NCBI GenBank assembly: GCA_964520205.1
Contig: CAZFOA010000003.1
Span: forward strand, 1 to 42,130
Origin: an uncultured Verrucomicrobiota bacterium
GTDB taxonomy: Bacteria > Verrucomicrobiota > Verrucomicrobiia > Limisphaerales > BOG-1460
Direction: 5' to 3'
Length of the DNA stretch: 42,130 bases
In this document: positions 1 through 42,130 of the stretch, piece by piece
How the letters are laid out: the number at the start of each line of letters is the position of its first letter
Position numbering within the stretch: position 1 is the stretch's first letter
Notes under the pieces: model-generated
The model's database searches: none
What the model was told of the DNA's origin: nothing
The model's input: the letters and a program-made list of their open reading frames with translations, nothing else
Position numbers and translations under genes: made by a program

Positions 1-295
1 AACTGACAACTACGGTCGGTTCAATCCGCCTCCTGCCACTTCGCTTACTCTACCGTTGAGCCGGCAGAGGCAAGGGAGTTCTTGTCTTTTGCCAATGAAA
101 GTGAAATCATCACACTGACAATGATGCGAATGCCGTTGCCCAGTCCGCACCTCGCCCGCCGCCGGAGCCGCTCCTGCCACACATTGAATCCGCATGCGGC
201 CGTTTGGCCGCGGACGGATTCGAGCGGAGAATGGGGAAGCGGGAAGCACTCGCACGGTCAGGCCGGTACCCAACCCACCTAAAGCCCAGGCGAGG

Positions 296-1756
296 ATGGT
301 TTTCAACTCGTTAATTTTTCTGGCGTTCCTGGCGATTGTGCTGGCGGTTTACTATCGGCTGCCGCACCGCGGCCAGAATATTTTTCTGCTCATCGCCAGC
401 TATATTTTCTACGGGTGGTGGAATTGGCGTTTTGTGTCGCTGCTGTTGTTCACGACGTTCTTCGATTACTGGTGCGCACTCTGGATCGAAAATGAGCCCC
501 GGCTGAACCGAAGACGGCTGTTCCTTTCCTTTAGCATGATCGTCAACCTTGGGGTATTGAGCATTTTCAAATACTTCAATTTCTTTGCCGGATCGTTGCA
601 ACATGTGCTGGCTTTTTTTGGAATGAAACCGACGTTTCCGGTCCTGCACATCCTTCTGCCGGTCGGGATTTCGTTCTATACTTTCCTGTCGATGAGCTAC
701 ACCATCGACGTATTCCGGGGTCATCTCAAAGCCACGCGCAACCCGCTGGACTTCATGCTTTACGTGGCGTTCTTCCCTCACTTGGTTGCCGGTCCGATTG
801 TGCGGGCTTCCTTTTTGCTGCCGCAATGCCAGCGTCCGCGAGTCATCCGCCGGGATGAAGTGCTGAATGGCATCTGGCAGATCCTGATGGGGTACGTCAA
901 AAAGATCGTGATTGCCGATCGGTTGGCGGGTGTGGTGAGCTGGGGTTTTGCCCAACCTTCGGCGCCTTTTCCCGATGCCAACGCCTGGCTGGTTCTCTAT
1001 GCTTTCGCGTTCCAGGTTTACGGTGATTTCTCAGGCTACTCGGACATCGCACGCGGCCTTTCCAAGCTCATGGGCTTTGAACTGACCACCAACTTCAAGG
1101 CTCCCTATCTGGTCGCCAATCCGTCCGCCTTCTGGCAAAACTGGCACATCAGCCTGTCCACGTGGCTTCGCGATTATCTCTACATTCCGCTCGGTGGCAA
1201 CCGTCGGGGCGCCGGCCGCACCTATGCGAATCTGATGATTACCATGCTGCTGGGCGGCTTGTGGCACGGCGCGGGTGCCGCCTTCCTTCTTTGGGGTTTC
1301 TACCACGGCATCCTGCTGGCGGGCCAGCGAGCGTGGCATGATTTCATCGTGCCCGGTGTGCGCCGCGTGTGGCGCACGGCCGAGACGGAAGTTGGCCGGC
1401 CGGAAAGCCGGGTGAAGCGGTTTTTGCTGGTGTTCCTTTTCTTTCATTTGACCTGCATCGGATGGCTGCTCTTCCGGGCCGGGACACTCCCCCCAAAGTT
1501 TGATCAGGTTCAGATCGTTCGGGATTATTTGCGGGCCATGTTTCACTGGCCGCTGGCGGCGGGTGTGAGTCCGCTGTTGCAGCCTCTGGTTGTCCTTGGC
1601 GGCTTGGCGCTGCTTTTTCAATGGCAGCACGAGAAGATGGATCGGTTCTCGACGTGGGAGCCCCGGTGGCAGGCCCTCGCCACGGCCCTCGCGCTGGCGG
1701 CGATCACCGGCCTGGGTGTTTTCAACGGGGCGCAGTTTATTTACTTTCAATTCTGA
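296..1756 (+). CDS. MBOAT-family membrane-bound O-acyltransferase (AlgI/DltB/PatA-like)
   Basis: Track ORF 194..1756. The in-frame ATG at 296 gives the typical MBOAT N-terminus MVFNSLIFLAFL. The 34 upstream codons are Arg/Pro/Gly-rich and not protein-like. Polytopic throughout, with a conserved His context LLGGLWHGAG. Confidence 0.9.
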   Translation: MVFNSLIFLAFLAIVLAVYYRLPHRGQNIFLLIASYIFYGWWNWRFVSLLLFTTFFDYWCALWIENEPRLNRRRLFLSFSMIVNLGVLSIFKYFNFFAGSLQHVLAFFGMKPTFPVLHILLPVGISFYTFLSMSYTIDVFRGHLKATRNPLDFMLYVAFFPHLVAGPIVRASFLLPQCQRPRVIRRDEVLNGIWQILMGYVKKIVIADRLAGVVSWGFAQPSAPFPDANAWLVLYAFAFQVYGDFSGYSDIARGLSKLMGFELTTNFKAPYLVANPSAFWQNWHISLSTWLRDYLYIPLGGNRRGAGRTYANLMITMLLGGLWHGAGAAFLLWGFYHGILLAGQRAWHDFIVPGVRRVWRTAETEVGRPESRVKRFLLVFLFFHLTCIGWLLFRAGTLPPKFDQVQIVRDYLRAMFHWPLAAGVSPLLQPLVVLGGLALLFQWQHEKMDRFSTWEPRWQALATALALAAITGLGVFNGAQFIYFQF

Positions 1757-1758
1757 CC

Positions 1759-3003
1759 ATGAAGCGCCACCGCCTTTACTGGATTGCCTGGGCCGGTTTG
1801 TTGTTGGGGTGGGTTGGTTACGCCCTGGCAGGAGGACCGGTGTCACGAATCATGGCCGTGCGATTCGGCAACGTTCTGCTCCGCCTGGGTCGGGACAAAT
1901 TCAGCGACGCAGCCTGGTTTGTTGAATGTCGGCTGGGTGAAGCGCTTTGGTTGGCAACCCTGGTGATGCTGTGGATCGCGGCACACTGGATGCTCGGCCG
2001 GCTGATCCGCGCCCGGATCCAACGCGAGCGGTGGGTGGCGCAAGGCCTTGCGGGGTTTGTCTTTCTCAACCTCTGGATTGGCGCCGCCATGAACACCGCA
2101 CTGTTTTGGGGGGCGCTGCTTCTGGGGGCCGGATTCCAGAACCTGGAGCAGTTTCATTTCAAGCGCATTCTCCTCGAAGAAAACCCTGCGCACAGTCGCG
2201 CCGTTTTGATGGGATCGAGCCAGACGCGCGCGGAAATCAATGCGGAACGGCTGAACAACCTCCTGGGCACAAATTTGTGGACTACCGAGCTCCACTTCCC
2301 CGGCTGTCATGGCTACGATTTGCTCCTCCTCGAGCGCCGAATCCGCCGGTCCGATCCACGCTGGGTCGTTTGCTACGTGACCGAAGGATACTTTTACCTC
2401 AGCTCGGAAGGCGAAACGCCCCCTAATTTCTTTGGTTTGGTTGATTTGGCGGATGGTTGGAGACGCGGTGCCTTACGCTATCTTTCCCGTGACGAAATAT
2501 TTTCCGGTCTATTGGGCGACGTGCTGCCCCTTTTTCGCTGCCGGGAAGCGCTGGCGCAGCGGCTGTTCGGCTCCGCGACCGTTGATCTGAAACAAGTGCA
2601 ATACAACACCTCGCTCCAAGTGGACCTGCAAGCGCGCGCCGGCGAGGCGGCGTCAGGATTTCGCCTGTCACCGGAGAGTGAATTTCAAAAAAAGGCTTTC
2701 GAAGAATTTGTGGCCCGTTGCCAGCAGGCGCACCGCCGGGTGGTTTTGTTGGCGGGCAGCTACAACCCGATTCTTGCCCGGAAGATCAATCCAGCCGTCC
2801 GGGCCGATATGCTCGCGTTTCTTGAGGAGCTCAAGAGCCGCTATCCCAACGTGGTTTTGATTCCCGAATCAGAGCTCCCGGAACAAAACCCGGCCGATTA
2901 TGAAGACCTGAGTCACGTCAACGCGGATATGCGGGACCGGTTTACCTTGTATCTGGCCAGCCGACTCTCCCCGTTGCTCGACACCCGGGAGTCCGCTCCC
3001 TGA
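1759..3003 (+). CDS. MBOAT-partner protein: N-terminal membrane helices plus an SGNH/DltD-like extracytoplasmic domain (putative O-acyl transfer partner)
   Basis: The ATG at 1759 lies 2 nt after the MBOAT stop (1754-1756). Starts MKRHRLYWIAWAGLLLGWVGYALAG, followed by further hydrophobic helices. The soluble part has a GSS-type block (AVLMGSSQT) and a late D-x-x-H block (EDLSHVN). Function is assigned from these motifs and from position only. Confidence 0.6.
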   Translation: MKRHRLYWIAWAGLLLGWVGYALAGGPVSRIMAVRFGNVLLRLGRDKFSDAAWFVECRLGEALWLATLVMLWIAAHWMLGRLIRARIQRERWVAQGLAGFVFLNLWIGAAMNTALFWGALLLGAGFQNLEQFHFKRILLEENPAHSRAVLMGSSQTRAEINAERLNNLLGTNLWTTELHFPGCHGYDLLLLERRIRRSDPRWVVCYVTEGYFYLSSEGETPPNFFGLVDLADGWRRGALRYLSRDEIFSGLLGDVLPLFRCREALAQRLFGSATVDLKQVQYNTSLQVDLQARAGEAASGFRLSPESEFQKKAFEEFVARCQQAHRRVVLLAGSYNPILARKINPAVRADMLAFLEELKSRYPNVVLIPESELPEQNPADYEDLSHVNADMRDRFTLYLASRLSPLLDTRESAP

Positions 3004-3076
3004 TTCGCCCCCGTCGATCGGAATCGAAGCGCTGGCGATCAAAAACGGCTGGGTGTTTTAGGCTGATGCCGCGAAC

Positions 3077-4249
3077 TCAGCGCGGTTTCAAGGCAGGCAG
3101 AATTTCTTGATAAAGGTCGAGATAACTTTGCACCATGGCCGCCGCTGTCATTCCTTTGCGCAGGATAGACGCCCGGCTTTGGGCGCGGAATCTGTCCAGT
3201 GTCGAACGGTCGGACATGACGCGATCCAGCGCCGAGGCCAAAGCCGGGATATCACCCGGCGGGACCAGGAGGCCGTTGACCTCGTGATCGATCAACTCCG
3301 GAATGCCGCCCACACGGCTGCCGACGCCGACACAACCGTGGAACAAGGCTTCCTGCAGGGACAATCCAAGTCCCTCCTGGAGCGACGGCATGGCGATGAT
3401 GGATGCCCGCTGCATGCGTTTGACGGTTTCTTCGTCGCCGAGCCGGCCCAACAATTGAACCCGGCTGGTGATCTCCGCCTGGGTTGCGCAGGCCTGGATG
3501 CGTCCGACGTAACCCGGGTTGTCGGCTCGTCCGACGAAATGGAGCTGCCATTCCGGATGTTTGGCGGCGATGCGAGCGAAGGCCTCGGCCAGGTTGGGTT
3601 GGGCCTTGCGGCCGCCCAGCGTGCCGACGCAGAGCACGACCGGGTCGCGATCCGGATTCGGTGGCGACGAGTCTGCCGGAAGCAGCGAATGGTAACGCTG
3701 GATGAGTTTGGGTCTGAAAAACGGGAACATGCGGACGAGCCGCGCGCGATCGTGCCGGGAGACGCACACCTCGAACTTGAGCCGCCGATAGAGAGCCGAG
3801 CGGCTGAGGAGAGCGAAGCACATATACAGTTGCTTTTGCCAGACCGGCCGGTCGGGTCGAACCTGGCAGTTAAGCCATTCGGTGGCGAGGTGGTTCGTGC
3901 TCAGGCAGGGAATCTTCTGGCCGGCGAGATGATAGATGGGGCACCGCCAGAACCGGTTGGTTCCCCAGGCGAACGTTTCTCCGAAATGAAAATGCGCCAG
4001 TTGAATCCGATGCCCGCGAAGCGCTGCCGCCAGGGCCAGCGCCGACTCGCGTGTAACCGCCGTCTCATCCCAGGCGATGTGGGCGCAAATCAAATCCGAG
4101 ATTTCCCGGGGCAGTTGGCCCGGGTCCTTGTCACCGGAGACCAGGACGATTTCGAAGTGCCGGCTCAGGCCGCGGACGAGTTCGCGGACGAGGACTTCCG
4201 TGCCGCCCTGCTGCATCAGCGGATACTCGAGCGCCAGGGCGATTCTCAT
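3077..4249 (-). CDS. Glycosyltransferase family 4 (GT-B, retaining type)
   Basis: 390-aa ORF with N-terminus MRIALALEYPLMQQGGTEV. C-terminal signature SLQEGLGLSLQEALFHGCVGVGSRVGGIPELIDHEVNGLLVPPGD (E-x7-E). Its start codon overlaps the upstream gene's stop by 4 nt (TCAT at 4246-4249). Confidence 0.9.
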   Translation of the reverse strand: MRIALALEYPLMQQGGTEVLVRELVRGLSRHFEIVLVSGDKDPGQLPREISDLICAHIAWDETAVTRESALALAAALRGHRIQLAHFHFGETFAWGTNRFWRCPIYHLAGQKIPCLSTNHLATEWLNCQVRPDRPVWQKQLYMCFALLSRSALYRRLKFEVCVSRHDRARLVRMFPFFRPKLIQRYHSLLPADSSPPNPDRDPVVLCVGTLGGRKAQPNLAEAFARIAAKHPEWQLHFVGRADNPGYVGRIQACATQAEITSRVQLLGRLGDEETVKRMQRASIIAMPSLQEGLGLSLQEALFHGCVGVGSRVGGIPELIDHEVNGLLVPPGDIPALASALDRVMSDRSTLDRFRAQSRASILRKGMTAAAMVQSYLDLYQEILPALKPR

Positions 4250-5454
4250 CTGTTGTTGCTCAGGGTTGATGAGGGTTTGTTTGCGGCGACGAGCGCGGCA
4301 TCGTAGGCGGCCAAAAAGTTTTCAGCCATCCTTGCCGGTGACAAATAGGCGCGGGTTTTGGCCAAAGTATCGGGATCGACCAGGCCTTTGCCGAACAACG
4401 GATGGGCGCAGGCTTCTTTGATGGCGCGAACAAAGGCAGCCAAGTCACCGGAGGGGAACAGAAATCCATTCTTGCCGGGAATCAAGTAGTCAGGAATGCC
4501 GCCGACCCGGCTTGCCACCACGGGCAGGCCCGCCACGAGCGCCTCCTTGACCGCGTTCGGGCTCACGTCCGCGCGCGTGGGAAAGAGCATCATCGTCGGT
4601 GTTTGCAGTTCTCCAGCCATTTCGTCCGGGCGCAAATGGTGTTTGAATTCAACGCGATTCCAGAGTTCCGGCGAGGCGGTCGGGCACAGTGTGGCTGGCG
4701 CCGGGGGCGGGTTTTCGCTGATGACGGTGAGCTTGAAAGGCATTTCAGCGGTGAGTTGATTCAGCGCCTGGAAGAGCAAGTCTATTCCCTTCCGATAGCC
4801 GGGCGTGCCGACAAAGATAAAGTGAACCGGGCCGGCTGCGGGCCGGCGTTGCACCTGGTGAAAAAACCAGTTGGGCGCATGCTCGGCCTGGCAGACTTGC
4901 GGACGAGGATAATGCTGTTTGAGATACTGGACGGCAAACGATGATTCGGTGGTGATCACGGGCACCCGGGGAAAGCTTCTTCTTTCCCAAAATGCCGCGA
5001 AATGCTCGAACAGCGTCATGGGCCCGATTTCCCGGTACCAGCTCAACAAGCCCTGCACCGTTGCCAGGTAAGGGTAACCGATCTGACCCGCCACCCAGGC
5101 CGCTCCCCTTTCACTGCCCCACGCATGGATCAGGTCTGGTTTGATCCGCTTGCAGACACCGCGGATCAAACAGGTGTCCAGCCAGAACAGGGAGAGAACA
5201 CGCAAACCGGCGGGCGCTTTCAACACGTGGAAGACGGTTCCGTTGCGCTCAAAAGAAACGCTTCGCGCAATCCGCCTGCGCATCAGAATCACGTGGACAC
5301 GGAGCGCCGGATTTTTTTCGAATTCAGAAAGCAACACCTTTTGCCAGGTTGCCGGATGACGCCGTGGGAGCGCGCGCAGCGGTTCCGGCAAATCCGGCAG
5401 CCATTCCACGGCAAATTCCGAAATCCAAGCGACGGTCAATGGATTCTTTAACAT
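4246..5454 (-). CDS. Glycosyltransferase family 4 (GT-B)
   Basis: Track ORF 4246..6066, trimmed to Met205 (CAT at 5452-5454, MLKNPLTVAWISEF). The upstream 204 codons are low-complexity and overlap the divergent GT2 gene. C-terminal signature FPTRADVSPNAVKEALVAGLPVVASRVGGIPDYLIPGKNGFLFPSGD. Confidence 0.85.
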   Translation of the reverse strand: MLKNPLTVAWISEFAVEWLPDLPEPLRALPRRHPATWQKVLLSEFEKNPALRVHVILMRRRIARSVSFERNGTVFHVLKAPAGLRVLSLFWLDTCLIRGVCKRIKPDLIHAWGSERGAAWVAGQIGYPYLATVQGLLSWYREIGPMTLFEHFAAFWERRSFPRVPVITTESSFAVQYLKQHYPRPQVCQAEHAPNWFFHQVQRRPAAGPVHFIFVGTPGYRKGIDLLFQALNQLTAEMPFKLTVISENPPPAPATLCPTASPELWNRVEFKHHLRPDEMAGELQTPTMMLFPTRADVSPNAVKEALVAGLPVVASRVGGIPDYLIPGKNGFLFPSGDLAAFVRAIKEACAHPLFGKGLVDPDTLAKTRAYLSPARMAENFLAAYDAALVAANKPSSTLSNNR

Positions 5455-5737
5455 GACGAACGCAGCGGTCTGAACGGGTGCGCGGAGTGTATGGGATGGA
5501 GCCGGATTGGCAAGCTTCTTGGCCGGACGGCAGTGAGTGAGTTTGGTCGGGCGAGGCTGCCCAGGAAGCGGGCACAAATTTGGACTGCGAAAGCGGCGCA
5601 GCGCTTTGCTTCCTGCCGCAGCCCAAGACGTTTTCGCGCCGGCAACACGCCCTCGAGTTGTGCCGTTCGCGGAGTCAACCGGCGGAATCGGCTTGTTTTC
5701 CGGCCAAATCGCAAGCAACATCCCGCGACGAACTTGT

Positions 5738-6505
5738 ATGGCGCCACCGTCTAATTCAGCGCAGCCGCTAACCCTGTTGTCCGTCATCATCCCGGCGCGA
5801 GACGAGGAAGGCTGCATCTGCTCGACTGTGGAGCATCTGCACCTGGAGTTGCGGCTCCATAACGTTCCGCACGAGATCGTGGTGGTGGATGATGGCAGCA
5901 CCGACCGGACGTGGGAATTGCTGGCCGGGCTTGGCACCAGGCTCCCGGAATTGGTTCCGGTGAAGAATGAAGGACAACATGGATTTGGCCGCGCCATCAT
6001 CTGCGGACTTGATCGCATGAAAGGTGATGCCGCGGTGATCATGATGGCGGACGAATCGGACGACAACCGGGACGTGGTGCGGTACTGGCAGGAGCTGAAC
6101 CGGGGTCAGGACTGTGTTTTCGGCAGCCGTTTTATGAAGGGCGGCGGGGTGATCGATTATCCCCGGGTGAAACTGCTGTTCAATCGGCTGGCAAACCTGT
6201 TCATCAAGGTACTGTTCCAAATCAAGCTGAATGATACCACCAATGCGTTCAAAGCTTACCGGCGCACCGTCATCGACGGCTGCCGCCCCCTGGTTTCGCC
6301 TCACTTCAATCTGACGGTGGAATTGCCGCTGAAAGCGATCGTGCGCGGCTACAGTTGGACCGTGATCCCGATCACCTGGCGCAACCGCCGCAGTGGCACC
6401 GCCAAGCTGAAGATCAAGGAAATGGGCAGCCGCTACCTCTTTATCTGCCTTTACGTTTGGCTGGAAAAATATTTCAGCCGGGGAGACTATCGCAAACTGT
6501 CATGA
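5738..6505 (+). CDS. Glycosyltransferase family 2, polyprenyl-phosphate sugar synthase type (Dpm1/ArnC/GtrB-like)
   Basis: Track ORF 5537..6505, trimmed to the ATG at 5738 (MAPPSNSAQPLTLLSVIIPARDEEG). GT-A motifs LSVIIPARDEE, VVVDDGSTD and MMADESDD. No C-terminal TM bundle. Stop overlaps the next gene's start (ATGA at 6502-6505). Confidence 0.85.
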   Translation: MAPPSNSAQPLTLLSVIIPARDEEGCICSTVEHLHLELRLHNVPHEIVVVDDGSTDRTWELLAGLGTRLPELVPVKNEGQHGFGRAIICGLDRMKGDAAVIMMADESDDNRDVVRYWQELNRGQDCVFGSRFMKGGGVIDYPRVKLLFNRLANLFIKVLFQIKLNDTTNAFKAYRRTVIDGCRPLVSPHFNLTVELPLKAIVRGYSWTVIPITWRNRRSGTAKLKIKEMGSRYLFICLYVWLEKYFSRGDYRKLS

Positions 6506-7197
6506 TTTACGATTCGAAGGAACTGGAGACGATCTATGGCCAGCGGTTTGCCGGCCGGCGCGAGTATCGCAATCGGGTCTGGCAGGTCCTTATCGGGAGT
6601 TTTTTTCAGAAATTTGTCCGGCCGGAGGACAGTGTATTGGACCTGGGCTGCGGCTACGGCGAATTCATCAACAACATCCGCTGCCAGGCGAAATACGGGA
6701 TGGACCTGAATCCGACGTCGGGCCGGATGCTGGCATCGGGCGTGCATTTTTTCCAGCAGGATTGTTCCGCGCAATGGCCGCTGGGGGAGAGTTCGCTGGA
6801 TGTGGTTTTCACGAGCAATTTCTTCGAGCATCTGCCGGACAAACGAACCCTTGCGGCCACGTTGACCCAGGTTCATCGTTGTTTGAAGCCCGGAGGCAAG
6901 CTGATCGCGATGGGGCCGAACATCAAATTCGTGCCCGGCGCGCACTGGGACTTTTGGGACCATCACCTGCCGCTGACCGAGCTGTCATTGAGCGAAGGAA
7001 TGCGGAATCTCGGTTTCACCATTGAGCGGTGTTATCCGCGCTTTTTGCCCTACACGATGGTAAACTCGCCCGAGTATCCCCCAATTTTTGTGCGGATGTA
7101 TTTGGCGCTGCCGATTGCCTGGCGTCTCTTGGGCGGGCAATTCCTCGTGGTTGGAGTTGCCGCGAAAGGGGAAGCCGACGCCCTATCGGGCCGGTGA
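6502..7197 (+). CDS. Class I SAM-dependent methyltransferase
   Basis: Track ORF 6355..7197, trimmed to the ATG at 6502 (MIYDSKELETIYGQRF). Motif I is VLDLGCGYGEF and the post-I/II region is LDVVFTSNFFEHLPD ... LKPGGKLI. ATGA overlap with the upstream GT2 suggests translational coupling. Confidence 0.85.
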   Translation: MIYDSKELETIYGQRFAGRREYRNRVWQVLIGSFFQKFVRPEDSVLDLGCGYGEFINNIRCQAKYGMDLNPTSGRMLASGVHFFQQDCSAQWPLGESSLDVVFTSNFFEHLPDKRTLAATLTQVHRCLKPGGKLIAMGPNIKFVPGAHWDFWDHHLPLTELSLSEGMRNLGFTIERCYPRFLPYTMVNSPEYPPIFVRMYLALPIAWRLLGGQFLVVGVAAKGEADALSGR

Positions 7198-7350
7198 AGC
7201 CTGGGGGGCAGCTGCAATTCGCTCCGCACGGATCGAGGAAGTGCCAGCCGGCATTTGTTCTGGCAGCGAGTCGGGCAGCAAGTTAAATTTTGGCATATGG
7301 AATCACCTCCGGCTCATTCGGTTCAACGACAAACAGATTCCTCGCCCAAG

Positions 7351-9093
7351 ATGCCGGCGTGGTCCGATGCGCGGGTTCTTGTCGGCCTCGCCTTGGTCGC
7401 GGGACTGCTGCTCCGCCTGGTAGGATTGTCCCAGCCGCCATATGACGACCACAGCTTTCGCCAGACCCAAACCTTGTCCACGATTGAGGCTTTTCACGCT
7501 CATGGGATAGACTTGTTGCATCCACGGGCCATCTACATGGGTGATCCTGGTGTATTCGTGTTGGAATTGCCGGTGTTTCAGGCATTGGCGGCCTGCCTCT
7601 ACGACGTTTTTGGTCCCCATCTGGAGGTCATCCGAATCTTGAACATTCTGATGGGTGCTGCCACAACGTGGCTTCTATATCGGATTACCCTGCATTTCCT
7701 GGATCGAACCACCGCGATTCTGACGGCGCTGATCTATTGGTTGGCGCCGCTGAACATCATTTATCAACGATCCATGCTGTTGGATCCCACCGCGGTTTTT
7801 TTCGGTTTGCTCGCCTTTTATTGTCTGGCCTTGCTGGCGGTCGGTCGCGATTCCCATGGTGCATCGGACATCCACCGGACCGACTGGTTCACTTTCATAG
7901 GATTCGTGGTGGCCACCTGGTTTACCGCAATGATCAAAGCGCTTTACCTCTGGCCTGTGGTCCTGTTGTTGGCGAAGGTTCTTTTCGAGCGCAGATTCAA
8001 GGTGGATGGGTGGTTCGTGCGAATCCTGTCGGTATTCGCGGTGGCGGGTGTGTTTTTTCTCGCTTGGAACTACTACGCCGCGCAAGTCAATGATGCATCG
8101 CCCTTCACTCGAGGCGTCAAGCCTACGTCCTTGCTCGGCATGTCGGATCTGTTCACCTCGGAATTCTATCATAAATTGTTTTCCCGGCCAAAATGGTGGC
8201 TGGGGGGCGCCGGAATCCTCCTGTTTCCGGTCGGCTTGGTGGCAGCCTGGCTGCAGCGCCAAGACCGGGTGCGCGCGGCCGCAACCGGGTTCATGATCCT
8301 TATCCCCCCCACCTACCTTCTGGCCTTTGCGAATATCAACCGCCCTCACGATTATTACCAACTGATCATCACTCCGTTTCTGGCCGTTGTGCCGGCGATC
8401 GGGCTGCGATGGCTGGCGGCACGGTTCCTGTCGCCGCCCGCGCAAGCGAAACCAATCCGGTATACGGCCATGAAATGGATTGCAATTGTTTGCGCCACCG
8501 CGCTGTGCGGTTTTGCGCTGCTGCTGTCTTGGGAGAAGTGGCACGACCCCGCGCACCCTCGCCGCATCTTCCTGTTGTTGATGCTGCCCCTCACCTGCTT
8601 GCTCCTGTTCGCTGGCGTTTTTGCCGTGCCCCAAGGGTTGTTATCAATGGGCAACCGGATGCTCCGGCGCGCGGTGGTGGCGGGCGTGTGTGGGCTTTTG
8701 ATACTTTCCTCGGTGCTGACTTATCGGATGTGGCTTCAAGCGCCGAAACTGGACAGGCGACTGTTGAAATTTGAAGAACTTTGCACTGGGAAGGTGCTTC
8801 GAGGCGGTTCAGCGATGGTGTTTGTGGCACAAATTGGCGACGGCGACGCGGTGTTTGGTGAAATCCCTCAGTACATTTATGCCGCAAAACTCTGGGGTTT
8901 TGGCATGGCTGTGCAAGATGCGGCGGGCGCACGCGGCTATTTTGAAAAACTCGCCTCCGCCTTTCCGCGGCTGGAATACGTCGTGTTTTACGGCACAGAC
9001 TGCCCTGATTGGCTGCCCAGCAATGCGTTCCGTCCGGCGATTCAAGACGGCAGCAACCGGCTCTACATTTTCCAACGGGTATCGTCGAGCTGA
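7351..9093 (+). CDS. GT-C fold glycosyltransferase, ArnT/PMT-like (GT39/GT83-type), polytopic membrane protein
   Basis: Track ORF 7255..9093. In-frame starts at 7255, 7297 and 7351; 7351 (MPAWSDARVLVGLALVAGLLLRLVGL) immediately precedes TM1. The early periplasmic loop carries acidic residues (PPYDDHSF). More than 10 hydrophobic helices, then a soluble C-terminal ~120 aa. Confidence 0.8.
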   Translation: MPAWSDARVLVGLALVAGLLLRLVGLSQPPYDDHSFRQTQTLSTIEAFHAHGIDLLHPRAIYMGDPGVFVLELPVFQALAACLYDVFGPHLEVIRILNILMGAATTWLLYRITLHFLDRTTAILTALIYWLAPLNIIYQRSMLLDPTAVFFGLLAFYCLALLAVGRDSHGASDIHRTDWFTFIGFVVATWFTAMIKALYLWPVVLLLAKVLFERRFKVDGWFVRILSVFAVAGVFFLAWNYYAAQVNDASPFTRGVKPTSLLGMSDLFTSEFYHKLFSRPKWWLGGAGILLFPVGLVAAWLQRQDRVRAAATGFMILIPPTYLLAFANINRPHDYYQLIITPFLAVVPAIGLRWLAARFLSPPAQAKPIRYTAMKWIAIVCATALCGFALLLSWEKWHDPAHPRRIFLLLMLPLTCLLLFAGVFAVPQGLLSMGNRMLRRAVVAGVCGLLILSSVLTYRMWLQAPKLDRRLLKFEELCTGKVLRGGSAMVFVAQIGDGDAVFGEIPQYIYAAKLWGFGMAVQDAAGARGYFEKLASAFPRLEYVVFYGTDCPDWLPSNAFRPAIQDGSNRLYIFQRVSSS

Positions 9094-9191
9094 TGGGATA
9101 GGACCGGACGCGTCTCCACCCGCAAGGCGCGAAATGCCTGACTTCTGCGAGCCCGTCCGGCGCGGTGCTGTCAACCGCGTGCAACCGGCCA

Positions 9192-9305
9192 CTCCTGGCG
9201 GAGCGCGGACGGTCTCCGTCCGCAGCGGGTGTGGCTGCCCCAACTGTGGAAATTTCACGCTTGCAAGCATTCCTACCCGCTGCGGTCCGGGACGTGCCGC
9301 GGTCC
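9192..9305. repeat. Copy A of a dispersed two-box intergenic repeat
   Basis: Box 1 is ...AGCGCGGACGGTCTCCGTCCGCAGCG (to 9227) and contains a perfect 8-bp hairpin GCGGACGG-TCT-CCGTCCGC at 9205-9223. Box 2 is GGTCCGGGACGTGCCGCGGTCC (9284-9305). Copy B matches at 24/26 nt in box 1 and 20/22 nt in box 2, with similar spacing. Confidence 0.75.
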
Positions 9306-9481
9306 TTTAGGGGCAGTGTGGAGGTGCCTTCGCGGAATGAAGCGATAGAAAAGGATTGCGAAGCCGGGCGGCATTTATTCTAATCTGGCTGCTCAATGGC
9401 AGTGTCTTGTAAAGAAAAATTGTGGCTGCGCACGGTGAGCGCGATGAAGGAGCGGCGGCGGCTGCCGGCGCGAAGCAAACT

Positions 9482-11044
9482 ATGACGCACGCTCCTCCGC
9501 TTCTTCGTTCGCTGATTCTTTACGCGATCTGTTTGCCGCTGGCATTGTTCTTGGGGTACTTGCTTGCCAACCCGTTGCAATGGTCCTCGTTCGTCCCGGT
9601 CCTGGCGATGATGTTCCTCCTGATCCTGCCGCTGTTGCTGCGTTTTCACCACCCGCTGATGGTCTTGGGGTGGAACGCAACGATGATTGTCTTCTTTTTG
9701 CCGGGCGCACCTGGCGTGTGGCTCCCGTTGGTGGCCATGAGTCTGTTCATCTCGGTGTTGCGCCGCACCGTGGATCAGCGATATCGGTTCATTACCGTTC
9801 CCGAAATTACCTGGCCTCTGGTGGTGCTGGCCCTGATCATCCTCGCCACCGCCGAAGCGACCGGTGGCATCAAACTGCGATCCATGGGCGGAGAAGTCTA
9901 TGGCGGCAAGAAATACATTTTCTTGCTCATGGGGATCGCGGGTTACTTTGCCCTGACCGCCCAACGGGTCCCCGTCAGCCGAGCCAAGCTGTATTTGTCG
10001 CTTTTCTTGCTGGGTGGTGCGACCACGCTGATCGGTGATGTATTGTACACGGGCAATCGCGCGCTGGCGTTTGTGTATTGGTTTTTTCCGCCAAACACGT
10101 TCATGCTTGGGGAAACTTTGAATTCCGTGGGCACCCGTTTTGCGGGCATTGCAGGCGTTTGCATCGTCTTATTTTCCTTTATGCTGGCGAAGTATGGGAT
10201 TCGCGAGATTTTTTCAAGCCGGCGCCCGTGGCGACTCATCATTTTCGCCTGTATCGCGTTTGGCAGTCTCTTGGGGGGATTTCGGTCCACGTTTATTTAC
10301 CTTGGCCTCTTGTTCTTTGTGCAATTCCTGTTGGAGAAGATGCACCGGACGAAATTGTTTCCCATCCTATTGGTTGGCTGCCTGCTCGCCGCCGTCGTCA
10401 CGCTTCCTTTTGCCAAAAAGCTTCCTTACGGCGCCCAGCGGGCGTTGAGCGTTCTGCCCATCAATATCGATCAAGCGGCGCGCTCGGATGCGGACGCTTC
10501 AGTGGATTGGCGGCTGGAAATCTGGAAAGCGGTGCTCCCGCAGGTGCCAAAATATTTGTGGCTGGGAAAGGGCGTGGCGCTAACCCAAGAGGATTATAGT
10601 TTCGTGGTAAGCAACTATACCGGCACCATGCAGGCATTTTCCGAAGACCAGAGCTGGGCGGCGCTGGCGGGAGATTACCATAGCGGGCCGCTCTCGGTCA
10701 TTATTCCATTTGGGATTTGGGGCGCCGCGGCTTTTCTGTGGTTCTTGACGGCAGGTTTCCGCATGCTTTACCGGAACTACCGGTATGGCGACCCGGAGCT
10801 GGCAACGGTCAACTCATTTCTTTTCGCAGCATTTTGCACAAAGGTTATCCTTTTCTTTGTGATCTACGGCGCATTTGCATACGATATGCAGGTATTTTGC
10901 GGGTATCTGGGCATGAGCGTATGCCTCAACGGCGGGGTCGCCCGCCCGGCCCCGAAGCCGGTGCCTGAAACCGCACCGCTCGGCGGCTTGTCAAAGTTTC
11001 CGGCCCGGCGTCGGCCCGCGTTCGGAAGATCGGGTCAGGCTTGA
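9482..11044 (+). CDS. O-antigen ligase/polymerase-like membrane protein (WaaL/Wzy_C family)
   Basis: Track ORF 9422 (GTG)..11044; the ATG at 9482 (MTHAPPLLRSLILYAICLPLAL) is the likelier start. About 10-12 TM helices. A periplasmic loop carries ...DWRLEIWKAVLPQVPKYLWLGKGVA..., typical of the O-antigen ligase domain. Confidence 0.8.
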   Translation: MTHAPPLLRSLILYAICLPLALFLGYLLANPLQWSSFVPVLAMMFLLILPLLLRFHHPLMVLGWNATMIVFFLPGAPGVWLPLVAMSLFISVLRRTVDQRYRFITVPEITWPLVVLALIILATAEATGGIKLRSMGGEVYGGKKYIFLLMGIAGYFALTAQRVPVSRAKLYLSLFLLGGATTLIGDVLYTGNRALAFVYWFFPPNTFMLGETLNSVGTRFAGIAGVCIVLFSFMLAKYGIREIFSSRRPWRLIIFACIAFGSLLGGFRSTFIYLGLLFFVQFLLEKMHRTKLFPILLVGCLLAAVVTLPFAKKLPYGAQRALSVLPINIDQAARSDADASVDWRLEIWKAVLPQVPKYLWLGKGVALTQEDYSFVVSNYTGTMQAFSEDQSWAALAGDYHSGPLSVIIPFGIWGAAAFLWFLTAGFRMLYRNYRYGDPELATVNSFLFAAFCTKVILFFVIYGAFAYDMQVFCGYLGMSVCLNGGVARPAPKPVPETAPLGGLSKFPARRRPAFGRSGQA

Positions 11045-11167
11045 ATCCTGGAGATCAGGGTTACATTGTCTGCATGCAAACCATTGAGCTTGCGAAAGGA
11101 TTTGGCGTTGCGGCGGGAAAGGATTGGACGTCTGCCGCCCGTGCGAACCGGTTAGCCTGGAGGTTCG

Positions 11168-12187
11168 ATGCCTGAGCCCGTCGTCCCGCCGGATGGAAGG
11201 TCGCCCGCCGCGAAGCCGAAGCTTTTGGTGGTGGAACTCTGGGGTTTGGGAGACCTGGCCATTGCGACGCCGTTTTTGCAAGCCGCCAGCCGGAAGTACG
11301 CGGTCACGCTTCTGGCGAAACCTCATGCGAGGGACTTACTGGCGCGGTTCTGGCCGGAGGCAAGCGTTGTGCCTTTCACGGCGCCTTGGACTGCCTTCAA
11401 ACGCAAATACCGTCTCTGGTCGTGGCCCTGGCGCGAAATCATGGCTTTGCGCCGCCGCTTGGCCGCGGAACATTTTGACTTCGGCGTGTCAGGGCGTTGG
11501 GATCCGCGTGATCATTTGCTGCTGAAATTTGCCGGTGTAAAAAACCGGATTGGCTTTCCCCGGGTGGGCAGCGGGATTTTTTTGACGGAGTCGCTGGTCC
11601 GGCCGGACGCGCAAGCGCATATTTATGAAAGCTGGCGATTGGCCGGCAACGCGCTGGGGATTGAACTGCCGCCTCGAAACCAGGCGGTTCGGCAGTTGTC
11701 GCGCGCCGGCAAACGGATTTTGGTGCATAGCGGCGCCCGGTTGCCGGCGCGGGTCTGGCCATTGGACCATTACCGCAGCTTGGTCCGGCACTTGCGCGAA
11801 AGTCATTACGCCGTGCAAGTGGCCTGCGACCCGGACCAGCAAGCCTGGTGGCAGGAGTCGGGCGAAGCCGCCGCCTGTCCGCGCACGGTGGCCGAACTGC
11901 TTTCGCTGGTTGACCAGGCATCCGTTTTCATAGGCAATTGTTCCGGCTCCGGCCATCTGGCCGCCATCAGCGGCGCGCCCACCTTCACTCTCTTCGGCCC
12001 GTCGCTGCCCCAATGGTTCGCCCCCATCCATCCGGCGGCGGAATGGATCGAAGGAATGCCTTGTCCGTATCGGCCGTGTGCGGATTACTGCCGGTTTTCG
12101 GTGCCGCATTGTTTGCACGATTTGAGCGAGGAAACCGTCTTGCCGCGAGTCCGCGATTTTTTGGCGCGGCACGCCGATTCGATTTAA
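11168..12187 (+). CDS. Glycosyltransferase family 9 (heptosyltransferase-like)
   Basis: 339-aa ORF. GT9 N-terminal pattern KLLVVELWGLGDLAIATPFLQAA, and C-terminal ...FIGNCSGSGHLAAISGAPTFTLFGPS... Confidence 0.85.
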   Translation: MPEPVVPPDGRSPAAKPKLLVVELWGLGDLAIATPFLQAASRKYAVTLLAKPHARDLLARFWPEASVVPFTAPWTAFKRKYRLWSWPWREIMALRRRLAAEHFDFGVSGRWDPRDHLLLKFAGVKNRIGFPRVGSGIFLTESLVRPDAQAHIYESWRLAGNALGIELPPRNQAVRQLSRAGKRILVHSGARLPARVWPLDHYRSLVRHLRESHYAVQVACDPDQQAWWQESGEAAACPRTVAELLSLVDQASVFIGNCSGSGHLAAISGAPTFTLFGPSLPQWFAPIHPAAEWIEGMPCPYRPCADYCRFSVPHCLHDLSEETVLPRVRDFLARHADSI

Positions 12188-12313
12188 GCGGCTCCGGTTC
12201 CGGCGGAGGGCAACGGGACGGGCAGGGCAATAAACACCAATTTCATGGAGCAACAACTCCGGCACCGGGATGGGTCAGCGATGAAAGCCGGGCTGCGCGC
12301 TCCTCGTGCCGGG

Positions 12314-13150
12314 TCACAGGCGGTTCCACCAGACAGCGGTGGGTTTTGAGACCTCAAACCGCACGCGATGCTCCGGGCTTGCCAACGTGTAAATCGAATA
12401 GCTCGTCGGCTTCAAGGAGAAATGGCCGCCCCCGATCCGGCGGAGCCGATGATGCATGATCCACATCGGTTTCAACAGCCGCGCCCACAGCGGGGCCATC
12501 CCCTGGGTTTCCGCCTTTTCACGAATCGCGTTGGGTTTCAAGTTCATGTTCTCGCCCGTGTCCGCAAAAGTGGAGGTGAAATGATCGAACACCGCCATCG
12601 GCACCCGCTGTTTCATCAGCGCCAGCACCCAATGGAAGTCGCCGAGGTCGCGCCATCGCGTGTCGAAGAAAATGCCCCGCTCGTGGATCACCCGCCGCCG
12701 GATAAACAGCGAACTGGTGAGCGCCGAGAATCGGTGCCACATGTGGAAGGGGTGTGGCACCAGGGAATGCCGGTGGCAGAGGTATTGGCCATTGCCATCC
12801 ACGACAATCGTCCCGGCCAGCGCCACTTCAATGTCGGGATGCTGCTCGAAGAACTCGCGCACGGCGCGGAGCGCGCCGGGCAAATATTGTTCGTCGCAGT
12901 TGAGATACGCCAGGATGTCGCCCTGCGCTCGGCGGTAGCCGCGGTTGACGGCGTCGTACATCCCGCCATCCTTCTCCACGAAAGCCTTGACCCGTTTGTC
13001 CTGGGGCAGCCAATCCAGCGTGCCATCGTCGGAACCGGCGTCCTGGACGATGTGCTCGAGTTGCACGCCCTCCTGATCGGCGACCGAAGCGATACACAGC
13101 TTGAGCCAGCGCGAGTTGCGGAAGCTCGGGGTTACAATGGAAAAGTTCAC
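12314..13150 (-). CDS. Glycosyltransferase family 2
   Basis: 278-aa ORF with a GTG start (CAC at 13148-13150). Starts MNFSIVTPSFRNSRWLKLCIASV, with DAGSDDGT and a D-x-D-like YLNCDEQY. Confidence 0.85.
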   Translation of the reverse strand: MNFSIVTPSFRNSRWLKLCIASVADQEGVQLEHIVQDAGSDDGTLDWLPQDKRVKAFVEKDGGMYDAVNRGYRRAQGDILAYLNCDEQYLPGALRAVREFFEQHPDIEVALAGTIVVDGNGQYLCHRHSLVPHPFHMWHRFSALTSSLFIRRRVIHERGIFFDTRWRDLGDFHWVLALMKQRVPMAVFDHFTSTFADTGENMNLKPNAIREKAETQGMAPLWARLLKPMWIMHHRLRRIGGGHFSLKPTSYSIYTLASPEHRVRFEVSKPTAVWWNRL

Positions 13151-13246
13151 CAGCAGATTCTTACCATCCCACCGGGCGGTCCGTAAATGCAGAACCTTCG
13201 CGGCCGCCGGGGAGTTGATCCGCCAACCTCGATGGAGTTTTCCCGG

Positions 13247-14392
13247 TCAATCGATTTTCCGGCGGATTTTGATTCTGATTGCCCCGGGAATATCGTGTTG
13301 GCCGACGAGGACCAGGTAGCCGCCCCCGCCGGCGCCGGAGAGTTTCCAACCCAGCGATTGGGAGGCGTACTGGCGGATGGCGGACTTGACATCCCGGGTG
13401 GCCATGCGCGGGAACATGGCGACCTGGGCATCAAACGAGGCGCGGACCTGGCGGCCCAATTCCGCGGCATTCCTTTGCCGGATGGCATTCCAACATTGGT
13501 CCGCCGCGGAGGCGAGCGCTTGAGCCTTGGCCGCGGTGACTCGCCGGTCCTTGAGCACCTGGAAACCGCCTTTGCGCGGCCCAAGCGGGATCAGATAGAG
13601 ATGCGCTTCCAGCCAATCCAGGATTGGGTCTTTGTCGATCGTCGTGATTTTTGCCGGCCAATACTGTCCGCGATAATCCAGCCGGTTCAAGCCCGGGAGC
13701 ACGATTCCGAGCGCGTCCTGAGAGCCGGAGAATTCCGTGGTGCCCGGCGGGTTTTCATAGGAGAAGAGAATTCTGGCCAGTTTCTCCCGGTCACCACCCG
13801 GAATGTCCGTCTGCCAAAGTTCAATGGCGCGGCGGCGGGAACTGGAAGCCATGCCGCTGCGTTCGTTGAACTCGATGGTGGGTTCCACCGAAACCACCAG
13901 CACCGGTCCGGCGCAATGCCTGGACACGAACGGTTGATCCAGCCAGCCGCCGGCGAGATCCAGGCGGTAAGGGATGCGGCACTCCCGGCGCAGGCTGGTG
14001 GTGGATCGGGCCGGCAGGTTGGGTCGCGGCCGGCGCCTGAGGACGACATATTGAATCCCCAGGCGCCGGCAAAGCCGCATTTTGGCGGGACTGTTTCCAT
14101 CTTCATTGACCACAAAGCAGTCCGGGGAAACACGATTTAATACCTCCATGAAATCCAGGATGCCCGAGCCGGTATTTACAAAACAGGCTTTCACATGCCG
14201 AACGGCTTCGAGCAGATATTTCCGCTCCGCCTGGTGGTTTACAGGGTAACGGCCCTTCAATTGCCGCACCGTCTGGTCCGAGCCGATCCCGACGTAAACA
14301 TCCCCGTAAGCCGCCGCCTCCTCCAGGAAGCGGATGTGGCCGCTGTGCAACAAATCGAAGCAACCGCTGACAAAGACTTTCTTCTGGCTCAT
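13247..14392 (-). CDS. Fused cytidylyltransferase-like nucleotidyltransferase (N-terminal) and GHMP sugar kinase (C-terminal)
   Basis: 381-aa ORF. The N-terminal ~130 aa carry KKVFVSGCFDLLHSGH (HxGH signature of the TagD/HldE domain II superfamily). The C-terminal ~240 aa carry RLDLAGGWLDQP, ERSGMASSS, SGSQDALG and KLSGAGGGGYLVL, which are features of the fucokinase/HddA-type GHMP branch. Confidence 0.8.
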   Translation of the reverse strand: MSQKKVFVSGCFDLLHSGHIRFLEEAAAYGDVYVGIGSDQTVRQLKGRYPVNHQAERKYLLEAVRHVKACFVNTGSGILDFMEVLNRVSPDCFVVNEDGNSPAKMRLCRRLGIQYVVLRRRPRPNLPARSTTSLRRECRIPYRLDLAGGWLDQPFVSRHCAGPVLVVSVEPTIEFNERSGMASSSRRRAIELWQTDIPGGDREKLARILFSYENPPGTTEFSGSQDALGIVLPGLNRLDYRGQYWPAKITTIDKDPILDWLEAHLYLIPLGPRKGGFQVLKDRRVTAAKAQALASAADQCWNAIRQRNAAELGRQVRASFDAQVAMFPRMATRDVKSAIRQYASQSLGWKLSGAGGGGYLVLVGQHDIPGAIRIKIRRKID

Positions 14393-14578
14393 AAAACCGG
14401 GCTTGAGCCGATCTTCATCTGCGGTTCAAGTGAATAGAGATGGCTTAGCCGCAAGCTGGAGGCGAAGATGCTAAGAATCATTTGTGAAGGCAACGCGATT
14501 CAGCGGTCTCGGAAATGAAATGGCCCTTGCCACCGCAACTTCTCCCCGCCAGACTTTATCCCGGTTTGCGGCAAATTC

Positions 14579-16219
14579 ATGAAGATCGCGCTGGCCCAGA
14601 TCAACACCACCGTCGGCGACCTCGCCGGCAATGAACGGAAGATCCACGACGCTTATCGGCGTGCGGTCGCATTGGGGGCCGAACTGGTGGTCTATCCCGA
14701 GCTCGCCACTACCGGTTACCCGCCTCGCGACCTGCTGCTGCGGCCGCGATTCATCGAGGAAAACCTCGCGGTTCGGGACCGGCTGGCGGCGGCGTGCGGG
14801 AAGACCGGCATGATCGTGGGCTACGTTGGGCGCAACGAGAAGCGGCCCGGGCGCGAAGTCACCAACTCCGTGGCGTTGCTGCACGAGGGGCGGATGACTG
14901 CCACGCGCGCCAAGACGCTGCTGCCCACTTACGATGTGTTCGATGAGGACCGGTATTTCGAGCCGGCGCCGGAAAATGCCCCGTTCGATTTCAACAATAC
15001 CACGATGGGCATGACGATCTGCGAGGATGTCTGGAATGACGAGGATTATTGGGACGAGCGCCGATATCGCCGCAACCCGGCGGCTGAACTGGCGCGCGCG
15101 GGGGCGGAGATATTGTTCAACAGCTCGGCCTCCCCCTGGCATCTCGGCAAGAACGGCGCCCGCCGCAGCATGCTTTCGCAGCTCGCCATCAAGACGCGCC
15201 GCCCGGTGATCTACTGCAATCTGGTGGGCGGGAACGACGAGTTGATTTTCGACGGCGGCAGCATGGTGTTCGACCCGCAGGGCCGGCTGGTGGCCGAAGG
15301 CAGGCGTTTCGAAGAGGATTTGCTGGTGGTTGATCTCAGCACGGCGGCGGCGGCGATCGATCTCCCCGAGCCGCCGGACGAGGAACTGGTATTCCGCGCG
15401 CTGACCCTGGGCCTGCGCGATTACCTGGAAAAATGCGGGTTCAAATCAGCGGTGCTGGGTCTGAGCGGCGGCGTGGACTCGGCGGTCACCGCGTGCCTGG
15501 CGGTGGCGGCGCTCGGCGCCGGGCGGGTTCAGGGGATTTCGCTCCCTTCGCAATTCTCTTCGCCGGGCAGTCTCGATGACGCCCGCGCGCTGGCGCGGAA
15601 TCTCGGGATTCAATACGACGTTATTCCGATCCAGCCGCCCTTCCTCGGGGTGAAGGAGCAGTTGAAGGGCATTTTCGCCGGAAGACCGGAAGATACCGCC
15701 GAGGAAAATATTCAAGCCCGGCTGCGCGGGGTGATTCTCATGGCGTTGTCCAACAAGTTCGGATCGCTGTTGCTGACCACCGGCAACAAGAGCGAGGTGG
15801 CGGTGGGATATTGCACCCTTTACGGCGACATGTGCGGCGGCCTGGCCGTCATCGCCGACGTTCCCAAGACCCTGGTTTATCGCGTCGCCCGGTGGATCAA
15901 CCGGGAACGGGAGGTCATTCCCGAGGCCTCCCTCACCAAACCGCCTTCGGCCGAACTGCGGCCCAACCAGACCGACCAGGATTCGCTGCCGCCTTATGAC
16001 GTGCTTGACCGGATTCTTGAGGACTATGTGGTGCGGCTCAAGACGCCCACCGAAATCATCGCCGCCGGGATTCCGGAGGCCGCTGTGCGCCGCGTGGTCC
16101 GCCTGATCGACCTCAGCGAATACAAGCGCCGCCAGGCTGCGCCCGGTCTGAAGGTGACCACCAAGGCGTTCGGGATGGGCCGGAGGATTCCGATCGCGCA
16201 GCGATACCGGGAACTGTAA
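14579..16219 (+). CDS. nadE: Glutamine-dependent NAD+ synthetase
   Basis: 546-aa ORF. N-terminal CN-hydrolase domain (MKIALAQINTTVGDLAGNERKI ... ICEDVWN). C-terminal PP-loop synthetase domain (VLGLSGGVDSAV). Confidence 0.95.
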   Translation: MKIALAQINTTVGDLAGNERKIHDAYRRAVALGAELVVYPELATTGYPPRDLLLRPRFIEENLAVRDRLAAACGKTGMIVGYVGRNEKRPGREVTNSVALLHEGRMTATRAKTLLPTYDVFDEDRYFEPAPENAPFDFNNTTMGMTICEDVWNDEDYWDERRYRRNPAAELARAGAEILFNSSASPWHLGKNGARRSMLSQLAIKTRRPVIYCNLVGGNDELIFDGGSMVFDPQGRLVAEGRRFEEDLLVVDLSTAAAAIDLPEPPDEELVFRALTLGLRDYLEKCGFKSAVLGLSGGVDSAVTACLAVAALGAGRVQGISLPSQFSSPGSLDDARALARNLGIQYDVIPIQPPFLGVKEQLKGIFAGRPEDTAEENIQARLRGVILMALSNKFGSLLLTTGNKSEVAVGYCTLYGDMCGGLAVIADVPKTLVYRVARWINREREVIPEASLTKPPSAELRPNQTDQDSLPPYDVLDRILEDYVVRLKTPTEIIAAGIPEAAVRRVVRLIDLSEYKRRQAAPGLKVTTKAFGMGRRIPIAQRYREL

Positions 16220-16564
16220 TCCGCCGCCGCCGCGCGCCGGCACGGAACCGGCATTGCGATCCATCAACCCGGATGGCGTCTGAAAAAACGTGCGTTCGGC
16301 ATCACCGCTTAATATGCTTTCCCGCCAAATGAAAGTCGTCATTGCCGGGTCGGGCGGATGGATCGGGTTGGAAGCGGTCGCAGGCTGCGATCGTGGCGGA
16401 CGCTTCGCGGACCAGGGCGGGCCGGCCGCGGGACGGGGATCATCCTGGTTGGCGCGGCGATCCGACGCCGTTCAAAAGGCATTGTCCGGGCGGAAAAATC
16501 AATTGCACAGCGGATCCGCTTCCGGAGCGCCGGCGCCGGTCCGTGCGGCAGCCGGCGGTGGCCT

Positions 16565-17362
16565 ATGAGCGATTCTTCATTCGGCGTGCTGGGCACATCC
16601 CTGCAGGTGAGCACCTATGCCGGGTTGACGGCTGACTTGCAGAAGCGCGCCCGCGGGCCGCAGCCATTTGTCGTTGATTTCACGAACACGCACATCGTCA
16701 CGATGCGGCGCCGCGATCCGGAGTTTCGCGAGCTGACGGCCCGGTTCGATTATTTTATTCCCGACGGGATGCCGTTGATCTGGTGTTTGAATTTGCAGGG
16801 GGCCGGGTTGCGGGACCGGGTTTACGGACCGATCCTGATGCGGGAGTGCATTTTGTCCAGCCCGGCGCCGTTCACCCATTATTTCCTGGGAGGGTCCGAG
16901 GAATGCGTCAGCCGGCTCAAAAGTTTTTTTTTGGAGCGCAACCCGAAGATCCAGATCGTGGGAGCGCGCAACGGCTATTTCAAGCCGGACCAGGAACCGG
17001 CGATCGTTGAGGAGATCAACCGGCTGTCGCCGGATTTCATCTGGGTCGGGCTGGGCACGCCCAAACAACAGGCCTGGATTCACCGCAATCGCAGCCAGAT
17101 CCGCCGGGGGGTTCTGCTCGCGGTCGGCTTTGCGTTTGATGTGAACTCGGGAATGAAGCGGGACGCGCCGGCCTGGATGCAGCGGCTGGGGTTGACCTGG
17201 GTTTTCCGGCTGGGGTCGGAGCCGCTCCGCCTGGGTCCGCGCTATCTGCTCCATAATTTCTGGTTTCTTTTTTATCTGGTCTGCGACGGGTTGCGCGGGA
17301 GGGCATGGAGCCGGCAGGCGAGGCCGCCTGACCGGGGCGAAGCCCCCGCCGGGCCGTGTTGA
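16565..17362 (+). CDS. WecB/TagA/CpsF-family glycosyltransferase (GT26)
   Basis: Track ORF 16358..17362, trimmed to the ATG at 16565 (MSDSSFGVLGTSLQV). Family pattern ...FTNTHIVTMRRRDPEF ... FIPDGMPLIW ... VYGPILM ... IWVGLGTPKQQAW. The upstream 69 codons are Arg/Gly-rich and not protein-like. Confidence 0.85.
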   Translation: MSDSSFGVLGTSLQVSTYAGLTADLQKRARGPQPFVVDFTNTHIVTMRRRDPEFRELTARFDYFIPDGMPLIWCLNLQGAGLRDRVYGPILMRECILSSPAPFTHYFLGGSEECVSRLKSFFLERNPKIQIVGARNGYFKPDQEPAIVEEINRLSPDFIWVGLGTPKQQAWIHRNRSQIRRGVLLAVGFAFDVNSGMKRDAPAWMQRLGLTWVFRLGSEPLRLGPRYLLHNFWFLFYLVCDGLRGRAWSRQARPPDRGEAPAGPC

Positions 17363-17501
17363 GGAGACCTCGACGGCCTGGAATTCCATGCGCGCCGGTG
17401 CGCCGTCCGTATTCCTGCTGTTTGCTGTCGGAATAATTACGATCTTGAACAAGGCCTTCAGGCTGTTACACTCCCGCGCTCGCTTTGAACAGTGTTGAAC
17501 T

Positions 17502-18479
17502 ATGAACTCAGGAAAGATTCTGGTAGGTGGCGCGGGCGGTTTCATCGGCGGTCATCTCGTCGCGGAACTGCGCAGGCAGGGCCGGCGTGACATTCGCGCC
17601 GTGGACATCAAGCCGTTCAATGAATGGTACCAGAAGTTTCCGGACGTGGAAAATCTCCAGCTCGATCTGCAGGACAAGGCGGCGTGCGAGCAATCCGTGC
17701 GCGGCGCGCAGCAGGTGTACAATCTGGCGGCGGACATGGGCGGGATGGGATTCATCGAAAACAACCGCTGCCTTTGCATGCTGTCCGTCCTCATCAACAC
17801 CCACCTGCTGATGGCCGCGAAAAAATTCGGCGTGCAGCGCTACTTTTATGCGTCCTCGGCCTGTGTTTACAACGCAGACAAACAGCGCGACGTCCATGTG
17901 ACCGCGTTGAAGGAAGAAGACGCGTATCCGGGCATGCCCGAAGACGGTTATGGCTGGGAAAAACTGTTCAGCGAAAGAATGTGCCGCCATTTCCGCGAGG
18001 ACTTCGGCATCACCACCCGGGTCGCCCGGTTCCACAACGTTTACGGGCCGCACGGCACGTACGACGGGGGGCGCGAAAAGGCGCCGGCGGCGATTTCCCG
18101 CAAAGTGATCGAGGCCAAATTGTCCGGCAAGCACCAGATCGAAATCTGGGGTGACGGCCACCAGACGCGCAGCTTCATGTATATCGACGATTGTTTGAAG
18201 GGCATCCAGGCGATCCTGGAGAGCGATATTCTGGAGCCGATCAATTTGGGGAGCAGCGAACTGGTGTCCATCAACCAACTGGTGGACCTGGTCGAGGACA
18301 TTGCGGGAATCAAGCTCGAGCGCACCTACAACCTGAAGGCCCCCAAAGGCGTCAATGGCCGGAACAGTGACAATACGCTCATTCGAAAATATCTGGGCTG
18401 GGAGCCGGACACCCGTTTGCGGGCCGGCATGGAAAAGACCTATCGCTGGATTTACGACCAGATGACGGCGGGAAAGTAG
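17502..18479 (+). CDS. NAD-dependent sugar-nucleotide epimerase, GDP-mannose 3,5-epimerase-like (extended SDR)
   Basis: 325-aa ORF. Rossmann motif GGAGGFIGGHL, then NLAADMGGMGFI and YASSACVY, which are characteristic of the GDP-mannose 3,5-epimerase branch, plus YGWEK (YxxxK). Confidence 0.8.
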   Translation: MNSGKILVGGAGGFIGGHLVAELRRQGRRDIRAVDIKPFNEWYQKFPDVENLQLDLQDKAACEQSVRGAQQVYNLAADMGGMGFIENNRCLCMLSVLINTHLLMAAKKFGVQRYFYASSACVYNADKQRDVHVTALKEEDAYPGMPEDGYGWEKLFSERMCRHFREDFGITTRVARFHNVYGPHGTYDGGREKAPAAISRKVIEAKLSGKHQIEIWGDGHQTRSFMYIDDCLKGIQAILESDILEPINLGSSELVSINQLVDLVEDIAGIKLERTYNLKAPKGVNGRNSDNTLIRKYLGWEPDTRLRAGMEKTYRWIYDQMTAGK

Positions 18480-18614
18480 CGCTTTGAACCGGAACCTTTC
18501 TGATGGCGGCTTTGTTGCATTCAAGCCGGGTGACCACCGGGGGGGGCGCGGTGCCGGGTATTTTTGAGCAAAAACCACCAATTCGGTATCTAATATGCTC
18601 GAATTCGCGCGCAC

Positions 18615-19586
18615 ATGAATAACCAGGCTACAATCGGGATACTCGATCAGTTTCAGACCGACCTGATGGATTCCTGGCGGCGGCTGCCCAACAGGGGATT
18701 TTTCTTCGCCCTGCTGGCGGCGTGGCTGTTGCTGTTTCAACTGTTGGGCAATCCCCTCATGGGTTTCATTCACACGCCCTCGCTGTATGCGTGGATGTAT
18801 AATGCATACAACAGTCCGAACACGTCCGGCGATGACGCCATCGGAAATTTTGTTCCCTTTCTGGTGTTGGGATTGCTCTGGTGGAAGCGCGGGGAGTTGC
18901 TCGCGCTGCCGCTCAAAATGTGGATTCCGGGATTGCTGGTGCTCATCGCGGCCATGGTCCTGCACGTCGCGGGATATGTGCTCCAGCAACCGCGGCTGTC
19001 GATCATCGCGTTGTTCGCGGGCATTTATGGCCTGGCGGGGCTGGCCTGGGGCCGCGAGTGGTTGCGGAACACCATTTTCCCGTTTTTTCTTTTGGCGTTT
19101 TGCATCCCCTTGGGCGTGCAGGCCGACATCATCACGTTCCCGCTCCGGCTCCTGGTCTGCCGGCTGGTGGAAGTGATTTCGCACTCCGTCCTGGCGATCG
19201 ATGTGGTGCGAAGGGGAACCGAATTGAGTGATCCCTCCGGCGCCTATCAATATGATGTCGTGGCGGCCTGCAGCGGAATCCGAAGTCTGTTTGCCATTTT
19301 CCTGCTGAACACGGTTTACGGCTTCGTGATGTTTAGGCCCTATTGGAAGCGCCTGGTGATGATGGCGCTGGCATTGCCCTTTGCTGTTCTGGGCAATTTG
19401 ATCCGCCTGCTGTGCATTATCATTGCCGCGGAAATCGGTGGAAAAGGGTGGGGGGATTATGTGCACGAAGGCGGCCCCTTCGGAATTATCAGTCTCCTGC
19501 CCTACATCCCGGCGATTGTCGGCGTATTGGCGGTCGGGCGTTTTCTGGAAAGAGGCGAGACCCCCGCCGGGAAAGCGCGTCCATGA
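18615..19586 (+). CDS. Exosortase (EpsH/Xrt family transpeptidase)
   Basis: 323-aa polytopic ORF. Catalytic-Cys motif VVAACSGIRSLFAIFLL, a downstream LGNLIRLLCIII (N-x-x-R) and a conserved Arg in FPLRLLV. Stop overlaps the EpsI start (ATGA at 19583-19586). Confidence 0.85.
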   Translation: MNNQATIGILDQFQTDLMDSWRRLPNRGFFFALLAAWLLLFQLLGNPLMGFIHTPSLYAWMYNAYNSPNTSGDDAIGNFVPFLVLGLLWWKRGELLALPLKMWIPGLLVLIAAMVLHVAGYVLQQPRLSIIALFAGIYGLAGLAWGREWLRNTIFPFFLLAFCIPLGVQADIITFPLRLLVCRLVEVISHSVLAIDVVRRGTELSDPSGAYQYDVVAACSGIRSLFAIFLLNTVYGFVMFRPYWKRLVMMALALPFAVLGNLIRLLCIIIAAEIGGKGWGDYVHEGGPFGIISLLPYIPAIVGVLAVGRFLERGETPAGKARP

Positions 19587-20299
19587 AATATCAGAAGATG
19601 CTGCTGGTCGTCGTCGTGGCCGGCCTGATGGCCGGCACGGCGGGTGTCTTGACCTGGCTCCGGTCGAACCAGAAGCTGGGCAAGCCGGGCATTAAGGCGA
19701 CGCCCATTCCCGGCAGTGTGGCCATGACCCTCGAGTTGCCGGCTCAAGTCCTGGATTTCACCTCCACCAATGTGCCGGAGCCCGAATTGGTCCTGGGTTA
19801 TCTGCCCAAGGACACCAGCTTTGTTGAGCGCCTGTACCAAGCGCCGGACGGCATGTTCGTCCAGGCGACGATCATATTGATGGGAGCAGATCGAACCAGC
19901 ATTCACCGGCCGGAAATGTGTTTGTTGGGCAACGGATGGCAGGCCAACGAGAAAACCGTGGTCAACATCCCCATTGGTGGTCCGCATCCGTATCCATTGC
20001 CGGTCATGAAATGGGTCATCACCCGGCAGCAGGATGGCCTGCGCGGGCTGTACGTCTTCTGGTTTGTAGCGGACAACGAAATGGCGACGCACAACGTTCG
20101 GCTCCAAATTGATCTGGTCCGGGACCTTTTGTTCAGGGGGGTATTGCAGCGCTGGGCGTACATGAGTTACTTCGCGGTCTGCGCGCCCGGCCAGGAGGAG
20201 GCCGCTTTTGAACGGGTGAAACAGCTCATCGCCGCTTCCGTGCCCGAATTCCAACTGCCGCCGCAGACCGCCGGGGCGCCCGAAGTCGCGAAACAATAA
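19583..20299 (+). CDS. Exosortase-associated EpsI-family protein
   Basis: Track ORF 19343..20299, trimmed to the ATG at 19583 (MKYQKMLLVVVVAGLMAGTAG, a signal/anchor). EpsI hallmark SIHRPEMCLLGNGW. Translationally coupled to the exosortase gene. Confidence 0.8.
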   Translation: MKYQKMLLVVVVAGLMAGTAGVLTWLRSNQKLGKPGIKATPIPGSVAMTLELPAQVLDFTSTNVPEPELVLGYLPKDTSFVERLYQAPDGMFVQATIILMGADRTSIHRPEMCLLGNGWQANEKTVVNIPIGGPHPYPLPVMKWVITRQQDGLRGLYVFWFVADNEMATHNVRLQIDLVRDLLFRGVLQRWAYMSYFAVCAPGQEEAAFERVKQLIAASVPEFQLPPQTAGAPEVAKQ

Positions 20300-20409
20300 T
20301 CCGGAATGATACGAAAACCCACATCCTTGAAAACCTCAGCGCCGCGGGATGGTTCCCCGAGCCGCCTTTTGTCGGCCGGCGATTCGATTCGCTGGAGCTA
20401 AGCTGAACT

Positions 20410-21813
20410 ATGCTGCGTCATGACCGGCTCATGCGGATGCAAGTCCATCAACTGGTGGATGCATGCCTGTTTGCGACCAGTTTTTGGCTGGCGTACGAGT
20501 TGAGGTCCAGCCCGTTCATCGTCGAGTTGTTCCGGCTGCAACCTTTCGACGCCCCGTTTGAAAGCTTCGTCTGGCTTTACGTGATTTTGATCCCCGCGGC
20601 CCCGCTCATCCTCGAAGCGCAAGGGTTTTATACGCGACCGGTGCTGTGCTCGCGGCGCACGACCGCCTGGCGGCTTTTCAAAGGATGCATCTTCACCACC
20701 CTGGTGCTCATCCTCCTGCTGTTCACGTTCAAGATGCTCCTGATGCTCATTGCGCGGTGGATTGTCATCTGGTTTGGCGGGATCAGTTTCATGCTCGTTT
20801 TCATCAAGGAAGAAGTGCTCCGCGATGTGCTTAGGAGCAAACTGGCGCAGGGACAGTTCAAACGGCGGTTCGTGCTGGTGGGAACGAAAAGTGAAACCGC
20901 CCGCATCCGCGGGGAAATGGAGGTCCGCGGAGCGAATGACTTTGATGTTCTGGCCGAGTTGGACCTCAACGACAGTTCCGTCGAACAATTGGTCCGGCTG
21001 CTGCACGAACATTCCGTCAACGGAGTGATCTTGAGCGCCAAACGTTCGTACTTCGAGCAGGTGGAGGCCGCCATCCGGGCGTGCGAATTGGAGGGCGTGG
21101 AAGCCTGGCTCGCGGTGGATTTTATCAAGACCCAGATTTCGCGGGCCAGCATCGATGATTTTTATGGCCAGCCGATTCTCGTGTTCCGCTCCGCGCCGGA
21201 GGCTTCGTGGGAAGGCGTTTTGAAGCAATTGATCGACTTTGTCGGCGCTTTCGTGCTGCTGGTTCTGGTCTCCTGGATGTTCGTGATTGTGGCATTGGTG
21301 ATCAAACTGACATCGCCCGGACCGGTGTTTTTCCGGCAACAACGGTCGGGGTTGAACGGCCGGCCATTCACCATTTTCAAGTTTCGCACCATGGCGACGG
21401 ATGCCGAACAGCGCCAGCATGAATTGGCCGCCATGAACGAAATGACCGGGCCGGTCTTCAAGATGACCAAAGACCCGCGGGTGACCCCGGTCGGTAGAAT
21501 CCTGCGCAAATTCAGCCTGGATGAATTCCCCCAACTTTTCAACGTGGTGCGCGGTGACATGAGCCTGGTCGGGCCGCGCCCCCTGCCGGTGGACGAAGTG
21601 AAGCGTTTCAACGACCTGGCCCATCGCCGGCGTCTGAGCGTCAAGCCGGGTCTGACCTGCTTGTGGCAGATCAGCGGACGCAACAACGTAACCGATTTCA
21701 AGGATTGGGTGCGGCTGGATCTCGAATACATCGACAATTGGTCGCTCTGGCTCGATCTCAAAATCCTGTGGCGGACCGTCCCCATCGTTCTGGCCGGGAC
21801 CGGGGCGAAGTGA
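20410..21813 (+). CDS. Polyprenyl glycosylphosphotransferase (large WbaP/EpsB-type priming sugar transferase)
   Basis: 467-aa ORF. N-terminal TM helices, then a central Rossmann-like segment ([10 protein letters not shown]). C-terminal Bac_transf core [27 protein letters not shown] ... [21 protein letters not shown]. Confidence 0.9.
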
Positions 21814-21824
21814 GCCACGCGGCA

Positions 21825-22769
21825 ATGAAAGCCAGGCAACCCACCTCCGTCGTGACCGGCGCGGCCGGGTTTCTGGGATCGCATCTGACCGACCTGCTCC
21901 TGGCGCGCGGCCACAAAGTCATCGGCATCGACAATTTCGTCACCGGCTCCGTGGACAACATCGCGCATCTGGGCGGCCATCGCGGTTTCAAGTTTATCCA
22001 GCAGGACGTGACCGAGTTTATTTTTCTCGACGTGCCGGTGGACTACGTCTGGCATTTCGCCTCGCCGGCCAGCCCGGTCGATTATCTGGAATTGCCGATC
22101 CAGACATTGAAGGTTGGCTCGCTGGGCACGCACAAGGCGCTCGGGCTTGCCAAGAACAAGCGGGCGCGGTTCCTCCTGGCTTCGACCTCGGAGATTTACG
22201 GCGATCCACTGGTGCATCCCCAACCGGAGGAGTATTGGGGTAATGTAAACACCATCGGCCCGCGCGGATGTTACGATGAAGCCAAGCGATTTGCCGAGGC
22301 CCTGACCATGGCATATCACCGGGAACACGGGGTGGCGACCCGCATCGTGCGCATCTTTAACACCTACGGTCCGCGGATGCGGCTTCATGACGGCCGCGTG
22401 GTGCCGGCGTTCATCAGCCAGGCGCTGAAAAACCAACGGCTGACGGTGTTTGGCAAGGGCCTGCAAACGCGCAGTTTTTGTTATGTGTCGGATCTGATTG
22501 AAGGGATTTACCGGCTGATGATGGGCGGTTACGCCCTGCCGGTGAACGTCGGCAATCCGACGGAGATGACCGTATTGGCATTCGCCAGGCAAATCATCCG
22601 CGCCACCGGTTCGCGCAGCAAAATTGCGTTCAAGCCGTTGCCGCAGGACGATCCCCGCCAGCGCCGCCCCGACATCAGCCGCGCCCGGAAATATCTGCGG
22701 TGGAATCCGCGCGTGGGATTGGCTGAGGGGTTGGTCCGGACCATCGATTACTTCCGGGCAAAAGTGTGA
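21825..22769 (+). CDS. UDP-glucuronate decarboxylase (UDP-xylose synthase), extended SDR
   Basis: Track ORF 21663..22769, trimmed to the ATG at 21825 ([21 protein letters not shown]). Motifs [20 protein letters not shown] (YxxxK) and [10 protein letters not shown] are typical of UXS/ArnA-decarboxylase relatives. Confidence 0.9.
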
Positions 22770-22957
22770 AGCGGGAACGCTCTTGAAATTGGGCAGGGTG
22801 CGCCGCCAGGACAATATTTGCCAAGTCCGGCAATATAAGGCCAGTTAAAATCTTTTTTTCTGTTTGACCCGTATTCGAATTTCCGATTAGTTGCACGGGC
22901 TGTCTCGATGTTGGTCAGCTCGGAACCGGCGCCAGATTGAGCGGCAAGTGACAGCCG

Positions 22958-24826
22958 ATGCTGAATTCCAAATCATTTCTGGCAGTGGACTTTGGGGCGG
23001 GAAGTCTCAAACTCGCGGAGTTTGAAGTCAACGAAGCCGGGGGGTTGCGTCTGAAACAATACGCAATCAAGTCGCTGGGCGCCGAAGGCGCTCAGGAGTC
23101 CACCCGCGAAGCCACGATTCTCAAGGCGCTCCAGGAGCTGCTGGCCGAGAAGGGCATCAAAGCCCGCGAGGTCAATGTCTGTGCCCCGGGCTTTCACGTG
23201 TTTTCCAAATTCGTCAAGTTGCCGCCGGTGGACGCCGGCAAGGTGACGCAGATCATCCAATACGAGGCTCAGCAGAACGTGCCGTTCCCTTTGCAGGAAG
23301 TGGTTTGGGACTACCAGATCATGGGCTCGACCGCGGGCGGCGAACTGGAAGTGTTGCTCGTGGCCATCAAGGCGGACATTGTCGAAGGCTTGTTTCGGGT
23401 TGCCGACTCGGCCAAGCTTCGATTGCAGTTGGCGGACGTTTCGCCGGCGGCCCTGTGCAACGCGTTCCGCTACAACTATGGCGATCTGGAAGATTGCACC
23501 ATGCTTCTGGACATCGGGGCCAAGACGAGCAATCTCCTCTTTTTCGAGAAGGGCAAGGTGTATTCCCGGAGCATCAACCTGGGCGCCAATTCCATCACCC
23601 AGGATTTCGCCAACGAGGCAAAACTGAAATTCGATGCCGCCGAAAAGACCAAGATCGCGGAAGGTTTTGTGAGTCTGGGCGGCGCGTATGAGGAGCCCGA
23701 GAATCCGCATCAGGCGGCGATTTCCAAAATCGCGCGCCAGTTCATGACCCGCCTCCACATCCAGGTCAATCAGACCATGCAGTTTTATCGCGGGCAGCAG
23801 GGCGGCTCGGCGCCGCAACGCCTCTTCCTTTCCGGCGGCGCTTCCATCATGCCTTATACCGCTCAGTTTTTCGCCGAAAAACTGAATGTCCCGGTCGAAT
23901 ACTTCAACCCGTTCCGCAACGTGCAGATTGATTCGGCGGTCAATCTCGAGGAACTGGCCCGGGTTGCCCATTCCCTGGGCGAGGTGGTCGGCCTGGGCCT
24001 GCGCAACCTCGCGCACTGCCCGGTCGAGTTGAACCTGATCCCGGAAACCACCCGCCGGTGGCAAGTTTTCAACGAGAAGAAACCCTACCTGATTTTCACC
24101 GTGTTTAGCCTCGTGTTAGTCGTGGGCGCGATGGGTTTCCTGTTTCAGAATCTGGCGGATGTCAAGAACAACGAACTCCAAAACAACGTGAACCCGCGAC
24201 TGGCTCCGCTGCAGGCCAGCCAGGCTGAATTCAAGAAAGCTTCCGCGCAATTGCAGGCCGCCCAACAGGATTTGAATCAGTTGACCACCTGGACGGAAAA
24301 TCGCTACTTTTGGGCATCGGTCCTTTCCGAAATGCGCAGCGTTTTTATCAAGACCGAACGCATGGCGCGGGACAAGCTGAAGACGGATACCGGCATCTGG
24401 GTGGAGCAATTCTTGACCGTGGCGCCGCGCGCCTCCTCGGCTCCATCGGTCCCGGGACTTCCCGGCGGGCCCATCCAAACCGCGCCCACTGACCGGGCCC
24501 ATCGGGGCCGCTTCATGGGAGACGCGCCCGCGGCCCCGGCCCCGGCGCCCACGCCAGTTCCCGATGCCGCGCCCATAGCGCCCGCGGGCGGGACTCCCGG
24601 CGGCGGGATCGGGTTCATCACGCTCTTGTGCCGCGCGGTGAACTTGCAGAGCGTCGATGCCGCGGCCAACCAGACCATCATCTACACTCTCGAAAACGAG
24701 TTGAAGGCCGACCCGATGTTTGATCCCAAAGGAACCCAGTTGGCCCCGCAGATCAACACCGATGATGCCTCCGGCACGTTCACCTTCGGGGTGACGGTCG
24801 GGCTGCAGCATCCGATGAAGCTTTAG
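22958..24826 (+). CDS. pilM: PilM-PilN fusion protein (actin-like ATPase-fold PilM, PilN motif, TM anchor, coiled coil) with Pro/Ala-rich linker and C-terminal extra domain
   Basis: 622-aa ORF. Residues 1-355 are PilM/FtsA-like (FLAVDFGAGSLKLAEF, LLDIGAKTSNLLFF, LFLSGGAS). Then comes the PilN N-terminal signature ELNLIPE (nt 24026-24046). This is followed by a TM helix PYLIFTVFSLVLVVGAMGFLF, a coiled coil, the linker APAAPAPAPTPVPDAAPIAPAGG, and a ~70-aa tail. Confidence 0.8.
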   Translation: MLNSKSFLAVDFGAGSLKLAEFEVNEAGGLRLKQYAIKSLGAEGAQESTREATILKALQELLAEKGIKAREVNVCAPGFHVFSKFVKLPPVDAGKVTQIIQYEAQQNVPFPLQEVVWDYQIMGSTAGGELEVLLVAIKADIVEGLFRVADSAKLRLQLADVSPAALCNAFRYNYGDLEDCTMLLDIGAKTSNLLFFEKGKVYSRSINLGANSITQDFANEAKLKFDAAEKTKIAEGFVSLGGAYEEPENPHQAAISKIARQFMTRLHIQVNQTMQFYRGQQGGSAPQRLFLSGGASIMPYTAQFFAEKLNVPVEYFNPFRNVQIDSAVNLEELARVAHSLGEVVGLGLRNLAHCPVELNLIPETTRRWQVFNEKKPYLIFTVFSLVLVVGAMGFLFQNLADVKNNELQNNVNPRLAPLQASQAEFKKASAQLQAAQQDLNQLTTWTENRYFWASVLSEMRSVFIKTERMARDKLKTDTGIWVEQFLTVAPRASSAPSVPGLPGGPIQTAPTDRAHRGRFMGDAPAAPAPAPTPVPDAAPIAPAGGTPGGGIGFITLLCRAVNLQSVDAAANQTIIYTLENELKADPMFDPKGTQLAPQINTDDASGTFTFGVTVGLQHPMKL

Positions 24827-24828
24827 TT

Positions 24829-25728
24829 ATGTCCTGGGTCAAACGAAATCTCTATTTCCTCTTCAGCAGCCTGGTGGCGTTGGTGCTGCTCGGGTTGGCC
24901 GGCTACTATTTCTACTCGAACTGGAGCCTCAACAACAGTAACCTGGAAAAGCTCAACACGGCGTATGGGCTGCTGGATCAGCTGATCAAGAGCAATCCCC
25001 GGGACGAGCATGTTGACAATATCCTGACTGCCCAGCAGCAGTTGACAAACGTGGTCGCGCTGATCGAGAAGGAGAAGAAGTTCTTTTTGCGTGTCGCCCC
25101 GATCCCGGACTCGACCAACGGCGTGATCACGAAGGACGAATTCGCATCCGCGCTGCGCCGCACGATTGACGACTTGGGACACGCCGCGGCCGCCGCCAGT
25201 GTCACCTTGCCGCCGAAATATAACTTCTCATTTCAAGCCCAGCGGGACCTCACCGTGTTCGTCGAAGGCAGCCTGCCGCCTTTGGCCACGCAACTTGGGG
25301 AAATCAAGGCGGTTTGCAATGTGTTGTTCCAGGCCAAAATCAATTCGCTCGACAATCTGCGCCGTGAACGGGTGTCCGCCGACGACGCCCGGGGTCCGCA
25401 ATCGGATTACCTGGAAACAACGTCGGTGACCGGCCCAATGGCCGTGTTGACTCCCTACGAAGTGTCGTTCCATTGCTTCAGCCCCGAGCTGGCGGGAGTG
25501 CTGGCGGGTTTTGCCGGCGATCCGCATGGCTTTATTGTCCAGGCCGTCAACGTCGAATCGGCGGCCCAGGCCCAGGCGGGTTCGGATGTCCTGGGCGGGC
25601 CGGGGTATGCGGGCATGGCGCCCGCGGCGGCGCCGGCCACGAAGGGCGGCCTGCCGGTATTGCTGGATGAAAAACAACTGAAAGTCACACTGGTGTTGCA
25701 AGTGACAAAACTATTGCAGAAGAATTGA
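24829..25728 (+). CDS. N-terminally anchored periplasmic protein in the PilO position; Amuc_1100-like architecture
   Basis: 299-aa ORF starting 2 nt after the pilMN stop. TM anchor LYFLFSSLVALVLLGLAGYYF, then a helical region, an A/P/G-rich linker GGPGYAGMAPAAAPATKGG, and a terminal strand LKVTLVLQVTKLL. The family assignment is from recollection of the Akkermansia protein, not from a search. Confidence 0.6.
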   Translation: MSWVKRNLYFLFSSLVALVLLGLAGYYFYSNWSLNNSNLEKLNTAYGLLDQLIKSNPRDEHVDNILTAQQQLTNVVALIEKEKKFFLRVAPIPDSTNGVITKDEFASALRRTIDDLGHAAAAASVTLPPKYNFSFQAQRDLTVFVEGSLPPLATQLGEIKAVCNVLFQAKINSLDNLRRERVSADDARGPQSDYLETTSVTGPMAVLTPYEVSFHCFSPELAGVLAGFAGDPHGFIVQAVNVESAAQAQAGSDVLGGPGYAGMAPAAAPATKGGLPVLLDEKQLKVTLVLQVTKLLQKN

Positions 25729-25734
25729 CGCGCG

Positions 25735-26526
25735 ATGCAGTTTCTCAAGAAAAACTACGAAAAGGTTTTGCTTGGCCTGGTGCTGTTCGGGCTGGTGGCT
25801 GCGGTGGCTTTCCTGCCGTTCCTGGTCGAAGGCGAAAAGCAACGGCTGACCGAACTGCGCGACGGCATCACCAGCCGGAAGGTTCTTCCCATGGCGCCGC
25901 TGGATATGAAACGGGGCGAGGATGCCCTTGGACAAGTTGCCACGCGCCTGACGCTGGACCTTTCCGGAAACCATAAATTGTTCAACCCCGTCCGCTGGCT
26001 CAAAGGCCCGAACGGCCCCATCAAAATGCCCGCCGGAAGCGAGTTGGAGAAACTCGAAGTCACCCGGATGACGCCATTGTACCTGGTTCTCTCGCTCGAG
26101 TCGGTCAGTGTGTCTGATGCCTCCGGGGCGCGTTATGAGATCGTGGTGGAGCAACAGGCGTCGCCGAGGCAGATCCAGCGTGGCCGGCGCCCCTATTATG
26201 TGTCGATCAACGACAAAAAAGATCTGTTCGCCGTGCGGGAGGCCAAAGGACCGCAGAACAATCCAACGGCGCTGGTCCTGGAATTGAACGACACCGGAGA
26301 AACAGCTTCGATTTCCAAAGGCAATGACTTCAAGCGGGTGGACGGCTACACGGTCGATTTGAGATACGCGCCCGAAAACAAATCCTTCCTCGGCCGCCGC
26401 GCCGGCGACAAAATCAGCGTCGGCGGAGAGGAATATACTATTGCTAACATCACTCAGAACGAAGTAATATTGTCGGCCAGATCGAACGGTAAGAAATATA
26501 CAATCAGATACAACGCCGCACCTTGA
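25735..26526 (+). CDS. N-terminally anchored beta-rich periplasmic protein in the PilP position (hypothetical)
   Basis: 263-aa ORF starting 6 nt after the previous stop. Anchor VLLGLVLFGLVAAVAFLPFLV, with a strand-rich remainder. No named motif recognised. Confidence 0.6.
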   Translation: MQFLKKNYEKVLLGLVLFGLVAAVAFLPFLVEGEKQRLTELRDGITSRKVLPMAPLDMKRGEDALGQVATRLTLDLSGNHKLFNPVRWLKGPNGPIKMPAGSELEKLEVTRMTPLYLVLSLESVSVSDASGARYEIVVEQQASPRQIQRGRRPYYVSINDKKDLFAVREAKGPQNNPTALVLELNDTGETASISKGNDFKRVDGYTVDLRYAPENKSFLGRRAGDKISVGGEEYTIANITQNEVILSARSNGKKYTIRYNAAP

Positions 26527-26563
26527 ACCGTGCCGACGCTTTTTTGTGAACGTCACCGAACCC

Positions 26564-29365
26564 ATGAGCAAAGCAGTTACCACCCCACTCTGTATCCTTC
26601 TGTTGGCCGTCACGGCTCCGCTGTTGTCCGCCCAACCCAGCCCCACTGATGCGGCCGTGCAGGAGGCCGTGCGCCGGCAGGCCGACCGGATCACCCTGCG
26701 CCAGAAGCTGGAAGATGCTTCGGCGGCGGACCAAAGGCGCGATTTGCCGGCCGCCGCCAAACTCTACGACGCCTCCTGGGACCTGGTGGTCGGCATCGGG
26801 CCGGGCATCGAGTCGGAGCGGCAACAGACCGTTGACGGTTTGACCCTGGTCCGAATGGAACTGGCGCGCGCTGCGCTGCACCGCGGCGATCTGCCGGAGG
26901 CAAAAATCCAGGTTGAAGACGTGTTGCGGGTCAATCCCAACGACCCCATCGCGGTTGCATTCGAGCGCGACATTCTCAGGCTGATCGAGGAGCAACGCGG
27001 CCACGCCGCCAGCCTGGAGGTGCAGGAGCAGGTCCCCAATATCGCCAGCAACAAAGTCGCCGCGGCAACGCTCGTTCAGGATGCCAGGGTGTTCTATGAA
27101 CTCCGCCAATTGAATGAAGCCGATGCCAAGCTGAAGGAAGCCTTGAGGTTGGACCCGGCCAGTCAGGCGGCGGCCTATTATGGCAGCCTGGTCGAACAGG
27201 CCCGGTCCCAGCAAGCGATGACCCGGCGCATGATCGATACCGAGAAGAAAATGGTCCAGATCGAGCAGGCCTGGGAAACCCCAATCAAGCGCGAATCGTT
27301 GGCCATGCCCAATCCCATGGCGCGCACCAATCTCGTCTATACCGGCCAGGGACGGCAGGCGATTCTAAGCAAGCTCGACCTCATTCGCATCAACAGCGTT
27401 CTTTTTGACGGACTCCCGCTCAATGAAGTTGTGCGTTACCTGAGCGAGGAAGTCAAGAAACGCGACCCGGAGAAGAGAGGCATTAATTTTCTCATCAGCG
27501 CAAACCCCGAAACCGTTTCCACCACCCCGGTGGCGGCCACAGCCACAGGTACAGGGGCCGCCTTTGCGCCGCAGGCTCCAGTGCGGTTTGGCGCACCGGG
27601 AGGAGCACCCCAAATCGATCCCACCACCGGACTGCCCATTCAGGCTGCGGCGACGACCGAATCCGGGGATATTAATTCCGTCACGGTCACCATCAATCCC
27701 GGCATGACGGATGTTCGTCTGGCCGACGTTTTGGACGCCGTTGTCACAGTGGCCAATCATCCGATCAAATATTCGATTTTGGATTATGCGATCATCTTTT
27801 CCGTGAAAGGGCCGGAAGATCCGCAGCTTCACATCAGAACGTTCAAGGTGGATCCGAACACCTTCTATCAAGGGTTGGAAAGTGTGGGCGGGTTGAATTT
27901 CGGCGGCCTTGTCGGCAACGGGGGTAGCAGCGGTGGCGGTGGCTCCAGCGGCGGCGGCGGTGGTGGCGGCGGCGGTGGCGGCCAGGGCGGTGGCGGTGGG
28001 CAAAGCGGTCAAAACGGTATTTTGACGGTTCCTCGAGTCAACGTATCAGGGGGGTCATCTAGCGGCGGCGGTGGTGGCGGCGGTGGCGGCGGCGGTGGCG
28101 GCGGCGGCGGCCAGAGCGGCTCCGGACTGTCGTTTGTTACCCAAACAAACTCGATGGCGGCAGTGCAGGGCGCGGTCGTTACCTTCTTCCGGGCAGTGGG
28201 TGTGGAATTGGGCGCGCAAGCCGGGAAAAACGTTTTTTGGAATGATCGGGCGGGAACCTTGACCGTGCGTGCCACCTCTCAGGAGTTGGACATTATTGAA
28301 GCCGCCATTCAAACACTCGACATTGCTCCGCCGCAGGTGAACATCAAAGCGAAATTTGTGGAAGTGACCCAGAAAGACAGCCGGGCGCTCGGATTCGACT
28401 GGTATCTGGGAAATTACTTGATGAACAACGGCCAAATCGGGGCGCAGGCAGGCACCGCGCCGAGCTTCGCCGGCGCGCCCAGCGCGGGCAATCCGGAAGG
28501 AACCTTCCCGGGTAGCGCTCTCGCCGGCACCGCCCTTCCGCCGTCAACCACGGACGGGTTGTTGACCAGCGGATTGCGCAATGGCTCTGTGAATAACATC
28601 CCGGCGATCCCGGCCCTCGGCACGATCACCGGAATCCTGACGGACCCCCAGTTCCGGGTGGTGGTTCGTGCTTTGGAGCAACGAGAGAGCGCGGACCTTT
28701 TGAACGACAGCCAGGTGACCACGTTGAGCGGGCGCCAGACACAGATTCAAGTGGTGGACCTGGAAACCATCGTCACCGGCACCAGTGTCAATCAACAGTC
28801 TGGTGGCGGCGGTGCCGTTCCCAGCGGCGGGGCGACGACGCCAGGTACGGCCACCACGGCCATCACCTACACCACTTCCGTGTTTCCACTTGGTCCGACG
28901 CTGGATGTCATTCCTTATGTTTCAGCGGATGGCTACACCATTCAAATGACGATTATCCCGACCCTGGTTGAGTTTATTGGCTACGACAGCGTCGCCGGCC
29001 AGTTCCAAATCCAGGCCCAAAATGGGACCGGCGTCCCATTGACGGCGCAACTGGCGCTGCCGCACTTCCGCACCCGGCAGGTCACCACCAGCGCGATTGT
29101 CTGGGACGGCCAAACCATTGTGCTGGGCGGACTAATCTCGGAAAACGTCGCCAAGTTGAAGGACAAGGTGCCGGTGCTGGGCGACTTGCCGTTTTTGGGA
29201 CGCCTCTTCCGGAGCGAATCGAATATCTCGACCAAGCAGAATCTCGTGATTTTCGTCACTCCCACCATCATTGACCCGGCGGGCAATCGGGTGCATACGG
29301 ATGATGAACTTCCATTTGCGCAGAATACAATTCCGACGCAGAAGCCGCTTTCGCAGAATCCCTAG
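26564..29365 (+). CDS. Secretin (type II/III secretion system / PilQ family) with N-terminal TPR-like region and two poly-Gly/Ser tracts
   Basis: Track ORF 26546 (GTG)..29365. The ATG at 26564 gives the signal peptide MSKAVTTPLCILLLAVTAPLLSAQ. TPR-like helices follow (LHRGDLPEAKIQVEDVLRVNPNDP, YELRQLNEADAKLKEALRLDP). A secretin N-domain (ELDIIEAAIQTLDIAPPQVNIKAKFVEV) is present. The C-terminal secretin core is GRQTQIQVVD ... DKVPVLGDLPFLGRLFRSESNISTKQNLVIFVTPTII. Confidence 0.9.
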   Translation: MSKAVTTPLCILLLAVTAPLLSAQPSPTDAAVQEAVRRQADRITLRQKLEDASAADQRRDLPAAAKLYDASWDLVVGIGPGIESERQQTVDGLTLVRMELARAALHRGDLPEAKIQVEDVLRVNPNDPIAVAFERDILRLIEEQRGHAASLEVQEQVPNIASNKVAAATLVQDARVFYELRQLNEADAKLKEALRLDPASQAAAYYGSLVEQARSQQAMTRRMIDTEKKMVQIEQAWETPIKRESLAMPNPMARTNLVYTGQGRQAILSKLDLIRINSVLFDGLPLNEVVRYLSEEVKKRDPEKRGINFLISANPETVSTTPVAATATGTGAAFAPQAPVRFGAPGGAPQIDPTTGLPIQAAATTESGDINSVTVTINPGMTDVRLADVLDAVVTVANHPIKYSILDYAIIFSVKGPEDPQLHIRTFKVDPNTFYQGLESVGGLNFGGLVGNGGSSGGGGSSGGGGGGGGGGGQGGGGGQSGQNGILTVPRVNVSGGSSSGGGGGGGGGGGGGGGGQSGSGLSFVTQTNSMAAVQGAVVTFFRAVGVELGAQAGKNVFWNDRAGTLTVRATSQELDIIEAAIQTLDIAPPQVNIKAKFVEVTQKDSRALGFDWYLGNYLMNNGQIGAQAGTAPSFAGAPSAGNPEGTFPGSALAGTALPPSTTDGLLTSGLRNGSVNNIPAIPALGTITGILTDPQFRVVVRALEQRESADLLNDSQVTTLSGRQTQIQVVDLETIVTGTSVNQQSGGGGAVPSGGATTPGTATTAITYTTSVFPLGPTLDVIPYVSADGYTIQMTIIPTLVEFIGYDSVAGQFQIQAQNGTGVPLTAQLALPHFRTRQVTTSAIVWDGQTIVLGGLISENVAKLKDKVPVLGDLPFLGRLFRSESNISTKQNLVIFVTPTIIDPAGNRVHTDDELPFAQNTIPTQKPLSQNP
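27920..28126 (+). repeat. Two in-frame GGY/AGC triplet-repeat tracts encoding poly-Gly/Ser linkers inside the secretin gene
   Basis: Tract 1 (27920-28000) encodes GGSSGGGGSSGGGGGGGGGGGQGGGGG. Tract 2 (28049-28126) encodes GGSSSGGGGGGGGGGGGGGGGQSGSG. Both end in a near-identical ...GGCGGTGGCGGCCAG(G/A)GCGG, so together they form a direct repeat about 130 nt apart. Confidence 0.9.
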
Positions 29366-29431
29366 AAGTGGACCAATTTAGTAATAAGTTTGGACAATGT
29401 TCCAGGGCAGGTTAACATTAGAAAACGAATT

Positions 29432-30811
29432 ATGTTATTGTCGTCATTCGCCCGGAAGACGGTGATTTGCTGGTGTCTCGGGTTGGCAAGTCCCGCGGTT
29501 GTATTCGGTCAAACTGATTTCACTCCGTTCGCCGGCGAATATTCCATCGTTGGCAGCCTGCCGGGCGACCAGGTTCATCCTGGCGCTGCCATCGACGCGA
29601 ACGGCGGCTACCTCGTCTGGCAGGATAATTCGGTCAATACCAACGGACTGCGAATCCAGGCGGCGCGGTTGAACAGCAATTTCACCACCCTTTCCAACAT
29701 CGTTGTCAGCGCCGTCGCCAAGGTGAAAACCACCGGCAACCAGGAAAAGCCACAGGTGGCCTTGCTGCAAAACGGGGGCGCGGTCATTGTCTGGCAGGGA
29801 GGCAAACCCGGCCTGCAGCAGATTTATGCGCGCTTTCTCGGAGCCAACGGCGCTTTCCTTGCAAAAACGGATCTCCGGGTCAGCACCCATACCAAAAACA
29901 GCCAAAGCTACCCCCAGGTGGCGACCCTGACCGATGGCAGCGTGGTCATCGTGTGGTCGAGTGACGGACAGGACGGCAGCATGCTTGGGGTTTTCGCCCG
30001 GCAGTTTTCCGCGGCAGGCAAGCCTCTGGGCCTCGAGTTCCAGGTCAACCAGACGAGTCTCTACAACCAACGCACCCCCGCGCTGGCCGCGCTGGCCAAT
30101 GGGAACTTCGTGGTCGCCTGGATTTCCGAATTGCAGCGCAGCGGCGGCAGCGTGGGCAGCGTGGACGTTTACGCGCGTATTTTTAACGGCTTGGGCGCCG
30201 CTGTTACCGGCGAGTTCCCTGTCAATACCAGCATCATCAACATTTGCGCCAACCCCTCGCTGGCGGCTTCGCCCCAGGGTGGCTTCGCGGTGGCCTGGAG
30301 CCAGAACGACAATGCGGTGGTGCCCACGGCTCCGATCCCTTCCGCCTATAATTCATCCGGTATAACAATTCCTTCGACCGCAATTGCCTCGACTTCGCCG
30401 TCCACGAACGGTTGGGATGTGTTCGCGGCGTTCTATGACGCCACCGGCTCCAATACGACCGCTCCGTTCCGAATGAATCAATATACCTACGGAGACCAGT
30501 TTGGACCGAAGATCAGCGCGCTGGGATCCAATTACATGGCGGTCTGGACCAGCCTCAGCCAGCCCGATCCCAATACCGGTGTCGTCGACCACTCCGAAGG
30601 TGTTTTTGGCCAGTTCATCACCGCCGGCGGCGTCCTGGCTTCGGCGAATGATTTGCACGTGAACACCACCACCCTCGGACGACAAGTCCAGCCAGTCGTC
30701 GTTTCCGATGGCGCCAGCCGCTTCCTCGTGGTGTGGTCGTCTTTGGTCACCGCCCCCATTTTCAATTTCGACCTTTTTGCCCAACAATATTCGCAATCCG
30801 GAGGTCAATGA
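29432..30811 (+). CDS. Exported protein built of seven ~55-aa repeats (predicted 7-bladed beta-propeller-like)
   Basis: Track ORF 29390 (TTG)..30811. The ATG at 29432 gives the signal peptide MLLSSFARKTVICWCLGLASPAVVFGQ. The recurring unit has four parts: P-x-V/A-A-x-L, G-G-x-V-V-V-W, [I/V]-[F/Y]-A-[R/Q]-[F/I/Y], and G-x-x-x-x-x-E/D-F/L-x-V-N. It occurs 7 times, e.g. GAVIVWQ..IYARFL, VVIVWSS..VFARQF, FVVAWIS..VYARIF, FLVVWSS..LFAQQY. Confidence 0.75.
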   Translation: MLLSSFARKTVICWCLGLASPAVVFGQTDFTPFAGEYSIVGSLPGDQVHPGAAIDANGGYLVWQDNSVNTNGLRIQAARLNSNFTTLSNIVVSAVAKVKTTGNQEKPQVALLQNGGAVIVWQGGKPGLQQIYARFLGANGAFLAKTDLRVSTHTKNSQSYPQVATLTDGSVVIVWSSDGQDGSMLGVFARQFSAAGKPLGLEFQVNQTSLYNQRTPALAALANGNFVVAWISELQRSGGSVGSVDVYARIFNGLGAAVTGEFPVNTSIINICANPSLAASPQGGFAVAWSQNDNAVVPTAPIPSAYNSSGITIPSTAIASTSPSTNGWDVFAAFYDATGSNTTAPFRMNQYTYGDQFGPKISALGSNYMAVWTSLSQPDPNTGVVDHSEGVFGQFITAGGVLASANDLHVNTTTLGRQVQPVVVSDGASRFLVVWSSLVTAPIFNFDLFAQQYSQSGGQ

Positions 30812-30814
30812 TTT

Positions 30815-32191
30815 ATGCTGCGACTGTTTCAACGAACGTTCCTGGCCCTGGCGATGGCCGGGATGGTTCATTCCGCATCGGCTTTCTCCCTGACGGGTCC
30901 ATTCGCTACTTGGGAAACCGCGGCGCTCGGCTATAGCCCTGGAGGAGTAGGTTTTGATATCGGCGGGCCGATGAATCTCGGCGAGGGATACCGGTGGAAT
31001 GTCAAGACGATGACCTACGGATTCACCAAGTCCTTCCAGGATTACTTCGGACAAAGAGGGATTGACGAGGTCAATAAAGCTTTTGCCATCCTCAATGGCC
31101 TCCCGCCGGTCTCAAGGATGAGCCAGACTCTCTCGGAGTTTCCCCAGGACACTAGAGGTATCAATATGCAGGCATTTTCTTTGGGGTTGTTTGATCTAAA
31201 GACGGAGGCCTTGGGATTGTTGATCAATCAGCTCGGCGTTGCCGATTCGACGCGTTACGTGTGGACGCTGCGGAGTCGCGCAACCCCGGCTGGTGCCACC
31301 AATTATGTGGTGGTCATGCGGAACTTCGATCCGGTCACCTGGAATCCATCGCCATACGTCAACGGAGTGTTATACACTTATACCATCGGGGAGTTCGGAC
31401 CGGTAGTGCGATTTACCGACGCGGTTGAATCCACGGTCGATCCTTTGGCGCTGGGGTTCAATACAGCATCGCACATTGACCTCAACGGTAATATCAACAT
31501 CCCTGCTGGATACTTCCCCGGCGTGTATTACACCGGCCTGACGCGTGACGACGTGGGAGGACTGCGCTACCTTTTGAGCAAGAAGCTGCTCAATGTTGAA
31601 AACCTGCCCACCAACATCATCGGCGGAGCGTCCTCGCCCTGGATGCCGGTCGGTGTATTGGCAACAAACACCATCGTCAGAATCGCCATGCGCCCGGGGG
31701 TTGACAAAATCGCTTTCAAGCAATTGAAATACTACGGATTTTTCCCCGGGTTTACCAACGTTTACACGGACGTTTATGTGGTCAACGGCCACTCTTTTTC
31801 CCAACGAGTCCAGGACGTCCAGATCCTCCAGCCGGACATCGTTTTTACCGCCGGGGACTTCGGCGTGGATGGCAATGGAGGCATACCTTTCCTGACCTCC
31901 AGGACGCCTGCCGCAGCCTGGGCCAATAACAGCAATATCCAAGACAACACGCCGGCGGTCGGCGAAGTCGATGGTCCGGGCGTCGTCCAGCCAACGATTA
32001 TTATCGGATTTTCCAATGTCGGGCCTTACTTAGCGAATAGTTTTCCCGGGTTTATGAATCAATTCAACCCTGCTTCCTCTTTTGGCGGTTGGGCTGCGTT
32101 TGACGGCTCGGCGAATCCGCCGTTCATTTTTCCCAACGGCGCTTCCATACAAGATTTGCAGAACAGCATCTTGAACGGCGGCGGACTCTAG
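30815..32191 (+). CDS. Exported hypothetical protein (no recognisable family)
   Basis: 458-aa ORF whose ATG lies 3 nt after the upstream stop. Signal peptide MLRLFQRTFLALAMAGMVHSASA. Even composition across the whole length and no competing ORF in another frame. Confidence 0.7.
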   Translation: MLRLFQRTFLALAMAGMVHSASAFSLTGPFATWETAALGYSPGGVGFDIGGPMNLGEGYRWNVKTMTYGFTKSFQDYFGQRGIDEVNKAFAILNGLPPVSRMSQTLSEFPQDTRGINMQAFSLGLFDLKTEALGLLINQLGVADSTRYVWTLRSRATPAGATNYVVVMRNFDPVTWNPSPYVNGVLYTYTIGEFGPVVRFTDAVESTVDPLALGFNTASHIDLNGNINIPAGYFPGVYYTGLTRDDVGGLRYLLSKKLLNVENLPTNIIGGASSPWMPVGVLATNTIVRIAMRPGVDKIAFKQLKYYGFFPGFTNVYTDVYVVNGHSFSQRVQDVQILQPDIVFTAGDFGVDGNGGIPFLTSRTPAAAWANNSNIQDNTPAVGEVDGPGVVQPTIIIGFSNVGPYLANSFPGFMNQFNPASSFGGWAAFDGSANPPFIFPNGASIQDLQNSILNGGGL

Positions 32192-32202
32192 GAGCGAATT
32201 TC

Positions 32203-35200
32203 GTGAAGAGAATTATGAAGCGATTGTTACTTTCAGGTGTCCTGAGTCTGGCGCTGTCTCCGTTCGCCGCGCTGTTGGCGCAGTCGACGAACGTCTATAT
32301 CAATTCCGGCTCCGTTAGCTTCGCGATTGATGCGGTTCCGATTGATGCGGTGACGTTCATCAATTCCGGCACCTTTAGCGCCATTAGTCTCCAACCCTAC
32401 GAAACGTTCGATACGCTTAACTTCACCAATAAGGGCACCGGCACCATGAACGGCATTCCCGGTTTTTGGTTCGATGATTCTCCGTCGCGTACCGGCCAGC
32501 GCCAATGGTCGGCGAATTTCTTCAACGACAATAACGGCGTGGTTACGGCAACCAGTTTCGCTGATTTTGGAATATTAGTTACTGGTTTTTCTGTCAACAT
32601 GCAGAGCAGTTATCTCCAGATCTGGGCAACTAATATCGTCAACTACGGAACGTTCAACGTTGGGGCGGGAGGAGTGATTCAGATGACGGGTGACAACGTC
32701 GATCTTAAACAGGGTGTATTTGATGTGACCGCGCTTGCCGGGGTGGGCAGCGTGATTCTGACCGCTACGAACCAATTCTCCCCGGACACGTCCGTCTATG
32801 ACGTCTACTGGGCTGCAGCCAATTTTACACCCTTGCCGCCACCACTCGTGTTGGATACCGCGGCGATCTGGGATGGCACCAACGCCACTGCGCCGTCCAT
32901 CTCCAGTCCGCCCGCAGGGCCGCCTCCCATTCCCATTTTAGGGTTTTCATTCGTCCCGACCTACGCCGATTCCTGGAGTAATTACGTCACCACTGCGGCC
33001 ATCTCGGTCACCAACGTTCCCAATAACAACCCGATGACGGTCACTCTGGTCACCAACATGACCAAGGAGGCGGTGTTTGTGTCCGCCCCGGCTTTCGTTA
33101 CCGTGACATCACGGTTTTCACACCTCGGCATAAGCAATTTCAATGACATCAATGTGTTGCTGTCCATGCCGTTGACCAACTCGATCAACCGGGTGATTGG
33201 CACCAACTACATTTACTTTCAGGATCTGCTGGCGAACCAGGCTGCGGTAGGCTTGGTGCCTAACAGTCTTACACCCGACACATTCCGTCCCACCAATTAC
33301 CTGGTGGACCGACTGCCTCATGCCACGATTTTCGTGCCCACAGTGACGAGCAGGAATGGTATTCTTATCACCAATCCCCCGTCGGGTTTTAGCGGCAAGG
33401 GAGTTCCGGAACCCAACTTTTTCCTCGAATCCGGCAATATCTCTTTCGTTACGCCGTCCAATGTCGTGAGCTCCGACACGGTTCAGCCGAGCACCGTGGT
33501 GAGCGCGGGTGCCTTTGCCGCTTATGCCGCTTTTCTCGACAACGTGGCTTCCCGGCCCCCGCCCGTCGCCGGCGGCACCATCACGAATCTGCCGGGCAGC
33601 ATACGAATTGCCGCGGTGAACCTGGATATGACCGGTGCCAAACTGCGCGCCGAGGGGCAGGTTTCGATCACGGCGGAGAATTTGATTTCGAGCACCAACG
33701 CCTCGATTGATTGTGAAAATCTCAGTTATGAACTCGGTTCCAGCTCCGGTAACTTGGTGGTGCAAAATCTGGCCAGCATCAAGGCGGGACGGCTTCGTGG
33801 GGAGATACGCGCCTGGAGCGCCACTTGGACCAATGCGGCGAATGTGGTGATTCCAATCAATCTCGACACCAATGGCATCCCAGTTCCGCTGACGAACGGG
33901 GTGTCGATGGGATGCTACGCCTTGATCCTCGACGCCTCGGGGCTGCTCAATGCTCTGCAGGTATCCCTCTATAATCTGATCCTGCACAGCACCCATATTA
34001 CTGTGAACGACGACTTGACCGTGATCCAGTCGCTGTTGATCGATGGCCAGACCTTCACGCTCAACGGAGGCATCACGATTCCAGGGTTTTTCCCGCCGGC
34101 GGACCCGATTAATAACGTGTTATTTCCGGGTGTTCCGCTCCAGAATTGGACGGGCACCAACGCGCCGACACTCGCGTTGTTTACGAATAACGGCGCGTTT
34201 TTCATCTATAACGAGGCGCATTTCGGAGATGACCGCCCGCTGCCTTACGCTGTCTTGGTCAACTCTGGAAATATTATAGCCTCCGGCATCAAGGTGAACA
34301 GCACCTACTTCGAGAACGACGGCAATTTGATTGCGCAGCCGGGGACGTTGATCATCAATTGCGGTTCAGGCAAACTGCAGAACAGTACGAATACTTCCGG
34401 TAATTTCGCCAAGTTCACCGCCGGCAGCCTGCAATTCAGCAACAGCGCCGTTCTCGCCGGCGACTCCCTGAGTTTCAGCGTCACCAACCGGTTCACCGAC
34501 GGCGGGTCGTCCAACCTCTTCCAGGCGATGAATGGGATTAATCTCCTGACGAAGCCGCAAACCGGAGATTTGCTGGGCAGCACGTTGCTGAGCATTGCGC
34601 CCAGCACTGTTATTGGCAAGACCGTCACCCACACGTGGGCGGGTGAAGACCGCGGGGCGAACCCGGCCGGTTACTACAACAACGCAGCCGTCGGCACGCT
34701 CACCTTTAATGCCTTCAACGCCAACTCGGTATTTTCCTTTGCCGGCACGGCGACGGCTCCGGGCAGGACCAACGGTCTTTACGTGGATGTGCTCGATCTC
34801 AGCGGGCTGAATTCTACCAATCAACTTCAGATCAACCCCAACCTGGTGATCTATTTCGCCGCCGCAAAAGTCAATTTTACGCCGCCGACGAACAGTTTCG
34901 GGCTGCCACAACAGCCGGAAGAGTTTCTGAACGGCCAATTGGGCGGCCATCTGCGGTGGGTTTCGTCCTTCGCCGGTCCGGGCAGCTCGACGAATGTGGT
35001 GATTGGCGGCCAGACCAACACAGTGAATCGCGCGCTGGCGGGCAGCCATATTACGACCAACCTGCAAACGGCTCCGCTGGTCGTCACAATAAGCGGAAGT
35101 GGAACCATTACTCCCAACAACAACGGCAAATCGCTGCTGCTCGGCCAAACATACGGAATGATCGCCTCGCCGGCATCCGGATCAAAGTTCATTGGCTGGA

Positions 35201-36270
35201 CGATCGGTTCCTCGAACACGACTTCGCCTCAGTTGACGTTCGTGATGCAAAGCAATTTAACTATCGTCGCCACGTTTACGTTCGCTCCCGCCGCCGCCTC
35301 CTTCAGCGGGCTGTTTTATGAGACGAACGGAATCGAGTTCCTGAAGTCGGGGGCCGTCACCCTGACCACGACCAAGGCGGGTAATTACACCGGCAACCTG
35401 CAAATCGGCGCCAAACGCTATCCGTTCAGCGGGCTGTTTAACAGCAGCGGCACGGATACCCGGCCGGTGCCCAACAGCGGAGGTCTCGTGCTGCAATTGC
35501 AGGCGGGTAACGACCAGATCCTCGGCACGGTCAGCAACGCGCTCTGGACCGCCAGCCTCCAGGCCGACCGCGCGGTCTTCAATTCCCGGACGAACAAGGC
35601 AACTGCGTTCGCCGGCAGGTACACCCTCATCTTCCCGGGATCCAGTGACCCGGCCGATACGAACAATCCGCAAGGGGATGGCTTCGGCACCGTGACGGTG
35701 AACACCTCCGGCCAGGTCGCGTTAAGCGGGACGCTCGCCGACGGCACCAAGATTTCACAGACCGCAACGCTTTCCGGAGACGGCTTGTGGCCGCTTTATG
35801 TTCCGCTCTACAGCGGCAAGGGCCAGTTGTTGAGCTGGCAAACTTTCGCGATCACGGTTGACCAGGATATCAGCGGGCTGTTCAGTTGGATCAAGCAGAC
35901 CAACACCGCCGCCAAGCTCTACCCCAATGGCTTCAGCTTTGAGAACACCTCGGTCGGTTCGGCTTACAATCCGCAGCTGGTTCCGGTCACCGGCTTTACC
36001 AACGCCAATGTGCTGTTAACCGGCGGAAACCTGGCCGGACCGATTGCCAATACGGTGACGGTTACCGCCAAGAACAAAGTGATCAATGTCAGCGGGAGCA
36101 AACTGACGCTGACTCTGACGCCGTCGCAGGGTTTGTTCAAAGGCAGCGTGCTCAATGCGAACACCGGCAAGTCCGTCAGTTTCACCGGCGCCCTTTTGCA
36201 GAAACAGCTCACCGGGTCGGGTTATTTCCTCGGCACAAACCAGAGCGGGCATGTCTCCTTCAGCCCGTAA
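32203..36270 (+). CDS. Giant exported protein (1355 aa), beta-helix-like N/T/S/G-rich region plus one InlB-B-repeat-like domain
   Basis: GTG at 32203 (alternative ATG at 32215). Signal peptide MKRLLLSGVLSLALSPFAALLAQS. Long Asn/Thr/Ser/Gly-rich strand-like sequence. Segment 35071-35283 (VVTISGSGTITPNNNGKSLLLGQTYGMIASPASGSKFIGWTIGS...LTIVATFT) fits the divergent InlB B-repeat pattern. No C-terminal sorting signal. Confidence 0.8.
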   Translation: MKRIMKRLLLSGVLSLALSPFAALLAQSTNVYINSGSVSFAIDAVPIDAVTFINSGTFSAISLQPYETFDTLNFTNKGTGTMNGIPGFWFDDSPSRTGQRQWSANFFNDNNGVVTATSFADFGILVTGFSVNMQSSYLQIWATNIVNYGTFNVGAGGVIQMTGDNVDLKQGVFDVTALAGVGSVILTATNQFSPDTSVYDVYWAAANFTPLPPPLVLDTAAIWDGTNATAPSISSPPAGPPPIPILGFSFVPTYADSWSNYVTTAAISVTNVPNNNPMTVTLVTNMTKEAVFVSAPAFVTVTSRFSHLGISNFNDINVLLSMPLTNSINRVIGTNYIYFQDLLANQAAVGLVPNSLTPDTFRPTNYLVDRLPHATIFVPTVTSRNGILITNPPSGFSGKGVPEPNFFLESGNISFVTPSNVVSSDTVQPSTVVSAGAFAAYAAFLDNVASRPPPVAGGTITNLPGSIRIAAVNLDMTGAKLRAEGQVSITAENLISSTNASIDCENLSYELGSSSGNLVVQNLASIKAGRLRGEIRAWSATWTNAANVVIPINLDTNGIPVPLTNGVSMGCYALILDASGLLNALQVSLYNLILHSTHITVNDDLTVIQSLLIDGQTFTLNGGITIPGFFPPADPINNVLFPGVPLQNWTGTNAPTLALFTNNGAFFIYNEAHFGDDRPLPYAVLVNSGNIIASGIKVNSTYFENDGNLIAQPGTLIINCGSGKLQNSTNTSGNFAKFTAGSLQFSNSAVLAGDSLSFSVTNRFTDGGSSNLFQAMNGINLLTKPQTGDLLGSTLLSIAPSTVIGKTVTHTWAGEDRGANPAGYYNNAAVGTLTFNAFNANSVFSFAGTATAPGRTNGLYVDVLDLSGLNSTNQLQINPNLVIYFAAAKVNFTPPTNSFGLPQQPEEFLNGQLGGHLRWVSSFAGPGSSTNVVIGGQTNTVNRALAGSHITTNLQTAPLVVTISGSGTITPNNNGKSLLLGQTYGMIASPASGSKFIGWTIGSSNTTSPQLTFVMQSNLTIVATFTFAPAAASFSGLFYETNGIEFLKSGAVTLTTTKAGNYTGNLQIGAKRYPFSGLFNSSGTDTRPVPNSGGLVLQLQAGNDQILGTVSNALWTASLQADRAVFNSRTNKATAFAGRYTLIFPGSSDPADTNNPQGDGFGTVTVNTSGQVALSGTLADGTKISQTATLSGDGLWPLYVPLYSGKGQLLSWQTFAITVDQDISGLFSWIKQTNTAAKLYPNGFSFENTSVGSAYNPQLVPVTGFTNANVLLTGGNLAGPIANTVTVTAKNKVINVSGSKLTLTLTPSQGLFKGSVLNANTGKSVSFTGALLQKQLTGSGYFLGTNQSGHVSFSP

Positions 36271-36289
36271 CTGTAACTGTTCAGCAGAG

Positions 36290-36445
36290 AAACCGCAGAT
36301 GGACACAGATGGACGCAGAGGATGCGGACAAAGTGAACATTCCAGCCAAGCCAACCCAGTCACCAAGGCGTGACCGTTTCCAGCCTTCATTTTTCGCGTG
36401 ATTCCTTTTGTTTGATCTGCGTTTATCTGTGTCCATCTGCGGTTT
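36290..36445. repeat. 156-bp inverted-repeat element (MITE/REP-like): 30-nt terminal arms, 28/30 complementary
   Basis: The left arm is AAACCGCAGATGGACACAGATGGACGCAGA (36290-36319). The right arm is TCTGCGTTTATCTGTGTCCATCTGCGGTTT (36416-36445). Its reverse complement differs from the left arm only by GG->AA. The left arm contains tandem CAGATGGAC decamers. The element sits between the giant gene's stop (36270) and the coaE start (36475). Confidence 0.8.
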
Positions 36446-36474
36446 GAATGAATTGTTCCGGCTTGAATTGATCC

Positions 36475-37053
36475 ATGAAAGTCTTCGGATTAACCGGCGG
36501 GATCGGCATGGGCAAATCCACCGCCGGACTATTGCTGCGAGACCGTGGCCTGCCGACGGTGGATACGGATGTGCTCGCCCGCCAGATTGTTGAACCGGGC
36601 CAGCCCGCCCTCCGGGAAATTCAGCAGGCCTTTGGCGGTGAAATCGTCGGCCCCGACGGGCGGCTGCGCCGCAAGGAACTTGCCCGGATTGTTTTCTCCG
36701 ATCCGGCCGCGCGTCAAAAGCTCGAAGGCATCACCCATCCGCGCATTCGCGAGTTGTGGATGATGCAGATCAGCGTTTGGCGGGCCGAGCGACATCCGGT
36801 CGCCATGGTGGTCATTCCGCTCCTGTTCGAAACCGGCGCCCAGACGGAGATGGATGCCACGATTTGCGCGGCTTGCTCGGCCAACACCCAGCGGCGGAGA
36901 CTGGCGGATCGCGGCTGGACGGCGGAGCAGATTCAACAACGCCTTGCCGCGCAGTGGCCGGTCGAAAAAAAATCCGGCGCGGCGGATTTCGTGGTCTGGA
37001 CGGAGGGCGGCCTGGAAGTGCTCGGCCAGCAATTGGAGCGCATACTGGGGTGA
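36475..37053 (+). CDS. coaE: Dephospho-CoA kinase
   Basis: 192-aa ORF. N-terminus MKVFGLTGGIGMGKST (P-loop), then DTDVLARQIVEPG and ITHPRI, typical of CoaE. Confidence 0.9.
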   Translation: MKVFGLTGGIGMGKSTAGLLLRDRGLPTVDTDVLARQIVEPGQPALREIQQAFGGEIVGPDGRLRRKELARIVFSDPAARQKLEGITHPRIRELWMMQISVWRAERHPVAMVVIPLLFETGAQTEMDATICAACSANTQRRRLADRGWTAEQIQQRLAAQWPVEKKSGAADFVVWTEGGLEVLGQQLERILG

Positions 37054-37079
37054 GAGCGGTTGTGGGGCGCCTGGCGCTG

Positions 37080-37203
37080 CTCCAGGAGCGCGGAAGGTCC
37101 CCGTCCGCAGCGCATGCGCTGTGCGCCAGGCACCCGACATTTTTCAAACCCCTGTCGCCAACCTGTCAGCCGGGCCGGTGTGGTCCGGGACGTCCCGCCG
37201 TCC
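37080..37203. repeat. Copy B of the dispersed two-box intergenic repeat
   Basis: Box 1 is CTCCAGGAGCGCGGAAGGTCCCCGTCCGCAGCG (37080-37112). Box 2 is GGTCCGGGACGTCCCGCCGTCC (37182-37203). Same orientation and similar box spacing (~100 nt) as copy A at 9192-9305. Lies between coaE and glgB. Confidence 0.75.
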
Positions 37204-37268
37204 CAATGCGGCTTGCGCCTCTCTTTTGTTGTGTTGTTTCCAGGCGGCTTTGTTAAGGTGCTTTCAGC

Positions 37269-39467
37269 ATGGTACTGACCCAGGAAGAAATTCGTAGTTT
37301 GGTTGAAGTCCAGCACCGTTCACCGCACGAACTGCTCGGCATGCATCCATTGGGCGACGGCAAGGGCCTCGTCGTCCGCGCCTTCGTTCCGCGCGCGGCC
37401 AAGGTCGAAATCCAGCCCGTGCATGAGAAAAACAAACCGGCCATTAAACTCGAGCGCGTGCATGAAGCGGGTTTGTTCGAAGGCTTGACCCGGGCGGCCG
37501 ACCGGGTTTACGCCTACGATCTCGTCATCACGGATTCCCAGAACCACACGCGCCGCACCCGCGATCCCTATTCCTTTCTGCCGACGCTCGGCGAATCGGA
37601 TCTGTTCCTGTTCGGCAAAGGAGATGAGCGCCGGATTTACGAGAAGCTGGGGGCCCAGTTGCGCACGATCGACGGTGTCCCGGGTGTAAGCTTCGCGGTC
37701 TGGGCGCCCAATGCGCGGCGGGTCAGCGTGGTGGGTGATTTCAACGACTGGGACGGGCGCCGGCATCCGATGCGTTCGCTCGGCGCGTCCGGGGTTTGGG
37801 AAATCTTTGTCCCGGGAGCCGGCGAAGGCGCGCATTACAAGTTCGAGATCAAGAATTGCCACGATCAACTGGTTCTGAAAACGGACCCCTACGGCTTTTT
37901 CTTTGAAACTCCGCCCAAGACCGCTTCCATCGTCTGGGACACCCGGAAATTCCGGTGGACGGACGACCTTTGGCTGCAGCGGCGCCGGGACCGCAATCCC
38001 CTGCGTTCGCCCATGAGCATCTACGAGGTTCACCTCGGATCCTGGCGCAAAAAATCCGTGGGCGAATCACCGAACTACCGCGAGCTGGCGGAACCCCTGA
38101 TCCAATACGTGAAGCAAATGGGCTTCACCCATGTCGAGTTCATGCCGGTGGCGGAACACGCCTTTTATCCGTCCTGGGGTTATCAGGTCACCGGCTTTTA
38201 CGCGCCCACCGGCCGTTATGGCACGCCGGCGGATTTCCAATTCCTCGTCAACGCGCTGCACCAGGCGGAGATTGGCGTGCTGATTGATTGGGTGCCGGCG
38301 CATTTTCCGCGCGACGATTGGGCACTCGCGAATTTCGACGGCACCGCCCTTTACGAGCATCAGGACCCGCGCAAAGGCGAGCACCAGGATTGGGGCACTC
38401 TCATTTTCAATTACGGCCGTCACGAAGTCAGCAATTTCCTCACCGCCAACGCGCTGTTCTGGTGCGAGCGGTTCCACGTGGATGGGCTGCGCGTGGATGC
38501 CGTTGCCTCGATGCTCTATCTCGACTATTCCCGCAAGGAAGGTCAATGGATTGCCAACCAATACGGCGGCCGCGAGAATCTGGAAGCCATCGATTTCCTC
38601 CGGAAATTCAACCACCTCACCCACGTCGAGTTCCCCGGCGTAACGACCATTGCGGAGGAATCCACGGCCTGGCCGCTCGTCACCCGCCCGCCCTACCTCG
38701 GCGGACTCGGTTTCTCTTTCAAATGGAACATGGGCTGGATGCATGACACCCTCGGCTATTTCAGCCGTGACCCCGTTCACCGAAAATATCATTACAACGA
38801 TCTCACCTTCGCCATGCTCTACCATCACCATGAAAATTTCATCCTGCCTCTGTCGCATGATGAAGTGGTGCATGGCAAAGGCTCCCTGGCGCGGCGGATG
38901 CCCGGCGACGACTGGCAACGGTTCGCCAACCTGCGCGCGTTGCTGGCGTACCAATGGCTATTCCCCGGAAAAAAACTGCTGTTCATGGGCGGGGAATTCG
39001 GCCAGAGCGACGAATGGAACGCAAATGGGGAACTGGAATGGTGGCTGCTTGACGCCGGCCCCTATCATCGCGGCCTGCAACGCTTCGTCCAGGATTTGAA
39101 TAAACTCTACCTGGCTGTGCCCGGTTTGTGGCAGTCGGATTACGACGCCGGCGGGTTTTATTGGATCGATTGTTCGGACCACGAAAGCTGTATCTTCTCT
39201 TTCGCGCGCCAGAACACGGATCGGACCAGCGAATTGATCGTCGTTCTGAATCTGACTCCCGTGCCGCGCTACCATTACCGTGTCGGACTGCCGCGCCCCG
39301 GCAGATGGCGCGAGGCGTTGAACAGCGATGCGGCCGTTTTCGGCGGCAGCAACGTGGGGAACCAGGGCGGCGTCGTGTCCAAAGACCTGACCTGGCACGG
39401 CCAACCCTGCTCGGCGGAATTGACCCTTCCACCGTTGGGCGCAATCGCTCTCCAGCCGGAACGATAG
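37269..39467 (+). CDS. glgB: 1,4-alpha-glucan branching enzyme (GH13)
   Basis: 732-aa ORF. Motifs VSFAVWAPNARRVSVVGDFNDWDG, GVLIDWVPAHF, HVDGLRVDAVASMLY, TIAEESTAWP and LPLSHDEVVHGK are canonical GlgB/GH13 regions. Confidence 0.95.
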   Translation: MVLTQEEIRSLVEVQHRSPHELLGMHPLGDGKGLVVRAFVPRAAKVEIQPVHEKNKPAIKLERVHEAGLFEGLTRAADRVYAYDLVITDSQNHTRRTRDPYSFLPTLGESDLFLFGKGDERRIYEKLGAQLRTIDGVPGVSFAVWAPNARRVSVVGDFNDWDGRRHPMRSLGASGVWEIFVPGAGEGAHYKFEIKNCHDQLVLKTDPYGFFFETPPKTASIVWDTRKFRWTDDLWLQRRRDRNPLRSPMSIYEVHLGSWRKKSVGESPNYRELAEPLIQYVKQMGFTHVEFMPVAEHAFYPSWGYQVTGFYAPTGRYGTPADFQFLVNALHQAEIGVLIDWVPAHFPRDDWALANFDGTALYEHQDPRKGEHQDWGTLIFNYGRHEVSNFLTANALFWCERFHVDGLRVDAVASMLYLDYSRKEGQWIANQYGGRENLEAIDFLRKFNHLTHVEFPGVTTIAEESTAWPLVTRPPYLGGLGFSFKWNMGWMHDTLGYFSRDPVHRKYHYNDLTFAMLYHHHENFILPLSHDEVVHGKGSLARRMPGDDWQRFANLRALLAYQWLFPGKKLLFMGGEFGQSDEWNANGELEWWLLDAGPYHRGLQRFVQDLNKLYLAVPGLWQSDYDAGGFYWIDCSDHESCIFSFARQNTDRTSELIVVLNLTPVPRYHYRVGLPRPGRWREALNSDAAVFGGSNVGNQGGVVSKDLTWHGQPCSAELTLPPLGAIALQPER

Positions 39468-39512
39468 TGTCCTGATCCGGTTTCGGCGCCGGCTCCTCGG
39501 GCCATCAAATCG

Positions 39513-39548
39513 AAAAAAAACCGGCGATCCGCTTTCGCGGACCGCCGG
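39513..39548 (-). terminator. Rho-independent terminator (minus strand)
   Basis: The minus-strand read is CCGGCGGTCCGC-GAAA-GCGGATCGCCGG followed by TTTTTTTT. That is a 12-bp stem (one G-U pair), a GAAA tetraloop and a U8 tail. On the plus strand the A-run precedes the hairpin, so it is not a plus-strand terminator. Confidence 0.85.
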
Positions 39549-39844
39549 GAACCAAACCCAATTCAGAAGTACGCTACCGACTCAAGAGCCGGCCGCGCCC
39601 TGGCAGATTAAGGAAGGCCTTTTTTGCCTTCGCCAAGAGGGTGAAGGCGAGAGGGAATACAGAATAACGATTTTGGATATCTGTATTTGCATGCTTTCGA
39701 TTGAGCACGGGATATACCAAACCCACATACCCTGCGCCTTGAGAATTTGCGCTCGGTGACCCCGGTGTCTGAAGCGCGATGGAGCCTCGCAATCCCCTCT
39801 TTGTGCCGAAAGATCCTTGGCATCCGAAATCCGATGTCGATAAA

Positions 39845-40019
39845 GCGGATCAGGGTCCCGCCGTCCGGTTGCCCGGCCACTGGAATTTCAGTGTCTCGTT
39901 TCGGACCGGCACTGTCCGGAATTGTGACTGGACGGTTGGCGGCCATTCGGGACACGGGAACCGCCTGACGAGTGTAGCGCAGGCGTCCTTGCCCCCGAGT
40001 CCACCGGGCGTCCCGCCGG
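39845..40019. repeat. Possible diverged copy D of the two-box intergenic repeat
   Basis: GCGGATCAGGGTCCCGCCGTCCGG (39845-39868) resembles box 1. CCACTGGAATTTCAG resembles the copy A centre CAACTGTGGAAATTTCAC. GGGCGTCCCGCCGG (40006-40019) resembles box 2. The matches are short in GC-rich DNA, hence the low confidence. Confidence 0.35.
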
Positions 40020-40074
40020 GGGTTCGTCCTGGCGGCGAGACGCCGCCACAACTCGCCGCCGGAACGGCCGCGCC

Positions 40075-40686
40075 TCAAAGCGAGAGCGGCACGATGCGTT
40101 CCTGCAACTGTTTCTGCCAGCGCCCAAAAAAGCTGAAAAGTCGGCAAAGTTCCTCAAGCCGGCCGCTCAGGACAGCCCTTTCGATCGCCGTTGGGGTTCC
40201 CGATTCCCACTCTGCGTCGAGGCGTTTCAATTCTTCCGTCAATTGATCCGTCAGCGCTCCCAATTTCCGCTGCAGATTCCGAAGTTTTTCGGTCCACTCC
40301 TGGCCGAGCTGGAACTGCTGAACTTTCAGCAAGGGCGAAGTGGTGGCGGCCTTTTCACTCAACAACCGGTCGGCATGGTGGCAGGCCTGGCCGATTTCCA
40401 TGAACAAATCCGTCAGCTTCGGGGGAATCCTCTGGACGTCTTCCGGAACCGCGCCTCGTTCCAACTCCAACAAATGCCGCAGCCGAAGCTGCGGTTCGCG
40501 CAGGCACTGGTAGGCGGCATTCATCTCAATATAGCGGTCGTGCGCTGCTTGGAGTTCGGATCCGCCCTGGTGATGAACGCGATCGGGGTGAATCTGGCCG
40601 GAAACCGCGAGAAATTTCTGCTTTAACCTCTCCGAATCCAGCCAGGGGCGGCGGGGTTCATCAAACAGCGCAAAGTAATCAATCAT
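40075..40686 (-). CDS. hscB: J-domain Fe-S cluster co-chaperone HscB-like
   Basis: Track ORF 40075..40701. Met6 at 40686 gives MIDYFALFDEPRRPWLD, which is HscB-like. The J-domain HPD motif is present (GQIHPDRV), followed by a helical C-terminal domain. Lies immediately downstream of the A-type carrier gene. Confidence 0.8.
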   Translation of the reverse strand: MIDYFALFDEPRRPWLDSERLKQKFLAVSGQIHPDRVHHQGGSELQAAHDRYIEMNAAYQCLREPQLRLRHLLELERGAVPEDVQRIPPKLTDLFMEIGQACHHADRLLSEKAATTSPLLKVQQFQLGQEWTEKLRNLQRKLGALTDQLTEELKRLDAEWESGTPTAIERAVLSGRLEELCRLFSFFGRWQKQLQERIVPLSL

Positions 40687-40745
40687 GACGGCGGAACACA
40701 CGGATCGTGGATTTCAAATCCGGAACTTGAAATCTTGAAGCGGGG

Positions 40746-41129
40746 TCAGGCGCTGAAACTTTCGCCGCAGGAACAACTGGTCGCGGCATTCGGATTCTTC
40801 ACCTTGAAGCCGCCGTCCAATTCATCCAGGTAGTCCAATTCGCTGCCGGTGACATAGAGCGCGCTTTTGGGATCAACCACCACCCGCACGCCCCCGGTTT
40901 CAACGAGGAAATCACGGTTCGCCGGACCGTCCTGCAAATCCATTTTATATTGCAGCCCCGAGCATCCGCCGCCGATGACCGACACGCGCAGGACGCCCTG
41001 GGGCCGCCCTTGCTTGTTCAGCAAGGTGCCGACACGCTTGGCGGCGCTGGGTGTGACCTTGATCAACCGCTCGTCGCCGACTCGAAAACTGGGCGGTGCC
41101 GGTTGGGATGGGACGCGTGGCGCAATCAT
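40746..41129 (-). CDS. iscA: A-type iron-sulfur cluster carrier (IscA/ErpA/HesB family)
   Basis: 127-aa ORF. Motifs LRVSVIGGGCSGLQYKMDL and C-terminal NPNAATSCSCGESFSA supply the three conserved Cys. Confidence 0.9.
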   Translation of the reverse strand: MIAPRVPSQPAPPSFRVGDERLIKVTPSAAKRVGTLLNKQGRPQGVLRVSVIGGGCSGLQYKMDLQDGPANRDFLVETGGVRVVVDPKSALYVTGSELDYLDELDGGFKVKNPNAATSCSCGESFSA

Positions 41130-41168
41130 GGTTGGATGGGCAAAATCTATTCGCCAAACCCGCCGGCG

Positions 41169-41960
41169 TCAACGCATTCTGCGCAGATCCGTGGTTTGCT
41201 CGTGGTAATCGACCGTGCGCCGCAGAACCACCTCGCGTCCCTCAAGATGCCAGCTTGTCGCCCGGGTGAACCACAGGCCGTCATCGGTGCGCTCGCGGTC
41301 GATGGAGCAATTGAATTTCCAGACGGACCCGACCAGCCCGCCGAGCACATCGACTTTCTCGGTCAAATGCAGGTCGGCTTTCACCAGTTGCGATTCTTCT
41401 TCGTCCAACCAGATCCGGCCGGCGGCGCGGTTGATGAATCGTTCCTTAAGATTGCGCTCTGGCAGCTTCCCGGCCTTCGGCTTGAAATCGATCACCAACG
41501 CATCCCGGCCGTTGACGGATTCGCGCCCTTTCAAGACCAGGACGAAACGGTCCAGCAAATCGGGATTCGCCAGGAAATCCTTTTTGTCGAACGCGCGGCC
41601 GCGCACATTGGCCGTGGGCGCCTGGCCCGCTCCGGACGGAGTGACGGCATTCGCTTGCGGCGCCGGTTGCGGCACCACCGGACGCGCCGCCTGGCGGGCC
41701 GGGTCGTTCACGTTCTGCTTCTTCTCCTGCTTTTTCAGCTCGCCGTCGCCGTTGCGAAACTCCGTCACTTTGGCGCGCGCATAAAAGTAGCGCTGGTTGA
41801 AAGCCCGGTCGTTGTCGCTTCCCCCCTGGGCTGCGTCCACCGCGCGCTGGATCACCGTTTCAATGGAAGGCAACGGCGGCTCGGCGCTGGTTTCGGACAG
41901 CGCGACCACACACGCCGCCAGCCAGATCGTGCCCCCGATTGCGTATGTGCCAATTCTCAT
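41169..41960 (-). CDS. Secreted hypothetical protein (possibly LolA-like fold)
   Basis: 263-aa ORF. Signal peptide MRIGTYAIGGTIWLAACVVALSETSA, a charged Lys/Gln linker, and a strand-rich C-terminal half. The fold guess is weak. Confidence 0.65.
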   Translation of the reverse strand: MRIGTYAIGGTIWLAACVVALSETSAEPPLPSIETVIQRAVDAAQGGSDNDRAFNQRYFYARAKVTEFRNGDGELKKQEKKQNVNDPARQAARPVVPQPAPQANAVTPSGAGQAPTANVRGRAFDKKDFLANPDLLDRFVLVLKGRESVNGRDALVIDFKPKAGKLPERNLKERFINRAAGRIWLDEEESQLVKADLHLTEKVDVLGGLVGSVWKFNCSIDRERTDDGLWFTRATSWHLEGREVVLRRTVDYHEQTTDLRRMR

Positions 41961-42130
41961 AGAGTTACCGTATTATACCCTATTAGATGCCACAATTCCC
42001 GCGTTTATTCAAATGCGGAAAACGAAATGGAATTGTCCGGATTTCTCCGGATGCAGCTCTATTGGGTGTGTCGGGACTTTGCACGAACCCAAGGCAGGGC
42101 GCGTCACGCCGTCCGCGCCATGCTCCTGCG

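Follow-up and report, generated by a model that had tools for sequence, protein, structure and literature searches.

The standard enzyme for the synthesis of GDP-fucose and GDP-fucose analogues, and for producing fucosyl-oligosaccharides in engineered E. coli, is FKP, a protein of 949 aa. This bifunctional enzyme of Bacteroides fragilis is an L-fucokinase and L-fucose-1-phosphate guanylyltransferase (PDB 5YYS, 9IIP, 9IIT; PMC11982464). HldE (RfaE), a heptose-7-phosphate kinase / heptose-1-phosphate adenylyltransferase, starts from heptose 7-phosphate and needs the phosphatase GmhB between its two steps, and the heptokinases HddA and WcbL are full-length kinases of ~345 aa that are not fused to a transferase. 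In 2026, genetic evidence led to the proposal that Amuc_1591 of Akkermansia muciniphila is a fucose-nucleotidyltransferase (Gut Microbes, PMC13313206): its inactivation relieves D-arabinose toxicity in Akkermansia, L-fucose rescues growth, and the authors call its C-terminal part a sugar-binding domain and leave the nucleotide unspecified.

Here, we analysed a stretch of 42,130 nucleotides (the window) from an uncultured Verrucomicrobiota bacterium, which carries a gene for a two-domain protein:

13247..14392, minus strand: fusion gene, cytidylyltransferase-like domain plus mini-GHMP sugar kinase, 381 aa and stop
13988..14392, minus strand: N-terminal HIGH-motif nucleotidyltransferase domain, residues 1-135 (Pfam PF01467; HxGH at 16-19, RSTT at 129-132)
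13250..13978, minus strand: C-terminal mini-GHMP kinase domain, residues 139-381 (R143/W150/D152, P-loop 178-185, D226, GAGGGG 353-358)

An earlier note on this DNA had taken the gene for a genuine but unusual fusion. The fusion is indeed genuine: the frame at 13247-14392 is single and runs without interruption over 381 aa, of the best 120 homologues, which share 68-80% identity with it, nearly all measure 380-384 aa (range 376-410), homologues of similar length number in the hundreds, and full-length ones of lower identity were found across several phyla. An intact frame together with hundreds of homologues of about equal length rules out two genes mis-joined by a frameshift, and the two-domain fusion is a real and widespread architecture. 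The word unusual calls for qualification, since the architecture is this widespread and a 2026 paper (PMC13313206) already reported it in the paralogue Amuc_1591, so that the design is not wholly new. Separately from that paper, a first literature search on bifunctional GHMP, cytidylyltransferase and heptose enzymes gave no paper with such an architecture, and exact-sequence look-ups returned no record for the window fusion or for the orthologues at loci L004 and L010. The AlphaFold2 model of the 381-aa protein has a mean pLDDT of 93. A promoter and terminator scan of 12100-14700 found nothing above chance.

The N-terminal domain was correctly recognized in the earlier note as an HxGH cytidylyltransferase-like domain. 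Pfam CTP_transf_like (PF01467) matches residues 8-105 with 51.2 bits (E 1.9e-13), above its gathering threshold of 21, and the Rossmann-like fold superposes on TagD and HldC in Foldseek. The structural matches of this half comprise TagD (1coz, 2b7l), HldC (5xf2), the cytidylyltransferase domain of Fom1 (5x3d) and ECT, with target TM-scores of 0.67-0.86 for TagD, HldC and Fom1, and a profile search against the PDB retrieves ECT (98.9 bits), 3glv and TagD. The HxGH motif is H16-S-G-H19 within GCFDLLHSGH, with H16, G18 and H19 at least 90% conserved in the fusion family, and RSTT at 129-132 represents the C-terminal (R)xxISTT-type phosphate-binding motif. The top NCBIfam match, rfaE_dom_II (TIGR02199), scores 63.2 bits, below its equivalog cut-off of 181.5.

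For the C-terminal half, sequence comparison identifies the fucokinase of Bacteroides FKP as the closest kinase. A phmmer search against the PDB retrieves the FKP fucokinase chains 9iip and 5yys, and the NCBIfam FKP model (PRK13412) matches residues 300-375 with E 1.2e-12; the match to this model (NF009948) covers only model positions 871-945, with 46.5 bits against a curated cut-off of 721, and the N-terminal pyrophosphorylase domain of FKP is absent from the fusion. In Foldseek, the matches are the FKP fucokinase 9iip (E 4e-10), the heptokinase WcbL (4usk), 3k85 and mevalonate kinases, and the probability is 1.0 for FKP, WcbL and mevalonate kinase, with 58-85 residues missing between strand 2 and the P-loop. 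The kinase-fold similarity claimed earlier for this half is thus present on structure comparison, and we name it a mini-GHMP domain because of the 58-85 residues missing from its N-lobe.

The quoted kinase motifs (RLDLAGGWLDQP, SGSQDALG and SGAGGGGYLVL) do occur and vary little or not at all within the family, with one correction to their assignment: RSGMASSS at 178-185 forms the phosphate-binding loop (GHMP motif II), and the catalytic Asp226 lies in SGSQD. Motif I contains the catalytic R143 in PYRLDLAGGW, together with W150 and D152, and the glycine loop (motif III) is GAGGGG at 353-358. R143, P-loop, D226 and GAGGGG are invariant or near-invariant in homologues at 33-80% identity. By HMM alignment (native FKP numbering), R592, W599, D601, G759, Q761 and D762 of FKP correspond to R143, W150, D152, G223, Q225 and D226, and the FKP P-loop 712-720 corresponds to 178-185; the roles of the FKP catalytic and fucose-contact residues are those of PMC11982464. 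Two FKP positions are substituted in the fusion (Thr602 to Gln153, Trp760 to Ser224), and its sugar pocket is of the FKP-type GGW.D form (GGWLDQ).

What surrounds the fusion in the window? The neighbouring genes are:

194..9093, no strand assigned: MBOAT acyltransferase, two GT4 glycosyltransferases, methyltransferase and PMT-like membrane glycosyltransferase (Pfam), further polysaccharide-cluster genes
9422..11044, plus strand: Wzy_C / O-antigen-ligase-like membrane protein (Pfam PF04932, 44.9 bits), cluster polymerase or ligase
11168..12187, plus strand: GT9-family glycosyltransferase (Pfam PF01075, 60.9 bits)
12314..13150, minus strand: GT2 glycosyltransferase, 278 aa (Pfam GT2), 96 nt downstream of the fusion on the same strand
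16358..17362, plus strand: WecG/TagA/CpsF-family glycosyltransferase (Pfam PF03808, 170.5 bits)
17502..18479, plus strand: GDP-mannose 3,5-epimerase, GME (phmmer to plant GME)
18615..20299, plus strand: exosortase pair EpsH and EpsI (DUF3485) (Pfam PF09721, 124 bits; PF11984, 49.8 bits)

The EpsH/EpsI pair identifies this region as an exopolysaccharide cluster linked to an exosortase, and EpsH/EpsI genes also flank the orthologues at L081 and L083. Pfam confirms the GT9 and Wzy_C/O-antigen-ligase-like neighbours that had been noted before, and the window holds neither GmhA nor GmhB, as had been stated. The GME (17502-18479), the fucosyltransferase-like GT2 (12314-13150) and the truncation of the kinase N-lobe did not feature in the earlier note.

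The GME and the GT2 are the most informative neighbours of the fusion. The former, ~3 kb away, matches the plant GME structures 2c59 and 8sg0 over its full length with 302 bits in phmmer (E 6e-89), against 97 bits for the next SDR class, and keeps the catalytic motifs ASSAC.Y, YG.EKL and GGREKAPAA. The best PDB match of the latter is the GT2 fucosyltransferase WrtF (9OMH-9OMN) at 65.6 bits, followed at 35 bits by the next match, and its best NCBIfam match is WcaE; the His142-Asn143 pair of WrtF is Thr-Ser in the window GT2. Orthologues of this GT2 (62-74% identity) adjoin the fusion in L002, L081 and L083. It resembles fucosyltransferases and, in the closest Verrucomicrobiota relatives, is a conserved partner of the fusion.

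Is the fusion accompanied by fucose and galactose genes in other genomes? To answer this question, we screened the neighbours at 43 orthologue loci by tblastn with reference proteins, because crude ORF calling for neighbourhood clustering missed partners owing to high-GC shadow ORFs. In 7 of the 43 loci (L081, L096, L100, L101, L108, L116, L118), the fusion has Gmd and Fcl as neighbours, with Gmd at 548-593 bits, above the TIGR01472 cut-off. A GME adjoins the fusion or lies near it in six (window, L002, L115, L116, L120, L121), and FucP, scoring above the TIGR00885 cut-off, is found no more than 1.5 kb away in three (L004, L006, L019) and is directly adjacent in two of these. About two thirds of the orthologue loci contain none of the screened fucose and galactose genes, including most of L095-L114, and several, among them L005, L007, L008 and L010, have only housekeeping or unrelated neighbours. 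None of the 12 genomes in the L004 phylum that carry the fusion contains FKP itself, an absence that carries no meaning since FKP was found in only 2 of the 251 genomes sampled there; we therefore discarded a fusion-FKP anticorrelation as uninformative.

From the fold, the conserved residues, the gene context, the natural fusions of the mini-GHMP domain, a split copy elsewhere in the genome (contig C161) and the genetic data on the paralogue Amuc_1591, we consider it reasonably likely that the fusion is a functional analogue of FKP, predicted to phosphorylate L-fucose and/or L-galactose and then to form an NDP-sugar for the exosortase-linked polysaccharide. The earlier suggestion of an anomeric kinase and NDP-sugar synthase in one polypeptide fits this evidence; of the substrates suggested with it, a 6-deoxyhexose is supported (L-fucose, or its 6-hydroxy analogue L-galactose) and heptose is not, given the genome's own heptose genes and the GGW.D pocket. 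L-fucose and L-galactose are indistinguishable from the sequence. In the first step, the mini-GHMP domain would bind the free L-galacto-configured sugar, L-fucose and/or L-galactose, which would stack on Trp150 and form hydrogen bonds to Asp152 and Gln225. Asp226 would deprotonate the anomeric hydroxyl for its attack on the gamma-phosphate of ATP, while Arg143 and the two loops RSGMASSS and GAGGGG would hold the phosphate, to give a beta-L-sugar-1-phosphate. In the second step, the HxGH/RSTT domain would move NMP from an NTP to the sugar-1-phosphate, yielding NDP-beta-L-sugar and pyrophosphate. Gmd, Fcl and FKP were not found in the genome and a GME lies in the cluster, so the most likely role of the fusion is to salvage L-galactose and/or L-fucose for a donor pool, on which the adjacent GT2 may draw to build the exosortase-linked exopolysaccharide.

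Which nucleotide would be transferred? GDP is favoured by the orthologues that share operons with Gmd and Fcl (GDP-L-fucose) or GME (GDP-L-galactose) and by the neighbouring WrtF/WcaE-type GT2. The product is probably GDP-L-galactose or GDP-L-fucose; for GDP as the nucleotide, judged from gene context, the chances are roughly even. Profile scores of the N-terminal domain do not separate CTP-, ATP- and GTP-using candidates. The nearest characterised relatives of this domain are the CTP users ECT and TagD and the ATP user HldC, and we know of no GTP-using member of the cytidylyltransferase-like family (PF01467). The known members of GT9 use ADP-heptose. It is conceivable but unlikely that the same two steps yield CDP- or ADP-linked L-fucose or L-galactose, a sugar nucleotide that would be new to the literature and would be used by dedicated transferases, e.g. 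the adjacent GT2 or GT9. The best matches of the N-terminal domain do use CTP or ATP (ECT at 98.9 bits, TagD, HldC, rfaE_dom_II at 63 bits), GT9 genes are found close to the fusion at three loci (window, L002, L081), and the nucleotide of Amuc_1591 was left unspecified (PMC13313206). However, the fusion clusters repeatedly with the GDP-sugar enzymes Gmd, Fcl and GME, and among the other natural fusions of the mini-GHMP domain, with Gmd (P0209), a rhaM-type mutarotase (P0122) and a GT2 (P0157), one thus joins it to Gmd itself. The GT2 partner is nearest to the GDP-fucose-dependent WrtF, the fucosyltransferases in PMC11982464 and PMC12595478 take GDP-fucose, and the genome's own ADP-heptose genes can supply the GT9.

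The shortened N-lobe raises the question of whether the C-terminal domain is a kinase at all. The segment missing between strand 2 and the P-loop normally helps to form the nucleotide pocket in GHMP kinases, so that ATP binding by the domain is not assured. The domain HMM check proposed earlier gave a divided answer: CTP_transf_like was detected (51.2 bits), and neither GHMP_kinases_N nor GHMP_kinases_C reached E 0.01 on the fusion; PF08544 is recorded for some of its close homologues. Were the domain a sugar-1-phosphate-binding or regulatory module, as the lack of 58-85 N-lobe residues, the missing Pfam matches and the term sugar-binding domain used for Amuc_1591 (PMC13313206) might suggest, the fusion would be only a nucleotidyltransferase acting on a sugar phosphate made elsewhere. 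We give this little credence, since P-loop, GAGGGG, Asp226 and Arg143 are (near-)invariant at 33-80% identity, which is not expected of a purely binding domain. ATP contacts in WcbL come mostly from R13, D163, S118 and S119 (PMC4691232), and the equivalents of these residues are retained in the fusion. The genome holds no other fucokinase candidate that we could find.

The same chemistry could also serve catabolism, with imported L-galactose passing through GDP-L-galactose and, by GME, through GDP-D-mannose into central metabolism in a Leloir-like manner. A second, split copy on contig C161 of the host genome, composed of a GME paralogue, a standalone mini-GHMP domain and a tandem CT-CT, lies beside an AraC-type regulator, at L121 the genes for LacI, GME, the fusion, an MFS permease and glycosidase-like proteins follow one another, and FucP is adjacent in other phyla. 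The window copy, however, lies within a glycosyltransferase/Wzy/exosortase cluster, and neither a regulator nor a permease is close by; at L116, GME, the fusion, Gmd and Fcl belong to a cluster that also contains a Wzx-type flippase. A catabolic role therefore fits the C161 copy better than the window copy, for which we regard it as improbable.

The host genome has a separate set of heptose genes: an HldA-like kinase (345 bits, above cut-off), an HldC-like transferase on contig C44 (174 bits, TIGR02199), a GmhA-like isomerase (175 bits) and, also on C44, a canonical HddA-like GHMP kinase of 343 aa with a GGGGTD motif beside a second SIS isomerase, relative to which the fusion lacks 58 residues in the N-lobe segment. 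Consequently, the functional link to the GT9 that the earlier note had drawn is not supported, and the window GT9 is probably served by these separate ADP-heptose genes. That the fusion instead combines an HddA-like heptose-7-phosphate kinase with an HldC-like adenylyltransferase to feed NDP-heptose to this GT9, two genes off, is very improbable and we rejected an ADP- or GDP-heptose route, for although rfaE_dom_II tops the NCBIfam matches of the N-terminal domain and the fold search has the heptokinases WcbL and 3k85 among its best hits, the 63 bits of rfaE_dom_II fall far short of the 181.5-bit cut-off, the sugar pocket carries a different motif, and no phosphatase or isomerase partner recurs beside the orthologues, where fucose and galactose genes do.

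Returning to the FKP-like function, we can extend it to a more specific proposal that we hold tentatively, as it falls somewhat short of an even chance. The N-terminal domain may be the first guanylyltransferase of the cytidylyltransferase-like family, and the fusion a minimal, independently evolved replacement of FKP that makes GDP-L-fucose or GDP-L-galactose from the free sugar and pairs with GME for L-galactose salvage, while the AraC-linked C161 copy would serve a Leloir-like use of L-galactose via GDP-sugars. If true, a 381-aa enzyme doing the work of FKP with an unrelated transferase chemistry would be a useful chemoenzymatic tool, the nucleotide or substrate range of the cytidylyltransferase-like family would be wider, and the mini-GHMP domain would show how far a GHMP N-lobe can be trimmed with its catalytic motifs kept. 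The fusion family could also explain how scavenged L-fucose is activated in many bacteria without FKP, in Verrucomicrobiota including Akkermansia, in Bacteroidota and in Anaerolineae, and its recurrent pairing with GME points to bacterial L-galactose metabolism, which is little studied.

In summary, the fusion shares features with each of the systems named at the outset. Like HldE, it combines a sugar kinase with a nucleotidyltransferase of the HIGH-motif family, but HldE has the opposite domain order and a kinase of the ribokinase (PfkB) fold, and the host of the fusion has separate HldA- and HldC-like genes. With the heptokinases HddA and WcbL (4USK, 3K85), which are among its top fold matches, the kinase domain shares the branch of anomeric GHMP sugar kinases and the Arg/Asp mechanism. 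It is truncated relative to these full-length enzymes and shows neither the length of ~340 aa nor the GGG(G/S)(T)D loop of the HddA type: the sugar pocket is GGGGTD in the genome's HddA-like kinase and GGGSD in 3k85, both without Trp, and GGWLDQ in the fusion.

FKP offers the likeness in predicted function, i.e. anomeric phosphorylation followed by nucleotidyl transfer on an L-galacto-configured sugar in one polypeptide, and in the kinase, which has the GHMP fold, the same catalytic Arg and Asp, the glycine-rich loops and the Trp/Asp/Gln sugar contacts. The contrasts that the earlier note drew with HldE and FKP were correct. The domain order is reversed relative to FKP, the large pyrophosphorylase domain with beta-helix is replaced by a 135-aa HIGH-motif Rossmann domain (PF01467), and the kinase lacks ~85 residues from strand 2 to the P-loop, in a protein of 381 aa versus 949 aa. 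Amuc_1591, our homologue P0272 (murJ adjacent, V176 and G326 present), is a distant paralogue with 37% identity over the first 190 residues and the remainder unaligned by BLAST. It has GWQD and GGGYGGY in place of GSQD and GAGGGGY, and adjoins murJ, whereas the fusion lies in an exopolysaccharide cluster with GT2 and GME. In both proteins, nevertheless, a cytidylyltransferase-like domain precedes a truncated FKP-like GHMP domain, and they have in common the HxGH motif, R.D.AGGWLD, the P-loop and the QD catalytic motif.

The reading frame at 13247-14392 (-) runs without interruption for 381 residues, and profile, phmmer and Foldseek matches confirm, with statistics far past chance, the fusion of a cytidylyltransferase-like (CT) domain to a GHMP sugar kinase claimed in the earlier note. 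The CT domain spans residues 8-105 in Pfam (51.2 bits against a cut-off of 21), NCBIfam ranks the adenylyltransferase domain of HldE first for the N-terminal half (63 bits, far under cut-off), and the final 75 residues correspond to the C-terminus of the NCBIfam model of FKP, the Bacteroides bifunctional fucokinase/fucose-1-phosphate guanylyltransferase (E 1.2e-12). Searched with phmmer against PDB sequences, the N-half finds ethanolamine-phosphate cytidylyltransferase, HldC and TagD, and the C-half finds the FKP fucokinase, matched at both ends. An AlphaFold2 model built from 40 homologues reached a mean pLDDT of 93; in Foldseek its C-half resembles the FKP fucokinase 9iip (E 4e-10), the heptokinase WcbL, 3k85 and mevalonate kinases, and its N-half TagD, HldC, the Fom1 cytidylyltransferase domain and ECT.

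Is this architecture an isolated case? It is neither an artefact nor rare, and 13247-14392 is a genuine, conserved enzyme gene. About 8000 sequences scored in a word-indexed search, and the best 120 of these are 68-80% identical, nearly all 380-384 aa long (range 376-410) and annotated as 'cytidyltransferase-like', nothing further. When representatives at 50% identity were searched exhaustively, 239 clusters scored E<=1e-30, among them full-length fusions down to 33% identity and the C-terminal domain standing alone (~240 aa). Of the Verrucomicrobiota genomes sampled, 31 of 301 encode a full-length orthologue, as do 8 of 251 from a second phylum (the one to which a Bacteroidetes-labelled MAG belongs), Anaerolineae and a cultured Formosa species; a divergent subfamily of the same architecture extends to many further Verrucomicrobiota, including Akkermansia. 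In one homologue (P0130) the order is PNP_UDP_1 nucleoside-phosphorylase-family domain, CT, GHMP kinase domain with shortened N-lobe (mini-GHMP), and the phosphorylase junction might hint at the nucleotide used; another (P0132) reads CT, CT, mini-GHMP.

To map the kinase domain, we built an HMM from C-domains, both free-standing and fused, and aligned it to FKP in native numbering. The mapped residues, the RSGMASSS loop and GAGGGG are invariant or nearly invariant across the family, and E213 is possibly the counterpart of FKP Glu751.

FKP residues, with roles as described in the accessible part of the structure paper (PMC11982464), and their HMM-aligned counterparts in the fusion
Arg592, stabilises the transferred phosphate: R143
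Trp599, stacks on fucose C4-C6: W150
Asp601, binds O3 and O4: D152
Thr602, binds O3: Q153
Glycine-rich loop 712-720: RSGMASSS, 178-185
Gly759 and Gln761, contact the sugar: G223 and Q225
Trp760, no role stated in that part of the paper: S224
Asp762, general base: D226
Motif III: GAGGGG, 353-358

In structure, this half departs from FKP chiefly where strand 2 leads to the P-loop, a stretch of ~92 residues in FKP and ~8 in the fusion family (a deletion of ~85); the same segment is 58 residues shorter than in the canonical HddA-like kinase of the same genome. In WcbL, an Arg, an Asp and the P-loop serines supply most ATP contacts (PMC4691232). All of these are kept in the fusion, from which we infer that catalysis would be preserved, in an adenine pocket that is necessarily different.

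The earlier note had proposed a sugar-1-phosphate kinase and NDP-sugar synthase for heptose or a 6-deoxyhexose. The second option was right in spirit; the first was wrong, as the genome (98.5% complete) carries separate heptose genes.

Heptose-related genes outside the window
C196, HldA-like kinase (345 bits, above cut-off)
C108, GmhA-like isomerase (175 bits)
C44 1576-2235, canonical HddA-like GHMP kinase, 343 aa
C44 3180-3578, SIS/GmhA-like isomerase gene, forming a pair with the HddA-like kinase
C44 10602-11027, HldC-like adenylyltransferase (174 bits)

On contig C44 an SDR gene lies together with the HddA-like kinase, SIS/GmhA-like and HldC-like genes (238-11027), probably a heptose cluster. 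With these separate genes, the window GT9 has a conventional donor supply. The sugar loop reads GGWLDQ in the fusion and GGGGTD in the C44 kinase, so that the fusion's pocket is of fucokinase rather than heptokinase type, and no phosphatase or isomerase partner recurs beside the fusion in the orthologue loci.

Which genes do recur there? Reference proteins were run by tblastn against 43 orthologue loci, and curated models served to confirm key identities. Gmd and Fcl, which make GDP-L-fucose, adjoin the fusion in seven (L081, L096, L100, L101, L108, L116, L118), mostly downstream on the same strand; Gmd scores 548-593 bits (TIGR01472, above cut-off) and Fcl 416-480 bits, slightly below the 500-bit cut-off. 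GDP-mannose 3,5-epimerase (GME) adjoins or lies near it in six (the window, L002, L115, L116, L120, L121), and FucP (scoring above the cut-off of TIGR00885) is at most 1.5 kb away in L004, L006 and L019, immediately adjoining in the latter two. L116 combines GME (286 bits against Arabidopsis GME), the fusion, Gmd, Fcl, a further SDR and a WecG-like gene, and the UDP-glucose/GDP-mannose dehydrogenase gene upstream and Wzx-type flippase gene downstream indicate a biosynthetic setting. L121 (LacI, GME, fusion, MFS permease, glycosidase-like gene) looks catabolic. Natural fusions point the same way as the gene context: a rhaM-type mutarotase with CT and kinase (P0122), and the kinase domain with Gmd (P0209), GT2 (P0157) or a TcdA-like glycosyltransferase (P0177). 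In an Anaerolineae MAG (L003 6644-11523) an aldo-keto reductase and an iron-containing alcohol dehydrogenase flank the fusion, unlike the fucose and galactose gene sets of other loci.

The window itself is an exosortase-linked polysaccharide cluster (EpsH/EpsI, WecG, GT4, GT9, Wzy_C, MBOAT, methyltransferase). A 278-aa GT2 follows the fusion by 96 nt on the same strand, and its orthologues (62-74% identity) adjoin the fusion in L002, L081 and L083, lying upstream of it in the latter two, the reverse of the window order. These swapped pairs span 12314-14392 in the window, 9092-11146 in L081 and 9112-11149 in L083; all three have an NAD synthetase gene as neighbour, and in the window and L083 it immediately adjoins them. 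The top curated family of the GT2 is WcaE and its top solved relative WrtF (65.6 bits, 35 for the runner-up), a GT2-family GDP-fucose fucosyltransferase (PMC12595478). WrtF Asp66 and Asp167 are retained, His142-Asn143 is Thr-Ser, and the 'DxD' position reads NCDE (GADD in WrtF, N(A/S)GD in WcaE, WbdO and Bf4306). The gene at 17502-18479, 3 kb from the fusion, matches plant GME over its full length (302 bits, against 97 for the next-best SDR class), has the catalytic Cys, Tyr, Lys, Lys motifs and is, as judged from sequence, clearly a GME; the verrucomicrobium Methylacidiphilum has yielded a characterised bacterial GME (PMC6678494). A 652-aa ORF without a Pfam match runs antisense over the GME and exosortase genes, at 17508-19466 (-); it is most likely a shadow ORF due to high GC rather than a real gene.

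Elsewhere in this genome neither FKP nor a Gmd or Fcl orthologue was found, top matches for the latter being generic SDRs (28% identity). Contig C161 (locus L092, 4378-8106) holds a second, split version of the system, which may be an inducible operon for L-galactose or L-fucose utilisation.

The split system on C161
7207-8106 (+), AraC-type regulator, divergent from the other three genes
6020-7066 (-), GME paralogue, 61% identical to the window GME
5201-6004 (-), standalone mini-GHMP, 267 aa, 37% identical to the fusion C-half
4378-5196 (-), tandem CT-CT protein, HxGH of the first repeat degenerate

ORFs of ~1107-1117 aa that in one region match the kinase portion of FKP (model ~610-950, 71-84 bits) occur in this genome (C129:8289-9215 (-)) and in genomes of another phylum (G378:C3:1063816-1064979, G494:C7:256727-257374); they represent a large conserved protein that includes a GHMP-like domain.

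Domain identities, fold, catalytic-residue conservation, truncation and gene associations are what the analyses show; beyond them, the fusion enzyme most likely phosphorylates a sugar of L-galacto configuration at its anomeric hydroxyl and converts the resulting sugar-1-phosphate into an NDP-sugar. In this genome, which has GME but neither Gmd nor Fcl, L-galactose would be no less likely a substrate than L-fucose. GDP is favoured as the nucleotide, at roughly even odds, since the fusion is found again and again beside a GDP-fucose-type GT2 and GDP-sugar enzymes of three kinds; to our knowledge, the transferase family has no GTP-using member.

For one paralogue, the architecture and the fucose hypothesis have already been published, from genetics and modelling only (PMC13313206, 2026). 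There, all spontaneous D-arabinose-resistant mutants of A. muciniphila had lesions in Amuc_1591, growth was rescued by L-fucose or mucin, and the protein, modelled as an adenylyl/cytidylyltransferase domain with an FKP-like sugar-kinase-like domain, was named a putative fucose-nucleotidyltransferase. We recognised it among family members by the adjoining murJ and the substituted positions Val176 and Gly326; it and the window fusion are no more than distant paralogues (37% identity over 190 residues). In the accessible part of that report we found no GDP-sugar gene context, GME/L-galactose link or N-lobe deletion. In an Akkermansia sp. MAG (L013 8007-10865), three genes come after an Amuc_1591-type fusion (384 aa): one for a CT domain on its own (139 aa, sharing 58% identity with the N-domain of the window fusion), one for a cupin of the mannose-6-phosphate isomerase type and one for a GT25 glycosyltransferase.

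The importance of the fusion lies mainly in the question of nucleotide specificity and in a possible biotechnological use. Compared with FKP, it would belong to the same bifunctional sugar-salvage type, built of non-homologous or truncated parts.

Follow-up and report, generated by a model that had tools for sequence, protein, structure and literature searches.

A run of seven genes on a bacterial contig raises the question of which machine its secretin belongs to, and of what three large exported proteins encoded directly behind that secretin have to do with it. The window analysed here is the entire contig, 42,130 bp in length. In the original prediction, the genes were read as a single orphan secretin operon: a PilM-PilN fusion, two anchored proteins and a TPR-secretin, followed by three exported proteins, with no pilin, ATPase or platform gene. 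We refer to the seven plus-strand ORFs as P1 to P7, from 5' to 3'. P1-P4 are a known kind of module, and the point of interest is the P5-P7 triad.

Gene layout and the Akkermansia-like proteins P1-P4

All seven ORFs were found on the plus strand at the predicted positions (Table 1), with successive gaps of 2, 6, 37, 66, 3, and 11 nt. Upstream of P1, an NAD-dependent epimerase gene ends at 22769, leaving 188 nt between the two; the remaining ORFs in the window are EPS/exosortase, NAD synthase, CoaE, GlgB, and Fe-S genes. Almost all related genomes examined repeat the order P1-P7, which far exceeds chance.

Table 1. Features of the P1-P7 cluster, in coordinates of the window.
Feature	Position	Strand	Description
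P1	22958-24826	+	622 aa; Amuc_1101-family 'PilM-PilN-like fusion' (putative)
P1 PilM actin-like domain, cytoplasmic	aa 10-350, nt 22985-24007	+	PF11104 (PilM_2)
P1 transmembrane segment	aa 375-400, nt 24080-24157	+	hydropathy
P2	24829-25728	+	299 aa; Amuc_1100 family, N-terminal anchor, PilO position
P3	25735-26526	+	263 aa; N-terminal anchor, Amuc_1099/PilP position; no named family
P4	26564 (alternative GTG start 26546)-29365	+	933 aa; Sec-signal TPR-secretin
P4 N-terminal TPRs	about nt 26849-27181; TPR_2/TPR_19 at aa 102-212	+	Pfam
P4 two Gly-rich linkers	nt 27920-28126	+	
P4 Secretin_N	nt 28217-28336	+	Pfam
P4 secretin domain	nt 28670-29275	+	PF00263, E 8.3e-31
P4-P5 joint	29366-29431	.	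66-nt gap between the sub-blocks
P5	29432 (alternative TTG start 29390)-30811	+	459 aa; Sec-signal beta-propeller (predicted)
P6	30815-32191	+	458 aa; Sec-signal, unnamed family
P7	32203 (alternative ATG start 32218)-36270	+	1355 aa; Sec-signal, conserved core and variable end
P7 conserved core	aa 1-950, nt 32203-35052	+	tblastn over 64 orthologues
P7 InlB B-repeat	aa 961-1026, nt 35083-35280	+	PF18998, E 3.2e-09

P1 matched PilM_2 (PF11104) with an E-value of 2.3e-39 in the domain search, and scored 145.8 bits with the TIGR01175 pilM model, above the cut-off of 133 by which PilM of type IVa pili is recognised. Its match to the Amuc_1101 family model NF045709 (E 1.5e-148, model positions 1-463 of 608) reached 496 bits, under the equivalog cut-off of 650, which makes P1 a member of this family but not an equivalog. 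Past its membrane span, P1 continues as a coiled-coil/periplasmic tail in which no Pfam or NCBIfam match to PilN was found at E<=0.1. The PilM half of the predicted fusion therefore stands, while the PilN half is a matter of topology.

For P2, the Amuc_1100 family model NF038287 gave 47.6 bits (E 1.5e-12; equivalog cut-off 180), and both P2 and its orthologues have a precomputed Pfam match to PF28028 (Amuc_1100). A sequence search of the PDB returned no match to P2, even with a 45-sequence profile and with the Amuc_1100 chains included. P3 had no match in Pfam, NCBIfam, or the PDB; all related loci that extend that far carry an orthologue of it, and its position, 263-aa size and N-terminal anchor agree with an Amuc_1099-like protein. 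According to hydropathy, each of the two proteins has a single hydrophobic segment (aa 6-29 in P2, aa 8-34 in P3). Since PilO and PilP also had no Pfam or NCBIfam match in P2 and P3 at E<=0.1, the PilN, PilO, and PilP assignments for the P1 tail, P2, and P3 are made by position and topology only.

In P4, an N0-like region lies between the TPRs and the Gly-rich linkers. The Amuc_1098 family model NF042912 scored 338 bits (E 1.2e-100; equivalog cut-off 750). Among the secretin-subfamily models, the highest score came from gspD (TIGR02517; 158 bits, cut-off 351), with the PilQ model TIGR02515 at 113 bits (cut-off 284), and the GspD, MshL, and PilQ models all stayed under their cut-offs. In the GTDB species representatives, at least 576 relatives of P4 were found.

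The order of a PilM-like protein, an Amuc_1100-like protein, a small anchored protein and a TPR-secretin is shared with Akkermansia muciniphila, in which the five-gene cluster Amuc_1098-1102 has been described (PMC5332112) and in which Amuc_1098 has the same architecture as P4, with an N-terminal TPR and a C-terminal secretin (PMC4960237). The predicted likeness to Amuc_1101-1100-1099-1098 is thus borne out, by the Amuc_1101, Amuc_1100, and Amuc_1098 NCBIfam models together with PF28028. The scores of P1, P2, and P4, all under the equivalog cut-offs, point to distant relatives of the Akkermansia proteins in another order. Judged by position only, no Amuc_1102 counterpart was found upstream of P1, where the epimerase gene lies instead, and the Akkermansia literature describes a five-gene cluster with no mention of a downstream triad. 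The locus is the counterpart, in soil Verrucomicrobia (Limisphaerales), of the 'pili' cluster of Akkermansia that contains Amuc_1100.

The exported triad and its joint with the secretin genes

The Sec signals predicted for the three proteins behind the secretin were recovered as N-terminal signal-peptide-like sequences in all of them, with no other hydrophobic segment. P5 belongs to no family in Pfam or NCBIfam and carries a recurring ...VVW... blade motif. Its AF2 model (pLDDT 87.6, pTM 0.86) retrieved propellers in Foldseek (CylK at 2e-13, the lectin CV39L, and sialidases), which makes P5 a predicted beta-propeller; PilY1 was absent from its top 50 matches. P6 has a conserved mature N-terminus (FSLLGP, preceded by A) and was modelled with similar scores (pLDDT 88.5, pTM 0.88). 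This model had no fold match in the PDB or BFVD (best E 0.57 in the PDB) and the sequence no match in Pfam or NCBIfam, and the P6 family comprises 1605 representative clusters at E<=1e-3. P7 had no sequence match in the PDB, and its sole domain match, the InlB B-repeat, sits in a lineage-variable C-terminal part: in tblastn over 64 orthologues, coverage was 70-95% along aa 1-950 but fell to about 20% past this core. Orthologues range from 944 to 1484 aa for P7 and from 430 to 850 aa for P5, the latter also with variable C-terminal modules. The domain search showed no LysM, AMIN, or pilin-like features in P5-P7. Lineage-variable C-terminal modules of this kind are typical of surface or extracellular proteins, and P5-P7 are probably located there.

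We then considered how firmly the triad is tied to the secretin, using a secretin-anchored set of 68 species-level relatives from GTDB. P5-P7 were found downstream of the secretin in 67 of these 68 loci. In P6-anchored metagenome loci, the secretin was upstream in 19/19, P5 was in place in 52/53 and P7 in 53/54, and the same gene context was seen in four other orthologue look-ups. The pairing of the secretin with the three downstream genes, as originally predicted, is therefore conserved in relatives. All sampled relatives belong to one order, Limisphaerales, because of which inherited synteny is not fully separable from functional linkage.

Within this conserved arrangement, the P4-P5 junction stands out. 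Its gap has a median of 174 nt across relatives (IQR 77-1088 nt), compared with medians of 1-19 nt for the junctions inside P1-P4 and P5-P7 (10 nt for P5-P6 and 19 nt for P6-P7). A 5'-3' exonuclease gene lies inside it in 25 of the 68 genomes, from several deep clades. In the window, the 66-nt gap has a G+C content of 35%, against a window average of about 59%. Two weak sigma-70-like matches occur in this gap, in a scan that as a whole was not above chance. The cluster thus falls into the sub-blocks P1-P4 and P5-P7, each tightly coupled within itself, with a soft joint between them. The close spacing seen by the original prediction holds in this contig, but the looseness of the joint across relatives weakens its reading of the seven genes as one operon.

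A soft joint would also be expected if the two sub-blocks were neighbours by descent only, with P5-P7 forming an independent envelope or extracellular operon that has its own promoter and does not work with the secretin, comparable to the aroK-aroB genes behind pilQ in many Proteobacteria. In line with this, the junction is AT-rich as well as loose, about a third of the genomes have a housekeeping exonuclease gene within it, CoaE and the epimerase are recurrent neighbours too, and every sampled genome comes from the one order. Separations also occur both ways: one locus (L049) has the secretin, the exonuclease and CoaE with the triad missing, and another (L140) has P5-P6 after ABC-2-like permease ORFs without a secretin. 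However, the adjacency of P4 and P5-P7 is kept in 98-100% of loci, as opposed to 25-40% for the flanking housekeeping genes (epimerase upstream in 24/60 and CoaE downstream in 13/53 of the secretin-anchored loci), and this down to 45% secretin identity and, for the P6-anchored context, 35% P6 identity. Moreover, apart from L140, the 80 P6-anchored loci yielded no second copy of the triad lacking a secretin. We therefore regard neighbourhood by descent alone as possible, but on the unlikely side.

A probable filament secretin module with putative clients

We favour, with moderate confidence, the view that an ordinary secretin module of a type IV filament is combined at this locus with a conserved triad of clients or partners, the remainder of the machine being encoded elsewhere. 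P1-P4 (module A) would be the Verrucomicrobial equivalent of PilM/N/O/P/Q, in which P1 would provide a cytoplasmic PilM domain and, fused to it across a single membrane span, a periplasmic tail, P2 and P3 would be two bitopic inner-membrane partners, and P4 the outer-membrane secretin with a built-in pilotin-like TPR N-terminus. This module would build the envelope-spanning alignment complex and the exit channel for a type IV filament, which would be a pilus or a pseudopilus like that of a T2SS. The ATPase and platform protein of the machine would be encoded elsewhere, as in model organisms, along with its prepilin peptidase and its pilins. In P5-P7 (module B), three Sec-exported proteins would be made from translationally coupled genes that are kept directly downstream of module A throughout Limisphaerales. 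We infer that P5-P7 are most likely a client of the machine, exported or displayed by the secretin in T2SS style; alternatively, they may accompany the filament as a non-pilin partner similar to PilY1. P1-P4 and P5-P7 would then presumably co-operate.

In model type IVa pilus organisms, the pilMNOPQ operon stands apart from pilA, pilBCD, and pilT. The pilMNOPQ operons of Pseudomonas aeruginosa, Myxococcus xanthus, and Thermus thermophilus have in common with P1-P4 that PilM, bitopic inner-membrane proteins and a secretin are encoded in a stand-alone operon without ATPase, platform, or pilin genes. Unlike in these operons, PilM is fused to a membrane partner in P1 and the TPR element to the secretin in P4, where it would stand in for PilF/PilW/Tgl, which are separate TPR pilotins. 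Other differences are that PilN, PilO, and PilP are unrecognisable by sequence in P1-P3, that P4 falls far short of the PilQ cut-off, and that three exported proteins follow the secretin in place of aroK/aroB.

Substrate genes adjoin the machine in T2SS loci such as Klebsiella, with pulA by pulC-O, and E. coli, with sslE/yghJ by gspC-M; large Sec-dependent proteins beside such a machine would be cargo, a putative role for P5-P7. P1 resembles T2SS GspL in its overall layout, in which a single membrane span separates a cytoplasmic actin-like domain from a periplasmic one, and GspD is the best-scoring secretin subfamily for P4. In contrast to a T2SS, neither the cluster nor the window contains GspE/F/G-K genes, P1 matches PilM_2 with no Pfam match to GspL or GspM, and P4 remains under the GspD cut-off with one recognisable Secretin_N rather than N0-N3. 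PilY1/PilC-type proteins are large Sec-signal non-pilins with a beta-propeller that travel with the type IV pilus through the secretin. P5-P7 are likewise large, carry a Sec signal and lack a pilin N-terminus, and P5 has the predicted propeller, but PilY1 genes sit with minor pilin genes rather than after pilQ, and P5-P7 are three separate proteins.

We also considered that the Amuc_1098-type secretin module of Verrucomicrobia might be mainly a dedicated export or display system instead of a pilus machine, with P5-P7 as its conserved clients in Limisphaerales. These would make up a new heteromeric surface structure, one component of which would have a fold not represented in the PDB; this we consider rather doubtful. 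It is still less probable that P5-P7 are accessories of the machine, such as a TsaP- or PilY1/minor-pilin-like ring, plug or priming complex in the periplasm or outer membrane, and not cargo. The synteny of secretin and triad counts equally for this and for a client role, and the coupled, stoichiometric-looking spacing of P5-P7 and the predicted propeller of P5 would suit it, the C-terminal domain of PilY1 being a propeller as well. On the other hand, PilY1 was not among the top Foldseek matches of P5, the highly variable C-terminal modules are more in keeping with exposed proteins than with a fixed component of a machine, and LysM, AMIN, and pilin-like features were lacking.

Motor, platform, and pilin genes

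A filament secretin module with clients would need its motor from elsewhere in the genome. The ORF survey and motif scans agreed that the 42-kb window holds no ATPase, platform, peptidase, or pilin gene, as had been predicted: neither a PilB/GspE Walker A motif nor a class-III prepilin motif was found in it. Since the window is the whole contig, it is uninformative on what the genome encodes outside it. A scan of 170 related loci (2.5 Mb), reaching 10 kb from the cluster, likewise gave no PilB/GspE-type motif, but these flanks contained eight class-III-signal prepilin ORFs (GFTLIELLVVIAIIAILA...), one of which, in locus L040, lies between the exonuclease gene and P5. Such genes near the relatives' clusters imply that type IV filament subunits are made, and that the peptidase and assembly machinery would therefore be encoded elsewhere. 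PilM is a cytoplasmic actin-like protein with a known role in coupling to the PilB/PilC motor, and by analogy pilBCD probably lie elsewhere in this genome. With the other parts of the machine encoded elsewhere, P1-P4 would not be an orphan system, and we do not retain that term. A self-contained orphan secretin, exporting or displaying P5-P7 without pilin, ATPase, or platform through an undescribed energising logic, would agree with the missing genes in the window and the missing motif around related loci, yet it is very improbable given that such absence is normal for pilMNOPQ operons, that PilM couples to a motor, that related genomes encode class-III prepilins, and that the rest of this genome lies outside the contig.

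Among the effector loci of a candidate therapeutic bacterium, Amuc_1100 and its cluster have received some of the closest study, and in the papers cited here pilus formation by the cluster is a prediction and not a demonstrated function (PMC4960237, PMC5332112). If the link between the two modules were only inherited synteny, the locus would be an ordinary pilMNOPQ-like operon and nothing more; if the secretin module were indeed an export or display system, the 'pili-like' Amuc_1100 cluster of Akkermansia would need a new understanding. P5-P7 define three sizeable 'dark' protein families, of which the P6 family alone numbers ~1600 representative clusters, lacks a fold match in the PDB and has a strong genomic context. 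In the sister order Limisphaerales, the module is locked to these three uncharacterised exported proteins, which provides a concrete, testable handle on the substrate or partner of the machine.

Layout of the gene cluster and its surroundings

The seven plus-strand ORFs, P1 to P7, that had been predicted from the DNA (see the table) were confirmed by an ORF check and agree with the genes called independently on an ENA contig of essentially identical sequence; according to the protein searches, the 42,130 bp of the window form one complete contig. The gaps from P1 to P7 are 2, 6, 37, 66, 3 and 11 nt, a tight spacing that the original prediction read as one ~13.3-kb operon. The spacing in relatives weakens that reading: there, the junction between the secretin gene P4 and P5 was loose (median gap 174 nt, IQR 77-1088), compared with medians of 1 nt for P1-P2, 4 nt for P2-P3, 43 nt for P3-P4, 10 nt for P5-P6 and 19 nt for P6-P7. 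The P4-P5 junction of 25 out of 68 genomes even encloses a gene for a 5'-3' exonuclease (Pfam 5_3_exonuc_N; FEN/Pol I N-terminal type), on the same strand as the cluster (e.g. 12942-13883 of related locus L049, 7420-8322 of L085, and 2772-3683 of L040). The exonuclease-bearing genomes were scattered across several deep branches of the secretin tree, with none in the window's clade. In the window itself, the junction has a G+C content of 35% (vs ~59% overall) and holds two weak promoter-like matches, from a scan that as a whole was not above chance; promoter and terminator counts over 22.5-37.4 kb equalled the shuffled expectation and no transcription units could be called. The cluster is made up of two sub-blocks, P1-P4 and P5-P7. 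One 13.3-kb transcript is possible, and an internal start ahead of P5 is equally plausible.

Positions of the cluster genes and of upstream features in the window
Feature	Position	Strand	Remark
Exopolysaccharide-type cluster	194-22769		directly upstream of P1
XrtA-like exosortase	18615-19586		in the upstream cluster
EpsI-like	within 19343-20299		in the upstream cluster
P1	22958-24826	+	ORF
P2	24829-25728	+	ORF
P3	25735-26526	+	ORF
P4	26564-29365	+	ORF; alternative GTG start at 26546
P5	29432-30811	+	ORF
P6	30815-32191	+	ORF
P7	32203-36270	+	ORF

The upstream exopolysaccharide-type cluster contains genes for MBOAT, GT4/GT2/GT9 glycosyltransferases, a Wzy_C/O-antigen ligase-like protein, WecG, the XrtA-like exosortase with EpsI, a Bac_transf priming transferase and epimerases, plus NAD synthase. 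Its stretch from exosortase to epimerase, upstream of the PilM gene, recurs in only part of the relatives. Downstream of P7 are genes for CoaE, GlgB, an HscB-like and an IscA-like protein. Neither Pfam nor NCBIfam gave a family for ORF 1621-3003 (+), which overlaps the last part of the MBOAT gene; it may be only a shadow ORF, or else belong to the exopolysaccharide cluster as a membrane protein. Also without a Pfam or NCBIfam family are ORFs 39608-40147 (-) and 41169-41960 (-; 263 aa), the latter being a called gene on the ENA contig as well. Rfam and tRNA scans of the window were empty.

P1-P4: a predicted alignment complex with a secretin

In both composition and topology, P1-P4 match the alignment complex of a type IV filament together with a secretin. 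P1 has a complete PilM domain (PF11104, 2.3e-39), scored 145.8 bits against TIGR01175 (cut-off 133), and matched the NCBIfam model 'Amuc_1101 family PilM-like pilus complex protein' at 1.5e-148. Beyond the PilM domain, a single hydrophobic stretch (aa 375-400) leads into a ~220-aa tail; PilM is here fused to its own membrane partner, which resembles the arrangement in GspL of type II secretion. P2, with an anchor at its N-terminus, matched the 'Amuc_1100 family' at 1.5e-12 (Pfam PF28028 was also recorded), and the anchored P3 (263 aa) matched no family. P4 consists of a Sec signal, TPRs, Secretin_N and the secretin domain, so that a TPR (pilotin-like) element is fused to the secretin, and it matched 'Amuc_1098 family type IV pilus outer membrane protein' at 1.2e-100. 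Between an N0-like region and Secretin_N, aa 453-521 of P4 (27920-28126) hold two long low-complexity linkers rich in Gly, Ser and Gln, a feature that also shows in the consensus of 16 homologues.

The family-model matches of P1, P2 and P4 confirm the suspected resemblance to Amuc_1101-1100-1099-1098 of Akkermansia muciniphila, in which P3 takes the position of Amuc_1099. Since all Amuc-family scores were under the NCBI equivalog cut-offs, these three proteins are distant relatives and not orthologue-grade. The Akkermansia secretin has the same TPR and secretin layout, described as 'unique but conserved' in Verrucomicrobia (PMC4960237). The Akkermansia 'type IV pili' cluster is given as five genes, Amuc_1098-1102 (PMC5332112, PMC6828834), whereas here an epimerase gene and not a counterpart of Amuc_1102 precedes P1. 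P1-P4 is a distant member of this Akkermansia-type PilM/Amuc_1100/secretin cluster, itself a pilMNOPQ variant. PDB sequence searches with P2 and P3, both singly and as profiles of 45-46 sequences, gave nothing usable, so that these two proteins are only putatively PilO/PilP-like.

The exported triad P5-P7

As predicted, the three proteins encoded downstream of the secretin are of the Sec-signal type without a sorting tail: each starts with a signal-peptide-like sequence and has no later hydrophobic segments. PEP-CTERM sorting, considered in view of the upstream exosortase, was rejected since the C-termini have no PEP-CTERM tail; lipoprotein and autotransporter anchoring were rejected as well, as neither a lipobox nor a beta-barrel signature is present.

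The families of P5, P6 and P7 are unnamed, and one of them is without a PDB fold match. The P5 model was a confident beta-propeller (pLDDT 87.6), with the CylK propeller domain (2e-13), a bacterial lectin and sialidases as best PDB fold matches; all are propellers, and these matches are informative at the fold level only. For P6 the AlphaFold model was also confident (pLDDT 88.5, pTM 0.88), and Foldseek searches of PDB and BFVD returned no significant fold match, nor did Pfam and NCBIfam searches return a named family. The P6 family comprises 1605 representative clusters at E<=1e-3, with a nearly invariant mature N-terminus, A|FSLLGP. MMP-like Foldseek matches of P6 over 35-40 residues (E>1) were rejected as noise, and the protein has no HExxH motif. 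P7 has a conserved core of ~950 aa and a C-terminal part of 400 aa (InlB B-repeat plus more) that is present in only ~20% of orthologues; a PDB sequence search gave nothing usable.

Orthologue lengths vary through C-terminal add-ons, with 429-851 aa for P5, 450-1112 aa for P6, and 944-1484 aa for P7 (leaving out four truncated orthologue calls). Pfam searches of nine long P5-P7 orthologues returned InlB B-repeats and one sub-threshold GH43 match, and nothing else. C-termini that vary by modules in this way are characteristic of proteins that are exposed or extracellular, as P5-P7 would then probably be. Many triad orthologues end in an FYRV motif that is absent from P5, P6 and P7 of the window. 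Long P5 and short P7 orthologues have the C-terminal motif ...W...L......FYRV..LR/P in common (e.g. L056 12795-14300, L005 16952-19927 and L021 18000-21011), and this ending could correspond to a shared terminal domain or a sorting element.

Synteny and possible roles of the triad

A secretin profile scan over one genome per GTDB species found at least 576 relatives, of which the best 80 were used (45-63% identity; Verrucomicrobia subdivision 3 / Limisphaerales). A second survey searched metagenome contigs with a P6 profile and reached loci with as little as 35% P6 identity. Both surveys cover the 80 closest loci each, and all relatives are from one order, Limisphaerales. Among the best 80 secretin loci, 68 had more than 2.8 kb of sequence past the secretin, and 67 of these carried P5, with P6 and P7 behind it in unchanged order. 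Conversely, all 19 P6-anchored loci that extended far enough upstream had the secretin, while P5 was present in 52/53 and P7 in 53/54; other contig look-ups of P6 homologues gave the same context. The predicted synteny of the three genes with the secretin therefore holds. The flanks were less stable, with the epimerase upstream in 24/60 and CoaE downstream in 13/53 loci of the secretin survey. The literature searched did not mention attachment of the triad across the order.

P5-P7 adjoin the secretin almost without exception, far more often than the neighbouring housekeeping genes do; they are of the Sec-exported type, show no other recognisable sorting signal, and have outer modules that vary. 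Taken together, this makes it most likely, if tentatively so, that P5-P7 are clients of the secretin machine. The secretin would then serve for their secretion or display, or they would accompany the filament in the manner of PilY1. The main rival, which we consider rather unlikely, is that P5-P7 and the secretin share inherited synteny without functional coupling. It is favored by the loose P4-P5 junction, the exonuclease gene embedded there, and two exceptions; the strength of the secretin-triad adjacency relative to the housekeeping neighbors argues against it. One exception, L049 (10001-14464), is the sole one of the 68 loci that lacks the triad: behind the secretin come the exonuclease gene, CoaE, which overlaps it, and a divergent CCA-adding-enzyme-like ORF, and this layout could reflect loss of P5-P7 or the ancestral state. 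The other, the one clear P6-anchored exception, is L140 (1-7602), where P5-P6 have no upstream secretin and P5 is preceded by two paralogous polytopic ABC-2-like permease ORFs and a 740-nt non-coding gap.

The module had also been called an orphan. Genes for PilB/GspE, PilC/GspF, PilD or a class-III-signal pilin are indeed absent from the 42-kb window, and the ATPase motif G.TGSGK[ST]T was absent across 170 related loci (2.5 Mb), but the window alone cannot imply orphan status. In model type IVa pilus organisms, pilMNOPQ forms an operon apart from pilA/pilBCD, pilT/U and minor pilins. Moreover, eight ORFs in the same 170 loci begin like a textbook prepilin (GFTLIELLVVIAIIAILA...). One of these, L040 3680-4510 (GFTLIELLVVIAIIAILAG..., with an H-X9-DG-like region at its end), follows the exonuclease gene and precedes P5, and the other seven are in the flanks of L029, L044, L056, L061 and L097, including a GspG/PilA-like one in L097. 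It follows that these bacteria produce subunits of type IV filaments, and this requires a prepilin peptidase, an assembly ATPase and a platform. We infer that pilBCD-type machinery is encoded elsewhere in the genome, and P1-P4 would work with the ATPase, platform, peptidase and pilins encoded there; a self-contained machine without ATPase is very improbable.

If the triad is the client of the secretin, this would bear on the function of the much-studied Amuc_1100 machine too, and interest in the cluster would rise sharply.

Follow-up and report, generated by a model that had tools for sequence, protein, structure and literature searches.

A divergent Amuc_1100-family protein with a PilO-like fold in a secretin gene cluster of a non-Akkermansia verrucomicrobial genome

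We analyzed a 299-amino-acid open reading frame (positions 24829..25728, plus strand) in a 42,130-nucleotide stretch of DNA (GCA_964520205.1, CAZFOA010000003.1:1-42130; hereafter the window), which is a whole contig of a 3.68-Mb metagenome-assembled genome (MAG) from an uncultured Verrucomicrobiota bacterium. Its product is a divergent but genuine member of the Amuc_1100 family, a conclusion that is well supported because profile, profile–profile and structural comparisons agree. The protein has the fold and the genomic position of PilO and lies outside the PilO sequence family. We consider it likely, with a probability of about 0.8, that it is a bitopic (N-in/C-out) inner-membrane subunit of the PilO/GspM type that belongs to a secretin machine and is paired with the PilN-like half of the protein encoded next to it. 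Amuc_1100 is a widely studied probiotic effector, and the window adds one divergent example of this protein within a conserved four-gene envelope machine, from a MAG with nearest relatives in bog and peat samples. The advance is incremental: the resemblance to PilO/PilN and the occurrence of the locus beyond Akkermansia have been published, and NCBI already names close relatives. What is new is a divergent member; its family and its type of locus were both known before.

Relationship to Amuc_1100

The reading frame starts with ATG, ends with TGA and is separated by 2 nt from the stop codon of the upstream PilM-like gene and by 6 nt from a downstream 263-amino-acid reading frame. Its translation contains all four segments quoted for it in the preliminary description (NLEKLNTAYGLLDQLIKSNP, TPYEVSFHCFSPELAGVLAGF, GGPGYAGMAPAAAPATKGG and KQLKVTLVLQVTKLL). 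Among 8000 candidates scored, 711 homologues were found at E ≤ 1e-3, the closest non-self one being 68% identical, and a full HMM scan covering 1.84 billion representatives of clusters formed at 50% identity returned 1587 of them at E ≤ 1e-3 and 508 at E ≤ 1e-30. With homologues this abundant, the reading frame is not a chance one. An alignment of 28 relatives has 35 invariant columns. NCBI names relatives at 51–58% identity "Amuc_1100 family pilus-like protein", and the precomputed annotation of the identical protein cluster carries PF28028.1, as does that of all 120 relatives listed.

For comparison, we retrieved the authentic Amuc_1100 by running the NCBIfam model NF038287 over 301 genomes of the window's phylum. 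It is a 317-amino-acid reading frame that scores 300.6 bits on this model and whose neighbors match the Amuc_1099 and Amuc_1102 models; it contains TPMPLEIAFQGDRESVLKAMN and EQVFVQVSLNLVHF exactly, the two strings that the preliminary description gives for Amuc_1100. Pairwise BLASTP between the 299-amino-acid protein and this sequence gave nothing significant (E = 14), and searches of the PDB chains with phmmer and with hmmsearch (28-sequence profile) returned nothing relevant, missing the Amuc_1100 chains. By contrast, the proposed resemblance emerged clearly from profiles and structures. NF038287 matched the protein at E = 1.5e-12 (47.6 bits), aligning residues 1–245 with model positions 1–248 of 326. 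This score misses the curated cut-off of 180 bits, and equivalog-level naming is not reached; yet as homology the match is highly significant. Comparison by hhalign of 28 window-type sequences with 9 Akkermansia-type sequences, the latter scoring 220.9–369.9 bits on NF038287, gave a probability of 98.1 and E = 9.9e-14 over 238 columns at about 15% identity. The alignment extends from the anchor through the helical region into the globular domain, and it sets LTPYEVSFHCFSPELAGVLAGF opposite the PMPLEIAFQGDRESVLKAMNAI stretch, exactly the correspondence that had been proposed.

Structural comparison led to the same family. When the AlphaFold2 (AF2) model of the protein was searched against the PDB with Foldseek, ranks 1–10 were all Amuc_1100 crystal structures (6LAD, 6LAF and 6KNY), with E-values of 1.4e-8 to 5.5e-8 and target-normalized TM scores of 0.70–0.81 for this predicted query. 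Since the crystal structures of Amuc_1100 lack the transmembrane region, the structural match is independent of the anchor. Significant similarity to Amuc_1100 is thus seen both in profiles and in structure.

The two proteins (for Amuc_1100: 6KNY, 6LAD, 6LAF; NF038287; PF28028) are built alike: an anchor at the N-terminus precedes a helical region and a two-fold alpha-beta-beta core, after which come an Ala/Pro-rich linker and a terminal strand. They also share the N-terminal motif W-[IV]-x-x-N, which reads W-I-x-x-N in the Akkermansia protein. Both are encoded with an Amuc_1101-like PilM fusion on one side and, on the other, an anchored protein followed by an Amuc_1098-like secretin. They differ in sequence, the profile alignment showing only about 15% identity and pairwise BLAST no significant match, and in their hosts: Amuc_1100 belongs to a gut mucin degrader, whereas the window comes from a MAG of the Limisphaerales/Pedosphaera type with kin from bog, palsa and peat. 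Host TLR2 signaling is presumably irrelevant for the window protein.

Architecture of the protein and resemblance to PilO

The AF2 model (pLDDT 80, pTM 0.64) and the alignment of relatives divide the protein into five parts. A single N-terminal transmembrane helix (residues ~8–29; 24850..24915, plus strand) was identified by hydropathy and AF2: only one 19-residue hydropathy window exceeds 1.6, it follows K5 and R6, and AF2 predicts one unbroken helix over residues 2–55. The helix is preceded by a conserved cytoplasmic motif, M-S-W-V/I-K-R-N, and M1, W3, K5, R6, N7 and L8 are invariant in the 28 relatives; neither a lipobox nor a prepilin motif was present, and the anchor is predicted to remain uncleaved. 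The periplasmic helical region (24916..25194, plus strand), delimited by DSSP of the AF2 model and by hhalign, comprises the helix running to residue 55 and helices at 64–83 and 102–122, and it pairs with the helical region of Amuc_1100 in the hhalign alignment. Next comes the core (25273..25560, plus strand; AF2 and Foldseek), which includes TPYEVSFHCFSPELAGVLAGF, is predicted at pLDDT 84–95 and superimposes on the Amuc_1100 core 6LAF_A with a Foldseek TM score of 0.81.

The core is followed by a disordered linker rich in Ala, Pro and Gly (residues 245–283; 25561..25677, plus strand; AF2 pLDDT and alignment), with pLDDT below 50 at residues 248–278. This linker is a variable-length insert, short in the window lineage and up to ~100 residues longer in relatives. 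The C-terminal beta-strand (residues 284–295, KQLKVTLVLQVT; 25678..25713, plus strand; AF2 and alignment) completes the second alpha-beta-beta unit in the model; residues 281–290 have a mean pLDDT of 89, and the DEKQLKVTL motif of the strand is kept among the 28 aligned relatives. Its Akkermansia counterpart is GKEQVFVQVSLNLVHF, which likewise follows an A/P linker of its own. The order of elements in the AF2 model, helix 149–168, strands 173–180 and 205–216, helix 218–230, and strands 235–244 and 284–295, thus yields a double alpha-beta-beta arrangement as in PilO.

Consistent with this arrangement, the Foldseek matches next after Amuc_1100 were PilO structures with probabilities of 0.94–1.00: Pseudomonas aeruginosa PilO 2RJZ (E = 1.3e-3) and 5UVR (9e-3), and Myxococcus xanthus PilO in the pilus-machine model 3JC8 (chain 3JC8_Oa, E = 8e-3). 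The PilO-type coiled coil, the two alpha-beta-beta units and the single transmembrane segment are all present in the 299-amino-acid protein, as judged by Foldseek, AF2 and hydropathy. At the level of sequence, Pfam at E ≤ 10 returned no PilO, PilN or T2SSM match for either this protein or Amuc_1100, and only noise (DpnII and GSCFA) for the former; a genome-wide search with PF04350 did not report the window reading frame, its sole match (E = 0.04) lying on another contig, C154. The protein therefore lies outside the PilO sequence family, and a clear canonical PilO match was not found. Like the PilO of type IVa pili (2RJZ, 5UVR, 3JC8; PF04350), it is predicted to be bitopic and to combine a coiled coil with a double alpha-beta-beta domain, and both proteins are encoded after PilN and before the secretin. 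Unlike PilO, it has a longer helical region with extra helices and a disordered linker that breaks the last alpha-beta-beta unit, and its PilN is fused to PilM in a genome that holds a separate cluster of the canonical type elsewhere. Structural similarity of Amuc_1100 itself to PilO/PilN has been described (bioRxiv 10.64898/2025.12.30.696933).

Gene neighborhood and distribution in the phylum

The gene immediately upstream (22958..24826, plus strand) encodes an Amuc_1101-like PilM–PilN fusion of 622 amino acids, as judged by Amuc_1101_fam, PilM_2, AF2 and Foldseek. It matches Amuc_1101_fam at E = 1.5e-148, TIGR01175 at E = 1.6e-42 and PilM_2 (PF11104) at E = 2.3e-39. The actin-like PilM domain occupies residues 1–350 and is followed by the motif CPVELNLIP, a transmembrane helix, a helix of ~110 residues and an alpha-beta-beta domain. 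The motif (NL[IM]P) is kept in 30 of the 31 relatives examined, and we take it to resemble the short N-terminal motif of PilN. In the AF2 model of residues 351–622 (pLDDT 81), which shows this long helix, a disordered Pro/Ala loop breaks up the alpha-beta-beta-type domain. With this half as the query, the best Foldseek match was Thermus thermophilus PilN 4BHQ (E = 0.02, probability 0.99), followed by the GspL-type periplasmic domains of XcpY and EpsL, the E-values ranging from 0.02 to 0.07. Because these E-values are weak, we base the PilN assignment on the fold in combination with the motif and the topology. Between the window PilO-like and PilN-like families, hhalign aligned transmembrane and coiled-coil columns only (probability 74.5).

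Downstream, in the Amuc_1099/PilP position, lies the gene for a bitopic protein of 263 amino acids (25735..26526, plus strand; BLASTP and hhalign). Its similarity to Amuc_1099 covers a K-x-NYEK-x-LL motif and the transmembrane segment only (BLASTP E = 4e-4; hhalign probability 86 over 29 columns). It has no match in Pfam, NCBIfam or the PDB sequences, the last searched with a family profile, and similarity to PilP or GspC was not demonstrable by hhalign or by the PDB sequence profile search. The NCBIfam model Amuc_1099_fam was tried as a label for this protein and does not match it; the matches of that model in the genome are short repeat-like stretches of unrelated large proteins. The following gene (26546..29365, plus strand) encodes an Amuc_1098-like, TPR-containing secretin of 939 amino acids, which matches Amuc_1098_fam at E = 1.2e-100 and Pfam Secretin at E = 8.3e-31, with weak TPR matches in its N-terminal part. 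The placement of the 299-amino-acid reading frame in the PilO position, after a PilM–PilN fusion and before a secretin, is thereby borne out, and the matches of the neighbors show that the gene order 1101-1100-1099-1098 is reproduced in the window. The parallel drawn in the preliminary description between the individual neighbors and those of Amuc_1100 holds in full for Amuc_1101 and Amuc_1098 and, for Amuc_1099, extends only to the N-terminal anchor.

Three large proteins of 473, 458 and 1355 amino acids are encoded beyond the secretin (29390..36270, plus strand; synteny over 80 loci). They trail it in most of the longer related loci and are absent from the Akkermansia locus; Pfam and NCBIfam gave no family match for them except one InlB-B-repeat domain in the 1355-amino-acid protein. 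In Akkermansia, the secretin gene is followed by those for dephospho-CoA kinase and Rho, whereas in the window the kinase gene comes after the three extra genes. The 473-amino-acid protein, considered as the counterpart of the gene after the Akkermansia secretin, proved unrelated to it, the Akkermansia gene being Rho. These conserved extra genes are one difference from the Amuc_1100 locus; another is that no Amuc_1102 partner was detected in the window genome. A search of this 98.5%-complete genome for Amuc_1102, which is pilin-like (MUL2A), with both the protein and NCBIfam NF042424 gave no match. The cluster also contains no pilin, ATPase or platform gene, and the earlier characterization of it as a complete operon does not stand.

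The genome is of the Limisphaerales/Pedosphaera type (Verrucomicrobia subdivision 3), and it shares its class with Akkermansia-type genomes and differs from them in family. The earlier suggestion of a non-Akkermansia genome is correct, since the nearest relatives are MAGs labeled Limisphaerales, Pedosphaera or subdivision 3, and bog, palsa or peat samples are the source of several; the GC content of the window is 54–62%. The pair formed by the PilM fusion and the Amuc_1100-like protein was present in all 80 related loci fetched. The order that recurs in these loci, seen as far as each contig extends and similarity can be detected, is a priming sugar transferase, an epimerase, PilM–PilN, the Amuc_1100-like protein, the gene in the Amuc_1099 position, the secretin and the three large proteins.

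Across the phylum, Amuc_1100_fam matched 226 of 301 sampled genomes (122 of 149 genera), with 18 of the matches above the cut-off, and Amuc_1101_fam matched 265 of the 301. In every one of the 105 genomes listed for both models, the two matches lie on the same contig at most 700 bp apart. The MUL2 locus has been reported to be conserved in Akkermansiaceae, frequently conserved in other Verrucomicrobiales, less so in Chthoniobacterales and absent from Methylacidiphilales (PMC13174399). The occurrence of the family in 226 of 301 genomes, always beside a PilM-like gene where checked, argues for a structural, PilO/GspM-like role that is older than any host association. The preliminary description had anticipated that a homologue in this setting could reveal an ancestral structural role; the PilO/PilN-like reading is supported, and what it offers is already in the literature (bioRxiv 10.64898/2025.12.30.696933; PMC13174399).

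Proposed role in a secretin machine

In the role that we propose, the transmembrane helix and the long periplasmic helix of the 299-amino-acid protein would pair with their equivalents in the PilN-like half of the fusion, and its two alpha-beta-beta units, the second closed by the C-terminal strand after the linker, would dimerize with the PilN-like domain. This pair, together with the 263-amino-acid bitopic protein as a putative analogue of PilP/GspC, would link the PilM module on the cytoplasmic side with the outer-membrane TPR-secretin. If it pairs and bridges in this manner, the protein would be a structural part of a Verrucomicrobiota-wide secretin machine, represented in Akkermansia by the MUL2-type cluster, rather than a host-specific effector.

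What such a machine might move bears on a variant that keeps the same fold and the same complex. Here, instead of a pilus, the cluster would encode an exporter resembling type II secretion systems, or a device for glycan uptake such as has been proposed for MUL2 in Akkermansia. The 299-amino-acid protein would be the GspM equivalent beside a GspL-like fusion and would serve the three downstream proteins as putative substrates. In topology, the PilM–PilN fusion equals the type II secretion protein GspL: it is one polypeptide with a cytoplasmic actin-like domain, a transmembrane helix and a periplasmic ferredoxin-like domain that also matches XcpY and EpsL, and the 299-amino-acid protein would be its GspM-like bitopic partner. 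The variant would also suit a cluster that has no pilin, in a genome where no Amuc_1102 homologue was found, and the three large proteins that follow the secretin in most longer related loci. In addition, MUL2 is reported to be necessary for mucin acquisition, and a role in attachment "similar to a secretion system" has been put forward for it. The sequences, however, point elsewhere: neither window protein has a T2SSM or GspL match, and the fusion resembles PilM (TIGR01175) and not GspL. Moreover, the cluster contains no ATPase, platform or pseudopilin genes and none for GspE, GspF or GspG, 12 matches to T2SS-E-type ATPases lying elsewhere in the genome. We therefore regard an exporter or uptake device as a possibility to be held with some doubt.

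The inner-membrane subunit that we favor also has to be set against the experimental record on Amuc_1100. In A. muciniphila, that protein was recovered from fractions enriched in outer membrane, and it has been described as an outer-membrane protein (PMC10688800), so that the experimental data are not yet in line with a place in the inner membrane. Its recovery there could stem from co-fractionation with the secretin complex; none of the papers listed by a literature search on Amuc_1100 discusses an inner-membrane location. The same fractionation, the N-terminal secretion signal ascribed to Amuc_1100 in reviews (PMC10688800) and the family name "pilus-like protein" would favor a protein of the outer membrane or cell surface, with a cleaved signal peptide, that acts as an adhesin, a fiber or another surface component. 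Several features of the window protein and its family speak against this. The hydrophobic stretch of ~22 residues runs into a helix predicted to extend to residue 55, and a cleavage-type motif, a lipobox and a prepilin motif are all absent. The protein shares its fold with PilO, an assembly protein of the inner membrane, and not with pilins or beta-barrels, and PDB entry 6KNY is itself titled "without transmembrane region". Finally, the family adjoins a PilM-like gene in 105 of 105 genomes checked, in a phylum that is mostly free-living. A surface location is accordingly improbable.

A second cluster in the same genome, on contig C68, is closer to the canonical type. It encodes a PilX_N-like protein, a PilM as a protein of its own (PF11104, E = 2.4e-24), a 213-amino-acid PilN-like protein starting MPIQINLLAE, a 197-amino-acid PilO/GspM-like protein with a weak T2SSM match, a small protein and a 580-amino-acid secretin. 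Between the window family and the PilO-like protein of this cluster, hhalign detected no profile similarity (probability 3). It is thus very hard to see the 299-amino-acid protein as a canonical PilO serving the usual type IVa pilus of the organism, a reading to which its position after PilM–PilN and before the secretin and the Foldseek probabilities for PilO structures might point, given that no Pfam PilO, PilN or T2SSM match appeared even at E ≤ 10, that the Foldseek E-values of Amuc_1100 structures were lower than those of PilO by about five orders of magnitude, and that the C68 cluster is present.

This separate cluster and the lack of profile similarity to its PilO-like protein show that the Amuc_110x-type cluster is a distinct second machine and not the organism's only alignment complex. 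More tentatively, the module formed by the fusion, the PilO/GspM-like subunit, the protein in the Amuc_1099 position and the TPR-secretin might form a subtype of its own within the type IV filament superfamily, one that is found across Verrucomicrobiota, stands beside a canonical PilM/N/O/Q cluster in the same genome and, in subdivision 3, serves three large exported proteins. Were this so, Amuc_1100 would be an inner-membrane subunit of a machine, and its outer-membrane label and its TLR2 activity in Akkermansia would be secondary. Elsewhere in the window genome, alongside the ATPase matches, we found three further secretins.

Genes flanking the secretin cluster

We examined the genes on both sides of the cluster by comparing gene order among 80 related loci encoding a protein of the window type and by family searches. 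Three large proteins of 473, 458 and 1355 amino acids are encoded 3′ of the TPR-containing, Amuc_1098-like secretin (29390-36270), and among the longer subdivision 3-type related loci, most have the corresponding genes after their secretin gene. By contrast, the Akkermansia locus lacks all three, and its secretin gene is instead followed by those for dephospho-CoA kinase and Rho. Family searches with the three proteins gave no assignment except for one InlB-B-repeat domain. The C-terminal module of the 1355-residue protein, approximately 320–400 amino acids long (residues ~957–1355; 35071-36270), has counterparts with 38–54% identity elsewhere in the genome, on a minimum of seven further contigs (C14, C28, C77, C243, C328, C84 and C122). 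The module looks like a domain common to a paralogue family, and it possibly has a role in sorting or anchoring.

Immediately upstream of the secretin cluster lie genes of the exopolysaccharide type (18615-22769), encoding an exosortase and a DUF3485 (EpsI-like) protein as well as a priming sugar transferase and an epimerase. The transferase–epimerase pair is found 5′ of the PilM-PilN fusion gene in about half of the related loci, a count to be read with the fact that the pair is often present wherever the upstream sequence of a locus reaches far enough. Its recurrence at this position suggests a lineage-specific link between the exopolysaccharide genes and the secretin cluster.

Cysteines and disordered loops

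The core domain of the 299-residue, PilO-like window protein contains the cysteines C163 (25315-25317) and C216 (25474-25476). In the alignment of the window-type family, the former is nearly invariant and the latter mostly conserved, whereas Akkermansia Amuc_1100 has no counterpart of either. Since the structural elements that carry these two residues are neighbours within the core domain, they may form a periplasmic disulfide. Both the PilO-like protein and the PilN-like half of the upstream fusion contain a disordered loop (approximately 25561-25677 and 24400-24560, respectively), and the family consensus of each loop includes the word R-Y-G. The window's own PilO-like loop is short and lacks this word; its PilN-like loop reads RGRFMG.

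Related clusters within and outside the genome

The same genome carries a second, more canonical cluster on contig C68 (locus L114, 445-7768). This cluster encodes a PilX_N-like protein and PilM, together with a PilN-like protein with the N-terminus MPIQINLLAE, a PilO/GspM-like protein, a small protein and a secretin. Its PilN-like, PilO-like and small proteins all remained below Pfam thresholds.

Two MAGs labelled 'Akkermansia muciniphila' also encode a window-type protein, with 33–35% identity to that of the window (loci L083, CAMAUY010000016.1, and L085, CAMDJH010000005.1). These labels are probably wrong. L085 has the three extra genes 3′ of its secretin, unlike the A. muciniphila reference locus.
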